Positions 1 to 64,000 of a stretch of 64,000 nt of DNA are shown here, piece by piece. This DNA comes from Candidatus Versatilivorator sp. (GTDB lineage: Bacteria; Acidobacteriota; Terriglobia; Versatilivoradales; Versatilivoraceae), in contig OZ242296.1 in assembly GCA_965207735.1 (NCBI GenBank), positions 3,448,782-3,512,781 of the forward strand, in the 5' to 3' direction. Within the stretch, counting starts at the first letter, position 1. Every line of letters begins with the position of its first letter. The position numbers were made by a program, and so were the translations under genes. The notes beneath the pieces were generated by a model. The model did not search any database and was not told the origin of the DNA. It saw nothing but the letters and a program-made list of their open reading frames with translations.

Positions 1-699
1 AGAGAGGCCAGGGAGCAGGAGCGCAAGCGCAGGGAAGCCGCTGAAAAGAAGTTCACCAACATGAAGTCGGCTTTCGACGAGGGGCGAAAGCTTTTCATGG
101 CCAAAAACTATGAGGCAGCCTCGGTGGCTTTTGGAAGGGCTGCGGAAATCGATCCCAGCCAGCATGTGGTGTTGGGCAACCTCGCCATCTCCTATCAAAG
201 GCTGAGGAAGTATGACCAGGCCGTCGAGAGCTACCGGAAAGCCATTGCCGCTCTAGCCGACAGACCCGATCCCCTGGCGGAGTCCGAGTATTATTTCAAC
301 ATCGGCATTGTCTATGGCAACCAGGGTGAACCGGAGCTGGCGGTGGAAGCCATGGAAAAGGCGGCCGAACTCGATCCCGGCAGGGCCGGACAGGCCTTTT
401 ACAACCTGGGCGTGGTGCTGAGCAACAGCGGCAAGAACGCGGCGGCCCTGGAGGCATTCAAGAAGGCCGTCGAGGAAGATCCGCGGCACGCCAACGCCCA
501 CTACCAGATCGGAATGGGCCTGGTAGGCATGGCCACATTCACTGCTGACGGCACGACGATTCCCGCGCCGGGCACCGTTGAGGCCTTCGAGAATTACCTG
601 CTGTATGAGCCCGAGGGAAGGTTTGCCGCACAGGCCAAGGCCATGATCCAAACCCTCTCGGCCAGCGTGCAAACGGAATTCAGCAAGGATGACGAATAG
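1..699 (+). CDS. TPR repeat protein (5'-partial; frame open to window start)
   Basis: ORF 61..699 has repeated TPR-like A/Y/G-rich 34-aa motifs (AxxNLA..Y..A...Y, ELDP). The frame upstream of the first Met stays open to position 1, so the gene probably starts outside the window. Confidence 0.6.
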   Translation, partial: REAREQERKRREAAEKKFTNMKSAFDEGRKLFMAKNYEAASVAFGRAAEIDPSQHVVLGNLAISYQRLRKYDQAVESYRKAIAALADRPDPLAESEYYFNIGIVYGNQGEPELAVEAMEKAAELDPGRAGQAFYNLGVVLSNSGKNAAALEAFKKAVEEDPRHANAHYQIGMGLVGMATFTADGTTIPAPGTVEAFENYLLYEPEGRFAAQAKAMIQTLSASVQTEFSKDDE

Positions 700-721
700 T
701 CAGGCGAGGGGGAAACCGGTC

Positions 722-1519
722 TCAGCTTTCCTTGAACTCCACTCCGTCCACTACCCAGTCCAGGCTGCCTCTCTTCAGGATCAACGAGGCTTCCAACCTT
801 GCGAATCCGGTCTCGCCTCTGGCAGCCAGAAATAGGGTGGTTCCCATGGTCATGCGATCGGTGTCGGTCTGAACCAGCGAGGTGACCTCAAAGGCAACGT
901 AGGCCGGATCTTCCGAACCCAGCAGGAATTCGCTCATCACCTGCTGATTCTCGAAACGGCTTTGGAACCCCTGCGTCAGCAGTTGGCTGGCTGCTTCAAC
1001 GTTGCGGTCGATGAGGTGCCTCATGAATCGCTTGGCCACCATCATGGCGAACTTGGCCCGCTTCTCGCTGGCCACGTTGAAGGGCATGATCGGCCGGCGG
1101 GGATCGGACCTGAGGAATTTGATGTCTTCGGCCACCCAGGCGCCCCTGATCTTCACGAACCGAATCTGCTCGTTGACCCGGCTGCTCACCTGGTTGTTGA
1201 GGTCGACCCAGGTGCTTTCCACCGAGACCTGGAACTTGTCCTTGCCCAGAGGAAATATGGCGGCAGGACTGAAGTCGAAGGCAGCGACCCGCCCGCTGCG
1301 CACTCGGATGGAGAGACGTTTGCCGCGAAGATAGCGCTTCTCCAAACCCGCTGTCATGAGCTTGCGGGCCTCGACGTTGTGCCTCAGCGTCCTGGCGCCC
1401 ATGAATGCCTTCACCGTGTTCACCTTGGAAGGGTCAGGCGAACCTTGCGGCAGCGCCGGGAAAGCAGGAATACAGGCCAGGGCGACTCCCAGACAAACCA
1501 GGCTGTGGACACCGCGCAT
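722..1519 (-). CDS. hypothetical secreted protein (SnoaL/NTF2-like C-terminus?)
   Basis: ORF 722..1576. The internal Met (MRGVHSLVCLGVALACIPAF) gives a plausible signal peptide. No recognisable catalytic motif. Confidence 0.4.
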   Translation of the reverse strand: MRGVHSLVCLGVALACIPAFPALPQGSPDPSKVNTVKAFMGARTLRHNVEARKLMTAGLEKRYLRGKRLSIRVRSGRVAAFDFSPAAIFPLGKDKFQVSVESTWVDLNNQVSSRVNEQIRFVKIRGAWVAEDIKFLRSDPRRPIMPFNVASEKRAKFAMMVAKRFMRHLIDRNVEAASQLLTQGFQSRFENQQVMSEFLLGSEDPAYVAFEVTSLVQTDTDRMTMGTTLFLAARGETGFARLEASLILKRGSLDWVVDGVEFKES

Positions 1520-1796
1520 TTTTGTCTTCACCGCTTTCTCCTCCCGAGCTGACGAGCGACGGATCCTTCCCGCCAAATTAGTGTACCCCGAATAGCGGCA
1601 GGATTCATCTCCCCCGTGGTGCTTTTCGGATAGAGGAGGAGACGGACGGGGGTTTCCAGCAGAGGCCGTGACCGGCCGGCCGAATTGACTTCAATCGGGT
1701 TTTTAGCTTAAATAATTGACCTAACAAGCTGCGGGTCAAGGGAATTGCGGGTATCTTCTTCCGCCGGGCGCCGAGCGGTCGGGCGGCCCGGTCGGC

Positions 1797-2636
1797 TTGC
1801 ATTTGGAATCGAACATGAACTTGCTCAAACAAGAGGCTGTCGGGAGCGACACGGTCTGGCCCGATATCCGTGAAGATGTCTCCCTCGAAGCAGCGCGCGA
1901 GCCTATCCTGGCCAGCTTTCTGCATTCCACCGTGCTCAACCACCAGAGCCTGGAGGACACGCTCAGCTTTCACCTTGCCGCCAAGCTGACCAGTCCCAGC
2001 CTGTCTCCCATGATGATTCGGGACGTCATCGACGAGGCGCTGAGCGACAGCGCTTCCATTCGAGCCGCGGTTCGAGAGGATCTGAGGGCCTTCCGCGACA
2101 GAGACCCCGCCTGCAACAGCTATGCCGAACCCCTGCTCTACTACAAGGGGTTCCATGCCCTGCAGTCCTACCGCGTGGCCCACTGGCTGTGGACGCAGGA
2201 GCGCCATCAGCTGGCGCTGCTGCTCCAGAACCGGATTTCGGAAGTCTTCCAGGTGGACATTCATCCGGCCGCCCGCATCGGCAAAGGGATCTTCATCGAC
2301 CATGGGACGGGCGTGGTTATCGGCGAGACAGCCGTGGTCGACGACATGGTCTCCATGTTGCACGCGGTGACGCTGGGCGGGACCGGCAAGGAGAGTGGAG
2401 ACCGGCATCCCAAAGTCCACCGCGGGGTCCTGATCGGCGCCGGCGCCAAGATCCTGGGCAACGTGCATGTGGGTGAGGGCGCCAAAGTCGGAGCCGGCAG
2501 CGTGGTTCTGAACGATGTCCCGCCCCACTGCACCGTCACCGGCGTTCCGGCCAAGGTGGTTGGATGCCCGGACGTGGATGAGCCCGCGGTCGAGATGGAC
2601 CACCAGATTCCCGAGCGACCCGGCGTTCAACCCTGA
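1797..2636 (+). CDS. cysE: serine O-acetyltransferase
   Basis: N-terminal SATase domain (YAEPLLYYKGFHALQSYRVAHWLW) followed by hexapeptide repeats (IHPAARIGKGIFIDHGTGVVIGETAVV). The start may be the Met at 1812. Confidence 0.85.
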   Translation: MHLESNMNLLKQEAVGSDTVWPDIREDVSLEAAREPILASFLHSTVLNHQSLEDTLSFHLAAKLTSPSLSPMMIRDVIDEALSDSASIRAAVREDLRAFRDRDPACNSYAEPLLYYKGFHALQSYRVAHWLWTQERHQLALLLQNRISEVFQVDIHPAARIGKGIFIDHGTGVVIGETAVVDDMVSMLHAVTLGGTGKESGDRHPKVHRGVLIGAGAKILGNVHVGEGAKVGAGSVVLNDVPPHCTVTGVPAKVVGCPDVDEPAVEMDHQIPERPGVQP

Positions 2637-2668
2637 TAAACCCGTCCAACACCACAACAGGGGACACC

Positions 2669-3331
2669 ATGAAACATCTGGGTCTTGCCCTTCTGATGGT
2701 CGCCTGGCTGGCCTGCGGTCGTTCATCGGTTCCGGAGGCGGGCTTCGTGCCCCTCTTTGACGGCAAGTCTCTTCAGGGTTGGCAAGCGGTGGAAAAGGTA
2801 GGTGAGGGCTACCTGGTGGAGAACGGAGTCCTGATCTGCCCCGCCGAGGGCGGGGGCAATCTCTTCAGCGAGCGGGAGTACTCGGACTTTGTCCTCCGCT
2901 TCGAGTTTCGCCTGCAGGAAGGTTCCAACAACGGGGTCGGCATCCGGGCGCCGCTGGTTGGAGACGCCGCTTACCAGGGGTTGGAAATCCAGGTCCTCGA
3001 CAACCACTCGCCCCGCTACAAGGACAAGCTCCGCCCTGCCCAGTATCACGGGTCGGTCTATGACCTGGCTCCGGCCAAGCGGGGGTTCCTGAAACCGACG
3101 GGAGAGTGGAACCAGGAGGAGATCCGTGCCGTGGGCCGCCAGATCACGGTGACCCTCAACGGCACGGTCATCGTCGATTTCGATCTGGATTCGGTGACCG
3201 ACAGCCAGGTTCTGGAGAAACACTCCGGAGTGGCGCGGAGCAGTGGACACATCGGATTCCTGGGGCACGGGACCAAAGTCGAGTTCCGGAACATTCGAAT
3301 CAAGGAAATTCGCCGGGAGTCCGAGCTGTAA
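2669..3331 (+). CDS. DUF1080 / 3-keto-disaccharide hydrolase family secreted protein
   Basis: Lipoprotein-like signal (LMVAWLACG). Hallmark DUF1080 motifs: FDGKSLQGWQ, ENGVL, GNLFS, FVLRFEFRL, NNGVGIRA, and a C-terminal FRNIRIKE. Confidence 0.75.
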   Translation: MKHLGLALLMVAWLACGRSSVPEAGFVPLFDGKSLQGWQAVEKVGEGYLVENGVLICPAEGGGNLFSEREYSDFVLRFEFRLQEGSNNGVGIRAPLVGDAAYQGLEIQVLDNHSPRYKDKLRPAQYHGSVYDLAPAKRGFLKPTGEWNQEEIRAVGRQITVTLNGTVIVDFDLDSVTDSQVLEKHSGVARSSGHIGFLGHGTKVEFRNIRIKEIRRESEL

Positions 3332-3571
3332 GAGGCTGCCAGCGGCGCACGAGCCCGGTAGTGCAGGGGCCCGGCTTGTCTGAAACAACCGACAAACGAC
3401 AAAAGAAAAAAGACTTATCCACGAAGGGCCACTAAGGCGCGGGAGAAGACTCAAGAGGGATGGGGCGAAGGTCGGCAAGGGGGTCAAGGAAGGACACAAG
3501 ACAAAGAGGATTTGTCCGCGGAGGAGCAAGTGGGGGCGCTTCCCACTGCATCGTGATTTACAGGGATTATT

Positions 3572-3726
3572 AACATCGATGTACAGGATTCACAGGATTC
3601 TTCAGGAAACGGCCAGCTTCTAATGCCGGGAATCCGCAAATCCGCACCGGATCACCGCCCGAGTTGGCTTCTGGTGCAGGAAGCTCTCGTCCTGTTAATC
3701 CTGTGCATCCTGTGCATCGATGTTCA
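3572..3726. repeat. MITE-like element, family 1
   Basis: TIR-like arms around the core ATCCTGTnnATCGATGTTCA at 3572-3598 and 3698-3726, ~100 bp apart. Sits inside a larger repeat (~3395-4000) whose copy recurs at 24016-24430. Other copies lie at 8178-8328, 24298-24326 and 32509-32544. Confidence 0.55.
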
Positions 3727-3811
3727 ATGGGTAGAAAATCGTGCTAACCGAACAGGGTCCTTGTTCCCGACCGGCTATGAAGATTCCTTGTTTCACTCTA
3801 AAGGAAAACGG

Positions 3812-3932
3812 CGAACCACGAATGGACACGAAGTCATACCAGGGTAGCAGCGTTGCAGAAGCATTGTGGTGCCGCTTCTCGTTCGAGTGAGTCCACCTGC
3901 ATTCGTGTGAATTCGTGTCCATTCGTGGTTCG
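3812..3932. repeat. long perfect hairpin (21-bp stem, ~79-nt loop)
   Basis: cgaaccacgaatggacacgaa (3812-3832) is the exact reverse complement of ttcgtgtccattcgtggttcg (3912-3932). The loop contains ATTCGTGT direct repeats. Absent from the 24 kb copy of the surrounding repeat. Confidence 0.6.
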
Positions 3933-4056
3933 TCTTTATTCAGCGATCGATTGTTTTTCCTCGTAATGATCCGCATGGCAGGGCGGGAGACCGGCTAATG
4001 TCCTCCCCGGGCGCCGGTCTGCAGTCCCATGCTCAACGGTCTGAAAGAGTCCCCCA

Positions 4057-4839
4057 TTGTCTGCCCCTGCCAAGGCTCCGGAACGCTTTCTGGGACGGGT
4101 CGAATACTATCGAAAGTATCGGCCCGGCTACCCCGAGGGCCTGCTCGAATGGCTGAAGGAACTGTCGGCCCTGAAACCTTCCCACCGCGTCGCCGACATC
4201 GGCTCCGGGACGGGCCTGCTGGCGGAGCTATTCCTGCGGCAGGGCTACCCGGTGGTGGGTGTCGAGCCCAATCCCGAGATGCGGCGGACGGCTGAATCTC
4301 ACCTGAAGCGCTACCCCCGCTTCCGGACCATCGATGGGCGAGCGGAAGCCACCACCCTCGGCAGCCGGTCGGTGGATCTCATCGTCGCCGGCCAAGCCTT
4401 CCACTGGTTCCCGATCGACCGCACCCGAGAGGAGTTCCAACGCATCACCAAACCTCCGGCCTGTGCGGTCCTGGCCTGGAACCAGCGCAAGACCGAAAGC
4501 ACGGGGTTCCTGAGGGCCTACGAGAAGTTGTTGCTGCGGCACGGCACCGACTACGCCCGGGTTCGCCACCAGAACATCGGCCAGCCCCAACTGCAGGCTT
4601 TCTTCGGTCCACAAGCAATTCACAACAAGACTCTGGCCAACTCTCAGGTCTTCGACCGGGAGGGCCTCATCGGGCGCACCCTCTCCTGCTCTTTCGTGCC
4701 GTTGCCCGGACAGCCGGGCCACCGGTCCCTGATGCGGGCGCTGGACCGGATTTTTAAGGAGTGGCAGGTCGAAGGAAGGGTTACCTTCGAATACGACACC
4801 CTGGTCTATGCCGGAAGGCTACACCCCAACCCGCGGTGA
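4057..4839 (+). CDS. class I SAM-dependent methyltransferase
   Basis: Motif I VADIGSGTGLLAELF with a methyltransferase type-11-like fold. Confidence 0.8.
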   Translation: MSAPAKAPERFLGRVEYYRKYRPGYPEGLLEWLKELSALKPSHRVADIGSGTGLLAELFLRQGYPVVGVEPNPEMRRTAESHLKRYPRFRTIDGRAEATTLGSRSVDLIVAGQAFHWFPIDRTREEFQRITKPPACAVLAWNQRKTESTGFLRAYEKLLLRHGTDYARVRHQNIGQPQLQAFFGPQAIHNKTLANSQVFDREGLIGRTLSCSFVPLPGQPGHRSLMRALDRIFKEWQVEGRVTFEYDTLVYAGRLHPNPR

Positions 4840-4966
4840 CTCGGCCAGCCCGGGGGACTGGCCCGGGAATGTATACTAACCGGCGCCTGGCGACGCCCCG
4901 GTAACACGCAGTGACACCCGCTGCCGGGCCAAAACGCCGAGCCTGTAGGCACTCCCCATCTCCCGG

Positions 4967-6370
4967 TTGACCCGGGATCTTAGTCCCATGACCGACTCGT
5001 CACCCGCGAACCGGACGGAAACGGATCTCGAACGTCTGGACAAGCAGACCCTGTGGCACCCCTTCACTCAAATGAAGGAGTGGATGGAATCTCCTCAACT
5101 GGTGATCGAGCGGGGCCGGGGAGTCTACTTGTACGACACCCGGGGAAGGAAGTATCTGGATGGAGTCTCTTCCCTTTGGGCCAACATTCACGGCCACTCC
5201 CACCCCCACATCGTGCGGGCCATCCGCCGCCAACTGGACCGCCTGGACCACAGCTCCCTGCTGGGGCTGACCAACGCTCCCGCGGCGCAACTGGCCGGTA
5301 AGCTGGTCGAGCTCACGCCCCCGAACCTGACCCGGGTCTTCTTTTCGGACGACGGAGCCACGGCCGTGGAGATCGCCCTCAAGATGTCGTTCCAGTACTG
5401 GAGAAACCAGGGGCGGCAATGGGACTCCAAGAAGACGTTCGTGGCCTTCTCCAACGCCTATCACGGGGATACCCTGGGGTCGGTGAGCGTGGGTGGGGTG
5501 CGGCTCTTCCACGAGGTCTTCCGGCCTCTTCTTTTCCCGACCATCAGGGTCCCCTATCCCTATTGCTACCGATGCCCGCTGGGAAAGCAGCCGCCGAACT
5601 GTGAGATCGACCAGCTCCGGGAATTCGAACAGGTGCTGCGGACCCGCCATCGCGAGATCTGCGGCGTGGTGGTGGAGCCCATGATTCAGGGGGCGGGGGG
5701 AATGGTGCCCATGCCCGATGGCTTCCTGGGGAAACTGACCGAGCTGACCCGGCGTTTCGGGGTTCACCTGATCCTGGATGAGGTGGCAACCGGATTCGGC
5801 AGAACCGGCAGGATGCTGGCCCTGGAACACGAGGGCGTCCAGCCCGATTTTCTGGCCCTGGCCAAGGGAATCACCGGCGGCACGCTGCCATTGGCGGCCA
5901 CCCTGACCAGCGAGGAGATCTTCGAGTCCTTTCTGGGGGAGTACGAGGAGTTCAAGTCCTTTTTTCACGGACACACCTACACGGGGAATCCGCTGGCCTG
6001 CGCGGCCGCCCTGGCCAACCTGGAGGTCTTCAGCAAGGAGAAGACTCTGCAGAAGTTGCAGGGGAAAATCACCTATCTGACCAAGGCGCTGCGGCGCATG
6101 TGGGAACTGCCCTGCGTCGGGGACGTGCGACAACTGGGGTTCATGGCGGGAATCGAGCTGGTGCGGGATCGCGGCAGCAGGCAGCCTTTTCCGCTGGGAC
6201 GCCGCATGGGACACCGAGTGGTTCTGCAGGCCCGGCGGCGCGGCGTCCTCCTGAGGCCCCTCGGCGACACCGTTGTGCTGATGCCCCCGCTGTCGATCAC
6301 CCGGCCCCAATTGAAAACGCTGGTGGAGGTTACCTACAATAGCATCCAGGCCGCTTGGGAAGAGGAGTGA
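4967..6370 (+). CDS. bioA: adenosylmethionine-8-amino-7-oxononanoate aminotransferase
   Basis: Class-III PLP aminotransferase. LWHPFTQ, SSLWANIHGHSHP, GGMVPMP, LILDEVATGFGRTG and the Lys region ALAKGITGG are BioA-typical. Confidence 0.85.
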   Translation: MTRDLSPMTDSSPANRTETDLERLDKQTLWHPFTQMKEWMESPQLVIERGRGVYLYDTRGRKYLDGVSSLWANIHGHSHPHIVRAIRRQLDRLDHSSLLGLTNAPAAQLAGKLVELTPPNLTRVFFSDDGATAVEIALKMSFQYWRNQGRQWDSKKTFVAFSNAYHGDTLGSVSVGGVRLFHEVFRPLLFPTIRVPYPYCYRCPLGKQPPNCEIDQLREFEQVLRTRHREICGVVVEPMIQGAGGMVPMPDGFLGKLTELTRRFGVHLILDEVATGFGRTGRMLALEHEGVQPDFLALAKGITGGTLPLAATLTSEEIFESFLGEYEEFKSFFHGHTYTGNPLACAAALANLEVFSKEKTLQKLQGKITYLTKALRRMWELPCVGDVRQLGFMAGIELVRDRGSRQPFPLGRRMGHRVVLQARRRGVLLRPLGDTVVLMPPLSITRPQLKTLVEVTYNSIQAAWEEE

Positions 6371-6405
6371 CCCCGGTCCACCAAGCGCATAGAGAATGAG
6401 GCAAT

Positions 6406-7446
6406 ATGAAATTCATTTGGAGAACACGTCTGGCGCCGCTGTGTTTGCTGTCGGCTCTCGCCGCCTGCCAGGCGCCGGATGAGCCTGAAAACGCGGAACG
6501 CCGCCTGCGCAACCTGCGTCAATTGACCTTTGGAGGGGAGAATGCCGAAGCCTACTTCTCCTCCGACGGTCAGCGCCTGATATTTCAAGCGACCCGCGAC
6601 GGCGGCCAGTGCGACCAGATCTTCGTGATGGGCACCGACGGCAGCGGCATCACCCGGGTCAGCAGCGGCAAGGGCCGCACCACCTGCGCCTATTTTCTCA
6701 AGGACAGCCAGCGCTTCGTCTACGCCTCGACCCACCTGGGCAGTGAAAATTGTCCGCCTCGACCCGACTTTTCCCGGGGATACGTGTGGGCCGTCTACCC
6801 CGACTACGACATATTCCTCTCCGATTTCAACCAGGGCCTTACCCGCTTGACCGACACGCCGGGCTATGACGCCGAAGCCACCCTTTCTCCCGACGGAAAA
6901 AAGATCGTATTCACCTCCATGAGGGATGGAGACCTGGAGCTTTACTCCATGAACACCGATGGGTCGGGGGTCCAACGGCTTACCCACACCCTCGGTTACG
7001 ACGGGGGCGCCTTCTACTCCCCCGACAGTCAAAAGATCGTCTACCGCGCCTCGCACCCCACCGATGAGGCCGCCAAAACCAAGTACCGGGACCTGCTGAG
7101 CCGAAACCTGATCGAGCCCAGCCAGCTCGACATCTTCGTGATGAATGCCGACGGCAGCGACCGGGTTCAGGTGACCCGCAACGGCGCCGCCAACTTCTGT
7201 CCCTTCTTCCATCCGGACGGCCGGCGGATCATCTTTGCCTCCAACCTGGGCGACCCCAGCGGCCGCAACTTCGATCTCTACCTGATCGACATCGACGGAA
7301 CCAATCTGGAACAGGTCACCTTCGACGAGACTTTCGACGGATTCCCGATGTTCTCCCCGGACGGGAAGCAACTGGTCTTCGCCTCCAACCGCCACGGAAA
7401 AGTTCGCGGCGAGACCAACGTCTTCATCGCCGACTGGGTGGAGTAG
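6406..7446 (+). CDS. TolB-like WD40/PD40 beta-propeller repeat protein (secreted)
   Basis: Signal peptide, then repeated PD40 motifs (SPDGKKIVFTSMRDGDLELY, SPDSQKIVY, HPDGRRIIFASN, SPDGKQLVFASNR). Confidence 0.7.
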   Translation: MKFIWRTRLAPLCLLSALAACQAPDEPENAERRLRNLRQLTFGGENAEAYFSSDGQRLIFQATRDGGQCDQIFVMGTDGSGITRVSSGKGRTTCAYFLKDSQRFVYASTHLGSENCPPRPDFSRGYVWAVYPDYDIFLSDFNQGLTRLTDTPGYDAEATLSPDGKKIVFTSMRDGDLELYSMNTDGSGVQRLTHTLGYDGGAFYSPDSQKIVYRASHPTDEAAKTKYRDLLSRNLIEPSQLDIFVMNADGSDRVQVTRNGAANFCPFFHPDGRRIIFASNLGDPSGRNFDLYLIDIDGTNLEQVTFDETFDGFPMFSPDGKQLVFASNRHGKVRGETNVFIADWVE

Positions 7447-7466
7447 GCCCGACCGTTAAACGACCC

Positions 7467-8078
7467 TTGGCTCCTTCTCCGCAAGCCGATTTCCTTCCCC
7501 GATCTTTCTTCGACCGCCCCACCCAAACGGTCGCCCGTGAGCTGCTGGGTTGCCGTCTCGTTCGAAAGCTGGGCGGGACCCTGCTGGCGGCAACCATCGT
7601 CGAAACCGAAGCCTACATCGGCGAGAAAGATCTGGCCTGCCACGCCAAAGCGGGCCGAACCCCGCGAACCGAGATCATGTACGGCCCCCCGGGATTCGCT
7701 TACGTCTACTTCACCTACGGAATGCACTGGATGCTGAATCTGGTCACTGAGGCGGCCGGCTTCCCGGCGGCCGTGCTCATTCGAGCCCTCGAGCCGCTAG
7801 AGGGGATTGCACGCATGCAGGAGCTCCGAGGCGGCAAGCCCCTGTCCCAACTGGCCAGTGGTCCGGCCAAGCTGACCCAGGCCCTGGGGATCGCCCGGGG
7901 AGAAAACGGGCTGGACTGCTGCCGTCCCGACTCACCGCTCACCCTGGCCCGAGGGGAAGAGGTGCCGCCCTCCTCTGTAGTGGCGACGCCCCGCATCGGC
8001 CTGGGGCAGACACCCGAGCCCTGGTTGTCCAAGCCTTGGCGATTTACCATCCGGGGGAATGGGTTTGTCTCGAGGTGA
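7467..8078 (+). CDS. mpg: DNA-3-methyladenine glycosylase (MPG/AAG family)
   Basis: Family signature ARELLGCRLVR..ETEAY.GE.D.A.HA..GRT.R...M.G.PG.AYVY..YGMH..LN. Confidence 0.8.
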   Translation: MAPSPQADFLPRSFFDRPTQTVARELLGCRLVRKLGGTLLAATIVETEAYIGEKDLACHAKAGRTPRTEIMYGPPGFAYVYFTYGMHWMLNLVTEAAGFPAAVLIRALEPLEGIARMQELRGGKPLSQLASGPAKLTQALGIARGENGLDCCRPDSPLTLARGEEVPPSSVVATPRIGLGQTPEPWLSKPWRFTIRGNGFVSR

Positions 8079-8177
8079 GAAAAATGGGGAGTCACGGAAG
8101 CCGGGCCGCCAGGTGAAGGCTGATACGGAAGCGGAGATGCCGGACCGGCGCCGAGGATCGATATTTTTTTCCACTAT

Positions 8178-8328
8178 GAACATCGATAGACAGGATGAAC
8201 AGGACGAGAGGGGGCTGCACGAGAAGCTGGCTTGGCAGATGATCCGGTGTGGGCCTACGTATGCCCAGGATTACAAGACACCAGACTCGTAAAACCAAAT
8301 CCTGTATATCCTGTCTATCGATGTGAAC
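8178..8328. repeat. MITE-like element, family 1 (inverted orientation)
   Basis: Arms gaacatcgatagacaggatgaacagg (8178-8203) and atcctgtatatcctgtctatcgatgtgaac (8299-8328) are inverted copies of the family-1 motif. The core is homologous to the 3599-3697 core in reverse orientation. Confidence 0.55.
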
Positions 8329-8528
8329 TTAAAACATCGTCCCGAGGGGCAGTGCTGTGGGTTCAACCGGAGCCATGGCTGAAACATGCCGGCTCCGGCG
8401 CTTCCAAACCGACCATTCGCAAGCCTGTCCTCTCACCGCCGATACAGGTTACAATGGGGCCGCCCAACCGCCGCCACCGCGGTTCGCGGCCACCGACCCA
8501 TGCCGGTCGACACTCGCCGAGGAGTTCC

Positions 8529-9470
8529 ATGCGCATTGCCATCGTGATGACCCCTATTTCCGATCACCACCTCCGACTGGCCGGCCAGGTGGGGGTCTCC
8601 GACGTGGTCATTCGCTATCCGGGACTGGAATATTCCGAACTGGCCGACCAGAAAGCTCGAATCGAGTCCTTCGGACTGGGGGTCTCGGTCATCGAGGGCT
8701 ACCTGCCCATTGAGGACATCAAGCTCGGGGGACCCCAGCGCGATGCCGAGATCGAGCAGATGAAGATCCTGATCCGCAACATGGGGCGAGCCGGGATCGG
8801 CCTGCTTTGCTACAACTTCATCGCCGGTGGCGACTGGGCCAGGACGTCGGTCAACGAAAAAGGGCGCGGAGGCGCCCTGGTCACCGGCTTTGACCTGAGC
8901 GAGCTGCCGCAGGCCACTGCCTCGAAGGCGGGCCTGCCCTCGGCCGAACGCCTCTGGGAGAACCTGGACACCTTTCTGGAAAGAATTCTGCCCGTGGCCG
9001 AGGAGTGCGGGGTCACGCTGGCCATGCATCCGGACGATCCCCCGATCTCCAACTTCCAGGGTTTTCCGCGCATCATGAACAGCGTGGAAGGCTTCGAACG
9101 ACTGGTCGGCCTGAGTTCCAGTCCGGCCAACGGCATCTGCTTCTGCCAGGGGACCTTCGCCGAAATGGGAGTGGATATCCCCTCCTCCATCCGGCGCCTG
9201 GGACCTCACATCAAATACGTCCATTTCAGGGATATCCGGGGGACGAGCAGCCGCTTTGTGGAGACCTTTCACGACGAGGGGCAGACCGACATGGTGGAAG
9301 CCATGCGGGCCTACCGCGACATCGGTTTCAACGGCCCCATGCGGCCGGACCACGTTCCGCAACTGTCGGGCGAAGAAGCGGGCGAGGCCGGCTACACCAC
9401 GCTGGGCCGGCTTTTTGCCGTCGGGTACATGCGAGGGTTGATGCAGGCCGTCGGTGAGAGTTCGGCCTGA
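8529..9470 (+). CDS. mannonate dehydratase-like (UxuA family) TIM-barrel protein
   Basis: ORF 8232..9470; likely start at MRIAIVM (8529). UxuA-like motifs include LAMHPDDPP and FHDEGQTDMVEAMRAYRDIGFNGPMRPDHVP. Shorter than canonical UxuA, so the start is uncertain. Confidence 0.6.
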   Translation: MRIAIVMTPISDHHLRLAGQVGVSDVVIRYPGLEYSELADQKARIESFGLGVSVIEGYLPIEDIKLGGPQRDAEIEQMKILIRNMGRAGIGLLCYNFIAGGDWARTSVNEKGRGGALVTGFDLSELPQATASKAGLPSAERLWENLDTFLERILPVAEECGVTLAMHPDDPPISNFQGFPRIMNSVEGFERLVGLSSSPANGICFCQGTFAEMGVDIPSSIRRLGPHIKYVHFRDIRGTSSRFVETFHDEGQTDMVEAMRAYRDIGFNGPMRPDHVPQLSGEEAGEAGYTTLGRLFAVGYMRGLMQAVGESSA

Positions 9471-9557
9471 TCCGATACCGCTACAAACGGGAAGACTCGG
9501 CCGTCTCCGGTGCGGGTCGACCCTGAGGGCAAGCCTTGTTGCGTTTGCATCCCCGCC

Positions 9558-10166
9558 ATGATTAAGGTGATCTGCCTGGATATGGGCAAAGTCATCATCG
9601 ACTACGACCCGACCATTCCGCTGGCCTCGCTCGGCGCACGCTCCCAACTGTCATTGCCGGAGATCAAGCAAGTCCTGACGGATAGGGAACCCCTGTTGCT
9701 ATTCGACCGTGGCCACTATTCCCGATCCGACTTCTACCGAACCATGTGCGCCCGCCTGCGGCTGGATGTCTCCACCGAGGAGTTCGAACAGCTCTGGACA
9801 TCCCTGTTCCTGCCCGAGCCGCTTCTGGCGGAGTCCTTTCTGCTCAGCCTGAAGCGCCGCTACCGGCTCCTGATGCTCTCCAACGTGAATGAAGTCCACT
9901 TCGAGTTCATTTGGAAAAACTATCCCCTGGTGCGCCATATCGAGGATCGGCTGCTGTCCTATGAACTGGGCTGCCTGAAACCGGAGCCCTCCATCTATCG
10001 GATCGCCATCGATCGAGCCGGAGTCCTCCCCGAAGAAATCTTCTTTGCCGACGACCGGCCGGAAAACGTCGAGGCCGCCCGGCAGGCCGGAATTGTAGCC
10101 ACCTGCTTCCAGTCCGAGCGGCAGCTCAAGCTCGCCCTGGGCCGGGCCGGGGTGGTTGTCGAATGA
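9558..10166 (+). CDS. HAD-superfamily hydrolase (subfamily IA-like)
   Basis: Motif I ICLDMGKVIIDYD, and a C-terminal FFADDRPENVEAARQAG (motif III/IV). Start chosen at MIKVICLD. Confidence 0.7.
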   Translation: MIKVICLDMGKVIIDYDPTIPLASLGARSQLSLPEIKQVLTDREPLLLFDRGHYSRSDFYRTMCARLRLDVSTEEFEQLWTSLFLPEPLLAESFLLSLKRRYRLLMLSNVNEVHFEFIWKNYPLVRHIEDRLLSYELGCLKPEPSIYRIAIDRAGVLPEEIFFADDRPENVEAARQAGIVATCFQSERQLKLALGRAGVVVE

Positions 10167-10208
10167 AGGCGCCCGGTTGAGCACGCCGGGCCGCCACCAC
10201 AGGTTGAC

Positions 10209-10958
10209 TTGCGATTCCTGATCCTGGCCGACATCCACGCCAACCTGGAGGCGCTCGAGGCGGTCCTGGAGCGGGCCAGGGGTCAATTCGACCAGGTGAT
10301 TTGCTGCGGCGACCTGGTCGGCTACGGCCCCGATCCCAACCAGGTGACCGAGGCGGTGCGGCAACTGGGTCCGGCGGTGATGGTTCGTGGCAATCACGAC
10401 AAGGCCGCGGTGGGACTCACCGATCTCTCTTTGTTCAACCCCTTGGCCAGAAGCGCGGCGCTCTGGACCCAGACTCAATTGTCGGAAGAGAATCGGCGCT
10501 ACTTGCTGGCGATGCCCCGCGGACCGGCGGAGGGGAGCGGATTCACGGTGGCTCACGGGTCATTGCTGGACGAGGATCAGTACCTGCTGAACCTGGAGGA
10601 CGCGCTGCAGAGCCTGAGCCTGGCGGCCCACGGGCTGACCTTCTTCGGACACACCCATGTTCAGGGTGGCTTCGCCTGGTTCAAGGATCAGAGGGCCGGG
10701 CCGTTGAATCCCGATCTGAGGAAAGGGGCTGCAGAAAGCCGGCTGCTGCTCGATTCGGAGAACCGGTACTTGATCAACCCCGGGGCGGTGGGGCAGCCCA
10801 GGGACGATGACCCGCGGGCGGCCTTTGCGGTCTTTGATCAGGAGAAGGCGCTGCTTTCCTACTTCCGGGTGGAATACCCGCTCGGGCGGGTCCAGCAAAA
10901 GATGAGAAAGGTCGGGCTGCCAAGCTACCTGGCCGACCGGCTGGCCCAGGGATGGTAG
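10209..10958 (+). CDS. metallophosphoesterase
   Basis: Calcineurin-like motifs ILADIHAN, CCGDLVGYGPD, GNHD, and GHTH. Confidence 0.75.
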   Translation: MRFLILADIHANLEALEAVLERARGQFDQVICCGDLVGYGPDPNQVTEAVRQLGPAVMVRGNHDKAAVGLTDLSLFNPLARSAALWTQTQLSEENRRYLLAMPRGPAEGSGFTVAHGSLLDEDQYLLNLEDALQSLSLAAHGLTFFGHTHVQGGFAWFKDQRAGPLNPDLRKGAAESRLLLDSENRYLINPGAVGQPRDDDPRAAFAVFDQEKALLSYFRVEYPLGRVQQKMRKVGLPSYLADRLAQGW

Positions 10959-10981
10959 CCCGGCGTCGTTTGGCCGATCCC

Positions 10982-11419
10982 CTACCGCAGGCCGACCCCG
11001 CTGACCTGGACCTCGGGAACCACGTAGTTCCAGTCCCGGGGCAGGTTTTCAAAGGCCACCTGAAACTCGGCAACCTGCTGCGGAGCGATCCCGCGCTCAC
11101 CCCCGTACTCCAGGGCCGTACGGGCTTCCTTCAAGACCACCTGGTCGAGGGAATCCTTGAAGAAGAAGGTCAACTCCACTTTCCGAATGGTACCCTCCCC
11201 GTCGTTGGTCAGCGATCCCTCCACGTAGAAGACCTCGTCCCCCAGGAAGTTCTCCCCCTTGGCCAACCCCAGACTGGAGAGAGTCACCCGGTCCCTGTAG
11301 GCCTCCTCCCGAGCCGCTGTCTCCGGGTCGGCGGGGGGGCGGCTCGCGTCCCCGCAGCTCGCCGCGGCCCACAAGAGTAGCAGGGCTAACACCGCTGGGA
11401 ATCGACGTTTGGCAGACAT
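10982..11419 (-). CDS. hypothetical lipoprotein
   Basis: Signal peptide with lipobox (LLLLWAAASCG). No recognised domain. Confidence 0.4.
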   Translation of the reverse strand: MSAKRRFPAVLALLLLWAAASCGDASRPPADPETAAREEAYRDRVTLSSLGLAKGENFLGDEVFYVEGSLTNDGEGTIRKVELTFFFKDSLDQVVLKEARTALEYGGERGIAPQQVAEFQVAFENLPRDWNYVVPEVQVSGVGLR

Positions 11420-11832
11420 GGCCGGAAAGTAGCACAGCCGTTGGGGGGTGTCAAACCTAGCCTGAACCTAGCCTGAGGCTGCCCCAAAGGCGGGCGCACG
11501 ACCAAAAGATCTGATAGAGTCGGGAAGAAGCCCCGTAAGAATCCGGCGCGAATCATGGCTACAAAGCGACTGCCTGGATGGCCGGCCATGTTTGCAACGA
11601 CAGCCTTGCTGCTGCTCGGTGGGGGACCGCTTCGTTCACAACAGCGCGATCCCGCGAATGCGCAGGGACTCGGTATCGGCAACCCCCTTGCTCTTTCGGG
11701 TGGGTCTGCTGGTAAGCCTGACTCCACGCCTGGTCTTGCGAGGCGGGTACTCGCACATTCTCGGTTACCTGGATACGCCCGCCTCCCGCTCTTTCGAAAC
11801 GGGAATCGGATTTCGTTTCTAGCCTGAAAACG

Positions 11833-12612
11833 ATGAAGGCGACACTCACCGGATTGCGTGGCTTGATGCTGGACCTGGACGGCACTGTCTACGAGGACAA
11901 CCGCCTGATCCCCGGAGCCGCCGAAGCCATCGCCGCCCTCAGGGAGCGCGGGTTCCGGCTTCGCTTTGTGACCAACACCACCAACAAGCGACGAGAAACC
12001 ATCCGGGACAAGCTCCATGTCCTGGGCATCGAATCCGATGCCTCGGAGATATTCACGGCTCCGGTGGCAGCCAGCCTGATGCTGCGGCGTCATCCGGAGG
12101 CCCGCTGCTGGGTGGTCACCCGGGGCGACTCCATCCAGGAGTTCCAGGGCCTGAGACTGGACGAGGACCAGCCCGATTTCGTAGTTCTGGGCGATCTGAT
12201 GGAAGGGTTTACCTTTGAGCTGCTCAACCGCGTCTTTCGCAAGCTGATGGACGGCGCGGAGCTGATTGCCATGCAGAAGAACCGCTACTGGCTGACCCGG
12301 GGGGAACTCACTCTGGATATGGGGCCGTTCGTTGCCGCCCTGGAGCACGCCACCGGACGCATGGCCCGGGTGGTGGGCAAGCCCTCGCGGGAATTCTTCC
12401 ACCTGGCGCTTTCGCACCTCGGACTGGCCCTGTATCAAGCGGTCATGGTGGGGGACGACTGGGAATCCGACATCGCCGGCGCCCAGCGCGCGGGCCTGCG
12501 AACGATCCTGGTCCAAACCGGCAAGTATCAACCCGCAGACGAGAAAAATCTCGATCCGCAACCGGACGGCGTCATCGAAGGCCTCGGCCGCCTGCCGGAG
12601 ATCCTGGCTTGA
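11833..12612 (+). CDS. HAD-IIA family hydrolase (NagD-like)
   Basis: MLDLDGTVY, FVTNTT, and a C-terminal MVGDDWESDIAGAQRAGL. Confidence 0.75.
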   Translation: MKATLTGLRGLMLDLDGTVYEDNRLIPGAAEAIAALRERGFRLRFVTNTTNKRRETIRDKLHVLGIESDASEIFTAPVAASLMLRRHPEARCWVVTRGDSIQEFQGLRLDEDQPDFVVLGDLMEGFTFELLNRVFRKLMDGAELIAMQKNRYWLTRGELTLDMGPFVAALEHATGRMARVVGKPSREFFHLALSHLGLALYQAVMVGDDWESDIAGAQRAGLRTILVQTGKYQPADEKNLDPQPDGVIEGLGRLPEILA

Positions 12613-12890
12613 CATAGACGACTTTAAGGCCGTTCCCCATGGGTCCGCTGGTCATGTCGCCAAGCCCAACCGGCGCAAGCTCATTATTCCTCCCACCACC
12701 AACACTGCCAATTCGCCGAACGACGGCGACGCCTTCGGCAACTGGAAGGGTAAATGTGCACGATTGAGAGCATTTCCGGGACCACGCTTCGTGACCAACC
12801 GGGCAAAAGGAAACAAATCATCCTGGACTGAAGGTGCCGATCATTCAGTGTGCTAATGGCGTGAAATATTCGCTGTTAGCGAAATAAGTC

Positions 12891-12919
12891 TTGACTTCCA
12901 GCTCCGAAATGTTTATTTT
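12891..12919 (+). promoter_or_regulatory. sigma70-like promoter (TTGACT-N17-TATTTT) upstream of the XRE-RT module
   Basis: -35 TTGACT at 12891-12896, a 17-nt spacer, then -10 TATTTT at 12914-12919. Sits in a low-GC non-coding leader. Confidence 0.35.
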
Positions 12920-12926
12920 CAAGATG

Positions 12927-13378
12927 TTTGGAAAATACGGAAGTAAAAGTCATCACACCCTGGGTTGGCTTCGGTCAACCCGAGGAGGGGAAACCCTCTA
13001 CCGCTTACTGCAGCAATCACCCTCTCTCCTCAGTGGTGGTCGCTGAGCGAAGCGAGACCCAACCAATGACCCGTTGGGTCTCTGACACATTTGGATTTAG
13101 CTGCCACGTTCCGTCTTTCTGTTGGTGATGACCTCATTCCGCAATTCGGCGGGTGAGCAACAGAAAGGAGGTGAGAAAATGCTCTCACTGGGAACCAAAC
13201 CGTGGCGGCGGCGACCGAAGAGCGGGGGTAAGCAGTGTAGATGGCTACGTAATCCGCGCCTGCTTCGGACAGCTATCCTTATAGGCATCTGGGCCTATCG
13301 TCTATGGAGGATTTGCCGGGCGCTTAATGGTATTTTCGGAGGCTAGGTCGCTTTCCACTGTGTCAAATTACAACCGGA
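12927..13378 (+). ncRNA. candidate structured non-coding leader / retron msr-msd candidate
   Basis: ~450 nt with no credible ORF directly upstream of the XRE-RT genes. Perfect hairpins at 12962-12981 (6-bp stem) and 13054-13082 (10-bp stem, 9-nt loop). An 8-bp inverted repeat, GAAAATAC (12929-12936) with GTATTTTC (13330-13337), flanks the region and resembles a retron a1/a2 pair. Confidence 0.3.
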
Positions 13379-13723
13379 TTGGTAAGGATGGCTGTTGACG
13401 TACTATCAGAAGCACTTCGGCTGATTCGAGTGTTTCACGATGTAAAACAAAAACAATTGGCGGAACAATTGGGTATCTCGAAGTCGTATCTTTCAGAGAT
13501 CGAACGAGGTAAGAAAATACCCTCCATTGAGGTCATTCAGAAATACGCCGCTGAGTTTCAAATGCCAGTTTCGTCCATTCTTTTTTTCGCCGAGCAGTTG
13601 GTCGACCCAAACCGGAAACCTCCAGATGCCGACCGTGTAAGAGGAATCATTGCCGGAAGGGTCATCAGTTTCCTGCAGTTCATCGAAGCAAAAGCGAAAG
13701 AACATGCCGAAGAAGCGCACTAA
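13379..13723 (+). CDS. XRE-family helix-turn-helix DNA-binding protein
   Basis: HTH_XRE signature QKQLAEQLGISKSYLSEIERGKKIPSIEVIQKYAAEF. The stop overlaps the RT start by 20 nt, which suggests translational coupling. Confidence 0.7.
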   Translation: MVRMAVDVLSEALRLIRVFHDVKQKQLAEQLGISKSYLSEIERGKKIPSIEVIQKYAAEFQMPVSSILFFAEQLVDPNRKPPDADRVRGIIAGRVISFLQFIEAKAKEHAEEAH

Positions 13724-14594
13724 ATGCTACGCGGAGCAGGATAGCCCCTTCTATAAGCTCCGCTCGAAGGCGAAACTTGCAAATCTTCTCTTTCTCAACG
13801 TCGATAAATTAGAGTTTCTTGCGGAATCCGAGGACCTATACTTCGATTTCCCCAAGAAGAAAATGAGTGGCGGTTTCCGCCCGATCAGTGCGCCGCGTGC
13901 CGATCTCAAGATTGTACAGAAGAGAATTGCAGACTTGCTTCAACGCATCACTCCGCCGGATTATCTGTTTGCGCCGGTTTGCGGGCGTTCTTATGTGGAC
14001 AATGCCAAGCGGCACTTGGGAGCCAGCTCAGTTCGACACCTAGATATCGAGGATTTCTTCCCGAGTTGCACCGCAAATAAAGTCATATGGTTTTTTCGAA
14101 AGCGAATGGAATGCTCCCCGGACGTTGCAGTACTCCTTCGTGGCGTTGTCACAAGGCGTGGTTCGTTGCCACAGGGCAGCCCATGCAGTCCGATACTAGC
14201 GTATCTCTGCTATGTGGATATGTGGGAAGAAATTGAACGCCTAGTAGGCGAGAGTAGTTGCCAACTGAGTGTCTACGCCGACGACCTGACAATTTCAGGA
14301 GAAATGGTCCCGGAGAGTCTTATTTGGGAAATAAAACAAATACTGTTCCGACACGGTTTCCGACACAAACGCAGCAAGGAACGGAGCAAGATATACAAAC
14401 CTACAAAGATAACCGGTGTAATCCTCAATGGAAACCAGCTTCTCGTGCCGAACCGGCAGCACCAGAGACTCTATCAAGTTCGTCAGAAGTTGAAGGTTTC
14501 CCGCTCGCCTGAGCACCGCAGGCAGCTTAAGGCACAACTGGTCGGGCGAGAATCACAGTTCCGCCAGATTGTCGGAACTCCGCAAAGTCAGTAG
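13704..14594 (+). CDS. retron-type reverse transcriptase
   Basis: RT domains: GGFRPISAPRADLKIVQKRI (RT1/2), NAKRH (retron NAxxH motif), LDIEDFFPS (motif A), LPQGSPCSPILAYL (B'), VYADDLTISG (YADD), and KITGVILNG (VTG-like). ~297 aa. Lower GC than flanking DNA. Confidence 0.85.
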   Translation: MPKKRTKCYAEQDSPFYKLRSKAKLANLLFLNVDKLEFLAESEDLYFDFPKKKMSGGFRPISAPRADLKIVQKRIADLLQRITPPDYLFAPVCGRSYVDNAKRHLGASSVRHLDIEDFFPSCTANKVIWFFRKRMECSPDVAVLLRGVVTRRGSLPQGSPCSPILAYLCYVDMWEEIERLVGESSCQLSVYADDLTISGEMVPESLIWEIKQILFRHGFRHKRSKERSKIYKPTKITGVILNGNQLLVPNRQHQRLYQVRQKLKVSRSPEHRRQLKAQLVGRESQFRQIVGTPQSQ

Positions 14595-14603
14595 ACCCAC
14601 CAC

Positions 14604-14636
14604 GGGACTCTTGCTCAACTGGCAAGAGAAGAGTCC
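14604..14636 (+). terminator. hairpin immediately 3' of the RT stop
   Basis: gggactcttgctcaactggcaagagaagagtcc: outer stem GGACTC/GAGTCC and inner stem TTGC/GCAA. No clear U-tract, so it may be an RNA structural element rather than an intrinsic terminator. Confidence 0.3.
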
Positions 14637-14868
14637 ATAAATAGCAAGTACTCTCCAACCGTGGACTAATCGACAAGAAACGAGGATATTGGTGTCGCGA
14701 CATGTTTGCGGCATTGGCCGCTCGAGGGACAATGCGTCCCACCGCCGGTCCGCGTTCCGTCCGGTTGAGCTCCCAGAAATCAGCTTCGCCAGGATATGCT
14801 ATCCTTTCCACCAAAAACTTCCTGGCTAATGAAGTGCTGGCATCATCTCCGATGAGAGACTGTGCAAG

Positions 14869-16050
14869 ATGAATCCTGAAACGAGTCCGTTCAGCCCCGG
14901 ACAACCCGTGCCGATTGAGTTTTTTATTGGGCGCATCCGTGAGGTCGAGCGTCTGCGGGGCATGGTAAGGGCTAGTACACAAGGCAAATTCCGAATCGGA
15001 TTTGTCAGCGGAGAACGGGGCATCGGCAAGAGTTCCCTGGCGTCGTTCGTGCGCTACCTTTCAGAGCACGAGAGCCAAGTCGCAGGATGGCATGTCTTTC
15101 TCGGCGGCGTTGAGGATTTGAATGAGATGCTTCGAAGGACCTTCGATCGCCTGCTGAAGGAAAGCATGGACAAACCCTGGCATGAGCAAATCAGGAACTT
15201 TTTTGGAAACCACGTGCGTCAAGTGGGTCTGTTCGGGGTCACTTTGGAGTTGAATCTCCAGGAAAGCGACTGGTCAACGCTCGCCCATGATTTCGTGCCG
15301 ACCGTCAGGCGGCTTCTGAACGAAATCAAGGACCAGAAGCGTGCGCTATTTCTCATCCTGGATGACATCAACGGTCTCGCGGGTTCCGAAGTTTTCGCCA
15401 ACTGGCTGAAAAGCACCGTGGACGAGATCTCCACGTCCCAACAGAAAATGCCTCTCTGCATTCTAGTTGTCGGCCTTGAGGAGAGGCGCCAGGAGCTGGT
15501 GTCGAAGCAACCGTCTCTTGCGCGCGTCTTCGAGTTGATCGACATCGCCCCCTGGTCTGACGATGAAGCCATGGACTTCTACCGGAAGTCATTCGACGCC
15601 GTGGGCGCTAAGGTTGCCGACAGCGACATGCGCCAACTCGTCCGATTCACCGGCGGACTTCCTGTTCTGGCCCACGAGATCGGCGACGCCGTCTGGCGCA
15701 CGGCCGAGGGTCCGGAAATCGAGTCAAAAGAAGTATGGGAAGGAATCTTGACCGCAGCCGAGGTGATCGGCCGGAAACTGCTGCAACCCCAAGTGTTCAG
15801 GGCAATTCGCAGTGAGCGTTACCGATCCATTCTTCGAAAAATGTCGGGCGCGCCCCGGATGAGCTTTGGAAGATCAGAACTCATGGGACGTCTGTCGGAC
15901 AACGAAAGAAAGGTCATGGACAACTTCCTGCGACGCATGAAACGGCTCGGAGCGCTGGAAACCGATCCCGAGGTCAAAGGTGGATACCAATTCCCCAACC
16001 TCCTCCACATGCTTTATTTCTGGATTGAATCCCAGCGGATTTCCCGATGA
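14869..16050 (+). CDS. P-loop NTPase (AAA_16/ATPase_2-like, minimal STAND-like) associated with the retron RT
   Basis: N-terminal FIGRIREVERL motif, then Walker A GERGIGKSSL and Walker B LFLILDDINGL, with a helical C-terminal half. Shares the island's reduced GC. Confidence 0.7.
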   Translation: MNPETSPFSPGQPVPIEFFIGRIREVERLRGMVRASTQGKFRIGFVSGERGIGKSSLASFVRYLSEHESQVAGWHVFLGGVEDLNEMLRRTFDRLLKESMDKPWHEQIRNFFGNHVRQVGLFGVTLELNLQESDWSTLAHDFVPTVRRLLNEIKDQKRALFLILDDINGLAGSEVFANWLKSTVDEISTSQQKMPLCILVVGLEERRQELVSKQPSLARVFELIDIAPWSDDEAMDFYRKSFDAVGAKVADSDMRQLVRFTGGLPVLAHEIGDAVWRTAEGPEIESKEVWEGILTAAEVIGRKLLQPQVFRAIRSERYRSILRKMSGAPRMSFGRSELMGRLSDNERKVMDNFLRRMKRLGALETDPEVKGGYQFPNLLHMLYFWIESQRISR

Positions 16051-16085
16051 ATGTACTCGTTGCCTGCGATCAGGGAAGTGCTGCT

Positions 16086-16361
16086 TTACCCCTTTGACAA
16101 ACTCGGCTTGGTTAGCTCCATTAGCGTCTGCTCCTTGTCGAATACCAGGGCGCGCACATTGCCGACAGCTCGGATACTGCTGAGAAGCGGACCGTTGGCG
16201 AGCTCTGGGAACGGAAAAGCGACGGTAAGGGCCTCTTTCTTGTCGCAGAAAATACGCTGGGCGGAAGGGATGTGCGCCAGCAGCTTATCGACAAGGTCAA
16301 TCTCGCCTGAACTCCCGAGCCTCTTTCCCTCCCGGCGTAGCGTATCGGACTCTGGAAGACT
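16086..16361 (-). pseudogene. start-less ORF / gene remnant at the island edge
   Basis: A minus-strand frame reads a 91-aa protein-like sequence (...GEIDLVDKLLAHIPSAQRIFCDKKEALTVAFPFPELANGPLLSSIRAVGNVRALVFDKEQTLMELTKPSLSKG*). It opens directly after a stop and has no plausible ATG/GTG/TTG start. Confidence 0.25.
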
Positions 16362-16363
16362 TC

Positions 16364-19060
16364 ATGCGTGAGACTCTGCTTAGCTACCTGCCCGAGTTTC
16401 TGGACCGCGGCGAGGACACGGCGCTTATGGGCCGGTCCGGGCTGCGGACCGACTACTGGTCCTATGGCAGGCTGGCCCGGACTTCCTTCCAGGTGGCCCG
16501 GGAACTGGGCTCACGGGGACTCGGCCTGGGGGACCGACTGCTGTTGCGGGAAGACAACTCCCCCGAATGGGTGGCCACCTTCCTGGGGTGCCTGATGCGT
16601 GGGGTGGTCGTGGTTCCCCTGGATGTTCAGAGCTCTCCCGAGTTCGTGGCCGGCATCGAGCACCAGACCCAACCCAAGCTGGTTCTTGGAGGTGGCCCCG
16701 GCGCCTCACTTGATGACCTCCAGTCGCCGGTGGATTCTGTCGCGGCTCTTTGCCGACGCGCGACCGCACAGGTGCCGACTCCCGACTGGAGTCATGCCGG
16801 CAAGGTCACTGCCGACCACCTGGCCGAGATCGTGTTTACCTCGGGGACCACGGCGGCGCCCAAGGGGATTCGACTCACCCATAGAAACTTGCTGGCCAAT
16901 CTGACTCCACTCGAGACCGAGATCCGGAAATATGTCAAGTGGGCGGCTCCGGTCCATCCCATCCGCTTCCTGAGCCTGCTGCCACTCAGCCATGTCTTCG
17001 GCCAGATGATGGGCATTTTCGTGCCGCCTCTGCTTGGTGGCCAGGCTCTCTTTCTCAATACCCTCAATCCCTCTGAGATCATCTCGGCCATTCGCCGGGA
17101 GCGGATCTCGATGCTGGCCACCGTTCCCCGCATCCTGGAGCTGCTGCGGGACAAGATCGAGCGGGACGAGGCCGCCCAAGATAGCCGGCCCCCGCTGGTC
17201 GAGCTTTTCGAGCGCAGCCACGGTCATCACTGGCTGCGTCATTGGTGGACCTTTCGCCACGTCCGCCGCCGATTCGGCTGGAAGTTCTGGGCTTTCCTTT
17301 CGGGAGGCGCAACCCTCGATTCCGGCACCGAGGAGTTCTGGAAGAGGTTGGGCTATGCCGTCATGCAGGGGTACGGAATGACCGAAACGGCGGCCGTCAT
17401 CAGCCTTGCCCACCCCCTTCGACCCGGCCGCGGCTCGATCGGCAAACCCATGCCCGGCCAGGAAATCAAGCTGGACGAAGGGGGAGAGATCCTGGTGAGA
17501 GGCCGCAACATCTCGCCCGGCTACTGGGGGGCGGAGGATGCGCCCCTGACCGACGAGGAGGGTTGGCTGCGAACCGGGGACCTGGGCCAACGGGACGCCA
17601 GGGGAAACCTCTATTTCCGCGGCAGGCGCAAGGAGGTCATCGTCACCTCAGCGGGCTTGAACGTCTACCCCGCCGATATCGAAACGGTTCTCAACCGGCA
17701 ACCCGAGATCGGCGCCAGCGCGGTGGTGGGAGTGAACGGAGCGCAGGGCCCCGAACCGGTGGCCGTGCTCATCCTGAGAAGCCCGGAGGCGGACCCTTCC
17801 ACCGCGGTCCAACGCGCCAACCAGCACCTCAGCCCCTACCAGCAGATCCGGCACTGGGTGGTCTGGCCCGAGCGCGATTTTCCGCGGACGGCCACTCAGA
17901 AGGTACGCAAGCGGGACCTGGTCCGGTTCGCGAGCCGGCAGGGAGCGGAACCGGGCGGTCAGGCTGGAGAGGAGCAGGGAAGCCTGCTGGGCGAAATCCT
18001 GACACTGGTCGAGGGCATCACCGGGACCTCGCCGCGGCGGCGGGACCGCGAAGCCAATCTGACCTCCGATCTCAAGCTGGATTCCCTGGCCAGGGTCGCG
18101 CTGATCACCCAATTGGAAGATCGCTTCCGGATGGACCTGGACGAATCCAAAGTCACCGAAGCTCTTACTCTGGGTGACCTGGAAAGGCTGCTCCGCCGCC
18201 CGGACGGTCTACCGGAGGCCGGCCGGGGCGAGGCGGCTCCTCCAAGTCCTGAAACCGGTGGCGACCCGCGGGCTCCATCGGGACCACGCCCGGACCCGGG
18301 CTCCTCGCGGTCGCACCCGGAAACTTCCGTCAGGCCCTGGCGCCCTTATCCCTACCCCTACTGGTCCTTGAGGCGGCCCGCCACCTGGATGCGCTTCCTG
18401 TTCCAGCACTGTCTCATCTGGCCGCTCACCCATTTGCTCTGCTGGACCCGGGTGCGTGGACGAAGACACTGGCGCGGACTTCGGGAGCCCGTGCTGGTGA
18501 TCGCCAACCACGTGACCTTTTTCGATCCGGCGCTCGTCCTGGCCCGAATGCCCTGGCGCTACCGGAACCGCCTGGCTGTTGCCATGATCGGAGAAAGGCT
18601 GAGGGACTTTCGATACCCGCCGCCTGGGCGCGGGCTTGCCCGCTTCAGCGACTACCTGGCCTACGGCGCGACTGCCGGCGGGTTCAATGCCTTTCCGCTG
18701 CCCAGGCAAACCGGGTTCCGGCGCAGCTTCGACTACGCCGGGGAGGCCATGGATCGCGGCTACAGCGTCCTGGTTTTTCCGGAGGGATCACGCACCAGGG
18801 ATGGCGAAATGCAGCCCTTCCAGGCTGGAATCGGGCTGCTGGCGGCCGGTCTGGGTGCCCCGGTCGTCCCCGCCAGGATCGAAGGATTGTTTGAGCTCAA
18901 GAAAAGGAGATTCGGAGGAATCCGCTGGCCCTTCACCCGGCCCGGTCAGGTTTCCGTCACCTTCGGTCCACCGCTGCGGCCCTCGCCCTCGGACTCTCCC
19001 CAGGACCTGACCCGGGAGTTGGAGAAACGGGTCAGAGGATTGAGTCGCCGAAAGGCCTGA
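16364..19060 (+). CDS. tri-domain acyl-CoA/acyl-ACP synthetase - carrier protein - lysophospholipid acyltransferase (Aas-like fusion)
   Basis: AMP-binding domain (TSGTTAAPKG, GYGMTETA, LRTGDLG, KEVIVTSAGLNVYP). Central PP-binding segment (DLKLDSLARVALITQLE). C-terminal PlsC acyltransferase (NHVTFFD, FPEGSRTRDG). Confidence 0.8.
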   Translation: MRETLLSYLPEFLDRGEDTALMGRSGLRTDYWSYGRLARTSFQVARELGSRGLGLGDRLLLREDNSPEWVATFLGCLMRGVVVVPLDVQSSPEFVAGIEHQTQPKLVLGGGPGASLDDLQSPVDSVAALCRRATAQVPTPDWSHAGKVTADHLAEIVFTSGTTAAPKGIRLTHRNLLANLTPLETEIRKYVKWAAPVHPIRFLSLLPLSHVFGQMMGIFVPPLLGGQALFLNTLNPSEIISAIRRERISMLATVPRILELLRDKIERDEAAQDSRPPLVELFERSHGHHWLRHWWTFRHVRRRFGWKFWAFLSGGATLDSGTEEFWKRLGYAVMQGYGMTETAAVISLAHPLRPGRGSIGKPMPGQEIKLDEGGEILVRGRNISPGYWGAEDAPLTDEEGWLRTGDLGQRDARGNLYFRGRRKEVIVTSAGLNVYPADIETVLNRQPEIGASAVVGVNGAQGPEPVAVLILRSPEADPSTAVQRANQHLSPYQQIRHWVVWPERDFPRTATQKVRKRDLVRFASRQGAEPGGQAGEEQGSLLGEILTLVEGITGTSPRRRDREANLTSDLKLDSLARVALITQLEDRFRMDLDESKVTEALTLGDLERLLRRPDGLPEAGRGEAAPPSPETGGDPRAPSGPRPDPGSSRSHPETSVRPWRPYPYPYWSLRRPATWMRFLFQHCLIWPLTHLLCWTRVRGRRHWRGLREPVLVIANHVTFFDPALVLARMPWRYRNRLAVAMIGERLRDFRYPPPGRGLARFSDYLAYGATAGGFNAFPLPRQTGFRRSFDYAGEAMDRGYSVLVFPEGSRTRDGEMQPFQAGIGLLAAGLGAPVVPARIEGLFELKKRRFGGIRWPFTRPGQVSVTFGPPLRPSPSDSPQDLTRELEKRVRGLSRRKA

Positions 19061-19088
19061 AACAACCGAGCGCTATCCGCAAAGGACA

Positions 19089-19300
19089 CCCACCCGGGAG
19101 CGCGGGCGTCCCGCCCGCCTTCTCTCCCTTTGGCTACCGCTGAGTTTTCCAGCGATGCGGCAGCCGGCCATCCTGCCGGCGGGAACCGCCTGGGTCCGGC
19201 CGAAGGAGAGCCATGGCGCCGGTGCCGGTCGATCCGGGTGGAGGAGATGGGCGAGGCCGCGGGAAGACTTGTGCGGGCGGGACGCCCGCGCTCCCGGGGG
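19089..19300. repeat. MITE-like element, family 2 (30-bp TIRs)
   Basis: cccacccgggagcgcgggcgtcccgcccgc (19089-19118) and its inverted partner gcgggcgggacgcccgcgctcccgggggg (19273-19300). The ~150-bp core is the reverse complement of the core at 50461-50612. Confidence 0.6.
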
Positions 19301-19397
19301 GCTTCATCTCCTGACAGGGTCACACCAGGGACGCAAAATTGCAGGAGCATTCCGGCACCGCACGGACAGTCAGGGCCGTGGGCCGCCGCGAGGGAAT

Positions 19398-20516
19398 TTA
19401 CAGCTTGCCGGCGATGGCCTCGGCCATCTGAAGGGTGGTGCTGGCGCCTCCCATGTCGTAGGTCCGCACCCGGCCTTCGCGGATGACTTCTCCCACGGCC
19501 TCCTCCAGCCGTTGGCTCTTGTGATCCTCGGACAGGAAGTCCAGCATCATTTTGGCCGCCATAATGGTGGCGATAGGGTTGACCTTGGACTGCCCCACGT
19601 ATTTGGGCGCCGAGCCGTGGGTCGGCTCGAAGACGGCCAGCCTCTCGCCGATGTTTCCGGAGCAGGCAAACCCCAGTCCGCCTACCATCTGGGCGCACAG
19701 ATCCGAGACGATATCCCCGAACAGGTTGGGCGCGACCAGGACGTCATAGTCCAGGGGGTTCTTGAGCAGCCACATGGCCATGGCGTCCACGTTGGCATGG
19801 TCCCAGGCGATCTCCGGGTAGGAAGCCGCGATGCGCCCGGCCGCCTCCAGGAACAGCCCGTCGGTGGCCCGTACCACGTTGGCCTTGTGCACCACTGTCA
19901 CCCTCTTGCGACGGTGGTCTCGGGCAAACTGGAAGGCAGCCCGGATGATCCGCTCCGAGCCCTTGCGGGAATTGATTTTGCAGGAGATGGCCCACTCGTC
20001 CGGAGCCAGTCCCTTGAAGGGAGCAAAGGAAGGCGAGATCTCCTCCAGCAGACGGGACAGTCTCTCCGGCACGGGATGAAATTCCACGCCGGAATAGAGA
20101 TCTTCCGTATTCTCGCGAAAGATGACCAGATCGATTGCTTCTCGAACGTTGAGGGGATTGCCGGCAAAGGCCCGGCAGGGTCGCAGGCAAACGTAGAGAT
20201 CGAAGAACTGGCGCAGGCGCACGATGGGGGAACGATAGACCAAGCCCTGGCCGCGGAGCCGCGGCGCCAGTTCCTGCCCGGCTTCTCGCGCCGGCTTGGA
20301 GGTGATGGCTCCGAACAGGGCGGCATCCACCTGCTTCAACAGGTCTATGGTGCGGCCGGGAAGCGGGTCTCCTTCCCGGCGCCAGAATTCCCAGCCAATG
20401 TCGCCCGGAAGATACTCCGCATCCAACCCTAGACGATCCAGCACGATCCGGGCGGCCTCCAGGACCTCTCCACCTATCCCGTCTCCCGGCAGCCAGGCGA
20501 TCTTGTATTTGGGCAT
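19398..20516 (-). CDS. isocitrate/isopropylmalate dehydrogenase family protein
   Basis: KIAWLPGDGIGGEV, the R/Y substrate motifs (RENTEDLYSG), NLFGDIVSDL, and the GSAPKYVGQ region. Start set at MPKYK. Confidence 0.8.
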   Translation of the reverse strand: MPKYKIAWLPGDGIGGEVLEAARIVLDRLGLDAEYLPGDIGWEFWRREGDPLPGRTIDLLKQVDAALFGAITSKPAREAGQELAPRLRGQGLVYRSPIVRLRQFFDLYVCLRPCRAFAGNPLNVREAIDLVIFRENTEDLYSGVEFHPVPERLSRLLEEISPSFAPFKGLAPDEWAISCKINSRKGSERIIRAAFQFARDHRRKRVTVVHKANVVRATDGLFLEAAGRIAASYPEIAWDHANVDAMAMWLLKNPLDYDVLVAPNLFGDIVSDLCAQMVGGLGFACSGNIGERLAVFEPTHGSAPKYVGQSKVNPIATIMAAKMMLDFLSEDHKSQRLEEAVGEVIREGRVRTYDMGGASTTLQMAEAIAGKL

Positions 20517-20522
20517 GCACAC

Positions 20523-20700
20523 TCCATAATACTACAGATATAGTATATTATTGGCGCATCAGGCGCCAGCTAATCCTTGGATTACAGGACGGCGAAACCG
20601 ACTACCCGCTTTATCTACTACTATACTAGTTTATATGGCTCCTTGGTCCTCCCCGAACCGGCGTGTCGTCCACTGCAATCTACTAGAATAATAGTAGATT
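20523..20700. promoter_or_regulatory. AT-rich palindromic operator-like cluster upstream of the dehydrogenase gene
   Basis: Palindromes atactacagatatagtat, tggcgcATCAGgcgcca, TAATCCttGGATTA, tctactactatactagt, and atctactaGAATAAtagtagat share the half-site CTACTA/TAGTAG. Strikingly AT-rich for this genome. Confidence 0.4.
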
Positions 20701-20771
20701 CTCGACACCCCCCTCCAGGACGGCAAAGCGCTTGCCCTCCCGAACGGCGTTCCGGCCGCGGCTTTCCGCCT

Positions 20772-21890
20772 TCAGCCCAGAAACCGTTCGATACCCACCT
20801 TGTCCAGGGGAATGCGGGGCTTTCGCCCCAGGACCAGATCCACCAGGACTTTCGCGGTGGCCGGCGCCTGCATGATGCCGGAGCTGGAATGGCCGGCGGC
20901 CCACAGAAAGCCGGCCGCGGCCCGCGGATCCGGACCGATAATGGGCAAGGCGTCGGGAGAAGCCGGCCGCAGCCCGGTCCAGATGTCCAGCATGGCCTGC
21001 TCCATGAGCCCCGGAAGAACCGTGCTCACCACCCCGGCCAGATAGCTCAATCCTTGCGGTGTGATTTGCCTGCGGAACCCGATCTCCTCGTGAGTGGCTC
21101 CCACCACCACCCGCCCGTCCGGCCTGGGGGTGATGTAGCCGTAGCGGCCCCAGCGGTGGAGCGTGTGGCGCAAGCCGAGCGCGGGCCCCTCCAGCGACAT
21201 GATCTGACCGTGATCGGGAGTGATGGGAACCGTGAGACTCGAATCCAGCATGCCGGCCCAGGCGCCGGCGGCGTTGATCACCCAGCCCGCGCCCAGCCGC
21301 TCTTGGCCGGACCGCACTCCCGTCACCCTGCCGCTGTCCCAGGTCAGGGAGGTCACCGGCCAGCCCGGGCGCATCTTCACACCCTTCAGCCGGGCCGCCC
21401 TGGCGATGGTGGCCGTGTAGTTGCGGGCGTCCAGAAACCGGCCTTCCGGGTGCAGGATCGCCGCCTCCAGGTTCTCCGGGAGCGACGGCTCCCGGCGCCG
21501 CGCCTCCGACCCGGCCAGGATCTCCAGGGCTACGCCGGCCGCAGCCTGCTGTTCAGCGTCGGCGCTGGCCTCGGCGGCTTCCGCCGGACTCAGCGCCAGC
21601 GTCATGCTCCCCCGGCCGCCGTAACCCATCCGGCGCCCCGTTTCTTCGAACAGTGCCCCGTCGAGCTGGTCGTAGAGCTGCCTGGAGAGAAGCGTGGCAT
21701 GGCGGAACCAGGGATCCCCCCGGGGATGGCTGGAGGGGCCGATGATGCCGGCCGAGGCCCAGGAGGCTTCCCGGGCCACCGGCCCCTTGTCCACCAGAGC
21801 CACTTCAAGCCCTTCCGACCTCAAATAATAGGCGGCGCTGCAGCCGATAGCGCCTCCACCGATGATCACCACGTCCGGCTGCCTGGCCAT
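20772..21890 (-). CDS. FAD-dependent oxidoreductase (glycine oxidase ThiO / DAO family)
   Basis: N-terminal Rossmann motif DVVIIGGGAIGCSAAYYL. DAO-family length and architecture. Confidence 0.75.
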   Translation of the reverse strand: MARQPDVVIIGGGAIGCSAAYYLRSEGLEVALVDKGPVAREASWASAGIIGPSSHPRGDPWFRHATLLSRQLYDQLDGALFEETGRRMGYGGRGSMTLALSPAEAAEASADAEQQAAAGVALEILAGSEARRREPSLPENLEAAILHPEGRFLDARNYTATIARAARLKGVKMRPGWPVTSLTWDSGRVTGVRSGQERLGAGWVINAAGAWAGMLDSSLTVPITPDHGQIMSLEGPALGLRHTLHRWGRYGYITPRPDGRVVVGATHEEIGFRRQITPQGLSYLAGVVSTVLPGLMEQAMLDIWTGLRPASPDALPIIGPDPRAAAGFLWAAGHSSSGIMQAPATAKVLVDLVLGRKPRIPLDKVGIERFLG

Positions 21891-22214
21891 GGGTCCGGGC
21901 CCTTTCCCGGTCGGGACCGAGCCGTTAGAAACCGGCGTCTTCCCCGGGGATTCTCTGTTAGAATGGCTGTCCTTTGCGGTTCAGACAGACCTTCAAGATT
22001 GCCGGCAGCCGGGCGGAGCGGCTTTGCACGCCGCCAACAGTTGCGGGTGGACAGTCCGGGGTTCCCGACGGGCCGGCCACTCCGGCCTGCCCGTGTCCAG
22101 CCGGGCAGCCCCTGACACGTCCACGTGCAGCCGGTCCGGCAAACAGAGTGAGTCAAACACGAAAGCCAAGTCCAATGCAAGCCGGCCAACCCATTAATTC
22201 AACCAGGAGGATGC

Positions 22215-23975
22215 ATGCCTGACAGGAAAGATTCCGTTCCCAACCTCTCGCGCCGCCGGTTCATGCGAACCACCGTCCTGGCAGGCACGGCCCTGGGTCT
22301 TAACTCCGCGGCGCCCGGGTCCGCGGCGCCCGGGTCCGCAGCCGCCACTCCCCTGAAAAAGGCCCGGCGACCCGGAAAGTCCTTCACCGGAAAACGGCCG
22401 GAAGACTATCGGGTGGTGCTGCAGGACATCGGCGACCCCCTGCTGCGCATGCCCTGGCCACCCACCCCCGAGGGCCTGGTGGAAGGTTCGATCGGGGCGC
22501 TGAAGGACTCTGCCGTCAGCATGTACGCCTTCGGCATCAACCACGCCGGGGGCACCACCCACTGCTCCAAGCTCTACCCCATCATCGGCGAAGAACAGCC
22601 CGTCCTCAAAAGCGGCAACACGCTGCGGATGATGCAAGCCGTCCAGCGTCTGTGCGAGGCAGGACACGACCCCCTGACGCTCATGTGCGACGGCGGGCAC
22701 AAAGCCGGCCTGGACGTGTTCCTGCGCCTTCGCATGAACGATCACCACGACCGCTGGGGCGACCGGATCGGCCTGGACAAGCCTTCCCGACTTCCCAAGG
22801 ACCATCCGGCCGAGCCCTATTTCTACACGCCCAAGTGGAAACGGGAGCACCCCGAGTGGTTGATCGGAGATCGCCATGCTCCCTATCCCGACACCAGCTT
22901 CCAGTACATGCAGGCCAGCGCCGGCAACTACGCCATCGGTCCTTATCGCGACCTCATCTTCAACCTGGCTGCAGAGACCCTCACCCAATACGACTTGGAC
23001 GGGTTCGAGCTGGACTTCTTCCGGTCCCCCTTCCTCTTTCCCATCTATGAAGCCTACGTGCAGCGCCACGTGATGACCGAGCTGATCCGCCGCATCCGCC
23101 GGGTTGCCGACGAGCAGGCGGCCAAGCGAGGCCGGCCCATCTTCCTTTCCGCCCGGGTCCCGGCCACCGTCGACCTCTGCCTGCGCATCGGGATCGATCT
23201 GCCGGTCTGGTTCCAGGAGGGGTTGCTGGACATGGTGGTGGTCAGCAACGGACTCTCCCCCTTCAGCACCCCTTGGGCGGAGTTGTCCGGGTTGGGCGCC
23301 AAGCACGGCATTCCCGCTCTGGCCTGCTTTACCCATGCCCGGCCCACCCGGGAAGGCCGGGAATCGCTGCGGGCGGCCACCCACCGCGCCTTCTCCTCAG
23401 GGATCACGGGCATCCAGTTCTGGAACTACTTCTACCGCATGCCCCACTACCACCGGCCAGGAGAAAATCCCCTGGACCTGAGCTTTACCCACGATCTGGT
23501 CGATGCGGACCTGGTGAGAAACGGTCCCAAGAAATACCTGCTGGACGGCAGCCCTCACACCGGGAGCATATTGACCGGGACTTTCGGCCACGCCGAGTGG
23601 CCCGGACAGACTCCGATGATGATCGGACTTTCCACCGACGGCATCGGCCACCGGGTGGCCTTCGACATCGCCGACGACCTCGGCCGGTCCAAGCCCCAGG
23701 GGTCTCCGCGGGTCTGGATCCGCATCGTGGATCTGGCTCCCGAGGATCGATTGGAATTCGCCTGGAACGGCAAGCCGATTCAACCCGATCCCAAAGCCTT
23801 TGCCGGAATCATCCTGAAGGACAGCCACGAATTCGAGTTCGAGCTCGATCCCGCCGACGTGCGGCCCGGCGAGAACCACCTGGAGATCAAGCTGCTGGAG
23901 CGGCACGCCCGGCTCGATCCCTACGTTACCCTGGTGGACGGGCGTTTGAGCATCCCCGAATTGAAGGGCGCCTGA
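22215..23975 (+). CDS. Tat-secreted TIM-barrel glycoside hydrolase-like protein (paralog A)
   Basis: Tat motif SRRRFMRTTVLAG. Conserved blocks RMNDHHD, YDLDGFELDFFRSPF, and GIQFWNYFYR shared with the paralog at 29581-31260. C-terminal beta-sandwich tail. Confidence 0.6.
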   Translation: MPDRKDSVPNLSRRRFMRTTVLAGTALGLNSAAPGSAAPGSAAATPLKKARRPGKSFTGKRPEDYRVVLQDIGDPLLRMPWPPTPEGLVEGSIGALKDSAVSMYAFGINHAGGTTHCSKLYPIIGEEQPVLKSGNTLRMMQAVQRLCEAGHDPLTLMCDGGHKAGLDVFLRLRMNDHHDRWGDRIGLDKPSRLPKDHPAEPYFYTPKWKREHPEWLIGDRHAPYPDTSFQYMQASAGNYAIGPYRDLIFNLAAETLTQYDLDGFELDFFRSPFLFPIYEAYVQRHVMTELIRRIRRVADEQAAKRGRPIFLSARVPATVDLCLRIGIDLPVWFQEGLLDMVVVSNGLSPFSTPWAELSGLGAKHGIPALACFTHARPTREGRESLRAATHRAFSSGITGIQFWNYFYRMPHYHRPGENPLDLSFTHDLVDADLVRNGPKKYLLDGSPHTGSILTGTFGHAEWPGQTPMMIGLSTDGIGHRVAFDIADDLGRSKPQGSPRVWIRIVDLAPEDRLEFAWNGKPIQPDPKAFAGIILKDSHEFEFELDPADVRPGENHLEIKLLERHARLDPYVTLVDGRLSIPELKGA

Positions 23976-24015
23976 CGGCCGGGGGCTCCTTCCCACAAGC
24001 AATCAAGGAAAAGAG

Positions 24016-24430
24016 TTATCCACGAAGGGGCACGAAGAACGACGAAGGGCCACTAAGGGGTTGGAGAAAGCTCAAGAGGGATCGGCCAAGGGTCGGCAAG
24101 GGAGAAGAGCTTTCCAACAAGGGCGCTAAAGGATCTGTTGGGGGGGCAAGAGATGAATCGGCGAAGGGATTCCAAGGGGTTGGAAGAGACTCGAAAGGGA
24201 TCCGTGAAGGGCCACCAAGGCCCCTGTGGTTTCCCAGAAACAAGCGCTCGATCATCGAGCCAGCCAGTTTCCTGAGCGGCAGCTTCTCGTTCTGTTAATC
24301 CTGTCTATCCTGTGCATCCATGTTCAATTTGTAGAAAACCGGTTCAACGGGACATGGTCCTTGTTCCCGATGGGCCATGAAGGTTCGTCGTCTCACTCAC
24401 GTACGATCCGCCCGGCAGGGCGGGGATTGA
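24016..24430. repeat. composite dispersed repeat (AAGGG-periodic purine tract + family-1 MITE arm), copy 2
   Basis: Begins TTATCCACGAAGGG...CACTAAGG directly after the stop of the 22215 gene. Carries ~14 AAGGG/AGAGGGA motifs, then ctcgttctgttaatcctgtctatcctgtgcatccatgttcaat, and ends ccgcccggcagggcgggg. Homologous to 3395-4000. Confidence 0.55.
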
Positions 24431-24442
24431 ACTCGTCCGTCA

Positions 24443-26650
24443 ATGTCGTTTCGACTGAACAGCAATAGCCGCCGTCAACTCCTGCTGGCTCTGCTGCTGA
24501 TTGGCCTGGCAGCCTTCTGCCATCGGCAGGAAGCGCCGCCGGATGCCAATCCGGCCAGGGCCCCCGCCGCCCTCCAGGACCTCTACGGCATCTTCAGCCA
24601 TGAGATCAGACCCGAGGCGGTCGGCAACGTCTACCAGGCGGTGGGCAATCGCTTCCAGTTGGAGGGAAAGCTCTACGCCGCGGTCCTGAAGGCCCTCAAT
24701 GCCTACGACATCCTGCAGGAGACCACCCGCCTGCCCGAAGCCGACCGGGAACGGCTGCTGCCCAGAAGCCGGCAGGAAGCCAGCGAGGCGTTTGCCGCTC
24801 TGAAAGAATCCCTGGACTGGCCCCGCATTCGGATCGAGGTGGGTGCTGAGGAATTTGCGCTCCAGAGTCTTCCCCAGCTCGACCTTTACCGGGAAATCCC
24901 GCAGCCGATTCTGCTCACGCTTCACAACTCCACTTCCGAGACCAGAATGCTTTCTCTCGGGAGTTCCGGTCTGAGGCTGGAGGTGGACACCCTGGAGGTG
25001 GCTCCCTCGGCCACCCGGCATCTGCTGGCCCAAATCGATTCCCCCGAGACCGGGGAGGGTGCGGCCTGCCTTTCAGTGACGTCCGAGGGAAGGAGCGTGA
25101 CCTGGCGCCTCCCCTTCCGGGTCGCGGAATCCGGTCTGCTGGAGGGGCGGCTGGTGGAGTCTGAGGGCGGCGTCCCCACCATCGGCCGGATTCGAGTGAC
25201 TGACGAGGAAGGGCGTTACCGAGCACCACTCGAGGCCGGCTACGGTTTGGTTCTGCGTCCGCGGAGGGATCCCGCCCGCTGGAGCTATGCTTCAGGAAAC
25301 TTCCGCCTGCGAGCCCCGGCCGGCAAGATCCGGATTTCCATCCGGCGCGGCCTGGAATATCTACCCATCGACGAGGATCTCGATCTGGAGGCCGGTCAGA
25401 CCCTGCGTCGCACTTTTTCGCTCAACCGGTGGGCAAACATGGAGCGGGAGGGCTGGCATTCCGGAGACACCCACATCCACATGCTGGATCCGCCCAGCGC
25501 CCTCTTCGAGATGCAGGCGGAGGACCTGCGGGTCGGCAATGTCCTCGTGCTGGAACATATGGGAAAGACCTACTCCAGGGAGCACTTCCGGGGCGAGCTG
25601 GACCCGATTTCCGATCCCCGGCACCTGGTCTACTACAACCAGGAGTACCGCAACCAGACCCTGGGCCACGTCAGCCTACTCAACCTCAAGAAGCTGGTGG
25701 AGCCCATCTCCACCGGCGGACTGGCCGTTCCCGAGACCACCGTTTACCGCTATTCCTACCTGAGACCCTCCCGCAAGGGGTTCCCCCGCCACGGCCAGGC
25801 CGGCTGGCCCGACGCCCTGGTGCTGGACGCCATGCGGGAAACCCACCGGCAGGGAGGGTTGGTGAACTGGGCCCACCTGCGTCCTGCCCAACTCGAGTTC
25901 CCCATCGACATGGTCTTCGGCGGGATCGACACCGCCGACATCCTGACCCACACCCGGTTGCCGCAAACCCTGAAGCTCTGGTACGACCTGTTGAATTGCG
26001 GCTTCCGCTTGCCCGCCACTGCAGGAACCGACCGCATCGCGCCCGAGGAGCCGGTGGGGCATCAGAGGGTCTACGTCAAGCTGCACGGCCCGCTCACCTA
26101 CCCCGCATGGATGGAAGGACTGCGCCTGGGCCGCTCCTTCGTGACCAACGGACCCATGGTGAGCCTTGCGGTGGACGGCCGGGGGCCCGGAGAGACATTG
26201 ACGCTCAGCAACCCCAAGGTCCTTCGCATCCAGGCCCGGGGGCGCTCCCTGCGGCCCTTTGAGCGGCTGGAGATCGTGGTCAACGGGAAGGTGGCGGCCA
26301 GCGTTCCGGCTCAAGAACAGGGCCGCCGCGCGGAACTCAGTCTCGATTATCCGGCCGACCGGAGCCTGTGGATTGCGGCGCGCTGCATGGGGGGATCCCC
26401 CGAAGAAGCCTCCATCTGGACCCATCCCCTGTTCGCCCACGCCAACCCGGTATATATCGACTATCCGGGAAGGGACCTGGCTGAGGCCGAGAGCGCATGC
26501 TATCTGCTCGACTTCCTGAAGCCGCTGGAGAAGTGGGCTCGCGAGGAAGCCTACTTCGAGAACCCGGCACAGAAGGACCGGGCTCTGGCCACCATCCGCC
26601 AGGGCATGGATTTCTACCGCCGCCTGTGTAACGGCGAAGGCAAGAACTGA
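24443..26650 (+). CDS. CehA/McbA-family metallohydrolase (PHP-like) with N-terminal domain
   Basis: Signal peptide. Central GWHSGDTHIHM and LVNWAHL His-rich metal motifs are typical of the CehA/McbA family. Confidence 0.6.
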   Translation: MSFRLNSNSRRQLLLALLLIGLAAFCHRQEAPPDANPARAPAALQDLYGIFSHEIRPEAVGNVYQAVGNRFQLEGKLYAAVLKALNAYDILQETTRLPEADRERLLPRSRQEASEAFAALKESLDWPRIRIEVGAEEFALQSLPQLDLYREIPQPILLTLHNSTSETRMLSLGSSGLRLEVDTLEVAPSATRHLLAQIDSPETGEGAACLSVTSEGRSVTWRLPFRVAESGLLEGRLVESEGGVPTIGRIRVTDEEGRYRAPLEAGYGLVLRPRRDPARWSYASGNFRLRAPAGKIRISIRRGLEYLPIDEDLDLEAGQTLRRTFSLNRWANMEREGWHSGDTHIHMLDPPSALFEMQAEDLRVGNVLVLEHMGKTYSREHFRGELDPISDPRHLVYYNQEYRNQTLGHVSLLNLKKLVEPISTGGLAVPETTVYRYSYLRPSRKGFPRHGQAGWPDALVLDAMRETHRQGGLVNWAHLRPAQLEFPIDMVFGGIDTADILTHTRLPQTLKLWYDLLNCGFRLPATAGTDRIAPEEPVGHQRVYVKLHGPLTYPAWMEGLRLGRSFVTNGPMVSLAVDGRGPGETLTLSNPKVLRIQARGRSLRPFERLEIVVNGKVAASVPAQEQGRRAELSLDYPADRSLWIAARCMGGSPEEASIWTHPLFAHANPVYIDYPGRDLAEAESACYLLDFLKPLEKWAREEAYFENPAQKDRALATIRQGMDFYRRLCNGEGKN

Positions 26651-26706
26651 CCGGACGGCCGCCTTCGACTCTTGTGGCCCGCTGCCTCAACTATCCGAGG
26701 AATCCC

Positions 26707-28893
26707 ATGACCCCCTCAGCCAAACTCAGCCTGATCCTGCTGATCTGCCTGACCGTTGGTTCCTGCGCCCGGTCCACTGACGGCCCGACCCCAACGGGAA
26801 ACGATGGGGCGGGAAACTGGAAACGGGACCAGCGCAGCTTCGTCTACCTCTCGGAGAGACGCGCCCGCTATGCCGGGATCACCCGCACCGCCGAGGGCCG
26901 GCTGCTGACCCTGTTCACCCACCAGACGGCGCAACAGGAGCGGGACGGCTCGGGAGATCTCCAACTGGTGCGCAGGACCCGCGACGGGGATTGGTGGTTT
27001 TATCCGGAGACGATATTCGAAGGCCGCCAGGGAGAACCCCGGGCCATGGGCACCCTGACCACCCTGGAATCCGGCCGCATCATCGCCCCCTTCGCCGAGC
27101 TGAACGACGGCGCCGCCGGCAGCCGGCTGCGGATGCTGGCTTCCGAGGACCACGGCGAAACCTGGACAGCCAGTGCGCCCCTGGGGACCCACCCCCTGAC
27201 TTGGGCCATGCCCTATGGAAGACCCTTCGAGGCGGGCGACCGGGTGCTGATGCCTGTCCACGGGGCCGTCAGCCAGGAAGACCTGGCGGCCACCCGACTG
27301 CAGACGGGCCTGCTGCAATCCACCGATGGCGGCAAGAGCTGGGGGGATTGGATGCCGATTGCGGTTCCCGGCCCGGAGGCGGACCTCAGCTACGAATTTC
27401 CGGCGGTGCTGCCCCTGAAGGACGGGACCTGGCTGGCGGTCCTCACCCAGAGGCAGTTGAAGAAGCGTCCCGGGCTGCCCCTGGACATTCCGCAGACGCT
27501 GGTGCGGTCCTACAGCACCGACCAGGGCCGGAGCTGGACCCGACCCGAGCCCCTGTGCGTCGGCTCCTGGGCCAGCCTGACCCCCATGGGCGACGGCACG
27601 GTGGCCTGCTCCTTCGCCCTCTGGTCGGCCTGGGGCAGCATGGAAGTCATGTTCAGCGACGACGGCTTTCGAACCATCGGCCACCGGACCCCCTTCGTGG
27701 AACACAACTGGCTGCCGGGCTTTGGACCCAGCGGTTGGGGCGGAGGCTGGGCCCGGGATCCCATTCCCCTGCCGCCGGTGGTCCCCAACCTGCAAGGGGA
27801 CTGGAAGGCCGGCCACTATGGGTTTTCCTCCGGCTTGGCTCTGGACGAGGACCGCTTGATGCTGGTGCTGGGACAGCGGCAAAAGGGAAGCGGCTACACC
27901 GACCCTCCCCACGAAGTGAACCTTCCCATCGAGAAGGAGCGGATCGAGACCATTGTCATGAAGCGGGTGCAGAAGCCCGCGGCCCCGGCCGCCGAAACTC
28001 CCCGTGCCCATGGTGAGCCGGACGGGCAATGGTATCTGGCCGAGAGATGGCCCGAGGAGGAGTGGCGCCGGAAAGTCGGGCAGCCGCCCAACGACGTGAC
28101 CCTGGTGCTCAAGTCGGGGCGCTGGATACGCCTCACCGCCCAATACACCGTTCCCCACCAGCACGGACCCGGCAGAATCCTGGGGCGGGAGCGGGGCTAC
28201 TGGGTCTGGAAGTCGATCGACGGCCTCCACTACCGGACGCACCTGCAAGGCTCCTATTCCGATGATCAGGGGAAGACCTGGAAACAGGCCAAGGTGGAGG
28301 ACCCGGTGCCGCTGGCCGCGGCCGTGCACCTGGGGGGTGTGGCCTTTGAAGAGCCGGATGGAACCCTGGTGGCTCCCGTCTACGGCTACCTGAACCAGGA
28401 CGACATGTCGGTCTCCCTCTACGTCTCCGCCCTGGTGAGGTCCCACGACGGAGGCGCATCCTGGAGCGACTGGAGCATCATCGCCTTCGACCGGAAGGAC
28501 CGCTACACCGCCTACAGCGAGACCCAGGTCATGGCCCTCTCAGATGAGACCTGGGTGGCCTTTCTCCGCAGCGAAAACCGCAGCTACGTCCCGGTAATGA
28601 GGGCCGTCATCTCCCGAACCCTCAGCACCGACCGGGGAAGGACCTGGAGCCCGCCCCAACCCACTGCCGCGGCCGGTGTGACGGCCGGACTGCGGCTGCC
28701 GGACGGAGGCATTGCCCTGTCGGCTCAGAACACCTGCGGCTGGGGGCTGGCGGTCACCTACAACTACGGCCACACCTGGAACTACGTGCTGCCTGCCACC
28801 TACTTCTCGGCCCGGGCCGGCGTGATCGACGACAAGTCCTTCTGGCTCCACGACGCCCACGGGGGGATCGTGTCCATCTACCGCAGGCCCTGA
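26707..28893 (+). CDS. BNR/Asp-box repeat sialidase-like glycoside hydrolase (lipoprotein)
   Basis: Lipobox LTVGSC. Five Asp-box motifs (STDGGKSW, STDQGRSW, SDDQGKTW, SHDGGASW, STDRGRTW). Confidence 0.75.
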   Translation: MTPSAKLSLILLICLTVGSCARSTDGPTPTGNDGAGNWKRDQRSFVYLSERRARYAGITRTAEGRLLTLFTHQTAQQERDGSGDLQLVRRTRDGDWWFYPETIFEGRQGEPRAMGTLTTLESGRIIAPFAELNDGAAGSRLRMLASEDHGETWTASAPLGTHPLTWAMPYGRPFEAGDRVLMPVHGAVSQEDLAATRLQTGLLQSTDGGKSWGDWMPIAVPGPEADLSYEFPAVLPLKDGTWLAVLTQRQLKKRPGLPLDIPQTLVRSYSTDQGRSWTRPEPLCVGSWASLTPMGDGTVACSFALWSAWGSMEVMFSDDGFRTIGHRTPFVEHNWLPGFGPSGWGGGWARDPIPLPPVVPNLQGDWKAGHYGFSSGLALDEDRLMLVLGQRQKGSGYTDPPHEVNLPIEKERIETIVMKRVQKPAAPAAETPRAHGEPDGQWYLAERWPEEEWRRKVGQPPNDVTLVLKSGRWIRLTAQYTVPHQHGPGRILGRERGYWVWKSIDGLHYRTHLQGSYSDDQGKTWKQAKVEDPVPLAAAVHLGGVAFEEPDGTLVAPVYGYLNQDDMSVSLYVSALVRSHDGGASWSDWSIIAFDRKDRYTAYSETQVMALSDETWVAFLRSENRSYVPVMRAVISRTLSTDRGRTWSPPQPTAAAGVTAGLRLPDGGIALSAQNTCGWGLAVTYNYGHTWNYVLPATYFSARAGVIDDKSFWLHDAHGGIVSIYRRP

Positions 28894-28944
28894 GCCGGCG
28901 CTTCTCACCCGCTGCGCCGCTCGCCCCAAACCCTGGCACTGCAT

Positions 28945-29725
28945 GGAGACAGATTATTGTAATGATAGTCGCCAGGCGGCAGCCTGGAGCTCCAGTAAGC
29001 CGCCAAGGCGGCGGCAGCAGGTAGCCGTGGGCGTAAGCCCATGGAAAACTAAGCGCTTACGTTGAGCCGCGTAGGCGGCGGCAGCAATCCCCCGGCCAGG
29101 AATGCTGACTAGGTCCGCAGGCCGACCTCAGGCAGCCGGCGAGTACCTGACCGTGAGCCAGACCCCGCGCAGCCTCAGCCCGTCCCGGCGCCTGCCGCCC
29201 TTTTCAACCCGGACCTCCAGCCGATTCATCCCCTGGCGGACCCTTGCCGCTTGAACCGGACAGCGCTGGGGACGTTGTTGAATTGCTGGAATAAGTTGTA
29301 AAGAGTGCGTAGGAAACGCCATTGAATCAAAGCAATGCAGGGGCGGCTCATCGAAGTTATTCCAGTAATTCAACAACGTCCCCAATTCACGCTGCGTGGA
29401 GACAGATTATTGTAATGATAGTCGCCAGGCGGCAGCCTGGAGCTCCAGTAAGCCGCCAAGGCGGCGGCAGCAGGTAGCCGTGGGCGTAAGCCCATGGAAA
29501 ACCAAGCGCTAGCATTGAGCCGCGTAGGCGGCGGCAGCAATCCCCCGGCCAGGAATGCTGACTAGGTCCGCAGGCCGACCTCAGGCAACCGGAGGGTACT
29601 TGACCGTGAGCCAGACCCCGCGCAGCCTCAGCCCGTCCCGGCGCCTGCCGCTCTTTTCCACCCGGACCTCCAGCCGATTGATTCCCTGACGGACCGTTTC
29701 CGCTTGAACCGGGCAGCCAAGGCGC
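28945..29725. repeat. tandem duplication (~300 bp x2, period 452) of the 3' end of the 29581 gene, with a hairpin element at the junction
   Basis: Unit A 28945-29267 and unit B 29397-29725 are ~95% identical (tggagacagattattgtaatgatagtcgcc...). Each contains the sub-repeat agccgc[cg][at]aggcggcggcagca. The junction carries a 27-bp-arm hairpin, ggggacgttgttgaattgctggaataa (29268-29294) with ttattccagtaattcaacaacgtcccc (29357-29383). Confidence 0.7.
29128..29385 (-). pseudogene. chimeric ORF created by the tandem duplication (duplicate C-terminal 43 aa of hydrolase paralog B)
   Basis: The C-terminus PVQAARVRQGMNRLEVRVEKGGRRRDGLRLRGVWLTVRYSPAA copies the C-terminus of the 29581 gene. The N-terminus is read from the hairpin element. 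Confidence 0.5.
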
Positions 29726-31260
29726 TCCAGGTCTTCCGGAGCATCCTCCCCGGCGGGCTCGCCGGCTTCAAATGCCAGCTCCTCTCCATTGAGGCGGCCA
29801 GCGACCCGTTCCCCAAGGCTAAGGCCTTCCACCTCCAGCTCCAGGCGGACCCCGGCCGGCCGGCCCGAGCGCCCGGCGGCCTCCAGGTCATCGCCCACCG
29901 GCAGCTCAACCGCGGCGGCCGGCCCCGGATTGCCCCGGCTCAGCTCCAGGGGAAGCTGGCCCGGGTGGCTGGCGATGGCGTAGGGTCCGATGTCCTGGAT
30001 GTAGTCCACCCCGAAGCGCTTGTCCCGAAACTGCAGGCTTGAGGCCGACTGAATATCCTCCAGAAGCCCGTAGGCATCGGGTACCGGCCGGCCGTAGGCC
30101 AGCATGGGCACCTGGCGGTAGTGGTAGTTCCAGAGATAGATCCCGTCGGCTCCGGCCGAGAAGATATTGGAGGCCGCACCCCGCATGGTCTCATCCGAAC
30201 CAAACACCTTCAGGCCGCAGTTGATGCAAGGGTAGACGGGAACCTCGTGGCGGTGCCCCAGCGTCACCAGCTCCCGGGCCGGATTGGTGAAGACCGTGTA
30301 TCCCCCGCCGATCAGCATCCGGTCCACCCAACCCTGCTTGAGCCAGGTCTCCACATCCAGACCGATGCCATTGCAGGCCGCCAGGGTCCCCGGAACCCTG
30401 ACGCCCAGAAGCAGGGGCCTTTGACGGGATTCCGACACCTTCCTCACAATCCGGTGAGCCCCCTGGATCAGGTTGTTCATCAGAGCCGCTCCCGCTTCCT
30501 CCTCCCCGGGCTTGAAGTACCAGGGCATGCGGAAGAAGTTCAGGTCCACCCCGTCCAGGTCGTAGTTCTCGGCGGTGTGACGGACCCACCACAGCCGGTC
30601 CTCCCGCACTTCCGGTATGGCGAAATTCAGGCCGGACCACCTGGCCGCCTCCAGGGTGGTGAAGGGGCTTCCCTTCTGGCTCTGCTCTCCCAGCAGCCAC
30701 TCCGGATGGGCCACCTTCGGGGGATAGACCAGCTTCCCTTCAGGCATCCCGAAGGCATCGTGGGTGTCGTTCATGCGGATCGACCCGAAGACCTCCAGTC
30801 CGTGGCGGTGGATGCCCTCGGCCATGACGGGCGTCGGATCGTGGATGGCCTCATTGAGCGGCCGGTCCTGCTGCTGGGTCTGCCAGTAGCGGGTCTGTCC
30901 GGGACCCTGGGCGATGCCCCACATGATGCACCAGGCGATGCTGTCCACCGGCGTCCCCAGGATGGGCTCGAGGCGCAGCCCCAGAAAAGCCTCGGCTCCC
31001 TTGGCCGCCTCGGGGTCGTAGACCAGGTCCCCGTCGTCATCCAGGATCAGCCGCCGCCCGCGTTCCACCGCCCTGCGCCGCGCCTGCTCGAGCCCCTCCT
31101 GCCTCCCCGCGCAGCCCGGCAGTCCGGCCAGCCAGGAGCCTCCCGCCAGGGCCCCGGCCGTCCCCAGGAAACGCCGGCGAGTCAAAGCCGCCGGCTTCCG
31201 CCCTTTTACGATTCCGTCATCGATCCTCATGGGTCCTCCGGTATCCAGCATGTATCGCAT
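29581..31260 (-). CDS. Tat-secreted TIM-barrel glycoside hydrolase-like protein (paralog B), with N-terminus fused to a vapC start remnant
   Basis: Tat motif TRRRFLGTAGALAG, then RMNDTHD, YDLDGVDLNFFRMPWYF, and GIYLWNYHYR. In-frame upstream codons MRYMLDTGGP resemble a VapC N-terminus (MLDTN..). That ATG overlaps the vapB stop by 1 nt. An alternative start is MRIDDG at 31230. Confidence 0.6.
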   Translation of the reverse strand: MRYMLDTGGPMRIDDGIVKGRKPAALTRRRFLGTAGALAGGSWLAGLPGCAGRQEGLEQARRRAVERGRRLILDDDGDLVYDPEAAKGAEAFLGLRLEPILGTPVDSIAWCIMWGIAQGPGQTRYWQTQQQDRPLNEAIHDPTPVMAEGIHRHGLEVFGSIRMNDTHDAFGMPEGKLVYPPKVAHPEWLLGEQSQKGSPFTTLEAARWSGLNFAIPEVREDRLWWVRHTAENYDLDGVDLNFFRMPWYFKPGEEEAGAALMNNLIQGAHRIVRKVSESRQRPLLLGVRVPGTLAACNGIGLDVETWLKQGWVDRMLIGGGYTVFTNPARELVTLGHRHEVPVYPCINCGLKVFGSDETMRGAASNIFSAGADGIYLWNYHYRQVPMLAYGRPVPDAYGLLEDIQSASSLQFRDKRFGVDYIQDIGPYAIASHPGQLPLELSRGNPGPAAAVELPVGDDLEAAGRSGRPAGVRLELEVEGLSLGERVAGRLNGEELAFEAGEPAGEDAPEDLERLGCPVQAETVRQGINRLEVRVEKSGRRRDGLRLRGVWLTVKYPPVA

Positions 31261-31499
31261 CAAAACGCGACTCGGCAGCCATCCGTCAACTCGGGACGGT
31301 CGGCCATGAAATCCTCCCCCACGGGAGGCGCTTCCTCGGCATAGGATGTCCACGTCTTGCGAAGCGGCGCAATGACCAATGCCTCACCTTCCTTGCGGAT
31401 TATCACCTCATCCACACCCTCGAACCGAAACGCTTTCGGAATTCGAACGGCCTGACTGCGACCGTTGAAAAACAGCTTGGCGGTAGCTTGCATAACCAC
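31260..31499 (-). CDS. vapB: VapB-type antitoxin (AbrB/SpoVT fold), orphan
   Basis: AKLFFNGRSQAVRIPKAFRF ... DFMADRPE matches VapB/MvpA-type antitoxins end to end. No intact vapC follows. Confidence 0.7.
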   Translation of the reverse strand: MVMQATAKLFFNGRSQAVRIPKAFRFEGVDEVIIRKEGEALVIAPLRKTWTSYAEEAPPVGEDFMADRPELTDGCRVAF

Positions 31500-31759
31500 T
31501 CCTCGACTCGGACTGACACCGTAACTGCATCGCAGCCTATATCACAGGAATTTGCCAAAGAGCAAAAAGACGCAAGAAACCGCTCTGAGAAGGTTGGCAA
31601 GACTTCTTCGCGTCTTCATGCGCACCACACGCCTGGAGACCGTATGGAGAACAGGGAGAACAATTGATCCGACTGCCCGGAGCGGATTATTTGCTTTATG
31701 ACCCGGTTCATGGCATAAGTAAATAAGAAAATCGTCAAGTACGAAAAAGGTATTGTGAT

Positions 31760-32029
31760 ATGAAAAAAAACAAGGACACCTCATCCAGGAAAGGCGGATT
31801 GGATCTTGTGAGGGTCCGGCGGGCAGGGCAGATTACGCTGTCCCGCAAGGTGCGGGAAGCCATGAATCTGGGAGAGGGCGACTACTTGGAACCCCGGTTC
31901 ACGGAAGGCGGTGTCTTGCTGCGGCCAGTGAGTGTACGCTCTCGGGAACCGTCGGCGGCTCAGGAAGCGGAGATTTTGGATGTAGTGAACCAGGAACGCC
32001 GGAAGTATGCCAAAGAGCGCCGTCATTGA
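31760..32029 (+). CDS. AbrB/MazE-family antitoxin
   Basis: Small basic protein with a SpoVT/AbrB-like core (VRVRRAGQITLSRKVREAMNLGEGDYL). Overlaps the downstream PIN gene by 23 nt. Confidence 0.55.
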   Translation: MKKNKDTSSRKGGLDLVRVRRAGQITLSRKVREAMNLGEGDYLEPRFTEGGVLLRPVSVRSREPSAAQEAEILDVVNQERRKYAKERRH

Positions 32030-32438
32030 TACCTCCGTTTTGGTGAGTGCCTTTCTGTTTCGGGAGAGTGTGCCTGGACGGGTCATTGAACTTGCTGAGC
32101 GGAACGTTTACACCCTTTATCTTTCCCCGATTTTGATGGAAGAAGTGACGCGGTCACTTCACCATCCGCGCCTGCAAAAGGCCTATGGGTATGCGGACGC
32201 GGATGTGCGAGTCTGGTGTCACACTTTGAAGACAATTGGGACGGTGTGGAAAAAGGCATTGCCGGACATTGGGTCTGTGTGTCGTGATCCTGATGATGAA
32301 CATGTGATCGCGTGCGCGCATGTCGTGGGTGCGTCGTGGATAGTAACAGGCGATCATGACTTGCTTGACCTTGAGGGGTATAAGGGAGTGCGAATCGTGT
32401 CTGCCCGAACGTTCCTGGAAGAAATGGCGGTTCTGTAG
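32007..32438 (+). CDS. PIN-domain toxin (VapC-like)
   Basis: AVIDTSVLVSAF (acidic residue D7), a conserved E in MEEVTR, and distal acidic residues DPDDEHVIACA...TGDHDL. Confidence 0.75.
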   Translation: MPKSAVIDTSVLVSAFLFRESVPGRVIELAERNVYTLYLSPILMEEVTRSLHHPRLQKAYGYADADVRVWCHTLKTIGTVWKKALPDIGSVCRDPDDEHVIACAHVVGASWIVTGDHDLLDLEGYKGVRIVSARTFLEEMAVL

Positions 32439-32763
32439 TCCTGAAACAAACGCCTGCGCCTGGTGGCTGGAAACCGGTTCATGGTCGAGCATGGGCAGAT
32501 TGTTGATTCACATCGATGTTCAATTTATGGTCCTTCTCGATGGATCTGCCCAGTCGCGGGGGGCGGGCGCCCGGCCCGCAGGCAAACGGGAGTCTCCCAA
32601 AGGGGACAAGCCGGCTTTCAGAGAAATCGCCCGCCGGATACCCCCCACCGCACCATCGGGACGACACCAACGGGACAAAAGTGCAGAAGCATTTTGGCGC
32701 CAGTTGTCGTTGAAGGAGGTCCATCAGCCCTCGCGCCTATTCGTGTTCATTGGTGGTTCGTCT

Positions 32764-35928
<3,165 letters not shown>

Positions 35929-36271
35929 TTGCCTGTTTTTTCAATGAAGGGAATCGGGCGATGGGATCTTCGCTCCGGCACCTCCAGATTGGTGCCGCGC
36001 GGCACGTTCTCTACGAGCCACTGGCCGAGAGGCTTGCGGGGCCGCGTTTTTTCCTCCCACACCCTCGCGGGCACCGCCACGAAGGGCTTCCGGGTACCGA
36101 TGCGCTGCGGCCCCTCTTTCTCGGCCAAGCGCAGGACCTCGGACAGACGGGCCTTGGCCTCGGCGACGGTCCAGACGCGGTTGGGGGCGGTCTTGTTTAC
36201 GGTTACGCTCCTGAGCGGAGAATATGGTCCAGTATTAAAGAGTGAGGAGAGCGATCTTGGACACGGGATCC

Positions 36272-38365
36272 GGTGATATTAGCCCATCTTTAACACGGCT
36301 TCCAAGTATACGTTTATTATCAACAGGTTACAAAAGGCTCAACGCGCAAGTGGCACTACAAACGCGTTGAAACCGGAGATTTTGGAGGAATCAGACGATC
36401 ATCTTGCGGATCCCTCCAGGAGAGGGATCGATGCCCAGGGCGTCGTAGATGGCCCTCTGATCGGGTTCGGCCCGTGTGGCCTTGCGGACGTGCAAGGTCC
36501 GCCCGTCCTGACGCCGGAAGGTGACCGTGACCCGCTGCTGTCCTTCCAGGATGCGCCGCAGCGTGGTCCAACTGGAGGCCTCGCCGCGCTGCTTGAGGCG
36601 TTTGCGGATGACCTGCACCAGTTGATAGGCGATGACCGTCAGAAACAGGTGACCTTCCGAGCGCACCGGCTTGTGATGATAGATGGGCCGCAGGCCCAGC
36701 TCGGACTTCAGGGAGCGAAACACCGCTTCCACGTCGGTCAGAGTCGTGTAGGTACGCCAGAGACTTTCCTCGTCCCAGTCAGTCTGGTTGCTGCGCAGGC
36801 AGTAGACCCCCGGATGGGTGGCCATCGAGCCCTGGCGGGGACGGTGCTTCCATCTCAGCGCTGTCGCCTTGCGGCCGCTCTCGTCGGTGAGGACCTCGAT
36901 GCTGTAGTGTTGCCCCACCCCGCGGCTCTGTTCCTTCAGCCGCCCGATCCTCTCCCGGACCTTCTCGACGCCTTTGTGAGTCCGCGGCCGGGAAAGCCCC
37001 TCGGAGAGTCGGGTGAGCCCCTGCTCGAAGCGCCGGCTGAAGCGCTCCACGATGCCCTTCTCCTTCTCAGCCCGCTGCTGTGAGCGGCAGTAGAGACGCA
37101 CTTCCTGCCCGTCGTCGGAGATCTCCTTGTGGAGCTGCAGCTCGGCCTTGGAAGCCGTCTCCACCGTCACGGCCGCCTCGGCATCGAACTGCCTCCGGCC
37201 CTGGCGGCTGGCCACCAGGTAGCGATACCCTTCCTCCCTCAACCACTGGATCCGGTCCTCGGTCGCCACCCCCCGATCCATCACCACCAAGGCTCCCCGG
37301 GGCGCCTCCAGCGCCTCCAGCATCCCCTCCAGGGTGCGGGGCTCATCCACCCTACCGGCAAAGACCTCCGAGCGGCGCACAAACCCCGCCCCGTCCAGCA
37401 CCAACCCCAGCGTCAGCAGCCGACAGTCGCTGCGCTTGTCCTTCGAGTGGCCCCGCTCGGCCTTGGGCTGATGGCTGGCCGCCCCTTCGAAGAAGGTGTT
37501 GGTCAGATCGAACAGGGTGACGGTCGGCTCCAGATCGAACAACCCCATGGCCCGGGTGAAGAGGTGACGCTCGATGGCCTCCCGATGCTTCATCAGCGCG
37601 TCCGAGGCCCGATACATCTGCATCAGACTCAGGCTCTCGAAGTCAACCTCCAGCAACTCGCCCAAGCCGCTGCGCCGCCTGAGCCAGCCCCAGGTGGCCC
37701 TCTCCGAGCCCGGTCGGGCCAGACGGCCTACCATGGCCCCCAACGCCGCTGCCCGCATCGGTCCGTTCAGCCCTAACTCGGTCAGCAGATCCCCCAGCCC
37801 CAACTGCTCCAGCGCCCAGCAACCGACCTGCTCCACCCCCACGCTGCGCGGACGTGTCAAGGCCACCGAATCCACCTCGACCGTCTGCAGGTCCTCTGAG
37901 GCGGCCTCCCCGCCAACGCCGGTCACGTCGGCTTCGCCCTCAAGCAAGCGCTGGGCCATGCGTTGGGCTTCCTCCTCCAACGGGGTGGAAGCCACCGGCA
38001 AGAGAGGCAACTGACCGGTGAGGATCTGATCGAGACGGCGGCACAACAAGGGCCAGTCCTCACGGGGGATCGAGAAGTGTCGACCGAGGTTGAGGAGGGT
38101 CTGCTGGCGGACCTTGCCACTGACGCGATGGGAGCGGACGAGGCGGTGGGTGAAGTAGGTCTGTCCGGAATGGAGGCTGCGGGTCTGGGTGCGTCGGATG
38201 AACATGGGAGGGACGCTACCAGAGGAGAGAGAGGGGGTCAAGCCCATCCCATACGATTATGGCACTACATTCACCTCCTCAACCAAGAATCAACAACTTA
38301 CGGGTGGTTTTAGGCTAAAATGGGGGTAAAATACCTCAAATCGGCCGTTTCTTTGTTAAAGATGG
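36272..38365. mobile_element. IS1634-family insertion sequence
   Basis: Imperfect terminal IRs: tagcccatctttaaca (36275-36290) with tgttaaagatgggtta (38346-38361 on + strand). A single transposase gene lies inside. Inserted between the DUF2806 stop (38371) and hsdR. Confidence 0.55.
36391..38247 (-). CDS. IS1634/IS4-family transposase
   Basis: 618 aa. FDLTNTFFEG DDE region and typical IS1634 length and architecture. Confidence 0.8.
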   Translation of the reverse strand: MGLTPSLSSGSVPPMFIRRTQTRSLHSGQTYFTHRLVRSHRVSGKVRQQTLLNLGRHFSIPREDWPLLCRRLDQILTGQLPLLPVASTPLEEEAQRMAQRLLEGEADVTGVGGEAASEDLQTVEVDSVALTRPRSVGVEQVGCWALEQLGLGDLLTELGLNGPMRAAALGAMVGRLARPGSERATWGWLRRRSGLGELLEVDFESLSLMQMYRASDALMKHREAIERHLFTRAMGLFDLEPTVTLFDLTNTFFEGAASHQPKAERGHSKDKRSDCRLLTLGLVLDGAGFVRRSEVFAGRVDEPRTLEGMLEALEAPRGALVVMDRGVATEDRIQWLREEGYRYLVASRQGRRQFDAEAAVTVETASKAELQLHKEISDDGQEVRLYCRSQQRAEKEKGIVERFSRRFEQGLTRLSEGLSRPRTHKGVEKVRERIGRLKEQSRGVGQHYSIEVLTDESGRKATALRWKHRPRQGSMATHPGVYCLRSNQTDWDEESLWRTYTTLTDVEAVFRSLKSELGLRPIYHHKPVRSEGHLFLTVIAYQLVQVIRKRLKQRGEASSWTTLRRILEGQQRVTVTFRRQDGRTLHVRKATRAEPDQRAIYDALGIDPSPGGIRKMIV

Positions 38366-38370
38366 GTTAG

Positions 38371-39414
38371 TCATGTAGAACGATCTACAACGAATGGCTG
38401 CCGACCGGCAACTTCGGTCATTTGTAGATGTTTCGCCTTGAAAAACTTTATGAGCGCTTGAGCGTACTTGTCCATAGGCTCCAAATCGACGATCACTGAT
38501 AACTCCTGGCCTGAGCAGGTCAAAGCCACTCCTGACAACTCAAATTTTTGGTTTACAGTACGTTTGGCTGTAGGTAACAAGACCCAATATCGGCCCTGAA
38601 AACTGAAGGGATAACGTACCATCTTCGGCCTAGTTTCGTCCGAAAACACCCCGATACACGCCCTGCAGTCAAACCAAGAATTATAATCGGAGATTATGAG
38701 CCCATGCTCGTTGAGCACGTTGAGGTTGCCAAAGTCGAGTCCGTATTCTTGCAGCGCATTGCTTGCTGCATTACTGCCCAATGAAGGAACTCTGGCATCA
38801 ATGAACTGATTCTCATCCAGTCTGATTGATACACAGGCAGAGCACAGCGTTCTAAAAAGGGCAGCGGACGCCCGATCAAGATTTTTCAGAATGCTTAGAG
38901 TTTTGATGGACGTGCTTCTGGGCCGTTCAACCTCGCCAGCGAGTACTTTCGCCCAAAGTGTTTGCATCTCGCGCGAAGATACATCTTGTATTTCGCTAAA
39001 GAACCGAGCAGTCCAGTCGTGATCAGGCTCTTGATTCGGGACGTCTTTTCCCCCTAGCTGCGCGGCAGCTTGCCTCACGACCGCTCCAATATTTCCTTGT
39101 CTCTTCTCCTCTTGGAATTGAATTCTCTGGTTCACCGTCTCGGCAATGGTCAACTGTCCCCGTATGGCTGTGTTTGAGGGTGTTAGTCTCTCGCGCGCGT
39201 CCGCTTGTGCGATTGCGATAGTCTGCAATGCGCTTGATTGCCCTTCAGCCAGAATTTTTTGGGCCGTTACGTCGCCATCTGCAGCTATCCGCTTAGCTTC
39301 AGCTTCTCGCCGTGCTCTCCAAGACGCCAACATTGGACCAGCAACGCTACCTATTCCGCTCGCTGCATAATCCAATAGTTTTTCTAGCGCAGGAACATTT
39401 ACGTTTAAGTCCAC
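38371..39414 (-). CDS. DUF2806 domain protein
   Basis: WTARFFSEIQDVSSREMQTLWAKVLAGEV...TLSILKNLD block is characteristic of DUF2806. Lower GC than the flanks. Confidence 0.6.
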   Translation of the reverse strand: MDLNVNVPALEKLLDYAASGIGSVAGPMLASWRARREAEAKRIAADGDVTAQKILAEGQSSALQTIAIAQADARERLTPSNTAIRGQLTIAETVNQRIQFQEEKRQGNIGAVVRQAAAQLGGKDVPNQEPDHDWTARFFSEIQDVSSREMQTLWAKVLAGEVERPRSTSIKTLSILKNLDRASAALFRTLCSACVSIRLDENQFIDARVPSLGSNAASNALQEYGLDFGNLNVLNEHGLIISDYNSWFDCRACIGVFSDETRPKMVRYPFSFQGRYWVLLPTAKRTVNQKFELSGVALTCSGQELSVIVDLEPMDKYAQALIKFFKAKHLQMTEVAGRQPFVVDRST

Positions 39415-39556
39415 AGCCTTTGCTCCCGACCGGTTGGGTCCAAACTACCCATGGCTCTGTTATCTGACCATCAACTAGGATTGTGCTCTGTTTCCCCCAA
39501 CCGGTAGCTTCCCAGAGAATACCTTCGGCAGCAGCGAGTCACTGAGGGCGGCGAGA

Positions 39557-40402
39557 CTACCACTCAATTGGAGTCAACCTTGGACTCAGTTTGTCGGCAA
39601 CTTTGGGCACCCAACTGTCATTGTGGCGATAAAACACGAAGCGCTCCGCCATAAAGGCCACACGACGATCAATTTCCTTGACTAGCGGCGGCCTCGCCTG
39701 AACGAAAAAAAGCCCCTCACGCGGCCCCTGCCAACAGCCGTATAATGCAACGTGAGATGACAAAGGGAAACTGAACTCCCCAAAAGGCGGTTTCAACCCG
39801 TACCCCTCATCGAAGAACACCGGATTGTCACAGGTGAGAAAGTAATGTGAGTCGTCTGCTATGATAACTCTCCATGTCATGGAAAAGATGCAGTGAATCA
39901 TAACCGGCGAAATCCATTGACGACGGATAAGAGCGTCTTTCATTGAAAGTCGCTTGCTGTCAAATTTCCCCTCCCATTCCTCGATCTCGTGTAGTAGTTC
40001 TTCCTGCGATAAATTGAATCTCGATGCCTCTAACCCAAGATTTCCTTTGATCTCTGATAACAGTTCGCTTTTCACTTGAGGGGCTTTCTCAATCATTTTT
40101 CGCCTATTACGCGGCCCCCTCTTGATCATTGATTCCAAATAAACTGCGACTGCTCGTCTACCTTCCACTCCAACCTCCTGGCCATTTCGCAGTCGATCGA
40201 GCGGATCTTGAGCGGGACCTTCGATCTGGTCGCTCAACGCACGCTCATCTTCCTCACTATAAAATCCGCTCGATTGCGCCACATTCTTAATCGGAAGTCG
40301 TTTAAACTCCTTCGAACATTTGTCATACATCCAGCTTTTGTCCGGGTCCTCCGGTGTTGCAAAGTGGCGTAGGTAGTGTTGTGGAAGGTAGTGCTGTCCC
40401 AT
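39557..40402 (-). CDS. DUF4238 domain protein
   Basis: N-terminal QHYLPQHYLRHF matches the DUF4238 signature (HYxPQxYLxxF). Confidence 0.65.
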   Translation of the reverse strand: MGQHYLPQHYLRHFATPEDPDKSWMYDKCSKEFKRLPIKNVAQSSGFYSEEDERALSDQIEGPAQDPLDRLRNGQEVGVEGRRAVAVYLESMIKRGPRNRRKMIEKAPQVKSELLSEIKGNLGLEASRFNLSQEELLHEIEEWEGKFDSKRLSMKDALIRRQWISPVMIHCIFSMTWRVIIADDSHYFLTCDNPVFFDEGYGLKPPFGEFSFPLSSHVALYGCWQGPREGLFFVQARPPLVKEIDRRVAFMAERFVFYRHNDSWVPKVADKLSPRLTPIEW

Positions 40403-40453
40403 TGTTCCTGAAGTTTCAGCTTAATCGACGTGAACGATGCCGAGGTCCGAGGT

Positions 40454-41803
40454 TCAACTTGTCTTGTGCGCCGCTTGCTTTCCGTCCCGTAACTTGCCCG
40501 AGATGAGTTTAGGCAGAAGCGCGTCTCGGACAGCTGTGAGGAAACGGGATTCTTGAATTGAAGAAACGATGCGATCAATCGGTGGCTGAATCGACCTAGT
40601 GAAGACCGCCGCCAATTTCTGACGGGGCAATGGAACTTGATAACGGGACATGTCGGTCCAGTTCGTGCGCGGCATTCTTGTCCCAGTGGATGTGGCGTCT
40701 GTGTAATGCACAAACTCGGAGCTCGACGCATGACCGAGCACGAAACCAAACCATTCATCGGACACTGGAGAGATGACCACAATGTCGGTTGAACATACAC
40801 CTCCAATAGGAGCGACACCTACCTTGTGGAAGTACGGCCGGAGTTTGCCGAAGAGAATGTCGCGTTGCTCGAACCTGAACTTACTGCTAGCCAAACCACC
40901 CGCCGTACCCCATTGCGAAAGTGCGATACAACGCTTGGGCATGTGCTCAAGCGCGATGTAGGGGGTGCCGGCGTCAATTTGTTCTGGACTCACTCCACGC
41001 CGACGTTGGGCTGCACACTCCCCCAACGGCTTCACCTCCCATCCCTCCGGTATCGGACCGAGTTCAGAGTCCACAAAGCTGTCGGGGAATAGGGCCGCGA
41101 TGTCGGGTTCCATGCTGTTGAGGTAAGCGCGGGCCCGTTCGACACTCCAATCATTCCCCTCTTTATGGGGAGTCGCAGCGTGATGTTTGAGGGTGGCTTT
41201 GGCGTGGACGGGGTCGAAGTCGACGAACCAGGATTTGAACAGCGCCCGAGCCATCTCCTCCAGCGTCTGGTTCATCCGCCGGTTCAACTCGATCTTGTCG
41301 TCGAGCGAACCGAGGATGTGGGCGATGGCGCGCTGTTCCGGGAGAGAAGGCACTGGCAGACAGAAACCTGGAATGTCAGCGCATTTCAAACTGTCGAAGA
41401 CCGCTCCAACGTTGATATACATGGCAACTTGCTCCCACCATCGAGGACCACGCACAAGCCAACGCAAGAAAGGCTTGAAGATCTTTGTCCCATCGGATCG
41501 GAGCAAGACCAGATTCTGACCCAGCGCGAATTGGAGACTCTTCGGCACAAATCCGGTCTCTCCGGGATTGCACCGTCGAGAGAGAACGATATCGAATGGT
41601 TCGGGATGAGCTTTCCGCGTCCATTCATCAAAGTGTTTACGTGTGATCCGGCGAACTCCATTCAGATTGATTCGGCCGTCCTTGACCTGAGGGATAGCGA
41701 CGTAGGGATAACCGCGTTCTGAAGCCGGTGGAGTACGGTGCTCGCAGTCGATCAGTGAAACACCCGCCTCACGCAGCGACATAATCAGCCACTCACTCGC
41801 CAT
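40454..41803 (-). CDS. hsdS: type I restriction-modification specificity subunit
   Basis: Two target-recognition domains separated by conserved central and distal helices. Typical HsdS length (449 aa) and position between hsdM and hsdR. Confidence 0.8.
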   Translation of the reverse strand: MASEWLIMSLREAGVSLIDCEHRTPPASERGYPYVAIPQVKDGRINLNGVRRITRKHFDEWTRKAHPEPFDIVLSRRCNPGETGFVPKSLQFALGQNLVLLRSDGTKIFKPFLRWLVRGPRWWEQVAMYINVGAVFDSLKCADIPGFCLPVPSLPEQRAIAHILGSLDDKIELNRRMNQTLEEMARALFKSWFVDFDPVHAKATLKHHAATPHKEGNDWSVERARAYLNSMEPDIAALFPDSFVDSELGPIPEGWEVKPLGECAAQRRRGVSPEQIDAGTPYIALEHMPKRCIALSQWGTAGGLASSKFRFEQRDILFGKLRPYFHKVGVAPIGGVCSTDIVVISPVSDEWFGFVLGHASSSEFVHYTDATSTGTRMPRTNWTDMSRYQVPLPRQKLAAVFTRSIQPPIDRIVSSIQESRFLTAVRDALLPKLISGKLRDGKQAAHKTS

Positions 41804-41806
41804 TCC

Positions 41807-42127
41807 TTACTCCTCTCTCCCCACCAACACCACATGATCGCGTTCGATCTCGTGGTGAAAGCTCTGCGGCAGCCGCGCCCAGTCCCGCGCTTCCACCAGG
41901 AAAGGAATGGTGGAGTCACGTAGCGCCTCCTCGAAGTCGGCCAACCGTGAGAGATCAATCTTGGCGAGGCCGGAGCCGCGTAACACCAGATCCAGGTCGC
42001 TGCCTTCGTGGCTTCGGCCACTGACGCGGCTGCCATAGGCCCACACCTCCACACCGGGCAGATGCCGGCGCAGCAGCGCCTCGATCTGCTGCCGGTGCCT
42101 CGGCGACAGATGGAACCGCTCAGTCAT
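41807..42127 (-). CDS. mntA: MntA-type nucleotidyltransferase antitoxin
   Basis: Pol-beta NTase motif VWAYGSRVSGRSHEGSDLDLVL. Overlaps hepT by 8 nt. Confidence 0.7.
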   Translation of the reverse strand: MTERFHLSPRHRQQIEALLRRHLPGVEVWAYGSRVSGRSHEGSDLDLVLRGSGLAKIDLSRLADFEEALRDSTIPFLVEARDWARLPQSFHHEIERDHVVLVGREE

Positions 42128-42542
42128 CTTCCTCCTCTTCGATCACCTCGGCCAATTCCCTTGCATCGGCGAGAAAGGCTGGCAAGATCTCCAGGGTGGA
42201 TTCGGCAAAGTCTTTGCCGTAATTGTGGGCGGTATCGTTGCGATTGTCGCGGTACTTCAGCCAGCGTTCGCAGGTGTCCAGGTCGATCAGGTCATGCTTG
42301 GCCGCGTGCCGGAACAGATCCTTGAATACAAGGCGGTCCGCTTGGCGGTTGCTGGCGAAATAGGCGCCGAGACGCTTCTTCAGCAACTTGCCGCTCTGCT
42401 CCAGCACAATTTCAAACTCCTTGACGCAGGCCGCGCGATAGATGTCGTAGGTAATGTCATCCGGGTCGCTGCGCTTGAGTTCATTCAAGGCGCGCTCCAA
42501 CGTGTTGAGGCAGCGTCTTAGGAATTCCGTGTTGATGTTCAT
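42120..42542 (-). CDS. hepT: HepT-type nucleotidyltransferase substrate-binding toxin (HI0074 family)
   Basis: HI0074-family helical protein with the RDxxxH-like motif ([12 protein letters not shown]). Nested between hsdM and hsdS. Confidence 0.7.
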
Positions 42543-44167
42543 GATCCCTCACCATCCCCAAAGCCCAACTGCGTCAGGTTTTTCTCAATGGCCGCATCCA
42601 GTCTAACTGCCTCGGCCTGCTGCTTGCGCCACTGGGCGGCGAGACGCTTCATCTTTTCCTCGAACGGCTCGCCGTCGTCTTCCTGCGCTTCCGCCCCGAC
42701 GTAGCGGCCGGGGGTGAGCACATGGCCGTGCTTGCGAACCTCCTCCAGGGTGACGCTCTTGCAGAAGCCCGGAACGTCCTTGTACTCGTCAGCGCCACCC
42801 TCATCCCGTTCCTCCTCCTTCGAGGGAGCGGAAACACGGTTGCGCCAAGCCTGGTAGGTTTCGGCGATGCGGGCAATGTCCTCCTGGGTCAACTCGCGGT
42901 GGGTGCGGTCCACCATGCGGCCGAGCTTCCTTGCATCGATGAACAGGATCTCACCGCTCCGCTCACGTCGGCGCGCCAGAAACCAGAGGCAGGCGGGAAT
43001 CTGGGTGGAGTAGAAGAGTTGGCCCGGCAAAGCGATCATGCAGTCCACCAGGTTGGCTTCGATCAGGGACCGGCGGATGTTCCCCTCGCCCGACTGGCTT
43101 GACGACATGGAGCCGTTGGCGAGCACGAAGCCGGCCGCGCCGGCGGGCGACAGGTGGTGGACCATGTGCTGCACCCAGGCGAAGTTGGCGTTGCCCTTGG
43201 GTGGGACGCCGTATTGCCAGCGCTGGTCCTGGGTGAGCCGCTGGCCGCCCCAGTCGGAGACGTTGAAGGGTGGATTGGCCAGGATGAAGTCGGCCTTGAG
43301 GTCGGGATGGCGGTCGTTGTGGAAGCTGTCGCCGTGGGCGATCTGGCCCTCGATGCCCCGAATGGCCAGGTTCATCTTGGCCAGTCGCCAGGTGGTGTAA
43401 TTGGATTCCTGGCCGTATATGGAGATGTCGCCCCTGGCCTGTCCGCCGTTGCCGTTGCCGCTGGCGTGAGCCCGTATGAATTCCACCGACTGGACGAACA
43501 TGCCGGAGGAACCGCAACAGGGATCGTAAACGCGACCCCGCCAGGGCTCCAGCATCTCCACCAGCAGCTTGACTACGCAGCGGGGGGTGTAGAACTCGCC
43601 GCCCTTCTTGCCCTCGGCGCTGGCGAACTGGGAGAGAAAGTACTCGTAGACACGGCCCAGCACGTCCTTGGATTGGGCTTCCTTGTCTCCCACCCGGATG
43701 TTGCTGACGAGGTCGATGAGTTGGCCCAGTCGCTGCTTGTCGAGGGAGGGGCGGGCGTAGTCCTTAGGCAGCACGTCCTTGAGCACCCGGTTGTCGTGCT
43801 CGATGCCGGCCATGGCGCCGTCGACGAGCTGGCCGATGGTAGACTGGCGGGCTTGGGACTTCAGATTCGCCCAGCGTGCCTCCGGCGGCACCCAAAAGAT
43901 ATTCTCGGCGATGTACTCGTCACGGTCCTCGGCGGCCTCGCTGCCCCATTCGGCCACAACCGCCGCATGGCGCTCTTCGAAGGCGTCGGAGATGTACTTC
44001 AGAAAGACGAGGCCCAAGACGACGTGCTTGTACTCGGCGGCGTCCATGTTGCCGCGCAAGGCGTCCGCCATCTTCCAAAGCTGGGCCTCGTAGCCCGTGA
44101 TGGCGCCGTCGCCCCCGGGCTTTGCGTCTGTCTTGGAGGCTGTTTTCCCCGATTGTGCGCTTGCCAT
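42539..44167 (-). CDS. hsdM: type I restriction-modification DNA methyltransferase subunit M
   Basis: HsdM N-terminal domain ([23 protein letters not shown]). N6-MTase motifs ([14 protein letters not shown]). Confidence 0.9.
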
Positions 44168-44371
44168 GGTTTCCTTTTCTCTCAGGCAATCGATGGGTCG
44201 TTAACTGCTTCCGGCTCTGGCCTCCGGAACTGCCGGGCAACTACACCGGGTGGTCCTTCCTTGGAGTTCTCTTCACTGTAATCGTGAGCCGTACCGATGC
44301 AGTCGTCGGCGCAATCCAACCCTTCCTGCAGCGGCACGGCAAACCGCTGCACAGTTGACGTCGCCCCGGTG

Positions 44372-44662
44372 CTACCTGCCCGCGGCCGCCGTGGGCAGTT
44401 CACGCACGGCAGCGCCGGCCCGTTGCTGAGCGACGGCGAGGTCGAATTGTGTCTGGAGGTTCAGCCAGAATTGGGGGTCTATTCCGAACCAGTGCCCGAA
44501 CCGTAACGCGGTATCGCCGGTTACGGAACGCTTGCCGGCGATGATTTGACTTACCCGGTTGGGTGGCACATCAATCTGACGGGCAAATGCCGTAGGGCTC
44601 ACGCCAAACTCGGCCAGCTCGTCTCTCAGAATCTCGCCAGGGTGAACGACGCGCTTCAACAT
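44372..44662 (-). CDS. higA: HigA-family antitoxin (HTH)
   Basis: HPGEILRDELAE...VSPTAFARQIDVPPNRVSQIIAGKRSVTGDTALRF. Confidence 0.75.
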   Translation of the reverse strand: MLKRVVHPGEILRDELAEFGVSPTAFARQIDVPPNRVSQIIAGKRSVTGDTALRFGHWFGIDPQFWLNLQTQFDLAVAQQRAGAAVRELPTAAAGR

Positions 44663-44682
44663 GCCAACGTCCCTCCTCTCGA

Positions 44683-44964
44683 CTAATGGTAGTCCACAAT
44701 CTCAACGCCGGTTGGCCCCGGACCATCGGGCCAAGCAAAGCAGATGCGCCATTGCCGATTGATGCGGATGGAATACTGTCCTTCTCTCTCGCCACTGAGG
44801 GCTTCCAGGCGATTGCTTGGCAGTGCCCTCAGGGTGTACAGCGAGGGCGCTGCGTTCAGGATGGCCAGCCGCTTGGATGCTTGCAGTTCGAACCCCTGGA
44901 ATGCGGCTACGAACTCGCCGGCGGCGAAGCGCTCCGTGCGCTTGTCCCTATAGCTGAGTATCAT
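44683..44964 (-). CDS. higB: HigB toxin (RelE/ParE superfamily)
   Basis: QYSIRINRQWRICFAW...VEIVDYH C-terminus is typical of HigB/RelE-like killer proteins. Sits upstream of higA. Confidence 0.75.
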   Translation of the reverse strand: MILSYRDKRTERFAAGEFVAAFQGFELQASKRLAILNAAPSLYTLRALPSNRLEALSGEREGQYSIRINRQWRICFAWPDGPGPTGVEIVDYH

Positions 44965-44997
44965 GCGGGAGTAGCATATGGACTATGACGCTTGACG

Positions 44998-45403
44998 TCA
45001 AGAGTCATAGGGGTTGAACACCGGAACGCCCGTCGGCTCGAAGTGCTTGACGTTGCGGATCACCACGGTCAGGCCGGGCTCCAGCGCCGTGGCGGCAATG
45101 ATCAGGTCCGCCGCGCCCAAGGTCGCCGGACAGACGCCCCCACCGGCGTGCAGTGGGGACGTCGACGTCGAGAACCCGGTCGCCGTACCAGGCGAGCACT
45201 CTGTCAAGCCAGATGGACAACTCCCGGGCGAACGATGGGTCACGGCGCTGCTGTTGGGCGATTCCATGCTCTATTTCGCCAATGGTCACTGCGCTCAGGT
45301 ACAGGTCTGCCGTCCGCTGGGCCTGCAACCACCGGACCATCTCCGGATGGCGGTCCCGTCGTCGCAGCGCCGACAGCACGTCGGTGTCAATCAGGAACAT
45401 CAC
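44998..45403 (-). pseudogene. vapC: vapC (PIN toxin) with an apparent -1/+1 frameshift
   Basis: The N-terminal PIN half (MMFLIDTDVLSALRR...LSAVTIGEIE) is in frame 45005..45403. The C-terminal half (ADLIIAATALEPGLTVVIRNVKHFEPTGVPVFNPYDS) is in a different frame (44998..45267). The switch is near the C5 run at ~45140. Confidence 0.6.
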
Positions 45404-45654
45404 AGGTCCAGCGGGCGGGTCGGTAATGGCAGTCTGTCGAAATCCTGGTCATCCCGCGGGATTTCCAGCAGCAACCCGGCCAGCGTCGGCGCATTGGCTT
45501 TCTCCAAACGGCACAGGCGCTCGTACTCTTCTGCCGCCAGCACGACGACGGCAGGCTTGCCACGGCGGGTCACCCGCTGTGGTGCGCCGCCGAGGGCGGC
45601 GTCGACCACGGCGCTGAAGCGGTTCTTGGCGTCCTGCAAGGGCCAGTCGGTCAT
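45400..45654 (-). CDS. Phd/YefM-family antitoxin
   Basis: WPLQDAKNRFSAVVDAA..GAPQRVTRRGKPAVVVLAAEEYERL. Overlaps the vapC start by 4 nt. Confidence 0.7.
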   Translation of the reverse strand: MTDWPLQDAKNRFSAVVDAALGGAPQRVTRRGKPAVVVLAAEEYERLCRLEKANAPTLAGLLLEIPRDDQDFDRLPLPTRPLDL

Positions 45655-45746
45655 GTGTGTTCTCCTGTCTAGACTAACTGGCTAGATTTTGCTGCAGGGC
45701 GGGGCACAGCTTCAAGAGGCATAACCACTTGCGGAAAGCGTCTCCA

Positions 45747-46001
45747 TCAATCCAGCCCATCGGCAACCGCCGCCTCCAGAGCGCTCCAGTCTTCCTGTTC
45801 AGCGGCCATGGCGCCATAGGTCTCTTCCCAGGAGAGCCTGTTCTTTTGCTTGCTATACAAAAGGACTCCGTCCTCCCTCTCCTCCAGGACAAGCGTTCCG
45901 CTCCAGCCATGCCTTTGCAAAAGGACCCTTGGGAGTACGATTGCTTTGGAGTGGCCGATAGCAATCAGCTTGACGACTCTTGTAATCCGTGGTTTGGCCA
46001 T
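45747..46001 (-). CDS. AbrB/MazE-family antitoxin-like protein (solo)
   Basis: MAKPRITRVVKLIAIGHSKAIVLPRVLLQ has a SpoVT/AbrB swapped-hairpin signature. No cognate toxin is adjacent. Confidence 0.5.
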   Translation of the reverse strand: MAKPRITRVVKLIAIGHSKAIVLPRVLLQRHGWSGTLVLEEREDGVLLYSKQKNRLSWEETYGAMAAEQEDWSALEAAVADGLD

Positions 46002-46153
46002 TTTCAAGGGTCCATTGAACAAGCAAACGAAATTACAGCAATTACCATCTCGGCCGCCGTGTCGCTTGATTGACGTGCCTAAGATAAAAAAATCGTACCA
46101 TAATGGGCGGTCGGCTAGTCGGCCGGAAGCAGGTGCCCGATCGGGGGTAGGTC

Positions 46154-48163
46154 TTGGCGAAGAAACCGAATAGAGCGAAACGGAAACCCCGTGCGGGTAC
46201 CTCGCCCTCCGGGCCACGATTCTCCTTCGGTGGCTCGCGCCTGTGGGTTCCGCTTTTGCTGTTTGTGGTGGTGGTCGGCGTCTACCTGCCGTCGGTGGAC
46301 CATGGGTTTCTCTATGACGACTACGAGGTGATTCTCTCCAACGCTCCTTTGCGCTCGGTTCAGGATCTTGGGCGCATTCTGACGGAGAGGCACTTCCTCA
46401 GCCTGCCCTATTACCGTCCGGTGGTACGCTCCTCGCTGCTGCTGCAAAGAAGCCTCCACGGAGACGAGCCCGGCCCCTTTCACCTCTTCAACGCCTGCGT
46501 GGCCGGACTGATCGCCATCATTGCCTACGCCCTGCTGAGGCTGCCGGTCTTCGGCTTGCGGCCTCGCTGGGCATGGCTGACCGCCGCCGTCTTTGCCCTG
46601 CACCCGGTGGCTTCCTCCTGCGTCTACCCCATCGCCTCGGGACGCGAGACCCTGCTGCCGGCCCTGTTCGTCCTGCTGGCCCTCTACTGCTTCCTCAGGC
46701 CCGGGCCATGGTGGCGGGTGGGCGCCTCCGTCTCGTTCGCTCTGGCCCTGTTCGGCAAGGAGCAGGCGGTGGTCACCCTGGCGGTCTTCGTGCTGGCCGA
46801 CGCTCTGGGCCTGACCTCGGCGGCGCCCGGCCGCAGCCTCCGCCGCTGGGTGGTCCGCTACTGGCCGGAGGCCGCTATCGGCGCCCTCTACTTCTCCATT
46901 CGCCACTTCCTGTTTGCAGGCGGGGAGTATCGCCTGGGAGACCTGGGGCAGTTCGCTCTTTCCTACCTCTACGCGCTGCAGGTCGTGACCGTCCCCTTCT
47001 GGGAGATGGTCTACGAGCCTCCGGCCCGGGTCTGGTTCAGCCCCTGGCGCCTGGCCGTCGCGCTGGCCATCGCCGGATGGGCTGTGTTGTGGATCCGGCG
47101 ATCCTGGCCCGCGTTTCGGGCCCTGACCTGGTTCTGGCTGGGCTGGTTCGTTCTGACCCTGCTGCCGACGGCCAATCTGCTGGACCAGGAGGCCCCATTT
47201 GCCGAGCGCTACGTGTTTCTGGCCGCGCTGGGCCCGCTCTTTCTGCTGGCCCGGGTTCTCTCCAACCGCGAGAAGGAGGGAAGGCCCAGGCTCTGGACGG
47301 GCCTGGCCGTGGCGCTGCTGCTGGTGGTGGCCGCCCAGACCGTCGCCCGGGGCGCCTATTATCGAGATTATGAGGCCTTTTGCCGGCAGTGGGTCAAGAC
47401 CGACCCCCAGTCGCTCAACGCCCACAACAGCCTGGCGGTGGTTCTGACCATGGACGGCCGGCTGCAAGAAGCCGGCGTCCACTATGAAGAGGCCCTCAAA
47501 ATCGCGCCGGACAGCGCTCAGGCTCGCAGCAACCTGGCCAACCTGCGCCTGCAGCAGGGGAGGCTTCAGGAAGCCCATGGCCTCCTGCAGGAAGCGTTGC
47601 GCCTGGACCCCGACTCCTTCGCCACCCACAACGCCCTGGGCGCCATGCTGCTGGGACAGGGCAGAATCGAGCAGGCCATTCCCCACTTCGCGCGGGCCAT
47701 CAGCCTGAACTCGGAGAACCAGCAGGGGCACGCCAACCTGGCCAACGCGCTGGCGCACCAGGGCAACACCCGGCAAGCCGTCCACCACTACCGCGAGGCC
47801 CTTCGCATCCATCCGGGCCTGGTCCACGTGGCCAACCGCCTGGCCTGGATCCTGGCCACCCATCCCGACCCGGCGCTACGGTCCGGCGCCGAGGCGGTCG
47901 ATCTGGCCGAGAGCTTCTGCCGGCCGCCCAACGACGCCAACCCCATGTTCCTGGACACCCTGGCGGCAGCTTACGCCGAGACAGGACGGTTTCCCCAAGC
48001 ACTGGAGACGGCCACGCGGGCCGCATCCCTGGCTTCTTCCATGGGTCAGCCTGAGCTGGCGGACCAGATCCGGCAGAGATTGGCTGCTTACCGGGAGCGC
48101 CGCCCGGTTCGCTACTCCGAGATTCAGTGGAGGACCTCCGGCACTTCCTTGAGGCACGATTAA
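46154..48163 (+). CDS. membrane protein with PMT/ArnT-like N-terminal domain and C-terminal TPR repeats
   Basis: About eight predicted TM helices in the first ~380 aa. Then 7-8 TPR units (AHNSLAVVL..., ARSNLANLRLQQGRLQEA..., ATHNALGAML...). Confidence 0.65.
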   Translation: MAKKPNRAKRKPRAGTSPSGPRFSFGGSRLWVPLLLFVVVVGVYLPSVDHGFLYDDYEVILSNAPLRSVQDLGRILTERHFLSLPYYRPVVRSSLLLQRSLHGDEPGPFHLFNACVAGLIAIIAYALLRLPVFGLRPRWAWLTAAVFALHPVASSCVYPIASGRETLLPALFVLLALYCFLRPGPWWRVGASVSFALALFGKEQAVVTLAVFVLADALGLTSAAPGRSLRRWVVRYWPEAAIGALYFSIRHFLFAGGEYRLGDLGQFALSYLYALQVVTVPFWEMVYEPPARVWFSPWRLAVALAIAGWAVLWIRRSWPAFRALTWFWLGWFVLTLLPTANLLDQEAPFAERYVFLAALGPLFLLARVLSNREKEGRPRLWTGLAVALLLVVAAQTVARGAYYRDYEAFCRQWVKTDPQSLNAHNSLAVVLTMDGRLQEAGVHYEEALKIAPDSAQARSNLANLRLQQGRLQEAHGLLQEALRLDPDSFATHNALGAMLLGQGRIEQAIPHFARAISLNSENQQGHANLANALAHQGNTRQAVHHYREALRIHPGLVHVANRLAWILATHPDPALRSGAEAVDLAESFCRPPNDANPMFLDTLAAAYAETGRFPQALETATRAASLASSMGQPELADQIRQRLAAYRERRPVRYSEIQWRTSGTSLRHD

Positions 48164-48259
48164 CCGTCAAGCACCGCCGCCCTATTCCCGATTCGTGGTA
48201 ACCTTAGCCGCCCCTGCCGAGCTTGGGGATTCACGACCACGAAGAGGCCCCCAGATTCC

Positions 48260-48940
48260 ATGAAACATTCCGTTGCGTTCCTTCTCGATGCCGACAACAC
48301 CTTGCTGGACAACGACCGCATCCTGGCGGATCTCGTGGGCCACATCGAGCAGACGGTAGGCCACCAGGGGAAGCAGCGCTATTGGGCCATCTTCGAGGAT
48401 TTGCGGGACGAGCTGGGATACCACGACTACCTGGGAGCCTTGCAGGGCTATCGCAATCGATATCCGCACGAGCCGCGCCTGATGTCGATTGCCTCCTTCA
48501 TGCTCAACTATCCCTTCGCCGATCGTGTCTATCCGCAGTCGCTGGAGGTGGTGCGCCATCTCCAGCAATGGGGCGCGGTGGCGATCCTCACCGACGGCGA
48601 CATGGTGTTCCAGCCTCGCAAGATGGAGCAGTCCGGCTTGGCCGAGGCCGCCGGCGGCAACGTGCTGATCTACGTGCACAAGGAGGAGGAGCTGGAGGAC
48701 GTGGAAAGGCGCTATCCCGCCGACCACTACGTGTTGGTAGACGACAAGCTGCGGATCCTGACCGCCGCCAAGAAAGTGTGGGGAAGTCGCGTCACCACCG
48801 TCTTTCCCCGGCAGGGGCACTATGCCCTGGACCCCGAGATCCTGGCTCAATTCCCCCCGGCCGACCTCAGCCTGGAAGGGGTCGGCGACCTGCTGACCTG
48901 CGAGTTGCCGGCCCTGATCCAGGCCGGACAGTCTTCCTAG
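48260..48940 (+). CDS. HAD-like hydrolase
   Basis: Motif I FLLDADNTLLDND. HAD-like size. Confidence 0.6.
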   Translation: MKHSVAFLLDADNTLLDNDRILADLVGHIEQTVGHQGKQRYWAIFEDLRDELGYHDYLGALQGYRNRYPHEPRLMSIASFMLNYPFADRVYPQSLEVVRHLQQWGAVAILTDGDMVFQPRKMEQSGLAEAAGGNVLIYVHKEEELEDVERRYPADHYVLVDDKLRILTAAKKVWGSRVTTVFPRQGHYALDPEILAQFPPADLSLEGVGDLLTCELPALIQAGQSS

Positions 48941-49182
48941 CCCACAGCGCCTCAAAACCTCCAGGCACTTATATCCATACCTTCAACAGGATTCCGCAGG
49001 CTCCGAGCGAATCATCGAGCTGGGATCGTGGGGAAAATGGAACGGGGCTTGCTGTTCTATACTTGTTGTGTTCCAGGTTCAGAGTTGTCACCCCTGATAT
49101 CGCGAGTGACGACGCCCGGAGAGCGATCGTGCTGGACGAGCTGAGATGGACCTTGCGGTCGTTGGTCATCGACGCCCTGTTG

Positions 49183-50397
49183 ATGCCGGAGTACCGGCGG
49201 AGTGGCGTGGCCTTCAACCCGCTGTCGGACAGGGCAATCCGCAATCCCTATCCCGCCTACGCCCGGCTGCGCGCCCGATCGCCGGTGCACCGCAGCCGGG
49301 TGCTGGACGGCTGGGTGTTCAGTCGCTACGCCGACGTCGAGGCCATCTTTCGAGATTACCGCCGGTTCTCCAACATGCCGACCAATCGAAGGGTGTCGAG
49401 GCGGGATGTCTACTTCATTCCGCCCCGGGCGGACTGGTCCCTGTTGTTCCTGGACCCGCCGGAGCATACGCGCCTGCGGGGACTGGTCAATCAGGCCTTC
49501 ACCCCGCGGGCCGTCAACGCCCTCGAGCCCCATATCCGGCGGATCATGGTCGAACTGCTCGACGCCGTCGCTGACCCGTCCGGCTTCGACCTGATGGCGG
49601 CGGTGGCCGGTCCGTTGCCGGTGATCGTGATTGCCGAGATGCTGGGGTTGCCGCCGCAGGACCGCCTCCGATTCAAGTACTGGTCGAACCAGCGCGCGCG
49701 CATCCTCGAACCGCTCATCAGCCCGGATGAGCGAAAACGGGCCGCTGCCGCCGGCGAGGCGTTCGACGCCTACTTCATGCCCGTTATCAGAGCCCGGCGA
49801 CTCCAACCGAAAGACGACATCATCAGTGCCCTCGCAAAGGCGGAAGAGGAAGGGGATACCCTCAGCGAGCGAGAAATGCTGATCATGATGCGCATCCTGC
49901 TGGTCGCAGGCAACGAGACCACCACCAACCTGATCGGCAACGGGATGCTGGCGCTGCTGCAGCATCCGGAGCAGTTGAAGCTCCTGCGGGAAGACGCCCG
50001 TCGGATACCGGGGGCAGTGGAAGAGTTGCTGCGCTACGACACACCGGTCCAGCTCGATATCCGCGCCGTGGTCGAGGATTGCGAGTTTCAGGGCTTTCGG
50101 ATGCGCCGCGGCGATCCCGCCATCCTGGCCATCGGCGCGGCCAACCGCGACCCGGAGGTATTCGAAGACCCGGAGCGGCTGAACATCGAGCGTTCCAAGG
50201 GCAGCAACCTCTCCTTCGGCCGGGGCGTCCACCACTGCCTCGGTGCGCCCCTGGCGCGGTTGGAAGCCCGGGTCGCGCTGGAAGTGCTGCTGGAGCGCTT
50301 CAGCTCCATTCGGCTGCTGACGGACCGTCCCGCCTTTCGCCGGGCCATCGTCCTGCGCGGGCTCGAGTCCCTCCCGGTCTCGGCCGTCCCTGCGTAG
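49183..50397 (+). CDS. cytochrome P450
   Basis: AGNETTTNLIGN (I-helix), EELLRYDTPV (ExxR), and FGRGVHHCLGAPLA (heme-binding Cys loop). The long upstream ORF extension (48223-49182) overlaps the HAD gene and is not coding. An alternative GTG start lies at 49129. Confidence 0.85.
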   Translation: MPEYRRSGVAFNPLSDRAIRNPYPAYARLRARSPVHRSRVLDGWVFSRYADVEAIFRDYRRFSNMPTNRRVSRRDVYFIPPRADWSLLFLDPPEHTRLRGLVNQAFTPRAVNALEPHIRRIMVELLDAVADPSGFDLMAAVAGPLPVIVIAEMLGLPPQDRLRFKYWSNQRARILEPLISPDERKRAAAAGEAFDAYFMPVIRARRLQPKDDIISALAKAEEEGDTLSEREMLIMMRILLVAGNETTTNLIGNGMLALLQHPEQLKLLREDARRIPGAVEELLRYDTPVQLDIRAVVEDCEFQGFRMRRGDPAILAIGAANRDPEVFEDPERLNIERSKGSNLSFGRGVHHCLGAPLARLEARVALEVLLERFSSIRLLTDRPAFRRAIVLRGLESLPVSAVPA

Positions 50398-50430
50398 TTC
50401 AGTCCCTACTTACCAAGTCATGCGAAGAGG

Positions 50431-50642
50431 CCCACCCGGGAGCGCGGGCGTCCCGCCCGCACAACACCGGCAAAGCCTCACCTATTCCCTCGACCCGGAT
50501 CGACCGGCAAAGACGCCCGGGCTCTGCTTCGCCCGGGCCCATGCGGTTCCCACCGGCAGGGTGGACGGGTGCGCCATCGCAGGGAAACTGAGCGACAACC
50601 CAAGGGAGAGGATGCGGGCGGGACGCCCGCGCTCCCGGGTGG
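50431..50642. repeat. MITE-like element, family 2, copy 2
   Basis: TIRs cccacccgggagcgcgggcgtcccgcccgc (50431-50460) and gcgggcgggacgcccgcgctcccgggtggg (50613-50642). The core is homologous, in inverted orientation, to the copy at 19089-19300. Confidence 0.6.
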
Positions 50643-51035
50643 GCCGCTTTCGTTACGATTGCCTTTCAAGGGAGAGACGGCGCAACCGAACTGGCTGGAT
50701 GGTTGCCTTGAATCCCGATTTGACAATCCCTTGGTGGCCCTTCGTCGTTCTTCGTGGACTACGCTTTATTCGCTTGTTCGAAATTAAACCGCTCGTGCGA
50801 CGCTGACGGCCTTGATCCAAGCCGGACAGCCTTCCTGACCCCGAAGAGTTGCAGCACCGAGAAAACGCGGCACTTGTTTCCGGGGCGAATCGGGCCCAAA
50901 ATAAACATTGTCTGCTATGGGCCTTCAGTGGCCGCCAAGGGATTCTTGGAAATGTGAAGCATCGGCAGACCGCAAGAGAGGTTCGGAAGGGATGGAACCG
51001 GCGGTCTGAATAGAGGACAGAGAGGGGAATAGAGA

Positions 51036-52031
51036 ATGGACGCCGTGGATATCATCCTGCGGGTATTCCTGTGGGGCAGCGTGGTCCTGATCCCGATATT
51101 GCTCTTTTGGGCAGTGTTCGGGAGCAGGCTATCCGGCAGCGGGAAGCGGAGGCGGCCCAAGCCGCAAGCGGTACGGAGGCAGGGGTTCACTCCCCCACCG
51201 CCGAAAACCGGCAGTCCGGGTCCGGAGGTTTCGAAGAGCGCCACGGGCGGAGAGAGGGTGTCGCCCAAGCCTGATGTATCGAAACCCGTGGGCGGTCCGA
51301 AGCCCAAACCGGCGAGTGGGCGGGGATTCATTCTCCCGCCGCCGACGTTGGAAAAGCCGAGCCCGGAGGTTCCAAAAAGCGCTCCAACCGGGGAGGCTCC
51401 GTCTCCCCCACCTGCCGCGTCCGAACGCCCGGACGATCCCAAGCCCGAACCGATGAGCGGGCGGGGACTCATTCCCCAACCGCCGAGTTCCGGCAGATCG
51501 GGTCCGAAGGAATCAGAAAGCACCACGGCCGAAGAAGCGGCATCTGCAGAGCCTGACGCATCCAACCGCCTGGGTGAGCCGACGGCGCAGATGGAGTTCA
51601 TCTCCAAAGTGGATTTCGAGCCGCGCCCCCTTCTCAACCAGGCGGAATACCGGATTCTCCGCATTCTGGAGAAGGTTGCCCAGGATATCCCCGGCGGCCA
51701 TCGCGTCATGTCCCAAACCAGCCTGGGTCAAGTTCTGGCGCCCCAGCTTGCCTCGGCTTCGAAAGAAGCACGCGACCTTGCCTTTCGCTCCATCAACAGC
51801 AAGCGCCTGGACTTTCTGCTGATCGACGCTTACGGCATGCCCGTTCTGGCGGTGGAGTATCAGGGGCATGGACACTTTGGCGAGAGAACCTTCATGCGCG
51901 ATGCCGTGAAACGGGAATCCCTCAGAAAGGCCGGCATCCGCTTGCTGGAGGTTCCGGCAGAATACAACACCGAGGACCTGGAGGGAGACATCCGCAAGGC
52001 ATTGCCTTCGAACCCTGCCAGCCGACCGTAG
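51036..52031 (+). CDS. membrane-anchored DUF2726-domain protein with Pro-rich tandem repeats
   Basis: N-terminal TM helix. Three ~35-aa imperfect repeats (SGRGF[IL]xPPP...PEV[SP]KSA.TGE). C-terminal DUF2726/NERD-like block (RLDFLLIDAYGMPVLAVEYQGHGHF). Confidence 0.6.
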   Translation: MDAVDIILRVFLWGSVVLIPILLFWAVFGSRLSGSGKRRRPKPQAVRRQGFTPPPPKTGSPGPEVSKSATGGERVSPKPDVSKPVGGPKPKPASGRGFILPPPTLEKPSPEVPKSAPTGEAPSPPPAASERPDDPKPEPMSGRGLIPQPPSSGRSGPKESESTTAEEAASAEPDASNRLGEPTAQMEFISKVDFEPRPLLNQAEYRILRILEKVAQDIPGGHRVMSQTSLGQVLAPQLASASKEARDLAFRSINSKRLDFLLIDAYGMPVLAVEYQGHGHFGERTFMRDAVKRESLRKAGIRLLEVPAEYNTEDLEGDIRKALPSNPASRP

Positions 52032-52159
52032 AACGTATTCCTACGATGGGATCCGCATCCAGCCGCTGGTCAATATCAGCCACAAGCAGCATGGGTTCTC
52101 GTTCCTGCTGGTCCGGGGCCGGCAACCCGGACTGAGCTACAGCATCTCCTTCTAGCCGA

Positions 52160-55100
52160 TCAGAAGCGCAGGCTGAGACCCACCTGCGCGCGCCGGGTGT
52201 CGCCGAGACCGCTGCGGAGCGTACCGTCGAAGTTGTAGAGGAGCGAGCCGACGGCGGGGTCGACGAAGTTGTCGGTGTTGGTCAGGTTGAAGATCTCGAA
52301 GATCGGTTCGATGGCGGCGGCGCCGAGCGAGAAACGCCGCGACACCCGCAGATCCCAGGAGAAGAACTCATTCTGCCTCCGCAGCGTGTTGCGCGCCAGG
52401 ATGGAACCGTCGGCGCAGATCCGGTCTGCCGGCTGGGCGGCCCTCTCGCCCCGGTTGGCGCACTGCTCGGAAACCGGTGACGGGGACAGATAGCGCACCA
52501 CCTGGCTCAACTGCACCTGTCCCGGGAGGGTGGCCAGCACGTACCCGCTCACCTGATGGCGCCGGTCGCGATCCGACCAGCCGTACTCCGGCGACAGGTT
52601 GGCGGCGTGCGCGTACCGGAAGACGAACGGATCGCGCTCGTTGTCATCGTCGGAGCGATCGAACGCCAGCGTGTAGTGCGTCTCGAAGGTGATGGGCCAG
52701 CCGCCCAGGCCGCTGTGCCCGCGCAGTCCCGCGGTGAGCGCGTGATAGCGGGAGCGGGCGCTGCTCTCGGTGACGGTCAGCGCGTTGATGCCGCCGCCGT
52801 CCGGGTGCGTCCCGATCCCGAAGGGCGCCCCCAGGACCGCATCGTTGCGGTTGACGAAGCGGAAGAGGTTGTCGGTGCGGGCCTGGATGTATCCCATGCT
52901 GGCGACAACGCCGCGCCCCAGGTCGTGGTCGAGGGTGGCGCTGGACGACCAGGTGCGCGGCAACTCCAGATCGCGGTCCGCCGCATGGATGTCCGGCAGG
53001 AAGGGCGGTGACGCCGAGGTGTCGATCTGCTCGTGGATGGCAGGGACCGGACCCAGCCCCGGAGTGTTGCTGCTGCGAAAGAGGATCTGCTGGAAGGCGC
53101 CGTTGGTCGTCCGGTGCTGGGCGAATACGAGCATCGGGATGCGGGCGACGTAGGATCCGGCGTTGGCCCGCAGCACGGTGCGGCCGTTGCCAGCCAGGTC
53201 CCAGGCCAGACCCAGGCGGGGCTGAAGGTTGTCGAGGTCATCCGGAATCCGGCCATCGGACGGGAATAGCGGATCGTTCAGATAGGGAGCGAAGAAGGTG
53301 TCGGCCGGCTCGATGAACATATCCGGGTGCCAGGCGCCGTCCCAGCGCAGCCCCAGGTCCAGGGTCACCCGTTCGTGCGGATGCCAGGTATCCTGAACGA
53401 AGAGGCCCAGCTCGTGCATCGGGAACTGTTGGAGCCCGAGTTGCGCCGCCGGGACGCCCGGGACCGTCGCCGACTGCAGGTAGAGCAGGACCGGCCCGGC
53501 GATGGCGGAGCCGCCCGGACACACCCCGGACAGGCTGGTCGACCCGTCCGAGCAAGTGACGTAATGGCTGCCGTGGGTGACGAAGCCGATGAAGCCCTCC
53601 ACCGAATCGAACAGGTAGCGGCTGTTGGCCATCCCGATGAACTGCTGGCCGACGCGGGTCCGGTTGTACTCCACCCCGGCCTTGACCAGGTGGGTGCCGA
53701 CGGCGAAGGAGAGATTGTCCACCAACTGAAACCGCGTGTCGAACGCGGGATCGATCGGCAGGAAGAAGGGCAGCCCGATGCGGAAGCCGTCGTCGAAGTC
53801 CATGGCGATGTCGGGAAAGGGCCGGCCGCCCAACTCGGCGAACTGGGGTGGGCCGGGCAGGCGCGCGCCGGGGAGCAGCGGTCCCCGGTACCCGCGCGGA
53901 CGGTCCTCGCGCGCCCCCTGCAGGCGCAGCTCGTTGGAGAAGGCGTCGCTCAACAGCGAGCGCAGACTGGCGTTGACCGCATGCGAGCGATCCCCCTCGA
54001 TCCCGTTGGCCGAGGCGCCCCAGGAATCGACGTCGAAGGTGCCGTTCACCTGCTCCGACCAGGTGTAGTTGTACTTGACCGAGGCCTGGTGGCGGCCGCC
54101 CAGGTTCAGATCGAACTTGGCCAGCAGCGAGCGCGCGTCGTCGGTGCGCCGGATCGGCCCGAATTCGTCGTCGAACAGTCCCGGCCAGCGTGCCTGCAGA
54201 AAGCGCTCCAGGCGCTGCAGGTTGGCCGGATTGCGGACTCGGCGGGTCGCCTGCTTGGTCTCGGCGGCCGCCTGCTGGTCGTAGGCCAGGAAGAAGAACG
54301 TCCTGTCCCGAACGAGCGGCCCGCCCACTGTCCCGCCCACCTGATTGCGGTGAAAGTCGGGCCGCCCGCCGCCGCGCGATTCCGGAAACGGGGCGGCGAT
54401 CTCATCCCACTGCCCGAAGTAGTGGGCGGAGCCGGCCAGCCGGTTGGTGCCCGACTTGGTGATCACGTTGACGAAGCCGCCTGACGAGCGGCCGAACTCG
54501 GCGGTGGCGCCCTGATTCACCACCACCAGCTCCTCGATGGCGTCCTGATTGAAGGTGAAGGCCGGACGCTGGCCGCCGCGCTGCTCGCCGAAGAACGGGT
54601 TGTTGAAATCCGCTCCGTCGACGATGAAGTTGTTGAAGATGCCGCGCTGGCCGGCGATGTTGAGGGCGTCGCCGTCCGGCCCCTGCGAGATGGACGCGCC
54701 CGGGGTGAGCAGCGTCAGCGTCATGAAGTTGCGGCCGTTGCTCGGGACCCCATCCACCACATCCTCCAGAACGCGCTGCGAGCTGGTGACGTCCGCGGTG
54801 TCGAGCGTTGGCTCCAGCTCGCTGACGACGGTGATGGTCTCGGTCGTCACGATCTTGAGCGCCACGGCCAGGTCGAGCATTTCCCCGACCCGCAGCCTGG
54901 CGCCCTGGATGCGCTCGGTGCTGAAGACGTCGGTGGCCGCCTTCACGGTCAGGTCGTAGGTCCCCGGCGGCAGCAGGGTGCGCGCAAACGTCCCGGACGA
55001 CGAGGTCTCCACGGTGGTCCGGAAGTCGGTCTCCCGGTGCCGCAGGACAACCACCACCCCCTCAACCGGATCGCCGAGCGGATCACGGACCGTGCCGCGG

Positions 55101-55282
55101 ATGGTGCCGGTGGTCGTCCCGGCCTGGGCGGCCACCGCGGGCGCGGTCTGGTGGAGGAGCATCGTGGCCAGCAACGCGGCGGCGATGGTGAAGGGGAGAC
55201 GGCTCGGGAGGCTGATGGCGCGTGTGTTCGGCATGGCTTGACGCAGCGCGACAGGATTGTGACAACGCGGCCGCTTTGTCAC
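52160..55282 (-). CDS. TonB-dependent receptor with N-terminal carboxypeptidase-regulatory-like domain
   Basis: Signal peptide. CarboxypepD_reg (GTIRGTVRDPLGDPVEGVVVVL...GTYDLTV), plug, and a 22-strand barrel. C-terminal ...LSLRF with terminal Phe. Confidence 0.85.
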   Translation of the reverse strand: MTKRPRCHNPVALRQAMPNTRAISLPSRLPFTIAAALLATMLLHQTAPAVAAQAGTTTGTIRGTVRDPLGDPVEGVVVVLRHRETDFRTTVETSSSGTFARTLLPPGTYDLTVKAATDVFSTERIQGARLRVGEMLDLAVALKIVTTETITVVSELEPTLDTADVTSSQRVLEDVVDGVPSNGRNFMTLTLLTPGASISQGPDGDALNIAGQRGIFNNFIVDGADFNNPFFGEQRGGQRPAFTFNQDAIEELVVVNQGATAEFGRSSGGFVNVITKSGTNRLAGSAHYFGQWDEIAAPFPESRGGGRPDFHRNQVGGTVGGPLVRDRTFFFLAYDQQAAAETKQATRRVRNPANLQRLERFLQARWPGLFDDEFGPIRRTDDARSLLAKFDLNLGGRHQASVKYNYTWSEQVNGTFDVDSWGASANGIEGDRSHAVNASLRSLLSDAFSNELRLQGAREDRPRGYRGPLLPGARLPGPPQFAELGGRPFPDIAMDFDDGFRIGLPFFLPIDPAFDTRFQLVDNLSFAVGTHLVKAGVEYNRTRVGQQFIGMANSRYLFDSVEGFIGFVTHGSHYVTCSDGSTSLSGVCPGGSAIAGPVLLYLQSATVPGVPAAQLGLQQFPMHELGLFVQDTWHPHERVTLDLGLRWDGAWHPDMFIEPADTFFAPYLNDPLFPSDGRIPDDLDNLQPRLGLAWDLAGNGRTVLRANAGSYVARIPMLVFAQHRTTNGAFQQILFRSSNTPGLGPVPAIHEQIDTSASPPFLPDIHAADRDLELPRTWSSSATLDHDLGRGVVASMGYIQARTDNLFRFVNRNDAVLGAPFGIGTHPDGGGINALTVTESSARSRYHALTAGLRGHSGLGGWPITFETHYTLAFDRSDDDNERDPFVFRYAHAANLSPEYGWSDRDRRHQVSGYVLATLPGQVQLSQVVRYLSPSPVSEQCANRGERAAQPADRICADGSILARNTLRRQNEFFSWDLRVSRRFSLGAAAIEPIFEIFNLTNTDNFVDPAVGSLLYNFDGTLRSGLGDTRRAQVGLSLRF

Positions 55283-55505
55283 CGAGCGGGCGCGAAATGG
55301 ATTACGGACGCCTGATAGTATACTGAACCGCGATCCGGCGCCTGCCGGAGCGATTCGTGCAGCTCAGTCGCGAACGGCCGAGCGACTCGCGGGCAGGACT
55401 CGCGGGCAGCCATCGGAGAGTTTCTTGAGGCCTTTCCAGACTGCGTCACGGTATGATGGCCGGCACCGGGTGTCAAGAGACACAGGGGACACAAGGGACT
55501 AACCG

Positions 55506-58373
55506 ATGTTGGAAGGACGCTATCTCGACCTGTTCCAGGACCTTTCCGGAATCATTCCCGGTGAGCGGCTCATCCGGGACGACCTGCGCACCCTGGCCTA
55601 CGGGACGGACGCCAGCTTCTACCGCCTGATCCCCAAGCTGGTGGTCCGGGTCGACACCGAAGCCGAGGTGGGGGAAGTCCTGAGGCAGTGCCGCGCCCAC
55701 CGGCTGCCACTCACCTTTCGCGCGGGAGGAACCAGCCTCTCGGGGCAGTCCCTCAGCGACTCGGTGCTGATGCAGTTGGGCACGGGGTGGCGGGGGATCC
55801 GAATCGAGGACGAGGGCAGGCTTATCACCTTGCAGCCCGGCGTGGTCGGCGCCCACGCCAACGCCCGCCTGGCTCCCTACCGGCGCAAGATCGGGCCCGA
55901 CCCGGCTTCCATCAACGCCGCCATGGTGGGTGGCATCGCCGCCAACAACGCCAGCGGCATGTGTTGCGGCACCTCCCAGAACAGCTACCGCACCCTGGAG
56001 AGCATGAGGGTCATCCTTGCCGACGGCGCCGTCCTGGACACTCGCAGCCATGCCAGCAAGGATCGATTCCGCCAGGCCCGACCGAACCTGGTGGAACGCA
56101 TCGGTCGACTGGCGGAGCGGACTCGGCAGAACGGGGAACTGGCCGGCCGGATTCGCCGCAAGTTCAAGATGAAGAACACCACCGGCTACAGCCTGAACGC
56201 CCTGATCGATTTCGAAGATCCCATCGACGTGATCCAGCACCTGATGATCGGGTCCGAAGGCACCTTGGGCTTCATCTCCGAAATCACCTACCGGACCGTG
56301 CCCGACCATCCCTACAAGGCCACCGCCCTGATCCTCTTCCCGGATATCAGGACCGCCTGTGAAGCCACCACCCTGTTAAGGAACTGTCCCGTCTCGGCGG
56401 TCGAGATCATGGACCGGGCCGGACTGCGCTCGGTGGAAGACAAGCCCGGCCTGCCCCTGGACCTGAAGAATCTGGACCCGTCGGTGGCAGCCCTGCTGGT
56501 CGAGACCCGGGGGGAAACACCCGAAGACCTGGACCGGCACTTGGGAGCTACCACCCGAAGCCTGGCCGATCTGCCTACGGTGGAGCCGGTCGCCTTCACC
56601 CGGGACCCCGCCGAGCAGCTCCGCCTCTGGAACATCCGCAAGGGTCTTTTCCCCTCCATAGGGGCTATCCGGGAAATCGGGACCACCGTCATCATCGAAG
56701 ACGTGGCCTTCCCCATCGACCGTCTGGCCGAAGCCACCCTGCAGCTCCAGCAACTCTTCCGCAAGCACCACTACTCGGAAGCCATCATCTTCGGGCACGC
56801 CCTGGAGGGCAATCTCCATTTCGTCTTCACCCAGGATTTCAACCGCCCCGAGGAAGTTCGCCGCTATCGGGACTTCATCGACGACCTCACCGAAATGGTG
56901 GTTCGCAGCTACGACGGCTCGCTCAAGGCGGAGCACGGCACCGGCCGCAATATGGCCCCCTTCGTGGAGTTGGAGTGGGGGGCCGAAGCCTACGGGCTGA
57001 TGCGGAAGATCAAGGCCGTCTTCGATCCCGAAAACCTTCTCAACCCGGGGGTGATCCTCAACAGCGACCCCCGGATCCACCTCAAGAACCTCAAGCCCCT
57101 GCCCAAGGCCCACTCGGTGGTCGACAAGTGCACCGAATGCGGTTTCTGCGAGGTCAACTGCCCCTCCCGGGACCTGACCCTTACCCCTCGCCAACGGATC
57201 GCGGTTTGGCGTGAGATCTCCCGGCTCCGATCCGGCGGCGGCAACCCCGCTCGATTGGTCGAGCTGACCGGTCGCTACGCCTACCAGGGCAACGCCACCT
57301 GCGCTACCGACGGACTGTGCGCTATCGCCTGCCCGGTCAACATCGACACGGGCAAGCTCATCAAGGACCTGCGTCGCCTTGAGATTCCCGCATGGCAAGA
57401 CCGGACCGCCACCTTGCTGGCCGACCACTTCGGACTGGTTACGGCCTCGCTGCGGATGCTGTTGACCGCCACCCACCAGTTCCATCGGCTGTTGGGCCCG
57501 GAAGGCATGCGGCAAGTCACGAATTGGGCTCGGAAGCTTTCCGGGAACCGGCTGCCGCAATGGAATCCCTACCTGCCCGGGGCCGCCGAAGTCTTGACCA
57601 AATCGGGTGACGAAGGCCGGTCGCCCTTGAAGGCGGTCTACTTCCCAAGCTGTCTCAGTCGGACGCTGGGCGTGGCCGGCGACAGTGGGGGCCAGCCCTC
57701 TCAGAACCGCAAGTTGGAGTTGCTGATGCGCAAGGCGGGCGTGGAGCCGGTCTATCCGGAAAACCTGGACAGCCTCTGCTGCGGGATGCCCTTTGCCAGC
57801 AAGGGATTCGAGCGGCAGGGAGCCCGCAAGCAGGAGGAGTTGCAGCGGGCTTTGAACCTGACTTCCCGCGACGGCCACTATCCCGTTCTGGTGGACACCA
57901 GCCCCTGTCTCTTTCGCCTGAAGGAATCGGCTCACTTCGACCCGGAGTTTTCCATCTACGAGCCGGCGGAGTTTATTCTGAAGGTACTGCGGCCGGGACT
58001 CACCTTCAGCAAGCGCGCCGGCCCGGTGGCCCTGCACAGCCCCTGCAGCTCCCGCAAGATGGGGCTGGACAGCTCCTTGCGACAGGTCGCCGAACTCTGC
58101 TCCGAGGAGGTCATCGTCCCCGATAGCGTGGGCTGCTGCGGCTTCGCCGGAGACCGGGGCTTCAGCCATCCGGAGCTGACCGCATCAGCCCTCGGCTCCC
58201 TGAAGGCCTCCCTGCCGCCCAGTTGCCCGGTGGGCTACTCCACCAGCAAGACCTGCGAGATCGGGCTGTCGCTGCACGCCCGCATCCCCTATCAGTCGAT
58301 TGCCTATCTGGTGGATGAGTGCACGGAAGGGCGGGTCCGGCAGGGTGGGGGAGAGGACTCCGGGGACGGGTAA
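55506..58373 (+). CDS. FAD-linked oxidase fused to Fe-S (4Fe-4S + CCG) domains (YdiJ / D-2-hydroxyacid dehydrogenase-like)
   Basis: FAD_binding_4 (RAGGTSLSGQS). Ferredoxin-like CxxCxxCxxxCP (CTECGFCEVNCP; CATDGLCAIACP). Two CCG cysteine-rich motifs near the C-terminus. 955 aa. Confidence 0.8.
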   Translation: MLEGRYLDLFQDLSGIIPGERLIRDDLRTLAYGTDASFYRLIPKLVVRVDTEAEVGEVLRQCRAHRLPLTFRAGGTSLSGQSLSDSVLMQLGTGWRGIRIEDEGRLITLQPGVVGAHANARLAPYRRKIGPDPASINAAMVGGIAANNASGMCCGTSQNSYRTLESMRVILADGAVLDTRSHASKDRFRQARPNLVERIGRLAERTRQNGELAGRIRRKFKMKNTTGYSLNALIDFEDPIDVIQHLMIGSEGTLGFISEITYRTVPDHPYKATALILFPDIRTACEATTLLRNCPVSAVEIMDRAGLRSVEDKPGLPLDLKNLDPSVAALLVETRGETPEDLDRHLGATTRSLADLPTVEPVAFTRDPAEQLRLWNIRKGLFPSIGAIREIGTTVIIEDVAFPIDRLAEATLQLQQLFRKHHYSEAIIFGHALEGNLHFVFTQDFNRPEEVRRYRDFIDDLTEMVVRSYDGSLKAEHGTGRNMAPFVELEWGAEAYGLMRKIKAVFDPENLLNPGVILNSDPRIHLKNLKPLPKAHSVVDKCTECGFCEVNCPSRDLTLTPRQRIAVWREISRLRSGGGNPARLVELTGRYAYQGNATCATDGLCAIACPVNIDTGKLIKDLRRLEIPAWQDRTATLLADHFGLVTASLRMLLTATHQFHRLLGPEGMRQVTNWARKLSGNRLPQWNPYLPGAAEVLTKSGDEGRSPLKAVYFPSCLSRTLGVAGDSGGQPSQNRKLELLMRKAGVEPVYPENLDSLCCGMPFASKGFERQGARKQEELQRALNLTSRDGHYPVLVDTSPCLFRLKESAHFDPEFSIYEPAEFILKVLRPGLTFSKRAGPVALHSPCSSRKMGLDSSLRQVAELCSEEVIVPDSVGCCGFAGDRGFSHPELTASALGSLKASLPPSCPVGYSTSKTCEIGLSLHARIPYQSIAYLVDECTEGRVRQGGGEDSGDG

Positions 58374-58389
58374 GGCATCGGGGCCGGTC

Positions 58390-58665
58390 TCACCCCTTCT
58401 GCTCCCGGTCAACCTCCGCGCTTGCCAGGACCTCATAGAGGGAAGCCGCTTCGATCCTTCGGGTGTCTGAGCCGGGCAGGCGAGCCACCTTCACCCTCAG
58501 CGTTCCAAGCCTCTGACGGCACTCGATCAGATCCCCGACCTTGATCGACTTGCCCCCCTTCGACACCTGCCCGTTGACCGAGACCGCTCCCGCCGCGCAG
58601 GCTTGCTGAGCCAAGGTCCGCCGGGAGATCAGGCGGGACCTTTTCAGGAATAAATCCAACCGCAT
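58390..58665 (-). CDS. RNA-binding S4 domain protein (Hsp15/YaaA-like)
   Basis: MRLDLFLKRSRLISRRTLAQQACAAGAVSVNGQ is an S4 fold signature. Confidence 0.7.
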   Translation of the reverse strand: MRLDLFLKRSRLISRRTLAQQACAAGAVSVNGQVSKGGKSIKVGDLIECRQRLGTLRVKVARLPGSDTRRIEAASLYEVLASAEVDREQKG

Positions 58666-58698
58666 GGATATGGATTCGGGTAGGGGAGAGGCGGGAAC

Positions 58699-59778
58699 TT
58701 ACTTCTTCTGCTGTCCCTCGAAGGCCGCGGGCGGGGGATCCTCGCCGACAGGCTGATCCCCATCGGCAGAGGCGGTCGCCACCTCGGACCCGCTGTCCAG
58801 GTAGCCTTCCTTGAGACGGATGTAGCTCTGGCGGCGCAGCTTCTCCATATACTTCCGAAGGGCCGGGAGCGCCTTGTCCTCAACCAGCTTGTTGCGGATT
58901 TGATCCTTGACCACGTCCAGGGGTTGAATGCCGGCCACGTTTTTTTCGATCACCTTGAAGATGCGGAGGCCTCCCTGGCCTTCTACAATGTCGGTGATCT
59001 GACCTCGCCGCAGTGAAAAGACCATCTCCTCGATCTCCTTCAGGAGCATTCCTCTGCGGAAAAATCCCAGGTCCCCCGCCTGCTTGGCGGTCGGCCCGTC
59101 GGAATACTGGGCCACCAGCTCGCCGAACAACTCTCCGCCCCTGGCCTTCTCCAGCACTTCCTCGGCCCTCTTCCGGAGCCGCTCGACGTCGGAAGGATCC
59201 TCTCCGTTGGAGGCGATCAGAATCTCCTGGAGCCGCACCTGTTCCGGCCGATCGAACTTATCCCGGTTGGCCTCGTAGAAGGTCTCGATTTCCTCGGTCG
59301 AAATCTGGATGCGGTAGTAGACTTCCCGCCCCAGCACCTGTTCTCTCAGGCTCTGTTCTTTGATTCTCTTTCTGAACTCGACGGGATTGATGCCCTGACC
59401 GCGCATCTCCTGCTCCAGGGCTTCGATGCTGGGGAGATTGTTCTCTTTTCGAACCCGGTCCAGATACTTGATGATGTCGGTATCGGCGGTCATCCCCAGT
59501 TCCACTGCCTTCTGCACCAGGAGCCGTTCCTCGATCATGTTCTTGAGCAGATCCTTTTCGCCCTCGCTCACGGCCTGCGCCAGTTCTTCTCCGGAGAGCT
59601 TTTGCCGCGCCTGGACTCGGAGCTTGAGCAGGTTTACGGCTTCCTCGTACTCCGATTTGGTGATGATGTCGTTGTTGACCCGGCAGATGATCTCCTCGAA
59701 GACGATGGTTTCCGCCAGAGACGTGCCAGACAGCAGCAGCACTCCAGCCAGCACCCCGTGAGAAAGCCTTGTCTTCAT
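58699..59778 (-). CDS. SurA-like periplasmic chaperone / parvulin-type peptidyl-prolyl isomerase
   Basis: Signal peptide, SurA N-terminal domain, and a PpiC domain (GELFGELVAQYSDGPTAKQAGDLGFFRRGMLLKEIEEMVFSL). Start set at MKTRLSHG. Confidence 0.75.
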   Translation of the reverse strand: MKTRLSHGVLAGVLLLSGTSLAETIVFEEIICRVNNDIITKSEYEEAVNLLKLRVQARQKLSGEELAQAVSEGEKDLLKNMIEERLLVQKAVELGMTADTDIIKYLDRVRKENNLPSIEALEQEMRGQGINPVEFRKRIKEQSLREQVLGREVYYRIQISTEEIETFYEANRDKFDRPEQVRLQEILIASNGEDPSDVERLRKRAEEVLEKARGGELFGELVAQYSDGPTAKQAGDLGFFRRGMLLKEIEEMVFSLRRGQITDIVEGQGGLRIFKVIEKNVAGIQPLDVVKDQIRNKLVEDKALPALRKYMEKLRRQSYIRLKEGYLDSGSEVATASADGDQPVGEDPPPAAFEGQQKK

Positions 59779-60032
59779 GGTCCCTCCTCCTCGAACTCCC
59801 CCTGACGGGCAGAACCCGGATCTTTCCTTTAAGCGCATACCCGATGTTAACCGAAAACTCCCCGGAAGTTAACCCACCCGTGTCAGAGGGGGTGTACGAC
59901 CCATTGCGGGGAGAGGAGTGTAGCGCATTCCGGCAGCCGTGTGCCAGGCGTCGGTTGCCCCCCACCGCTACATCAGTGCTGCACGACGAATTTTACACAA
60001 GGCTCATGGTTTACACGCTGCTGACGGAGGAC

Positions 60033-63000
60033 TCAGGAAGCCAGTTCGCCCAGCAGCCCTTGCACCGAGGAAAGCAACTCCCCCTGGGAGACGCCTGCCG
60101 ACCGAAGCCTCAATTGACCTCCCGGGCTCACCGAGAGTCCGGGGACACTGGAGACGGTTTCCACCAGCTTGTGGGGCGGTATGGGGGTTCTGGGGTGAAA
60201 GGTGATGGCGATGCCCTGACGATCTCTCTCCATCGACTGCACCAGAATCTTTTCCGCCAGGCGGCGCACTCTCATGTATTGCAGGAGCCTCTCGACCTCC
60301 TCCGGCAGCGGTCCGTAGCGGTCCTCCATCTCCTCCCGGAGGGCATCCATATCAGCGTCCAGCTTCAGGGAGGAGATGCGCTTATAGACGCTCAGCCGTT
60401 GATTTTCCTCGGGGATGTAGTCCGGCGGGATTTTGACGCTCACCTTGAGATCGATCTGGGTCTGGATCTCGGGGAGGACTTCCTGGCCCTCGAGTTCCCT
60501 GATGGTCCGTTCCAGCATTTGACAGTAAAGATCGAAGCCGATGGCGTTGACATGCCCATGCTGTTCCCCACCCAGCAGGTTGCCCGCACCCCTCAACTCC
60601 AGGTCCAGCGCCGCCACCTTGAACCCCGATCCCAGCTCGCTGAACTCTTTCAACGCCGCCAGCCGCTGCCGTGCGATGCCCGAGAGCGTCTGCCGCGGCG
60701 GGACCAGCAGAAAGGCATAGGCGCGGCGGCTGGAACGGCCCACCCGTCCCCGCAACTGGTAGAGCTGAGAGAGACCGAACCGGTCGGCTCGATTGACGAT
60801 CATGGTGTTGACCAGAGGGATGTCCAGGCCGTTTTCAATAATCGTAGTGGAAACAAGCACGTCGGCCTCGTGCCTCAGGAACTTGAGCAGGGTGGCTTCC
60901 AGATCCTTTTCCTTCATCTGGCCGTGAGCTACCAGCAGTCGAGCTTCAGGGCAGATTTCCTGGAGCAGTGCGGCAATGGAATCGATGGTCTCCACCTGGT
61001 TGTGGACGAAAAAGATCTGTCCCTGGCGTTCCAGTTCATTTCTAATGGCGTTTTGGATGACCTGGCGACTGAAGGGCAGCACCGCGGTCTGTATGGCCAG
61101 GCGATCCCTGGGTGGCGTCTCAATCACCGACATGTCCCGGATGCCCGTCAATGACATGTGCAGTGTTCTCGGAATGGGGGTGGCCGTCATGGTGAGGGTG
61201 TCGACGTTCTTCTTCAACTGCCTCAGCCTCTCCTTGTGAGCCACCCCGAAGCGCTGCTCCTCGTCCACGACCAACAGGCCCAGGTCCCGAAACCGGATGT
61301 CCTTGGAAAGCATGCGGTGGGTGCCGATGAGGATGTCGACCTTGCCGGTGGCCACCCGCTCCAGGATGGCCTTCTGTTCCCTGGGGCTCCGGAATCGGCT
61401 CAACATCTCAATGGTGATGGGAAACGCGGTAAAGCGCTGCCTGAAGCGCAGGTAATGCTGGTAGACCAGGATGGTCGTAGGCGCCAGGACTGCCGACTGC
61501 TTGCCGTCGAAGGCGGCCTTGAAGGCCGCGCGCATGGCCACCTCGGTCTTGCCGAAGCCCACGTCTCCACAGAGCAGCCGGTCCATGGGGCTGCTCAATT
61601 CCATGTCCCGGTAGAGGTCTCGAATGGCCTCCCTTTGATCCGGGGTCTCGGTGAACTCGAAAGCATCTTCGAATTCCTGATGCCAGTGGCTGTTGGCGGC
61701 AAAGCGGTATCCCGGCGCGATCCTTCTCCGGGCATAGAGATCGAGCAGTTCCTCGGCCATGTCCCGGATGGACTTGCGGGCGCGGGCCTTGGCTCGTTTC
61801 CAGCTCACTCCTCCCAGCTTGTCCAGGGGAGGGTGGGCGCTTTCGCCGCTGCTGTGCTTTTGAACCAGGTCCATCCGCTCCAGAGGGACGTAAAGCCGGG
61901 CTTCGTCGAAATACTCCAGGATCATGAACTCCTGGTTCACTCCATCGCGGTCGATCTGCTTGAGCCCCCGGTAGCGGCCGATACCGTGGTCGACGTGCAC
62001 CAGGTAGTCCCCCGGACTCAGCTCGCGGAAGTCGGACACGAAGGTCCCGCTTCTGGACCTGGATGGGGCCGGGTGGGAGAGGTACTCCACTTCATCGAAG
62101 ACGTCCTCGTCCCCGAAGATGCTGATCCCTGCCGAGCGGTGGCGGAACCCTTCCAGGACGTGGCCGACCACCACGGCAATCCGGGCAGGTGTCCCATTGG
62201 CCGGTCGGTCCTTGGCGCCGAAATCGCAAACGACCGGAAGATCGTATTCCCGCAGCATTTCCCCCAGGCGCTCGGCCCTTCCCAGGGAAGACTGCGCGAA
62301 CAGCAGTCGAACGCCGGCTTCCAGCCACTGGCGCAGGTCCCGTGCCAGGCTTGCGATGTCGCCATGGTACTTTCGGAGGGGAGTTGTTTGGCAGTCAATG
62401 TGGATTGGGGGCGGATCGGCGGCCGCTTGAGACCCTGAATCGACCGTTCCGGCTGCCGTCTTGCCCGCGGAGGGGGACGGGGAGAGAGAGAGATCCAGCG
62501 GTTGGCCGGGGGCGGTTCCCAGTTGCTGCAGGTCGATGACCGGACGGCCCTCCAGCCGTTCCCCGACCTCGGCCAGGGAAACGCAGAGGTCTTCCGGATT
62601 CAAGCTGGGCCACCCGCGCCGGCCGAGCGCCTCCCGATCCCCGGCCATATCCGCCCACCAGTGGCGCAGCCCCTCCTCCAGCTCGTCCGGCTCATCCCTC
62701 ACCACCACGAAATCGCCCGCGAAGTCCAGAAACGACATCTTCAGCGGAAGCGTCAGCCCGTGCAGGAACTCGAACCCCTGGAAGTGCTCCCCGCGGCTTG
62801 CTTGAACGACCTGGGTCTCGAAGAAAGCCGGAAAATCTGCGGGAGACCATCTCTCGGAAGCCTCCTGGCTCCACTCCCGCAGAGCATCGGGACCCACGAA
62901 GGTCTCTCTCATTGGAACGGGAGTTACGCTCTCGAGCCGCCCCACCGACCGCTGCGAACTGACGGAAAACTCCCGGAGCGACTCGATCTCATCTCCGAAG

Positions 63001-63704
63001 AACTCGATGCGGGCGGGGTTGGGGCTCCCCGGGGGATAGATATCCAGAATCCCTCCCCGGCGGGAGAAGGTTCCCACACCGGTCACCGGCTCTTCCTTGA
63101 CGTACCCTGCCCGTTTCAGGTAGGCGATCAGACCCTCCAGGGAGATCTCTCTGCCCAGAGCCAGTTCGGGCACCTGGCGGAAGTCGGGGAGAAATTCCGG
63201 CAATCGAGCCAACAGTGCCGTGGGGCCGCAGAGCAGAATATCCAGGGTTCGCCGGTGAATCTTCCAGAGAGCCAGCGTCCGCTGCTCCACCGCCTCGGCA
63301 TGGGGAGACAGACCGCTATAGGGCCCCGGCTCCAGTGCGGGAAAGGTGGCTACACGCTCCCCCGGGTTTTCGGAGAGGCTGCGATGATAGAAGGCCGTGG
63401 TGGCGGCCATGGCCTCCAGGTCAGGCACGCCGGCACTGAGGAACAGAATGGGGCGATTCAGGATCCGATGCAGGAGAGCCAGGTAGGCGGGTTTTGCGGA
63501 CGGCGTGATGCCGGACAGGGTGATCCAGCAGGATGCGGAATCGACCTGACGGGGAATCGACTGGAGGAGAGGGTCCTGCGCCAGTTGGGTAAGCAGATGT
63601 CGGGTAGCCAAATCGATCGGGAAACGAGTTCGGAAGGCCCGGGGCTCGGCCACCGGGTCAACCCCGCTAAGCCTGCCGGCCGTAGCGGCGAAGAATGCGC
63701 TCAA
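60033..63704 (-). CDS. mfd: transcription-repair coupling factor
   Basis: 1223 aa. UvrB-homology N-terminus, RNAP-interaction domain, and a superfamily-2 translocase ([31 protein letters not shown]). TRG motif present. Confidence 0.9.
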
Positions 63705-64000
63705 TGATTGCGCTAGAGGACTGCCCCTCCAGGTAGGGCAGGGGAACCACCCTGCCGCCGGCCGCCTCCACCTCCTGGCGTCCCACGATGGTTTCCACCG
63801 TCCAGTCGCCCCCCTTGACCAGCACGTCGGGAAGCAGGGCCGCGATCAGCCGCTGGGGCGTATCCTGGTCGAAGACCGTAATGTAATCGACGCTGTCAAG
63901 CCCCGAGAGCAGGCGGGTCCGTTCATCCTGGGTCAGGATGGGCCGCATGGGGCCCTTCAGGTCTCTGACCGAACGATCGCTGTTGACACCGACAATCAGG
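63667..64000 (-). CDS. cytidylyltransferase-like adenylyltransferase (RfaE domain II / HldE C-terminal-like), 5'-partial at window end
   Basis: [48 protein letters not shown]...LVKGGDW. The reading frame continues past position 64000. Confidence 0.6.

Follow-up and report, generated by a model that had tools for sequence, protein, structure and literature searches.

A composite intergenic repeat of Candidatus Versatilivorator, probably a mosaic of REPIN/MITE-like mobile modules

RESULTS

Organization of the repeat island between the DUF1080 and methyltransferase genes

In the 64-kb window (i.e. the whole stretch of Candidatus Versatilivorator sp. DNA that was analysed), a gene encoding a 3-keto-disaccharide hydrolase (DUF1080; 2669-3331) is followed by a gene encoding a class I methyltransferase (4057-4839). 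The entire variable spacer between these two neighbors is a composite repeat, termed here copy 1, with the following features:

3357..3392, + strand: junction motif GCAGGGGCCCGGCTTGTCTGAAACAAC, comprising a Z-end-like sequence plus the CTGAAACAA head
3364..4025, + strand: repeat island copy 1, a module series A-S-B-T-C-Z, from orthology to L203 and L123
3405..3485, + strand: module A, with a head TTATCCACGAAGGGCCAC (10-mer CCACGAAGGG) followed by a purine-rich AAGGG tract
3486..3559, + strand: module S, a spacer segment with a match only in L086 (4758-4803)
3560..3728, + strand: module B, a foldback element of ~165 nt, with arms that fit TCCTGTnnATCCTGTnnATCSATGT
3729..3800, + strand: module T, TCAATnnGTAGAAAAyCG...GGTCCTTGTTCCCGA...ATGAAGATTC..TTTCACTC
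3801..3940, + strand: module C, a hairpin with arms of 33 nt each (3807-3839 and 3905-3937)
3941..3990, + strand: module Z, a short G+C hairpin, TTTTTCCTCGTAATGATCCGCATGGCAGGGCGGG, at the right end of the repeat island; homology to L123 restarts at 3991

An earlier note on this DNA had placed the repeat at 3395-4000. The repeat segment is real, and the island is somewhat larger: its limits of 3364-4025 are set by orthology, with the repeat sequence proper stopping at 3990/3991. The junction motif GCAGGGGCCCGGCTTGTCTGAAACAAC is found four times in the corresponding spacer of L203, where it closes each tandem unit of ~141 nt, and a related GGCTTGCCTGAAACAA comes after Z in L042, L112 and L015. 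The sequence CCTGAAACAA also opens modules at 19059 and 32441.

Two of the modules are foldback structures built from phased short repeats. The arms of module B (3573-3597, minus strand, and 3699-3723, plus strand) consist of tandem 9-mers, ATCCTGTnn twice and then ATCSATGT, and they correspond to the inverted-repeat pair noticed earlier, which blastn recovers as 3572-3599 with 3697-3724 at 93% identity. The 21-bp perfect stem noticed at the same time (3812-3832 with 3912-3932) lies within the 33-nt arms of module C. The C arms and the head of A consist of tandem 10-mers ATTCGTGTnn (CCACGAAkGG on the opposite strand), the layout of the C arm being ATTCGTGTnn twice and then ATTCGTGGTT; TRF gives a periodicity of 10 for module A. 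Module C splits a T-Z unit, which is unbroken in copy 2 (described below) and in L016, L035, L010, L053, L086, L042 and L015, and a diverged duplication of TTGTTTCnCTC is present on both sides of C within T-Z. With module D, found elsewhere in the window, the foldback and terminal-inverted-repeat elements have arms of 25-30 nt in ~165 nt (B), 29 nt in ~215 nt (D) and 33 nt in ~130 nt (C).

Copy 2 and other modules in the window

The similarity noticed earlier between copy 1 and a second island is not restricted to these two loci, as five further regions of the window, listed here together with copy 2, contain modules of the same set:

8165..8331, - strand: a further copy of module B, with arms at 8180-8204 and 8300-8324
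19075..19364, + strand: module D, an element of ~215 nt with terminal inverted repeats, and a piece of the C loop
23979..24471, + strand: repeat island copy 2, comprising A2, the right part of B, T and Z
28939..29691, + strand: module F, a tandem duplication with a 453-nt period
32440..32807, + strand: second composite type, E1-E2-C(right half)-Z, from alignment with L049 and L035
50417..50756, - strand: module D (50417-50646) and the head of A (50724-50756)

In copy 2, A2 (24004-24250) is made of two units of ~119 nt and is followed by the right 77 nt of B (24250-24328, with the arm at 24299-24323), T (24329-24398) and Z (24399-24425). The block-by-block homology of the two copies claimed in the earlier note is borne out, with identities of 82-85% in the shared blocks and E-values down to 1e-26: in blastn, 3685-3798 matches 24285-24398 at 81.6% identity (E 1e-26), and module A matches over 3421-3481 and 24042-24102 at 85%. 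The terminal block GATCCGCnnGGCAGGGCGGG is common to both copies, at 3968-3987 and 24405-24424. It had also been said that copy 2 lacks the inverted pair and the hairpin, and indeed it contains neither the left arm of B nor any part of C. No Pfam family matches the gene that precedes copy 2, which counts against the proposed tie to carbohydrate-active genes. The gene that follows begins with a start codon 19 nt past Z.

The pattern of the B arm has 5 matches in the 64-kb window, compared with 0.00 expected. The terminal inverted repeats of D are G+C-rich, 29 nt in length, and, in the copy mapped to 19083-19364, located at 19090-19118 and 19273-19301. In the composite at 32440-32807, the sites of both B (ACATCGATGT, 32505-32514) and D (~32664) are empty. 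The B copy at 8165-8331 is kept at the orthologous place in L123, and pieces of F adjoin the methyltransferase gene in L123 and L203 and are present also in L016. The window contains in addition a retron reverse transcriptase (13650-14594), for which no connection with the repeats is evident.

Distribution of the modules in related Acidobacteriota

Module mapping reveals that the components of copy 1 recur across ~30 loci of related genomes at 70-95% identity, and that the genes flanking these copies are unrelated. Entire composites likewise recur at unrelated sites, as in L086 (4680-5091 versus 3408-3799 of the window, 83%). Full-length copies of B number ~16 in Versatilivorator/Terriglobia loci (68-88% identity), further copies of A were found in L049, L015, L117 and L086, and T matches 24329-24398 as well as L016, L035, L010, L086, L111 and L112. 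The length of the purine tract of A varies among copies, and L117 exhibits tandem amplification, with 3.6 units of 117 nt. The possibility that two loci alone are alike, either through local segmental duplication or through low complexity and chance, has a negligible probability: apart from the purine-rich, low-complexity look of module A, nothing speaks for it, and it is at odds with the blastn E-values down to 1e-26, with the arm matches in excess of the 0.00 expected, and with the presence of dozens of copies with unrelated flanks in other genomes. Segmental duplication in particular is refuted by the unrelated flanking genes and the many further copies, in agreement with the earlier description of a dispersed, non-coding, composite repeat.

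Module order is kept in part, as A-B-T-C-Z and E1-B-E2-D-C-Z. Module A points to the downstream gene in 7/7 cases and T-Z in 7/9, a trend that is weak, as the gene calls are crude and the copies are not independent; together with the partly conserved order, this could point to a function. Modules B and D are found in both orientations relative to genes, and one composite is located 30 nt upstream of a divergent gene start. The copies occupy tandem, convergent and divergent spacers in either orientation, so the proposed tie to the 3' ends of carbohydrate-active genes does not hold.

Presence and absence at orthologous sites

Comparisons of orthologous sites, all of them between metagenome-assembled genomes, reveal different modules in closely related backgrounds. 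In L203 (OX638355.1), collinearity with the window extends over 1-3363 (94.5% identity) and 4026-6605 (95.2%). Its DUF1080-methyltransferase spacer of 888 nt contains other modules, namely three to four tandem units of ~141 nt, a head of A, and F, and has in common with the spacer of copy 1 only 86 nt of the A head. In L123, a metagenome contig 95.5% identical from 4026 on, module F reaches the same junction at 3990/3991. None of these modules was found in the DUF1080-methyltransferase spacer of L204 (OY760650.2, 87-88% identical), and this genome carries D and C-Z in the spacer orthologous to 1629-1793 of the window.

Similar differences are seen at the other islands. L206 is collinear with 18117-27996 of the window at 86-91% identity, and its spacer of ~190 nt at the site of copy 2 contains a degenerate A head alone, without B, T or Z; the gene downstream of copy 2 differs between the window and L206 in its first ~9 codons. 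The same genome has C and D inserted between two genes whose distance in the window is 23 nt, and after the gene ending at 19060 it has E1, an arm of B and half of D, as compared to D in the window. E1 and B (~300 nt) are present in L019 (V. vitaminiformans) and missing at the orthologous spacer of L111 (Versatilivorator sp. OZ241970), with flanks ~90% identical. Finally, over 32436-32800 the backbone has an identity of 90-94.5% to L049 and L035 outside two clean indels, one of which is B (148 nt, with CATCGATG on either side and ACATCGATGT as the empty site) and the other D (~235 nt, with ACACC on either side). Nested insertion, which the earlier note had proposed, is thus visible in B and D as clean indels in a conserved backbone and in C as an interruption of the T-Z of 8 other copies. 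Short-read contigs end within the islands (L205, L123), as expected of multi-copy repeats.

RNA, coding and regulatory signals

Module B folds into a hairpin of -79 kcal/mol (z -7.5) and module C into one of -67.8 kcal/mol (z -7.0), and A plus S has no RNA structure (z 0.12). Searches of Rfam 15 with the window or the locus gave no match at the gathering score or at E up to 10, and for eight loci from other phyla they returned only sub-threshold hairpin look-alikes. There is no compensatory covariation in B or T-Z beyond the arms, with RNAalifold covariation terms of +1.3 and +1.45. Reading of the alignments revealed no conserved small ORF in T-Z on both strands (neither start codons nor frames are kept), and no conserved ORF was found in the foldback modules. 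A consensus scan detected no promoter or terminator in copy 1, and in copy 2 no promoter and two weak terminator-like hairpins at shuffle level.

These results bear on the proposal, contained already in the earlier note as a shared 3'-UTR/sRNA module, that the modules are transcribed functional RNAs, e.g. a 3'-UTR-derived sRNA, a stabilizing or processing hairpin, or a portable 5' leader, in which case B and C would act as hairpins in the RNA and the purine tract would be a sponge for a protein or for ribosomes. The high stability of the B and C hairpins is compatible with it, and both copies lie between co-directional genes and are therefore probably transcribed; the direction of A (7/7) and T-Z (7/9) toward the downstream gene and the position of Z in copy 2, 19 nt before the start of a gene whose first ~9 codons differ from the L206 ortholog, could be read in the same way, as could a presumed likeness of the reverse strand of the B arm, with its ACAGGAUG repeats, to CsrA sites. 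Nevertheless, we regard this explanation as quite improbable, given the lack of any Rfam match even at E = 10, the positive covariation terms with no compensatory pairs beyond the arms, and the lack of a consensus promoter or terminator. Moreover, B and D can face either way with respect to genes, elements are present in divergent promoter spacers too, and the purine tract lacks structure and varies in length.

A motif of the B arm common to many phyla

We scanned a collection with one genome per species for the pattern of the B arm (21 specified bases), for which our own calculation gives a chance expectation of ~0.3 to 0.5 matches in the whole collection. Among the matches listed, the pattern is present in at least 117 genome stretches from at least ~10 phyla, labeled as Dehalococcoidia/Chloroflexota, Acidobacteriota, Latescibacterota, Opitutales/Verrucomicrobiota, Planctomycetota, Gammaproteobacteria, Nitrospirae, Hydrogenedentes, Sumerlaeota, Gemmatimonadales and Desulfobacteraceae. 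The genomes in question, again among the matches listed, are all metagenome-assembled and many are named for sponge or coral projects. Some of the genomes with the motif are single-contig chromosomes, hence binning errors cannot explain the spread. Arms of the C type were found also in loci of Sumerlaeota, Verrucomicrobiota, Pirellula and Opitutales.

Outside Acidobacteria, the arms alone are common to the copies, and the loops have no conserved sequence. The arm consensus in the matches listed is wwATCCTGTnyATCCTGTnyATCSATGTnAAT, in which the A at -1 is 97% conserved, though it lies outside the search pattern. Arm pairs among these matches are head-to-head in 59 cases and tail-to-tail in 2, with loops of 8-106 nt, and many arms are solo; such an excess of head-to-head pairs combined with solo arms is the pattern of REPINs. 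Complementarity between arms at the free nn positions, in a test confounded by genome-specific consensus, is above shuffle only in the outer half and at chance level in the inner half.

With respect to genes, copies of the motif are enriched outside ORFs and are distributed among tandem (51), divergent (21) and convergent (14) spacers in the same proportions as all spacers, among the matches listed. Some genes terminate within an arm, which gives rise to a ...FKHG* tail. In several phyla the motif lies 15-40 nt ahead of start codons; a role of the B motif in promoters or 5'-UTRs was considered and rejected because its orientation to genes is random and every type of spacer is used. No protein family recurs beside the motif in the matches listed. 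Five viral contigs contain it and no match was found in plasmid and phage collections, where the low-complexity filter may have blunted one search; an origin from phages or plasmids was rejected on these grounds. The distribution is patchy, with many copies in some genomes of ~10 phyla and none in 480 kb of metagenome loci picked for an unrelated gene. We found neither an Rfam entry for the motif nor a description of it in the searched literature, including that on sponge-symbiont repeats, MITEs and Versatilivorator.

Strict 9-mer boxes with free nn across phyla are equally compatible with a footprint left by a host DNA- or RNA-binding protein. According to this explanation, a DNA-binding protein of the host, e.g. 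a nucleoid-associated protein or a global regulator, would bind to the boxes as arrayed sites, and the modules would be domesticated sequences with a regulatory or architectural role, spread by recombination rather than by transposition. Near-invariant box positions, two free spacer positions, the conserved A at -1 (97%), regular phasing of 9 and 10 bp, complementarity between arms at chance level in the inner nn, and identical boxes in many phyla all agree with it. Some putative resemblances to known sites, on which none of the readings depends, may be added: the GTG[G/T] phased at 10 bp presumably resembles MraZ boxes, and TTATCCACG presumably resembles a DnaA box. There is also a presumed likeness to the XerD arm of dif and one to a sigma-54 promoter, the latter with a spacing that is one base short by count on the sequence. 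Yet a housekeeping factor would not explain boxes whose distribution is so patchy, since most sampled genomes lack the motif and the 480 kb of unselected loci contain none. The bias of 59 versus 2 toward head-to-head pairs with variable loops (among the matches listed) is a trait of foldback mobile DNA, the presence or absence of modules between 95%-identical genomes speaks against fixed regulatory sites, and the motif is not associated with particular gene families. Altogether, we consider binding by a host protein an unlikely explanation of the boxes.

Target sites and the mobilizing enzyme

Target-site duplications are not consistent in our set: the flanks of 221 arm copies read nAAT, which continues the inverted repeat, and contain no direct repeat. 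The CATCGATG on both sides is seen only at Versatilivorator copies of B and belongs to the palindromic end of the arm, and ACACC borders two copies of D, not a third. The classification as a MITE suggested in the earlier note stands as far as inverted repeats, small size, non-coding character and dispersal are concerned, and fails for a constant target-site duplication. No transposase was found between or beside the arms in the at least 117 loci listed, nor near any copy or elsewhere within the 1.5 Mb of sequence examined. A tblastn search of the same 1.5 Mb for a RAYT-like ORF, with an approximate query, gave no match.

DISCUSSION

Taken together, the results suggest that copy 1 is probably a mosaic of non-coding, non-autonomous, REPIN/MITE-like mobile modules that has been further shuffled by recombination. 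The best reading is that such mosaics are typical of Candidatus Versatilivorator-like (sponge-type) Acidobacteriota. We infer the mechanism of transposition and the enzyme as follows. Modules B, C and D (foldback or with terminal inverted repeats, ~140-230 nt) would enter or leave any intergenic context as discrete units, the tandem 9- and 10-bp boxes of the B and C arms being recognized by a putative trans-acting enzyme encoded elsewhere in the genome. Because no consistent target-site duplication is present, a single-strand (HUH) transposase of the IS200/RAYT/TIRYT type, acting on the extruded hairpin, is somewhat favored over a DDE transposase. Modules A, S, T, Z, E and F may be carried along, amplified in tandem and swapped by recombination at shared junction sequences; this recombination and tandem multiplication would give each spacer its own combination of modules. 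Any consequences for neighboring genes, for instance a new 5' end in the gene downstream of copy 2, would be by-products. Binding arrays of a host protein or functional RNAs may still account for individual modules.

If the mosaic reading is true, these symbionts rebuild their intergenic DNA within the time in which genomes diverge to 95% identity, and a small vocabulary of mobile modules can alter both 5' and 3' ends of ordinary genes. From a practical point of view, the repeat islands break short-read assemblies, and the motif of the B arm provides a simple marker to trace the elements in metagenomes.

We tentatively envisage a wider relationship, in which the B arm and the related C arm may represent an undescribed superfamily of foldback repeats that has crossed phyla among uncultured bacteria, namely Chloroflexota, Acidobacteriota, Latescibacterota, Verrucomicrobiota, Planctomycetota, Gammaproteobacteria, Nitrospirota, Hydrogenedentota, Sumerlaeota and Gemmatimonadota. 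Many of the genomes concerned, judging from the titles of their records, belong to symbionts of sponges or other marine hosts. REP and REPIN families have been described as restricted to lineages and inherited vertically, hence a hairpin repeat conserved across phyla would be unusual and would point to horizontal spread. Should such a superfamily exist, it would imply a broad-host-range enzyme that reads phased 9- and 10-bp boxes, and inter-phylum traffic of DNA in holobionts.

Comparison with known repeat systems

The closest known systems are REP/REPIN sequences and their RAYT transposases, along with the TIR repeats of the related "TIRtrons", which have TIRYT transposases (Bertels & Rainey 2011, PMC3116915; Di Nocera et al. 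2013, PMC3733652). REPs are palindromes of 20-40 nt, tagged at one end by GTAG or CGTC, and families of TIR repeats and TIRYT genes have been described in Acidobacteria (PMC3733652). Like REP/REPINs and TIRtrons, the repeats reported here are short, extragenic and present in high copy number, with 5 arms in the 64-kb window. As in REPINs, a head-to-head doublet that folds into a hairpin would be the active unit, and the singlets look like remnants; as in REP/REPIN-RAYT systems, the modules lack a target-site duplication, and the putative enzyme would be the product of a single-copy gene elsewhere. Unlike REPs, the arms are not short palindromes, are not self-complementary, carry no GTAG or CGTC tag, and are made of tandem boxes of 9 or 10 bp. 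According to their description, REPIN-RAYT systems are vertically inherited and lineage-specific, whereas the arm sequence found here is common to at least ~10 phyla.

The BIMEs of E. coli are intergenic clusters of a few repeat units and linker motifs combined in preferred orders, whose copy number and combination vary by site. The small vocabulary of modules described here is likewise combined in preferred orders that differ between sites. Unlike BIMEs, to which they are unrelated in sequence, the modules are of far greater length (50-280 nt), contain entire foldback elements, and vary among genomes that are 95% identical.

MITEs such as Correia/NEMIS of Neisseria, RUP, and the modular BOX elements of S. 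pneumoniae can overlap the ends of genes and, in some cases, alter the expression signals of neighboring genes. The modules resemble them in a size of ~100-250 nt, non-coding character, terminal inverted repeats of 25-30 nt, and intergenic location in either orientation. They differ from MITEs in lacking a constant target-site duplication and in having terminal repeats composed of phased sub-repeats, and no parent insertion sequence with the same ends was found in the at least 117 loci listed or in the 1.5 Mb examined.

Cyanobacteria have small dispersed repeats and heptamer STRR repeats, which are very small, mobile and nested in each other, and the foldback elements of Drosophila have inverted arms of tandem short units. 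The likeness to both is structural only, as the organisms and sequences differ. The kind of element, i.e. intergenic mosaic repeats similar to REPINs and MITEs, is therefore a known one, and the family itself, with its phased 9- and 10-mer arms and its conservation across phyla, appears to be undescribed.

B-type elements in other genomes

Matches to the arm of the B element, a foldback module of about 165 nt, were found in many other genomes. A Latescibacterota locus (L023, OZ241917.1, 1900-5700) carries seven B-type arms inside 8 kb, and three of the seven form a tandem array with a period of 136-137 nt and conserved flanks, which indicates that in Latescibacterota the B motif belongs to a satellite-like repeat. 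At locus L081 (2562-2739) the B element is interrupted by an insertion of about 225 nt, flanked on both sides by the direct repeat TCCTsGACATCCG; this insertion is a third level of nesting. Two further loci, L072 (1838-2245) and L034 (1176-1586), contain small genes bracketed by B-type hairpins, with the stop codons falling within a hairpin arm (tails ...FKHG* and ...LGYG*). We take their products to be a putative GxxExxY/PD-(D/E)XK-like protein and a putative small metallopeptidase-like protein.

The gene following copy 2

Window positions 24443-26650 encode a single secreted protein of 735 aa, whereas in the collinear, 91%-identical contig L206 gene calling splits the corresponding segment (5950-8153) into two open reading frames, of 249 and 434 aa. 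The N-terminus of the protein differs between the two where the repeat island meets the start codon.

Candidate defence loci

Two low-GC3 regions and one adjacent gap were considered.

12616-13649, non-coding gap of 1 kb upstream of the reverse transcriptase
13650-16050, reverse transcriptase, then STAND/AAA ATPase (PADLOC and Pfam matches)
38371-41803, minus strand, low-GC3 gene block (DUF2806, DUF4238, Methylase_S)

The reverse transcriptase (Pfam RVT_1) has retron type VI as its top PADLOC match (RT_VI, E 1.5e-93), and the ATPase is of the STAND/AAA type (AAA_16, nSTAND1). Both genes have lower GC3 than their neighbours, and the pair is probably a retron-type defence locus, whose ncRNA could lie in the upstream gap. 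In the minus-strand block, Methylase_S marks the specificity subunit of a type I restriction-modification system, and the block as a whole is probably a defence island that was acquired.

Modules F and D

28939-29691, tandem duplication of 453 nt, units 95% identical
19083-19364 and 50417-50646, module D copies of about 215 nt with 29-nt terminal inverted repeats

Each 453-nt unit contains an internal 31-nt inverted repeat (29267-29297/29354-29384), and fragments of the duplication (module F) adjoin the methyltransferase gene in the close relatives L123 and L203. Module D gave 33 blast matches among related loci, with several matches per copy, and is present or absent as a clean indel within the E2-C backbone of the second composite type. 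Its terminal inverted repeats (CCCACCCGGGAGCGCGGGCGTCCCGCCCGC) are each a G+C-rich palindrome in their own right, and by virtue of these palindromic ends D is, among the repeat families, the one that most closely resembles a REPIN.

Follow-up and report, generated by a model that had tools for sequence, protein, structure and literature searches.

A very probably complete Type VI retron beside a separate AAA+ ATPase gene in an uncultured Acidobacteriota lineage

Type VI retrons are a class described by Mestre et al., 2020 and in two recent preprints (Zhang et al., 2025, bioRxiv 10.1101/2025.10.22.683967; Garcia-Rodriguez et al., 2026, bioRxiv 10.64898/2026.04.27.721009), and the named clusters of their small proteins (SPs) are cl2075, cl2760, cl3272, cl3897 and 'Large'. 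The locus that we analyzed resembles the systems of both preprints. Retron-Vpa2 of Vibrio parahaemolyticus shares with it the operon order (ncRNA, SP, HTH, reverse transcriptase [RT]), a hybrid RNA of ~440–470 nt that serves as reverse-transcription template and carries the SP coding sequence, an SP ribosome-binding site and start codon held inside stems, a short direct repeat in the msd loop and the riboregulator loop, and an SP of 55 aa with a hydrophobic C-terminus (Zhang et al., 2025, 10.1101/2025.10.22.683967). The Retron-Sen3/cl2075 lineage shares the SP-HTH-RT architecture, an ncRNA at most about 280 nt from the SP start that folds into multiple stem-loops and includes a long internal hairpin of variable form, a sequestered ribosome-binding site, and long-range IR1-IR2 pairing that flanks the SP coding region (Garcia-Rodriguez et al., 2026, 10.64898/2026.04.27.721009). 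Sen3 has a regime of its own, with constitutive ssDNA and SP and post-translational control by the HTH antitoxin (10.64898/2026.04.27.721009), and its SP has 79 aa with an N-terminal extension, compared with 55 aa here. We judged these likenesses from published architecture and descriptions; a blastn search of E. coli genomes, run for comparison with Vpa2, Eco12 and Sen3, gave no match. Our locus differs from Vpa2 in its host, a Terriglobia-like MAG lineage of the Acidobacteriota with a high-GC genome.

The locus lies within a 64-kb stretch of DNA (hereafter the window) with a GC content of 0.624. From ~12600 to ~16200 GC drops from 0.62–0.66 to 0.47–0.55, which recovers the lower-GC island of the original prediction; values are 0.509 for the retron cassette, 0.557 for the NTPase gene downstream, 0.637 for the HAD gene and 0.656 for the Aas-like gene. 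The last two flank the locus, and Pfam identifies them as a HAD hydrolase and an AMP-binding/PP-binding/acyltransferase fusion. That the islet was horizontally acquired and holds an HTH-plus-RT retron module is a reading that our analysis upholds. We conclude that positions 12613–14744 very probably constitute a complete, self-contained Type VI retron, with the NTPase gene downstream a separate gene. The parts of the locus are:

12613 to 14744, plus strand: retron cassette, which relatives lack or have replaced by other DNA at this HAD-to-NTPase site
12869 to 12883, no strand assigned: palindrome TTCGCT-GTT-AGCGAA, putative HTH operator, just upstream of the -35 box
12891 to 12919, plus strand: predicted sigma-70-like promoter TTGACT-17-TATTTT for the hybrid RNA, matching 9 of 12 consensus positions
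12925 to 13364, plus strand: hybrid RNA (hyRNA) of ~440 nt, msr-msd-like in its 5' part and continuing through the SP coding region, with covariation
13179 to 13346, plus strand: SP, predicted toxic effector of 55 aa (MLSLGTKPWRRRPKSGGKQCRWLRNPRLLRTAILIGIWAYRLWRICRALNGIFGG), with a conserved position and a strong Shine-Dalgarno (SD) sequence
13379 to 13723, plus strand: Type VI retron HTH protein of the Cro/C1 type, 114 aa (PADLOC HTH_VI, Pfam HTH_3)
13704 to 14594, plus strand: Type VI retron RT, 296 aa (PADLOC RT_VI)
14745 to 14868, plus strand: NTPase upstream region, outside the retron, kept in relatives with or without a retron
14869 to 16050, plus strand: stand-alone AAA+ NTPase of the AAA_16/ATPase_2 family, 393 aa, a neighbor of the retron and not a component

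The original prediction had described a small XRE HTH gene overlapping an RT gene, and both identifications hold. The HTH protein (alternative ATG start at 13388) matched PADLOC HTH_VI at 9.9e-32 over profile positions 2–91 of 92 and Pfam HTH_3 at 8.8e-14, and a Type VI HTH gene was found in all related loci with sufficient upstream sequence. The RT gene begins 20 nt ahead of the HTH stop, so that the two genes overlap by 20 nt. Its product matched PADLOC RT_VI at 1.5e-93 (311 bits, profile positions 1–272 of 279), with RT_III-A the runner-up among retron RT models at 151 bits; these profile scores place it among the Type VI RTs (retron clade 3) and bear out its earlier designation as a retron RT. 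It also matched Pfam RVT_1 at 2.3e-17 and NCBIfam retron_St85_RT at 7e-42, the latter under that model's cut-off. The NAxxH, YADD and VTG-like motifs on which that designation had rested are conserved: N100..H104 (NAKRH), Y191-A192-D193-D194 and I236-T237-G238-V239 show little or no variation among 14 RT homologues. Tblastn showed the gene order SP-HTH-RT to be kept in 14 loci, and inspection of ORFs added five more. With matches to both HTH_VI and RT_VI, the module is a Type VI retron of canonical form and not, as had been proposed, an unclassified one.

The 760 bp 5' of the HTH gene, overlooked in the original prediction, hold the SP gene and a structured RNA. The elements of the hybrid RNA are:

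12962 to 12981: SL1
12984 to 12999: SL2
13000 to 13053: long hairpin, variable
13054 to 13082: SL4, with loop AATGACC
13114 to 13124: anti-SD strand, paired with the SD side at 13158 to 13168
13125 to 13133: riboregulator loop, carrying the second GATGACC
13084–88 with 13360–64, 13100–08 with 13201–09, and 13211–16 with 13346–51: long-range helices

We assessed this structure in an alignment of 13 loci, on which RNAalifold was also run. Ninety-seven percent of cells were paired, compared with 39–54% when the partners were slid, 35 of 65 pairs carried compensatory changes, and the covariation score was reached by none of 500 shuffles. The anti-SD/SD helix was changed on both sides at 7 of its 11 pairs. 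The minimum free energy fold of the window's own RNA contains the same helices (z = -4.6). A sequence profile built from the 5' part found positions 12925–13171 here and the corresponding element in 20 other Type VI loci, and a search of Rfam with the hybrid RNA gave no match. In the predicted structure the SP ribosome-binding site is paired with the upstream anti-SD and the SP start codon sits inside a hairpin. A GATGAC-type repeat occupies two loops, and the two copies co-vary, reading GAAGAC twice in one relative (L081) and GACGAC twice in another (L082). A candidate a1/a2 priming helix (12949–56/13125–32) showed one compensatory change and one position that is unpaired in 11 of 13 sequences. 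We also observed a conserved 5' GTCATC element in the RNA, complementary to both GATGAC loops; it presents, as RNA, the sequence that the msDNA would carry.

Upstream of the RNA, the promoter columns are conserved in the same set of related loci (alignment A3; -35 TTGAC, -10 TAT..T). The palindrome is kept in 12 of 13 of them by sequence, without compensatory change, and TTCGC-N5-GCGAA has a single match within the 64-kb window against a chance expectation of 0.1. This palindrome, upstream of the -35 box, is probably the HTH operator.

The SP start codon lies 7 nt downstream of AAAGGAGGTGA, a strong SD sequence. In 19 other loci an ORF of 51–62 aa is found at the corresponding place, and the homologues share a basic N-terminus and a hydrophobic C-terminus of YRLWR type; a Pfam search with the SP gave no match. 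By transfer from Retron-Vpa2 and Retron-Sen3, the SP is predicted to be a toxin.

By analogy with Retron-Vpa2, the RT, the HTH protein and the hybrid RNA would assemble into a complex, and in the uninfected cell the HTH protein would restrain reverse transcription while the SP stayed untranslated. Upon infection, msDNA might build up through phage recombination proteins or because a RecBCD-type nuclease activity is lost. The SL4 GATGAC repeat, in its msDNA copy, could then base-pair with the riboregulator loop that carries the second GATGAC; the SP ribosome-binding site would thereby become accessible, and the hydrophobic protein would be produced and halt the cell in an abortive infection. 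The main alternative within the family would be a Sen3-like regime, in which the SP is made constitutively and neutralized post-translationally by the HTH protein.

One could also regard the retron as a decaying, functionless remnant, since this is a MAG lineage whose site is often empty or otherwise occupied. However, all three ORFs are intact with the catalytic YADD present, the SP, HTH protein and RT are 83–85% identical to those of the relative L002 without frameshifts, the divergence from L002 matches that of the flanking housekeeping genes, and compensatory changes maintain the RNA helices. We therefore consider decay extremely unlikely.

The NTPase gene starts 274 bp past the RT stop, as the original prediction had it, and its P-loop NTPase of 393 aa was confirmed in Pfam as AAA_16 (PF13191, 5e-13) and ATPase_2 (PF01637, 1.4e-8), above the curated cut-off and with Walker A and B present. 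Residues F19/R22, G48..G51.G53.K54 and D165 are invariant among 42 homologues. A match to nSTAND1 was borderline (27.3 bits against a cut-off of 27.1), and a PADLOC search of the NTPase gave no match. The predicted structure comprises a P-loop AAA+ domain, a lid and a C-terminal winged helix, with no effector domain in the model. In fold comparison it matches ATPase_2 and Orc/Cdc6 best and NB-ARC less well, and it resembles Orc/Cdc6 and PAB2304 more strongly than TnsC. We considered and rejected a STAND/Avs-type defense NTPase on the basis of these folds and the lack of sensor repeats and an effector domain. As modeled, the protein is an Orc1/Cdc6-like AAA+ ATPase of three-domain architecture. 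Its relatives are the PAB2304/SSO1545 'Walker-type ATPases' (ATPase_2, PDB 2qen, 2fna) and archaeal Orc1/Cdc6, at only 13–18% identity; unlike these, its own family is bacterial, with members of ~395–410 aa. The family comprises 232 representative clusters below 1e-30. The NTPase occurs in 80 genomes from more than ten phyla at 58–99% identity, and its gene has spread by horizontal transfer through many phyla. Some of its neighbors elsewhere are defense genes, encoding mad3, AriA and GajA/PtuA-like proteins.

The original prediction took the HTH protein, the RT and the AAA_16 NTPase for one new three-gene retron-like defense system in which the NTPase would serve as effector or sensor. Other retron types use ATPases as effectors, which lends this reading some appeal, and the NTPase gene directly follows the RT gene on the same strand, after a gap of 274 bp, with retron and NTPase alike in lower-GC DNA; the same co-oriented arrangement recurs in L002 and L163, making three genomes of the lineage with the window. 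The distribution of the two elements speaks against it. Only one of the 80 NTPase-carrying genomes has the retron, leaving 79 without it. In 18 related retron loci for which 1 kb or more of downstream sequence was available, the NTPase was absent throughout and no downstream gene was conserved. L001, the closest relative, lacks the retron but has a 99% identical NTPase, and in L162 and L161 the two are separated by 2–4 kb of other genes. The NTPase also retains its own upstream region (14745–14868), which aligns to L001, L002, L004 and L056 regardless of the DNA further upstream. It is a conserved chromosomal neighbor in the RT-less relatives L001, L004 and L056, an arrangement that the original prediction had itself named as grounds for refuting its model. 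Moreover, the retron's effector, the SP, is already encoded within the RNA, and the NTPase is an AAA+ domain with a lid and winged helix only, without an effector domain. The same lack of consistent ATPase-RT linkage (1/80 and 0/18) led us to reject a retron with an ATPase effector of the PtuA-like ABC ATPase or ATPase-TOPRIM types. Since a complete Type VI retron and a separate, widely transferred ATPase gene account for the locus, a new three-gene system is unsupported, and we give it hardly any credence. A functional link specific to this lineage is conceivable, given the adjacent, co-oriented genes of the window, L002 and L163.

Comparison of relatives indicates that the retron landed in a variable site between the HAD gene and the NTPase. 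In blastn against L001, window positions 11500–12612 and 14745–19500 align and the middle does not; L001 has a pentapeptide-repeat gene directly upstream of its NTPase. The site is empty in L004, where ~64 bp separates the two flanks and the NTPase is kept. L056 has an M78-HTH gene and HigBA, with a truncated pentapeptide-repeat copy in its upstream cassette. The order in L162 is retron, two small ORFs, pentapeptide gene and NTPase, and in L161 an IS and other genes lie between retron and NTPase. The NTPase might accordingly be a lineage-specific partner or 'anchor' of exchangeable upstream cassettes, acting as a regulator or sensor in trans or marking an insertion target site. In its favor are the variability of the position directly upstream, for which one Terriglobia lineage shows five different states, the recurrent pentapeptide-repeat gene (immediately upstream in L001 and L162, truncated in L056), the defense genes among some neighbors elsewhere, and the nucleotide identity of the NTPase gene between the window and L001 (98.7%, against 92–94% for the flanks). 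Against it, L004 keeps the NTPase beside an empty site, no conserved neighbor or transposase accompanies the NTPase across the 80 loci, and TnsC is the weaker structural resemblance. Variable hotspots beside conserved genes are also common and need no functional link. We regard an anchor role as very unlikely. It is also unlikely that the novel object here is the NTPase and not the retron, either as an undescribed single-gene factor in defense or regulation or as something that marks an insertion hotspot and, separately, that the GTCATC element is an unreported part of the riboregulator.

Our preferred reading, a self-contained Type VI retron beside an independent ATPase gene, removes a false lead, in that there is no AAA_16-coupled retron at this locus. 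An uncultured Acidobacteriota lineage thereby gains a well-supported Type VI retron whose locus is complete, with operator-like palindrome, promoter, hybrid RNA, SP, HTH and RT. Two further results are the record of a small hotspot of variable content and of an ATPase family that has been transferred very widely. The 19 related loci provide independent covariation support for the hybrid-RNA riboregulator of the two preprints, and the alignment of the hybrid RNA could help test how msDNA would open the SP ribosome-binding site.

Across ~12600–16200, the GC content of the window falls from 0.62–0.66 to 0.47–0.55, and Pfam searches place a HAD hydrolase gene and an AMP-binding/PP-binding/acyltransferase fusion on the flanks of this island. 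The original prediction had read it as a single unclassified retron-like defence system made of an HTH protein, a reverse transcriptase (RT) and a P-loop NTPase. The GC profile, ORFs and Pfam families bear out the island and its three genes, including the AAA_16/ATPase_2 assignment of the NTPase.

Genes of the low-GC island
13379–13723, plus strand: XRE-type HTH gene (ORF; Pfam HTH_3)
13704–14594, plus strand: RT gene (ORF; Pfam RVT_1), with its ATG 20 nt before the HTH stop
14869–16050, plus strand: P-loop NTPase gene, 393 aa (ORF; Pfam AAA_16/ATPase_2), 274 bp past the RT stop

The predicted motifs held up as well: NAKRH, YADD and ITGV, the retron RT motifs, are conserved among 14 homologues of the window RT, and the FxGR, Walker A and Walker B residues of the NTPase are invariant in 42 homologues. 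No tRNA or tmRNA was found within the window as an integration target. A second low-GC island (36391–41803, GC 0.51–0.52) carries minus-strand ORFs of 347, 281 and 449 aa beside a 618-aa transposase-like ORF; by eye, its ORFs resemble DUF4238-like and type I R-M HsdS-like proteins.

The HTH–RT pair did not remain unclassified. The HTH protein matched the PADLOC model HTH_VI end to end (9.9e-32), and the RT matched RT_VI, also end to end, with 311 bits (1.5e-93), the next retron RT type reaching 151 bits. Judged by its sequence, the module is a canonical Type VI retron of an uncultured Terriglobia-like lineage, located in a small variable hotspot. A blastn search of 5,426 E. coli genomes with the retron cassette gave no match. 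Type VI operons are ordered ncRNA, small protein (SP), HTH, RT (Zhang et al. 2025, bioRxiv 10.1101/2025.10.22.683967; Garcia-Rodriguez et al. 2026, bioRxiv 10.64898/2026.04.27.721009). Retron-Vpa2 unites ncRNA and SP coding sequence in a single ~470-nt hybrid RNA, the ribosome-binding site and start codon of SP are sequestered, a 7-nt direct repeat has one copy in an msd loop and one in a riboregulator loop, and translation of the toxic SP requires phage-induced msDNA (Zhang et al. 2025). In Retron-Sen3, SP is the toxin and HTH the antitoxin, defence is set off when RecBCD is inhibited, and long-range IR1–IR2 pairing flanks the SP coding region (Garcia-Rodriguez et al. 2026).

Ahead of the HTH gene, a 760-bp stretch holds an SP gene and a structured RNA, both absent from the original prediction. 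The SP ORF (13179–13346) starts 7 nt past AAAGGAGGTGA and encodes 55 aa, the same length as the SP of Retron-Vpa2. SP was found by tblastn at the same position in L002, a same-site relative, and in 13 metagenomic loci with RTs 56–70% identical, and ORF inspection revealed counterparts of 51–62 aa in 5 more distant loci. In all SP homologues the N-terminus is basic and the C-terminus hydrophobic and of YRLWR type.

Across related Type VI loci, the region 5' of SP shows nucleotide-level conservation (an alignment of 13 loci), and it contains the following elements.

Regulatory and RNA elements around SP
12869–12883: palindrome TTCGCT-GTT-AGCGAA, sequence-conserved, directly upstream of the -35 box and unique in the window; putative HTH operator
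12891–12919: predicted promoter, TTGACT-17-TATTTT
12962–12981: short stem-loop
12984–12999: short stem-loop
13000–13053: long variable hairpin
13054–13082: stem-loop SL4, with AATGACC in its loop
13114–13124 with 13158–13168: anti-SD strand paired with the SD region, double changes in 7 of 11 pairs
13125–13133: loop with a second repeat, GATGACC
13084–88 with 13360–64: long-range helix
13100–08 with 13201–09: long-range helix
13211–16 with 13346–51: long-range helix

The three long-range helices join the 5' part of this hybrid RNA to early SP codons and to sequence directly 3' of the SP stop. RNAalifold and an explicit pair count showed 97% of cells paired, versus 39–54% when the partners were slid, with compensatory changes in 35 of 65 pairs; none of 500 shuffles reached the observed covariation score. 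The window sequence on its own folds into the same structure (z = -4.6), in which the ribosome-binding site is sequestered. A profile of the non-coding 5' part matched 12925–13171 and 20 further Type VI loci, each time ~200 nt ahead of the HTH gene; an Rfam scan of 12000–17000 with E up to 1 gave no match. RNAalifold also paired the basal part of the variable hairpin with the palindrome (12869–12882). We rejected this pairing on two grounds: the palindrome precedes the predicted promoter, and its conservation is one of sequence, without compensatory change. A candidate a1/a2 priming helix, GTCATCAC (12949–56) with GTGATGAC (13125–32), was not adopted: it showed a single compensatory change and had one position unpaired in 11 of the 13 sequences.

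A terminator scan found nothing convincing as an intrinsic terminator 3' of the RT gene, and the hairpin past its stop is unremarkable (z = -1.9). The cassette's leftmost ~250 bp (12613–12865) are common to the window and L002 and lack conservation across other Type VI loci; they showed no convincing ORF or RNA match and include a promoter-like site on the minus strand (12711–12683).

As to how SP is controlled, we favour, roughly and with modest confidence, translational derepression by msDNA as in Retron-Vpa2, because the anti-SD helix covaries and the two GATGAC loops change together in the related retron loci L081 and L082. Post-translational control of the Retron-Sen3 kind seems to us the less likely alternative. 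The conserved 5' element GTCATC (12949–12954) complements both GATGAC-type loop repeats (13066–13071 and 13127–13132), so the RNA carries a copy of the sequence that the msDNA would present; L082 has GTCGTC in the 5' element and GACGAC in both loops.

The proposal that the NTPase is a third retron gene fared differently. Scanning one genome per species retrieved 80 NTPase loci (58–99% identity) from Acidobacteriota, Binatia, Latescibacterota, Poribacteria, Gemmatimonadota, Gammaproteobacteria, Planctomycetota, Verrucomicrobiota, Spirochaetia, Bacteroidota and others. Searching these with SP, HTH and RT by tblastn detected a retron in one of the 80, L002, a locus syntenic with the window. Clustering of the ORFs of all 80 loci gave no conserved NTPase neighbour; apart from the NTPase itself, the biggest cluster was an artefact of antisense ORFs. 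Conversely, none of 80 metagenomic RT loci contained the NTPase. Among 30 loci with RTs 44–70% identical to the window RT, 18 had at least 1 kb downstream, and these 18 shared no downstream gene of any kind. The site itself also varies among relatives.

State of the HAD-to-NTPase site in same-site relatives
L004: empty, ~64 bp
L001: TM + pentapeptide-repeat gene; NTPase 99% identical, flanks 93–94%
L056: HTH-M78 peptidase gene, truncated pentapeptide gene and HigBA
L163: as in the window
L162: retron, two small ORFs and a pentapeptide gene, then the NTPase
L161: IS and other genes, RT-to-NTPase distance 3.9 kb

From this comparison, the retron cassette therefore corresponds to 12613–14744. The ~125 bp preceding the NTPase ATG are kept in every site state compared, and in L001, L004 and L056, which lack the RT, the NTPase stays as a chromosomal neighbour, an arrangement that the original prediction had itself named as evidence against a joint system. 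On these comparisons the NTPase forms a module of its own, upstream region included, and is not a retron component. A literature search for a retron combined with AAA_16 returned nothing relevant. The evidence does not support the proposed retron-plus-AAA_16 system.

The NTPase belongs to a large, highly conserved family, and the protein itself has no effector or sensor domain; its AF2 model was built from a 42-sequence input (pLDDT 92.5), a model from 12 close homologues (pLDDT 56) being discarded. The window NTPase had no PADLOC match, and 42 family members gave weak, scattered matches at P-loop level only (SngB, SspC, BrxD). Its neighbours in other genomes include the defence genes mad3, AriA and GajA/PtuA-like proteins, and the family is therefore often in defence islands. 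PADLOC on 116 scanned neighbours of the 80 loci identified mad3, mad8 and mad2 (3–5 proteins each, over pooled loci). In L009, L011, L019 and L024 (Binatia, Bryobacterales) the NTPase lies amid a large c2 protein, an AAA_21/AAA_15 ABC-type ATPase and a DUF499 protein, which may represent a MADS/BREX-like island.

The NTPase gene (14869–16050) is 98.7% identical in nucleotides to that of L001 (8001–9182), whereas the HAD gene, spacer and Aas-like gene are 92–94% identical and the 124 bp directly upstream of the NTPase 75%, which suggests recent exchange or conversion of the allele between related strains. The truncated L056 NTPase (8001–9019; 303 residues match, ORF 339 aa) is separated from the Aas-like gene by ~5.9 kb of other genes, so the right side of the NTPase is also an insertion site. 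The TM + pentapeptide-repeat gene lies directly upstream of the NTPase in L001 (6327–7784) and L162 (2521–3780), and L056 has a truncated copy (6206–6928) ~1 kb upstream, with HigBA between; this gene may itself be a further cassette of mobile or defence type, or else an older NTPase partner in the lineage. More widely, the ~395-aa protein keeps 58–72% identity over at least 10 phylum-level lineages without a conserved neighbour, a level far above expectation for vertical descent. Many host groups are typical of sponge-associated communities (Poribacteria, Latescibacterota, Binatia, Gemmatimonadota, Spirochaetia).

By analogy with Retron-Vpa2 and Retron-Sen3, the RT, HTH protein and hybrid RNA would form one complex and SP would be the toxin; the trigger sensed may be phage recombination functions or lost RecBCD-type activity, and the outcome would be abortive infection. 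The value of this retron lies in independent covariation support for a recently described hybrid-RNA riboregulator, the other point of interest being the very widely transferred ATPase family that adjoins it.

What the first reader, a model, noticed from the sequence alone, without database searches (positions are those of the whole stretch)
12891..13378. Structured ~450-nt non-coding leader with promoter: candidate retron msr-msd ncRNA
Retrons require an ncRNA (msr-msd) normally encoded just upstream of the first gene of the operon. The ~770 bp between the HAD-IIA stop and the XRE start has no convincing ORF. It contains a sigma70-like promoter (TTGACT-17-TATTTT at 12891-12919). It contains perfect hairpins: gggttgGCTTCGGTcaaccc (12962-12981) and gagacccaacCAATGACCCgttgggtctc (13054-13082, a 10-bp stem). 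An 8-bp inverted repeat GAAAATAC/GTATTTTC (12929-12936 with 13330-13337) could act as an a1/a2 pair bracketing the structured region. At ~400 nt this is longer than classical msr-msd.
Basis: inference. Interest (0 to 1): 0.7.

Follow-up and report, generated by a model that had tools for sequence, protein, structure and literature searches.

The report
Type VI retron hybrid RNA with toxin gene
The "non-coding leader" is the hybrid RNA of a Type VI retron anti-phage system: a structured reverse-transcription template joined to a hidden 55-codon toxin gene whose ribosome-binding site is locked in a hairpin. This design was first described in 2025, so it is a new example of a known kind.

Summary

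The two genes downstream are a Type VI retron pair: HTH_VI (E = 1e-31) and RT_VI (E = 1.5e-93).

The leader matches the "hybrid RNA" (hyRNA) described for Retron-Vpa2 in 2025. It has three parts:
- **Template part (12949-13082):** an msr-msd-like region, colinear with the predicted Vpa2 msr-msd.
- **Riboregulator arm:** its stem pairs with the Shine-Dalgarno sequence.
- **Small protein (SP) gene (13179-13346):**

The SP gene has an ATG and a Shine-Dalgarno sequence in more than 60 related loci. It is exactly 168 nt in 11 diverged loci, with an excess of synonymous changes.

Across 32 homologues, 66 proposed base pairs are 93% paired, against 36-50% in slid controls. Compensatory changes occur in 52 of them.

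Two direct repeats, AATGACC and GATGACC, sit in the msd-like loop and the riboregulator loop, as reported for Vpa2. A 5' element, GTCATCAC, covaries with them.

The likely mechanism is that msDNA made on infection releases translation of the toxin. That step is inferred, not shown.

Verdict: a new member of a known kind, of moderate interest.

The parts
12869..12883 (.). Palindrome TTCGCT-GTT-AGCGAA, 7 nt upstream of the -35 box. It is a candidate operator, presumably for the retron's Cro/C1-type HTH protein.
   Evidence: It occurs once in the 64-kb window, where 0.11 matches are expected. With at most 2 mismatches it is found at the same place (-290 to -340 from the SP start) in 60 of 67 related loci. 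The half-sites are conserved in sequence and do not covary, as expected for a protein-binding site. Binding by the HTH protein is inferred.
12891..12919 (+). Sigma-70-like promoter: TTGACT, 17-nt spacer, TATTTT. The inferred transcription start is near 12926.
   Evidence: Consensus scan. TTGAC and TAnnnT are kept in register in the relatives (A2 and A3). The start site is inferred, not measured.
12926..13367 (+). Predicted hybrid RNA (hyRNA), about 440-450 nt: msr-msd-like domain, riboregulator and SP coding sequence. The ends are approximate.
   Evidence: Fold z = -5.0. 66 pairs in 10 helices are 93.4% paired in 32 homologues, 52 of them with compensatory changes. The architecture matches the published Vpa2 hyRNA description.
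12937..12942 (+). Leader motif ACGGAA, complementary to TTCCGT at 13109-14 (possible helix P0).
   Evidence: The core CGGA:UCCG is complementary in 32 of 32 sequences, but it is nearly invariant and shows few compensatory changes. Support is weak.
12949..12956 (+). 5' element GTCATCAC, complementary to both direct repeats. The best-supported partner is R2 (13125-32), forming pseudoknot helix P1.
   Evidence: Perfect 8-bp inverted repeat I11. The 6-bp core is paired in 189 of 192 cells with R2, against 178 of 192 with R1. Compensatory variants include GTCATT/AATGAC, GTCACT/AGTGAC, GTCTTT/AAAGAC, GTCACC/GGTGAC and GTCGTC/GACGAC.
12962..12981 (+). Stem-loop i (msr-like): GGGTTGGC-TTCG-GTCAACCC.
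   Evidence: All 7 pairs show compensatory changes and 95.9% of cells are paired.
12984..12999 (+). Stem-loop ii (msr-like): GGAGGG-GAAA-CCCTCT.
   Evidence: 98.4% of cells are paired and 4 of 6 pairs show compensatory changes. Its counterpart in Vpa2 is GGAAAAC-GAAA-GTTTTC.
13002..13054 (+). Sequence-variable long hairpin closed by GCTT...AAGC. This is the candidate main msd stem, the template for msDNA.
   Evidence: It is 48-67 nt long in the 32 homologues. Column identity is 0.56, against 0.70-0.81 in the flanking regions. It always folds as an imperfect hairpin, with a mean paired fraction of 0.65. It occupies the position of the long stem-loop that gives msDNA in Vpa2. Its msd role is inferred.
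13054..13082 (+). Stem-loop iii (10-bp stem) carrying direct repeat R1, AATGACC (13065-71), in its loop. [quoted passage not shown]
   Evidence: 98.9% of cells are paired and 5 of 9 pairs show compensatory changes. The loop motif GGACGA of relative L012 is identical to the loop of the corresponding Vpa2 hairpin. A repeat in an msd loop is described for Vpa2.
13083..13095 (+). 5' strand of the junction helix: TGACACA (13083-89) and TGGA (13092-95). [quoted passage not shown]
   Evidence: Inverted repeat I17. RNAalifold predicts the 13092-95:13354-57 pairs. Duplex energy with the sequence's own tail averages -12.6 kcal/mol, against -7.2 for shuffled tails and -9.8 for tails of other sequences (p = 6e-6). 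Compensatory variants include GACAA/TTGTC, GGTATATTGG/CCAATGTATC, GTGTA/TACAC and ATGCA/TGTAT.
13100..13209 (+). Arm 2, the riboregulator. Its parts are: base helix 13100-07:13202-09; anti-SD stem 13114-24:13158-68; internal loop with repeat R2, GATGACC (13127-33); inner hairpin 13134-57; and a small hairpin 13170-76:13183-89 with AUG 13179 in its loop.
   Evidence: The base helix is 95.8% paired, with 8 of 9 pairs compensatory. All 10 pairs of the anti-SD stem are compensatory. The arm folds with mean z = -4.2, and the mean probability that the SD is paired is 0.83 across the 32 homologues.
13179..13346 (+). SP gene: a 55-aa small protein, MLSLGTKPWRRRPKSGGKQCRWLRNPRLLRTAILIGIWAYRLWRICRALNGIFGG, with SD AAGGAGGTGA at 13165-74. 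It is the presumed toxic effector.
   Evidence: An ORF of 47-77 aa (nearly all 48-62) is found in synteny in more than 60 distinct loci, nearly always with an ATG start and an SD. In 11 diverged loci it is exactly 168 nt, differences peak at the third codon position (962/833/1235), and 561 differing codons are synonymous against 236-288 in the other frames. AF2 predicts a disordered basic N-terminus and a helix at 26-53, with pLDDT 86-91 over residues 31-50. There is no Pfam or PADLOC family. Toxicity is inferred from the SPs of Vpa2 and Sen3.
13210..13352 (+). Arm 3: the rest of the SP coding sequence, closed by GGCGACC (13210-16) pairing with GGTCGCT (13346-52, beginning at the G of the stop codon).
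   Evidence: 99.1% of cells are paired and 6 of 7 pairs show compensatory changes.
13354..13365 (+). Tail: TCCA (13354-57) and TGTGTCA (13359-65). This is the 3' strand of the junction helix, lying in non-coding sequence after the SP stop codon.
   Evidence: It is invariant in close relatives although non-coding (A2). It covaries with 13083-95.
13388..13723 (+). Type VI retron HTH protein (Cro/C1 type), 111 aa.
   Evidence: PADLOC HTH_VI E = 9.9e-32; Pfam HTH_3 E = 8.8e-14.
13704..14594 (+). Type VI retron reverse transcriptase, 296 aa, with the YADD motif. It overlaps the HTH gene by 20 nt.
   Evidence: PADLOC RT_VI E = 1.5e-93, against 6.5e-45 for the next-best type. 899 homologues reach E <= 1e-20.

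Best explanation
The interval 12891-13378 holds the promoter and the hybrid RNA (hyRNA) of a Type VI retron. The operon order is promoter, msr-msd-like RNA, SP, HTH, RT.

One transcript of about 445 nt would carry three things:
1. A 5' domain that serves as recognition element and template for the reverse transcriptase. It contains the 5' element, stem-loops i and ii, a variable long hairpin and stem-loop iii.
2. A riboregulator arm whose 11-bp stem pairs with the Shine-Dalgarno sequence of a small ORF.
3. The coding sequence of that ORF, a 55-aa basic and hydrophobic helical protein (SP) that is the toxic effector.

A helix between 13083-95 and 13354-65 joins the tail after the SP stop codon back to the base of the msd-like domain. 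Together with arm 2 and arm 3 this forms a three-way junction.

Proposed working, by analogy with Retron-Vpa2. This is inferred, not shown here.
- At rest, RT and HTH bind the RNA, little msDNA accumulates, and SP is not translated because its SD is paired.
- On infection, msDNA copied from stem-loop iii and the variable hairpin accumulates.
- The 5' stem-loop of that msDNA displays GGTCATT, the copy of repeat R1.
- GGTCATT pairs with repeat R2 (GAUGACC) in the internal loop next to the anti-SD strand.
- This opens the riboregulator, SP is made, and the infected cell stops growing.

The RNA's own 5' element (GUCAUCAC) has the same sequence logic as that msDNA loop and covaries with R2. It probably occupies R2 in the resting state.
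For: Shown here:
- Type VI identity of RT and HTH.
- The same unit lies upstream of RT homologues down to about 44% identity, in different genomic contexts.
- Consensus structure with covariation: 93.4% of cells paired, against 78% in shuffles and 36-50% in slid controls. 52 of 66 pairs are compensatory, and 0 of 500 shuffles reach the observed values.
- The SD is paired with mean probability 0.83 in 32 homologues.
- The SP ORF is conserved, of fixed length and under coding constraint.
- SP has a basic N-terminus and a long C-terminal helix.
- Repeats R1 and R2 lie in the loop of stem-loop iii and in the riboregulator loop. Complementarity of cDNA(R1) to R2 holds in 189 of 192 cells, and of the 5' element to R2 in 189 of 192.
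- The 5' half is colinear with the predicted Vpa2 msr-msd.

From the literature:
- Vpa2 has a hyRNA of about 470 nt with three arms. Its RBS and AUG lie in stem-loops, and its 3' end anneals back to the first arm.
- Vpa2 has 7-nt direct repeats in an msd loop and a riboregulator loop. Its SP is 55 aa and toxic, and msDNA is needed for SP translation (10.1101/2025.10.22.683967; SP length).
Against: - There are no transcript, msDNA or toxicity data for this locus. The ends of the RNA are inferred.
- The start point of reverse transcription and the priming G cannot be assigned. No conserved G follows either a1-like strand.
- Helix P1 crosses the anti-SD stem and the arm-2 base helix. It is therefore either a pseudoknot or an alternative conformer, and which one is unknown.
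- In another Type VI retron, Sen3, SP is made constitutively and is held in check by HTH at the protein level (10.64898/2026.04.27.721009). The Vpa2 mechanism is therefore not universal.
- The authors' hyRNA covariance model could not be run here.
Confidence: 0.8

Rival explanations
1. Sen3-like Type VI retron. The parts are the same, but SP is translated constitutively and neutralised by the HTH protein as a protein-level toxin-antitoxin pair. msDNA is made constitutively, and defence is triggered by inhibition of RecBCD rather than by msDNA-dependent release of translation.
For: Retron-Sen3 works this way and also has its SP RBS paired in one RNA conformer. HTH and RT overlap and are probably co-expressed with SP.
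Against: - The SP here is 55 aa, like the Vpa2 SP. The cl2075 SP of Sen3 is 79 aa.
- The R1/R2 direct repeats described for the Vpa2 family are present and covary.
- The 5' domain is colinear with Vpa2.
- The SD stem is strongly conserved by covariation.
- The relatives are mostly Alphaproteobacteria, whereas cl2075 is found in Beta- and Gammaproteobacteria.
Confidence: 0.15
2. One reading: a purely non-coding msr-msd of about 400 nt, closed by the a1/a2 pair GAAAATAC (12931-38) and GTATTTTC (13330-37), with priming from the G after a1.
For: The 8-bp inverted repeat exists and brackets the structured region.
Against: - The pair is formed in only 51.9% of cells across 32 homologues, the same as shuffled (47.8%) and slid (34-52%) controls.
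- Duplex energies between the leader and the SP 3' end are no better than between sequences from different loci (p = 0.25).
- The 3' arm lies in conserved codons of a real gene.
- Three other perfect 8-bp inverted repeats occur in the same 541 nt.
Confidence: 0.02
3. An ordinary structured 5' UTR or attenuator that regulates the HTH-RT operon and a small leader peptide, with no reverse transcription of this RNA. In this reading the retron template lies elsewhere or the RT is inactive.
For: No msDNA was detectable for six Type VI retrons under standard conditions. No Rfam family matches the region.
Against: - The RT keeps the YADD motif and all conserved motifs.
- The RNA domain co-occurs with the RT in every context examined.
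- It is colinear with the Vpa2 region to which msDNA was mapped.
- A sequence-variable hairpin flanked by conserved stems is typical of an msd.
Confidence: 0.03

Closest known systems
Retron-Vpa2 hyRNA (Type VI retron, Vibrio parahaemolyticus; Zhang et al., bioRxiv 10.1101/2025.10.22.683967)
   Same: - Operon order: native promoter, msr-msd, SP, HTH, RT.
- RNA of about 450-470 nt with three arms around a central node.
- RBS and AUG of SP lie in stem-loops.
- A tail after the SP gene pairs back to the msr-msd arm.
- 7-nt direct repeats sit in an msd loop and in the riboregulator loop.
- SP is 55 aa with a hydrophobic C-terminal helix.
- The 5' domains are colinear: 5' element TCGTCAC, two short stem-loops, a long variable hairpin, and a last hairpin with loop GGACGA, as in relative L012.
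   Different: - Primary sequence is largely different.
- The repeat here is (A/G)ATGACC. From the predicted msr-msd of Vpa2, the Vpa2 repeat appears to be GACGAAA-like.
- Hosts differ: the closest relatives here come from metagenomes, and the genome relatives are mostly Alphaproteobacteria.
- Nothing has been tested experimentally for this locus.
- Two features seen here are not mentioned in the paper's text: covariation of the 5' element with R2, and the promoter-proximal palindrome.
Retron-Sen3 and the cl2075 lineage (Type VI; Garcia-Rodriguez et al., bioRxiv 10.64898/2026.04.27.721009)
   Same: - SP-HTH-RT module with an upstream structured ncRNA.
- The SP RBS is paired.
- A long-range pairing between the ncRNA and sequence just after the SP stop codon (IR1-IR2) encloses the SP gene.
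[quoted passage not shown]
- There is a variable internal hairpin.
   Different: - The Sen3 SP is 79 aa, with an N-terminal extension.
- Sen3 makes ssDNA constitutively, and control is post-translational, with HTH acting as antitoxin.
- The lineage is found in Beta- and Gammaproteobacteria.
- The stem-loop just upstream of the 5' repeat, conserved in cl2075, is seen here only in a subgroup of relatives (L014, L015, L039, L040, L017), not in the window.
Canonical retron msr-msd (for example Ec86/Eco1)
   Same: - It is encoded upstream of the RT.
- Short conserved stem-loops are followed by a longer, sequence-variable hairpin.
- Terminal complementarities enclose the template.
   Different: - The RNA here is about three times longer and contains a protein-coding gene.
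- No clear a1/a2 pair with a priming G directly after a1 can be identified.
- In the characterised Type VI system, msDNA activates the toxin instead of holding it in check.
- No Rfam family matches.
Translational riboregulators and type I toxin-antitoxin mRNAs with a sequestered SD (for example hok and tisB mRNA folding)
   Same: A small hydrophobic or basic toxin ORF has its SD locked in a long-range or local stem until a rearrangement of nucleic-acid pairing frees it.
   Different: The proposed trigger is a reverse-transcribed DNA copy of another part of the same RNA, not RNA processing or loss of an antisense RNA.

Membership tests
Type VI retron (Mestre et al. 2020 classification) | RT belongs to the retron RT clade typed as VI | tested here: met
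   PADLOC RT_VI E = 1.5e-93 over the full model, against 6.5e-45 for the next-best type (III-A). The YADD motif is present.
Type VI retron (Mestre et al. 2020 classification) | Cro/C1-type HTH gene directly upstream of, or overlapping, the RT gene | tested here: met
   HTH_VI E = 9.9e-32. The HTH stop at 13723 and the RT ATG at 13704 give a 20-nt overlap.
Type VI retron (Mestre et al. 2020 classification) | RT-dependent msDNA and anti-phage defence | not testable with these tools
   This requires msDNA extraction or Spacer-seq, and plaque assays.
Type VI hyRNA (Zhang et al. 2025) | [quoted passage not shown] | not testable with these tools
   The sequence is compatible: from the promoter at 12891-12919 to the last conserved helix at 13365 is about 445 nt. 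No RNA data are available.
Type VI hyRNA (Zhang et al. 2025) | Small toxic protein ORF between the ncRNA and the HTH gene | tested here: met
   The ORF at 13179-13346 is conserved in more than 60 loci and carries a coding signature. Toxicity was not tested.
Type VI hyRNA (Zhang et al. 2025) | Three arms around a central node, with the 3' end annealing back to the msr-msd arm | tested here: met
   The helices are 13083-95:13354-65, 13100-07:13202-09 and 13210-16:13346-52. All show compensatory changes.
Type VI hyRNA (Zhang et al. 2025) | SP RBS and start codon held in stem-loops | tested here: met
   All 10 pairs of the anti-SD stem 13114-24:13158-68 are compensatory. Mean P(SD paired) is 0.83. 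In the window, the AUG lies in the loop of a 7-bp hairpin. Pairing of the AUG varies among relatives (mean 0.40).
Type VI hyRNA (Zhang et al. 2025) | 7-nt direct repeats, one in an msd loop and one in a riboregulator loop | tested here: met
   AATGACC at 13065-71 lies in the loop of stem-loop iii. GATGACC at 13127-33 lies in the internal loop of arm 2. The two co-vary across 32 homologues.
Type VI hyRNA (Zhang et al. 2025) | Match to the authors' covariance model, or homology to the Vpa2 RNA | tested here: inconclusive
   The model is not available. Alignment with the 153-nt predicted Vpa2 msr-msd from the retron census supplement is colinear element by element, but sequence identity is low.
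Canonical retron msr-msd | Terminal a1/a2 inverted repeats enclosing msr and msd | tested here: inconclusive
Two other covarying long-range pairings exist: 12949-56 with 13125-32, and 13083-95 with 13354-65. Neither has been shown to be the priming duplex.
Canonical retron msr-msd | Conserved branching G immediately 3' of a1 | tested here: not met
   ACCC follows the 5' element, and variable A/T/C-rich sequence follows the tail strand (A3). No conserved G lies at either position.
Any curated RNA family (Rfam 15) | Covariance-model hit in the region | tested here: not met
   No match at E <= 10 lies within 12600-13400. The only two hits in 11500-20000 are weak chance matches elsewhere.
cl2075 (Sen3-type) SP lineage | SP of about 79 aa with an N-terminal extension; hosts in Beta- and Gammaproteobacteria | tested here: not met
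   The SP here is 55 aa, and relatives are nearly all 48-62 aa. Genome relatives are mostly Alphaproteobacteria. No direct sequence comparison was possible because no cl2075 sequence was in hand.

The most novel reading that the evidence does not exclude
The hyRNA may carry its own RNA stand-in for the msDNA. The 5' element GUCAUCAC pairs with repeat R2 in the riboregulator's internal loop, forming a pseudoknot stacked on the anti-SD stem that locks it shut. The msDNA loop has the same sequence logic, being the cDNA of repeat R1. It would switch the toxin on by displacing this RNA stand-in through a toehold-like exchange. In addition, the conserved palindrome TTCGCT-N3-AGCGAA next to the -35 box would make the HTH protein an autorepressor of the whole operon. 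The system would then have a transcriptional layer as well as the RNA and protein layers. Neither feature is mentioned in the text of the two Type VI preprints I read.
Probability: 0.3. Interest if true: 0.55.

Novelty: new member of a known kind. Interest (0 to 1): 0.35.

Why it matters
Type VI retrons reverse the usual retron logic. In Vpa2 the reverse-transcribed DNA switches a toxin on instead of holding it off, and the toxin gene is hidden inside the template RNA.

- **More material for testing models.** This locus and its 60-plus relatives extend that architecture to a large clade from metagenomes and mostly alphaproteobacterial genomes. Its sequence diversity is enough to test structural models by covariation.
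- **Annotation gap.** The SP gene is almost never called: 34 called proteins, against about 900 RT homologues. Type VI retrons will therefore be annotated as lacking an effector, and the leader will be read as non-coding, as happened here.
- **Mutagenesis targets.** The covarying triplet (5' element, R1, R2) and the conserved operator-like palindrome are concrete targets for working out how msDNA opens the riboregulator and what the HTH protein binds.

Tried and rejected
- **Rfam scan of 11500-20000 at E <= 10.** Nothing was found in the region.
- **Pfam and PADLOC on the small ORFs.** No family matched.
Rejected by pair counts and by duplex energies.
- **5' leader pairing with the tail after the SP gene.** Not supported: own-sequence energies were no better than cross-sequence energies, p = 0.51.
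- **Helix P0 (ACGGAA:TTCCGT).** The complementarity is conserved but nearly invariant, so it stays weak.
- **13-nt inverted repeat between the SP coding sequence (13269-81) and the HTH RBS and start (13383-95).** It is strong in the window (-29 kcal/mol) but not conserved (p = 0.69).
- **AGC:GCT extension of the junction helix.** RNAduplex suggested it, but it conflicts with the better-supported base helices of arms 2 and 3, so I dropped it.
- **STAND/AAA_16 ATPase (14869-16050) as a retron component.** Rejected. It follows the RT only in the closest relatives. In L169 it is replaced by restriction-modification genes, and L172 has different neighbours on both sides. In L170 a transposase-like gene follows the RT. 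In L171, which carries the same RT, the ATPase lies about 2 kb further downstream.
- **Supplements of Zhang et al.** They hold no hyRNA sequence. Only the 153-nt predicted msr-msd of Vpa2 could be recovered, from the retron census supplement. The Vpa2 riboregulator and SP could therefore not be compared directly.
- **Exact 6-mer triple test (5' element, R1, R2).** Found in 17 of 67 loci, against 1.3 in shuffles. The 5-mer version gave 56 of 67, against 18.5. The more distant 44-48% group uses other motifs that I did not resolve.
Full report
**1. What is in the sequence**

The interval lies between a HAD-family hydrolase gene (11833-12612) and three further genes:
- an HTH gene (13388-23);
- a reverse transcriptase gene (13704-14594, overlapping the HTH gene by 20 nt);
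- an AAA_16/STAND-like ATPase gene (14869-16050).

- TTGACT, 17-nt spacer, TATTTT at 12891-12919;
- a perfect hairpin at 12962-81;
- a perfect hairpin with a 10-bp stem at 13054-82.

The 8-bp inverted repeat is real, but its 5' arm is at 12931-38, not 12929-36. Three other perfect 8-bp inverted repeats occur in the same 541 nt. The region 12920-13378 folds at -181.7 kcal/mol, with z = -5.0 against dinucleotide shuffles. No Rfam family matches.

**2. What the locus is**

PADLOC profiles place the two genes in retron Type VI. RT_VI scores E = 1.5e-93, against 6.5e-45 for the next-best type, and HTH_VI scores 9.9e-32.

Two recent preprints describe this type.
- **Zhang et al. [quoted passage not shown] The SP's RBS and start codon sit in stem-loops. 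The RNA has three arms around a central node, and its 3' end anneals back to the first arm. Two 7-nt direct repeats lie in an msd loop and a riboregulator loop. msDNA accumulates only on triggering and is needed for SP translation.
- **Garcia-Rodriguez et al. (10.64898/2026.04.27.721009).** Retron-Sen3 has the same SP-HTH-RT module and an ncRNA-SP long-range pairing. However, it makes ssDNA constitutively, and HTH acts as a protein antitoxin.

**3. The missed gene**

A strong Shine-Dalgarno sequence (AAGGAGGTGA, 13165-74) is followed five bases later by ATG 13179. From there a 55-codon ORF runs to TAG 13344-46.

The evidence that it is a real gene:
- tblastn finds it in the syntenic position, immediately upstream of the HTH gene, in the related loci.
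- An automated search finds an ORF of 47-77 aa (nearly all 48-62) in more than 60 distinct loci, nearly always with an ATG start and an SD. These cover RT identities down to about 31-44%. The proteins share an arginine-rich N-terminus and a motif of the form W-P-x-W-L-R-x-P-x-L-L...Y-R-L-W-R.
- In 11 loci whose SPs are only about 40-85% identical, the ORF is exactly 168 nt.
- In those loci, differences peak at the third codon position (962/833/1235). Synonymous codon differences are twice as frequent as in the other two frames (561 against 236-288), and the other frames carry stop codons.

AlphaFold2, run on an alignment of database homologues, gives a disordered basic N-terminus and one long helix at residues 26-53, with pLDDT 86-91 over residues 31-50. 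This agrees with what is described for the Vpa2 SP, which is also 55 aa.

The family has no Pfam or PADLOC model. Only 34 members are called as proteins in a database of 5.8 billion, against 899 RT homologues.

**4. The RNA structure, tested on relatives**

I fetched 172 loci around RT homologues from genomes, metagenomes and assembled contigs. I then aligned the interval between the promoter and the HTH start for 32 distinct relatives (A3).

RNAalifold on this alignment returns 59 pairs, 50 of them with compensatory changes. I counted a 66-pair structure in 10 helices, including one pseudoknot helix:

| Measure | Observed | Shuffled | Slid controls |
|---|---|---|---|
| Cells forming a standard pair | 93.4% | 78.2% | 36-50% |
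| Covariation score | 0.53 | 0.23 | 0.08-0.16 |

Compensatory changes occur in 52 of the 66 pairs, and 0 of 500 shuffles reach the observed values.

The helices, in window coordinates:
- stem-loop i: 12962-68 with 12975-81;
- stem-loop ii: 12984-89 with 12994-99;
- stem-loop iii: 13054-63 with 13073-82;
- arm-2 base: 13100-07 with 13202-09;
- anti-SD stem: 13114-24 with 13158-68;
- an inner hairpin within 13134-57;
- arm-3 base: 13210-16 with 13346-52.

Between stem-loops ii and iii lies a hairpin of 48-67 nt. It is closed by conserved GCTT/AAGC but is variable in sequence, with column identity 0.56 against 0.70-0.81 in the flanks. That is the usual look of an msd stem.

The sequence just after stem-loop iii (TGACACA..TGGA, 13083-95) pairs with the non-coding tail after the SP stop codon (TCCA.TGTGTCA, 13354-65). 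MAFFT misaligns the tail, so I tested this with duplex energies. Each sequence's own partner gave -12.6 kcal/mol, against -7.2 for shuffled partners and -9.8 for partners from other loci (p = 6e-6). Clear compensatory variants are seen.

Together these helices form a three-way junction. One branch leads to the msr-msd-like domain. The second is the riboregulator holding the SD and AUG. The third is the remainder of the SP coding sequence. This is the architecture reported for Vpa2.

Across the 32 homologues, the SD has a mean pairing probability of 0.83 and arm 2 folds with mean z = -4.2.

**5. Repeats and the 5' element**

AATGACC (13065-71) lies in the loop of stem-loop iii. GATGACC (13127-33) lies in the internal loop of arm 2, directly 3' of the anti-SD strand. 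These are the counterpart of the 7-nt direct repeats of Zhang et al.

In addition, GTCATCAC (12949-56), about 23 nt from the inferred 5' end, is the exact complement of 13125-32. Across the 32 homologues:
- the 6-nt core of the 5' element pairs with R2 in 189 of 192 cells;
- a DNA copy of R1 pairs with R2 in 189 of 192 cells;
- the 5' element pairs with R1 in 178 of 192 cells.

The three elements change together:

| 5' element | Repeat |
|---|---|
| GTCATT | AATGAC |
| GTCACT | AGTGAC |
| GTCTTT | AAAGAC |
| GTCACC | GGTGAC |
| GTCGTC | GACGAC |

The 5' element:R2 helix crosses the anti-SD stem and the arm-2 base helix. It is therefore either an H-type pseudoknot or an alternative conformer, and I cannot tell which.

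A second leader motif, ACGGAA (12937-42), is complementary to TTCCGT (13109-14) in all sequences. It is almost invariant, so support is weak.

**6. Direct comparison with Vpa2**

The retron census supplement gives a 153-nt predicted msr-msd for Vpa2 (Mestre-685). Aligned with window 12945-13100 and relatives, it is colinear element by element:
- 5' TCGTCAC, against GTCGTCAC in L081 and L089;
- two short stem-loops;
- a long variable hairpin;
- a last hairpin whose loop, GGACGA, is identical to that of relative L012.

In Vpa2, the 63-nt msDNA maps to the long hairpin. The full 86-nt form adds 23 nt at its 5' end, carrying the repeat. By position, the msd here would be about 13001-13085.

**7.

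Columns 12931-38 and 13330-37 pair in 51.9% of cells. Shuffles give 47.8% and slid controls 34-52%. Duplex energies between the leader and the SP 3' end are no better than between sequences from different loci (p = 0.25).

No conserved G follows either candidate a1-like strand, so the priming site cannot be assigned from sequence.

**8. Mechanism, and what is inferred**

*Shown here:* the gene content, the conserved structure, the paired SD, the coding status of SP, and the repeat and 5'-element complementarities.

*Inferred by analogy with Vpa2:* the RNA is bound by RT and HTH. msDNA from 13001-13085 accumulates on infection. Its 5' stem-loop presents GGTCATT to R2, opens the anti-SD stem and allows SP translation, which stops growth of the infected cell.

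*My own inference:* the 5' element occupies R2 in the resting state.

The Sen3-type alternative, with constitutive SP and HTH as a protein antitoxin, cannot be excluded. It is less likely given the SP length, the repeats and the colinearity with Vpa2.

**9. Context**

The unit from promoter to RT is constant, but its neighbours are not.
- The HAD gene and the ATPase flank it in the closest relatives (L161-L168).
- L169 has XhoI-type restriction-modification genes downstream.
- In L170 a transposase-like gene follows the RT.
- In L171, which carries the same RT, a pentapeptide-repeat gene follows and the ATPase lies about 2 kb further downstream.
- L172 has different neighbours on both sides.

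The ATPase is therefore a neighbour, not a retron component.

A palindrome, TTCGCT-N3-AGCGAA (12869-83), lies just upstream of the -35 box. It occurs once in the window (0.11 expected) and is present in 60 of 67 related loci. It looks like an operator. Neither preprint mentions one.

**10. Verdict**

It is partly wrong: the region is not non-coding, and the proposed a1/a2 pair is incorrect.

The element is a new member of the Type VI retron hyRNA class, which was described in 2025-2026. Interest is moderate. Its value lies in the large, diverse set of relatives that supports a detailed structural model, in the covarying triplet of 5' element, R1 and R2, and in the conserved operator-like site.

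Noticed in passing
window 12869-12883: A perfect palindrome, TTCGCT-GTT-AGCGAA, lies 7 nt upstream of the -35 box. It occurs once in the window and is present (at most 2 mismatches) at the same position in 60 of 67 related Type VI loci. The half-sites are conserved in sequence rather than covarying. It is probably an operator for the retron HTH protein. Neither of the two Type VI preprints mentions it.
   Followed up: partly
window 14869-16050 (also 16051-16371): An AAA_16/ATPase_2/nSTAND1-like ATPase of 393 aa follows the RT, and is itself followed by a 106-aa ORF with no family. The ATPase is adjacent to the retron only in the closest relatives (L161-L168). In L169 it is replaced by XhoI and methyltransferase genes, and L172 has different neighbours. 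In L170 a transposase-like gene follows the RT. In L171, which carries the same RT, the ATPase lies about 2 kb further downstream. This looks like a variable defence hotspot next to the HAD gene. The ATPase has no PADLOC match.
   Followed up: partly
window 13179-13346 and related loci: Gene callers almost never call the SP gene. An SP profile finds only 34 called proteins in a database of 5.8 billion, all unnamed or 'hypothetical' apart from one DUF1002-family label. The adjacent RT has 899 homologues.
   Followed up: yes
window 13269-13281 with 13383-13395: A 13-nt inverted repeat (12 of 13 complementary) pairs the SP coding sequence with the RBS and ATG of the HTH gene. The duplex is -29 kcal/mol in the window. 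It is not conserved in relatives (own against cross-sequence energies, p = 0.69), so it is probably specific to this lineage or due to chance.
   Followed up: yes
L014, L015, L039, L088, L040, L017 (5' leader, about 15-30 nt upstream of the GTC of the 5' element): A subgroup of relatives has a small extra stem-loop with compensatory changes just upstream of the CGGAA motif. Examples are ACCC-TTCG-GGGT, CACA-AA-TGTG and GCG-CAA-CGC. It resembles the 'conserved stem-loop upstream of the 5' repeat' reported for the cl2075 lineage. The window itself lacks it.
   Followed up: no
L020-L036, L091-L101 (RT 44-48% identical; Sphingomonadales and Rhodobacterales): In this more distant group the SP is 51-62 aa, with the N-terminus M-A-F-S-K-I-T-Y-R-R-R-R-R-R. 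The repeat and 5'-element motif is not GATGAC. A GAGAA-type triple appears instead. The RNA of this subgroup was not resolved.
   Followed up: no
window 16364-19060: An 898-aa protein combines AMP-binding, PP-binding and acyltransferase domains and resembles acyl-ACP-phospholipid O-acyltransferase (Aas-like). It is syntenic in L165 and L166. It is a housekeeping neighbour, unrelated to the retron.
   Followed up: no

Follow-up and report, generated by a model that had tools for sequence, protein, structure and literature searches.

The 3' end of a gene and the sequence downstream of it are duplicated in tandem in the window (the whole 64,000-nt stretch of DNA analysed here), and a mobile hairpin lies exactly at the junction of the two copies, as an earlier note on this DNA had described. 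The hairpin is a REPIN-like element. We consider it probable that the element was resident at the locus when its alpha flank was joined to the gene 137 nt before the stop codon, and that the join was made between two alleles. With this locus, a REPIN/RAYT-like system is on record for an uncultured lineage of Acidobacteria known mainly from MAGs; a literature search by the genus name Versatilivorator found no paper.

Repeat finding and blastn delimited two direct repeats of 326 nt each, at 28939-29264 and 29392-29717, with 94.8% identity, an E value of 2e-147 and a period of 453. The repeat had been placed before at 28945-29267 and 29397-29725 with a period of 452, so that its existence stands while its ends were a few bases off. 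Each unit joins the 3'-terminal 137 nt of the gene at 29581-31230(-), rather than the ~110 nt of coding sequence assigned earlier, to 189 nt of non-coding sequence (E1), which is rich in GC palindromes as had been noticed. The order of the array is gene-[3' end + E1]-REPIN-[3' end + E1]-BNR, corresponding to 1.7 units with a single REPIN, and the rearranged part lies in the gap between the convergent stop codons of the hydrolase-like gene and the BNR gene (Table 1). Part of the repeated flank is coding sequence; the functional gene is intact. The two E1 copies are 97.4% identical, and the tail of E1-A runs directly into the native spacer TGCCAGGGTTTGGGG..., the same form as in the REPIN-free locus L115 of a relative.

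Table 1. Features of the rearranged locus and its two neighbouring genes (window coordinates).
Feature	Position	Strand	Remarks
BNR/sialidase-like gene	26674-28893	+	Convergent neighbour
E1-A, non-coding part of unit A	28939-29127	-	GC-palindrome-rich; follows the gene's stop codon in this lineage
Acido-Lenti-1-like motif	28998-29044	-	Sub-threshold; in E1-A, with a twin in E1-B at 29451-29497(-)
Orphan copy A, last 137 nt of the gene	29128-29264	-	45 codons + stop; reading frame intact
Chimeric ORF, 85 aa	29128-29385	-	N-terminal ~41 residues are REPIN translation; C-terminus is orphan copy A
REPIN-like element	29262-29391	no strand	Alpha flank + arm + spacer + arm + beta flank
REPIN alpha flank AGCGCT	29262-29267		Overlaps the end of orphan copy A through microhomology (C)AGC / GCTG
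REPIN arms	29268-29297 and 29354-29383		56-nt spacer between them (29298-29353)
REPIN beta flank AATTCACG	29384-29391		
E1-B, non-coding part of unit B	29392-29580	-	Follows immediately after the stop codon of the functional gene
Functional gene, 549 aa	29581-31230	-	Starts MRIDDG; intact; 3'-terminal 137 nt (29581-29717) form unit B's coding part

The element between the units had been described as 116 bp long with near-perfect arms of 27 bp. The inverted repeat was confirmed, but its arms are longer (30-31 nt, 94% complementary): taken as 29267-29297 and 29354-29384, they pair at 29 of 31 positions around the spacer. Folded as single-stranded DNA, it forms a single long hairpin of -34.6 kcal/mol (z = -8.7), and none of 200 shuffled sequences was as stable. 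In the whole 64-kb window, no match to an Rfam family attained the gathering score. Besides the Acido-Lenti-1-like motif, the locus matched only MIR5998, at 38.7 bits on one strand and 34.6 bits on the other (gathering score 180); the long hairpin alone explains these matches.

Further copies of the hairpin, for which a search had been advised, proved abundant. A species-representative genome collection was scanned in 8-kb blocks with an exact pattern of 20 specified arm bases. Among the matches listed, the pattern was found in more than 108 blocks, nearly all from Ca. Versatilivorator, Versatilivoraceae, Terriglobia and Acidobacteria MAGs, and at least 25 of the listed blocks belong to the closest complete genome, OX638355.1. 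The fetched blocks contained 246 arms and ~75 inverted doublets up to 300 bp across. The size distribution of the doublets has a sharp mode at 116 nt (35 copies), which is the size of the window element. The flanks of the family are conserved and asymmetric, with ...GTGCAGCGCT on the alpha side and TAYTCNCG on the beta side. No short target-site duplication was found at the window copy or at ~35 other copies.

REPINs were defined by Bertels and Rainey in 2011 as abundant, hairpin-forming inverted doublets of a repeat that also flanks a Y1 transposase gene (PMC3116915). The window family has these properties: the element is an inverted doublet of ~116 nt with a less conserved spacer and a strong single-stranded hairpin, it occurs in many copies per genome with doublets prevailing over singlets (singlet:doublet ratio ~1.3), and in sister genomes the same arms flank a Y1 HUH gene of the IS200/RAYT-like kind. 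Copy number was judged in the sister genomes, as the 64-kb window holds one copy. For comparison, the REPs of Pseudomonas REPINs are spaced by 71 and 110 bp (PMC3116915). Unlike a classical REP, the 30-nt arm (GGGGACGTTGTTGAATTACTGGAATAACTT) is AT-rich and, as read from its sequence, lacks an internal palindrome, and the arms act more like terminal inverted repeats than like classical REPs. The conserved asymmetric flanks AGCGCTGCAC and CGTGAATA also distinguish the family from classical REPINs, and the host is an acidobacterium rather than a proteobacterium. We call the 116-nt hairpin REPIN-like: it is a non-autonomous element of the REPIN type, abundant in sponge-associated Acidobacteria of the Ca. 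Versatilivorator type, whose genomes contain dozens of copies or more.

Other classes of element were considered for the hairpin and rejected. A MITE of a DDE transposase would leave a target-site duplication, and no duplication of 2-14 bp was found; the flanking repeat is 326 bp long. An integron attC site or cassette array was suggested by arms lying in direct orientation at cassette-like spacing in some loci, and was set aside since the arms bound a Y1 transposase gene. A phase-variable invertible promoter was rejected because 28700-29900 contains nothing that resembles a promoter or a terminator. In sister genomes, some of the REPINs lie within a second, outer miniature element whose terminal inverted repeats (GAGCCTTTTGCAAAATTC) are 18 nt long (L087 at ~4058-4243, with similar copies in L072, L037, L045 and L018). 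This outer element shows possible target duplications of 3-4 bp (TATA, CCTT), and one solo match to its terminal repeat, with 2 mismatches, was seen in the window at 59988-60005.

Inverted pairs of the same arm, 1340-1355 bp apart, enclose an ORF of 321 aa in three sister loci (L033 2724-4078, L071 5688-7031, L038 5342-6681). The arm-bounded elements as a whole span ~1.06-1.35 kb, including L092 4834-5894; the ends were verified for the three elements of ~1.35 kb, and they extend beyond the arms by ...AATA/TATT.... The 321-aa protein matches Pfam Y1_Tnp (PF01797) with 30.3 bits against a cut-off of 23, and the NCBIfam model NF047646 for REP-associated tyrosine transposases over positions 2-146 of 146 (E 1.9e-17). 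Its score with the latter, 63.5 bits, is under the equivalog cut-off of 80 bits, which makes the protein a relative and not an equivalog. The HUH motif NHAHLL and the tyrosine motif RYIHLNP can be read in its sequence, and they are accompanied by a C-terminal helix-turn-helix region. A PDB sequence search with the 321-aa protein gave no match, and no RAYT-like gene was found in the 64-kb window.

The genome OZ240232.1 carries at least two full-length and several partial copies of the transposase gene (L071, L092, L008, L009, L091); among the sampled blocks, one full copy was found in OX638355.1 and one in OZ253547.1. RAYTs are typically single-copy, housekeeping-like genes (PMC5581495). The present gene, being multi-copy in at least one genome, is IS-like and unlike a typical RAYT in this respect, and its helix-turn-helix region and its score below the NCBIfam cut-off set it further apart from RAYTs.

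The non-coding part of the units is itself repetitive. The core of E1 (~28969-29089) is a dispersed repeat in the sister genomes and contains, on the gene strand, a 46-nt match to Acido-Lenti-1 (Rfam RF01687). The E1 copies of the window score 30.1 bits (E 1.6e-4), below the gathering score of 37, whereas related copies of the E1 core in sister loci exceed it with 42-52 bits. In ~89 kb of sister-genome sequence, Acido-Lenti-1 was over its gathering score at 12 sites, distributed over L014, L015, L039, L046, L051, L100, L102 and L116. Since there are multiple passing sites, with two to three copies at some loci, Acido-Lenti-1 behaves in these genomes like a dispersed repeat module and not like a single-copy sRNA gene. 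A structured RNA in the 3' UTR was considered for E1 and rejected, as its fold is barely better than those of shuffled sequences (z = -2.1). In one sister block that also holds a REPIN and a copy of the E1 core, a group II intron domain D1-D4 was seen (L090 1978-2120, 75.6 bits against a gathering score of 49). The gap between the convergent genes resembles BIMEs and enterobacterial REP clusters in being a mosaic of short palindromic repeat types with strain-variable content. It differs from BIMEs in that the sequences are unrelated and that the mosaic also holds a duplicated coding piece.

Eleven orthologous loci were retrieved through the close homologues of the gene (L001, L002, L111-L116 and L118-L120). 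The duplication is absent from all 11, so that the comparison with sister strains proposed in the earlier note supports a rearrangement specific to the lineage of the window. Only 36-64 bp separate the two stop codons in six of the loci (L002, L113, L114, L118, L119, L120). L115 has the order gene-E1-BNR without a REPIN, L001, on a complete chromosome of 5.1 Mb, has a shortened E1 and a REPIN, and L112 has E1 followed by unrelated DNA. In L116 the gap is an 830-bp mosaic of other repeats, and L111, a short-read contig, ends inside E1. Because its content differs from strain to strain, the gap is regarded as a strain-variable sink for repeats. The spacer of the window REPIN is identical to that of the REPIN at the same locus in L001 at 56 of 56 positions, while the next nearest copy has 8 mismatches, indicating that the REPIN was resident here before the rearrangement. 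The series of loci, from empty through E1 and E1 + REPIN to the duplication, gives a view of how such elements remodel intergenic gaps and copy pieces of coding sequence.

The two copies of the coding part differ at 12 of 137 nt (91.2% identity). At 10 of the 12 positions both states segregate among ten other alleles, and at all 10 of these copy B has the state of L111. The orphan copy A is nearest to the L112 allele (95.6%) and carries two private changes, one of them beside the junction. This pattern does not agree with the recent and simple in-situ duplication that had been proposed for the locus. In E1, the copies are identical over stretches of 67 and ~107 nt in which L115 differs from both, and their five differences are clustered and again match another allele. 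The flanks were compared in the same manner: on the BNR side the sequence is 96-98% identical to L001, whereas on the gene side it is 91-96% identical to L001 and 98% to L111, so that the strain affinity of the flanks shifts near the junction. Taken together, the 12 coding differences with their shared polymorphisms and the identical stretches of E1 suggest that allelic recombination accompanied the event or later overwrote one of the copies. A template/variable pair of a diversity-generating retroelement was also considered and rejected, since at none of the 12 coding differences is the base of the orphan copy an A. The substitutions are of several types (G>A 3, T>C 2, G>C 2, C>T 2, others), and the repeat extends 189 nt past the stop codon.

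The two junctions were then read in the orientation of the gene. The consensus of the alpha flank, CCCC-AGCGCTGCAC, has GCTGC in common with the sequence of the gene, TTGGCTGCCCGG; the window junction is CCCC-AGCGCTGTCCGG. The comparison places the crossover within GCTG(C), with a private T at the join. At the other junction, the E1 tail ...CACGCAG abuts a complete beta flank (CGTGAATT). Neither junction was found in any other assembly examined. An exact search of JGI metagenome contigs gave 0 matches for each of them, and that collection appears to be without close relatives; the closest homologues of the gene (P0001-P0027, with 85-93% identity) were found in ENA, NCBI or Logan.

From the anatomy of the locus, the family to which the hairpin belongs, the allele pattern and the microhomology, together with the lack of the duplication in relatives, we infer the following course of events. 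The intergenic gap would first have gained the E1 repeat and then the REPIN. A non-homologous join would then have connected the alpha flank of the REPIN (AGCGCTGC...) to GCTGCCCGG, which lies 137 nt ahead of the gene's stop codon, most likely by microhomology-mediated illegitimate recombination or template switching, possibly with a stalled or nicked hairpin as its starting point. As partner molecule, an allele without the REPIN, contributed by a co-resident strain, is most likely. If so, the single REPIN, the differing allele of the orphan copy and the change in flank affinity would all be explained by one event. On its own, a microhomology of 4-5 nt says little about the mechanism of the join. 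The role of the element may have been passive, supplying the microhomology and possibly a nick. The hairpin/MITE mediation proposed earlier thus holds as far as a mobile element lies at the junction; this element has been refined to a REPIN-like doublet whose arms bound a Y1 gene, and a target duplication of the transposition type is absent.

The product resembles that of homology-facilitated illegitimate recombination and of microhomology-mediated tandem duplication, in that one junction has a microhomology of 4-6 nt, the other side is continuous with homologous sequence, and the surroundings of the event are allelic mosaics. The mechanism is here deduced from the product alone. Tandem repeats of REPINs with their flanks have already been described in Pseudomonas as a higher-order arrangement (PMC3116915), and the present rearrangement is of that kind.

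The identical stretches of E1, at which L115 differs from both copies, fit about equally well with a duplication in situ followed by a recombination tract. By this account, slippage or template switching between sister chromatids would have produced X-REPIN-X-REPIN or copied the REPIN into the junction, after which the second REPIN was lost and an L111-like tract overwrote the 3' end of the gene. All differences between the copies indeed lie in one contiguous part, from the 3' end of the gene to about position 92 of E1, and excision of REPINs has been documented (PMC3116915). This course requires two or three events instead of one, however, and E1-A ends in a clean site that is free of a REPIN and has the same form as L115. 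We thus regard an origin in situ as possible but rather unlikely, and prefer the join between a REPIN-bearing and a REPIN-free allele.

It might also be argued that the haplotypes of two co-occurring strains were concatenated through the repeat during assembly, and that the duplication is present on no real chromosome. The copies are different alleles of the population, the flank affinity changes near the junction, the junction has been seen in no independent assembly, and the short-read assembly L111 breaks inside E1, all of which speak for such an error. However, both junctions are novel and joined at only 4-6 shared nt, and graph or overlap assemblers do not invent joins of this type. Moreover, comparable REP-associated tandem units are present in complete sister chromosomes assembled from long reads, in which the units abut REP arms (L015, 638-nt units at 97-98%; L039, 420 nt; L097; L099, ~493-nt units). 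An artefact is therefore very unlikely.

The sister arrays (L015 5439-7993, L099 4908-6296 and L039 3482-4384) consist of non-coding units of 450-640 nt with several kinds of GC-rich hairpins, and each unit is terminated by a REP arm or a degenerate hairpin. L015 also has a duplicated segment of 503 bp, at 3675-4177 and 6786-7288.

HUH transposases work via circular single-stranded intermediates, as is established for IS200/IS605. Since the transposase of the family is of the HUH type, movement of the 453-nt unit (gene 3' end + E1 + REPIN) by the Y1 transposase through a cryptic end in the gene, either as an aberrant or one-ended transposition or as a single crossover of a small circle, was weighed as well. 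X-REPIN-X with mosaic alleles is exactly what would result if a circle (X + REPIN) recombined with a chromosomal X by a single crossover; yet the data lend no support to such circles, no conserved cleavage motif beyond GCTG is common to the site in the gene and the REPIN ends, and REPIN flanks elsewhere have captured no host DNA, which makes this origin highly improbable.

When the asymmetric flanks and the adjacent genes are taken as reference, the spacer that the window shares with L001 (29298-29353 against 7777-7832 of L001, OX638355.1) has opposite orientations in the two strains, one being the reverse complement of the other. This suggests that the loop of the hairpin was inverted in place between the 30-nt arms. 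Over the whole family, the spacer lies in one orientation in 16 copies and in the other in 13, and by eye its orientation appears mostly constant inside subfamilies of spacer sequence. It is conceivable, though doubtful, that REPIN hairpins in these symbiont genomes are active hotspots of rearrangement, at which nicking by the Y1 transposase or fork stalling drives template switching, flips the loop and duplicates adjacent gene ends. If this were true, they would repeatedly give rise to orphan gene 3' ends and chimeric ORFs, and REPIN/RAYT systems would contribute mechanistically to genome plasticity, a role not demonstrated for them before.

The functional gene encodes 549 aa, the same length as in all close homologues, and its orthologues are 85-93% identical. 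A twin-arginine-type N-terminus, RRRFLGTAG, can be read from the sequence. The gene had been named a paralog-B hydrolase. The paralogy is supported by a 586-aa ORF at 22215-23975 with 31% identity, but the hydrolase assignment has weak support, as the sole family signal is a sub-threshold match to GHL10 (15.5 bits, with a cut-off of 27.9; E 0.0098).

The 85-aa ORF is present at the position reported before and is, as was proposed, a by-product; its C-terminal ~44 residues copy the C-terminus of the functional gene. A search of the chimeric protein against 5.8 billion proteins returned no full-length match and only two C-terminal fragments of the hydrolase-like family. The reading GTLLNYWNN turns up wherever a REPIN arm is translated. 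We judge that the 85-aa ORF and the orphan 3' end are inert by-products, and neither should be annotated as a gene. The locus is a likely break point in short-read assemblies, and it indicates no new function and no new class of system.

Upstream of the functional gene, a MazE-type antitoxin ORF without a PIN partner lies at 31260-31499(-), followed by a separate pair of MazE-like and PIN genes at 31760-32438(+) and the R subunit of a type I restriction system at 32764-35928(-). The PIN partner of the MazE-type ORF is present in L001, L111, L113, L116 and L120, and absent here and from L002, L112, L114, L115 and L118, indicating that the toxin-antitoxin content at this locus is variable among strains.
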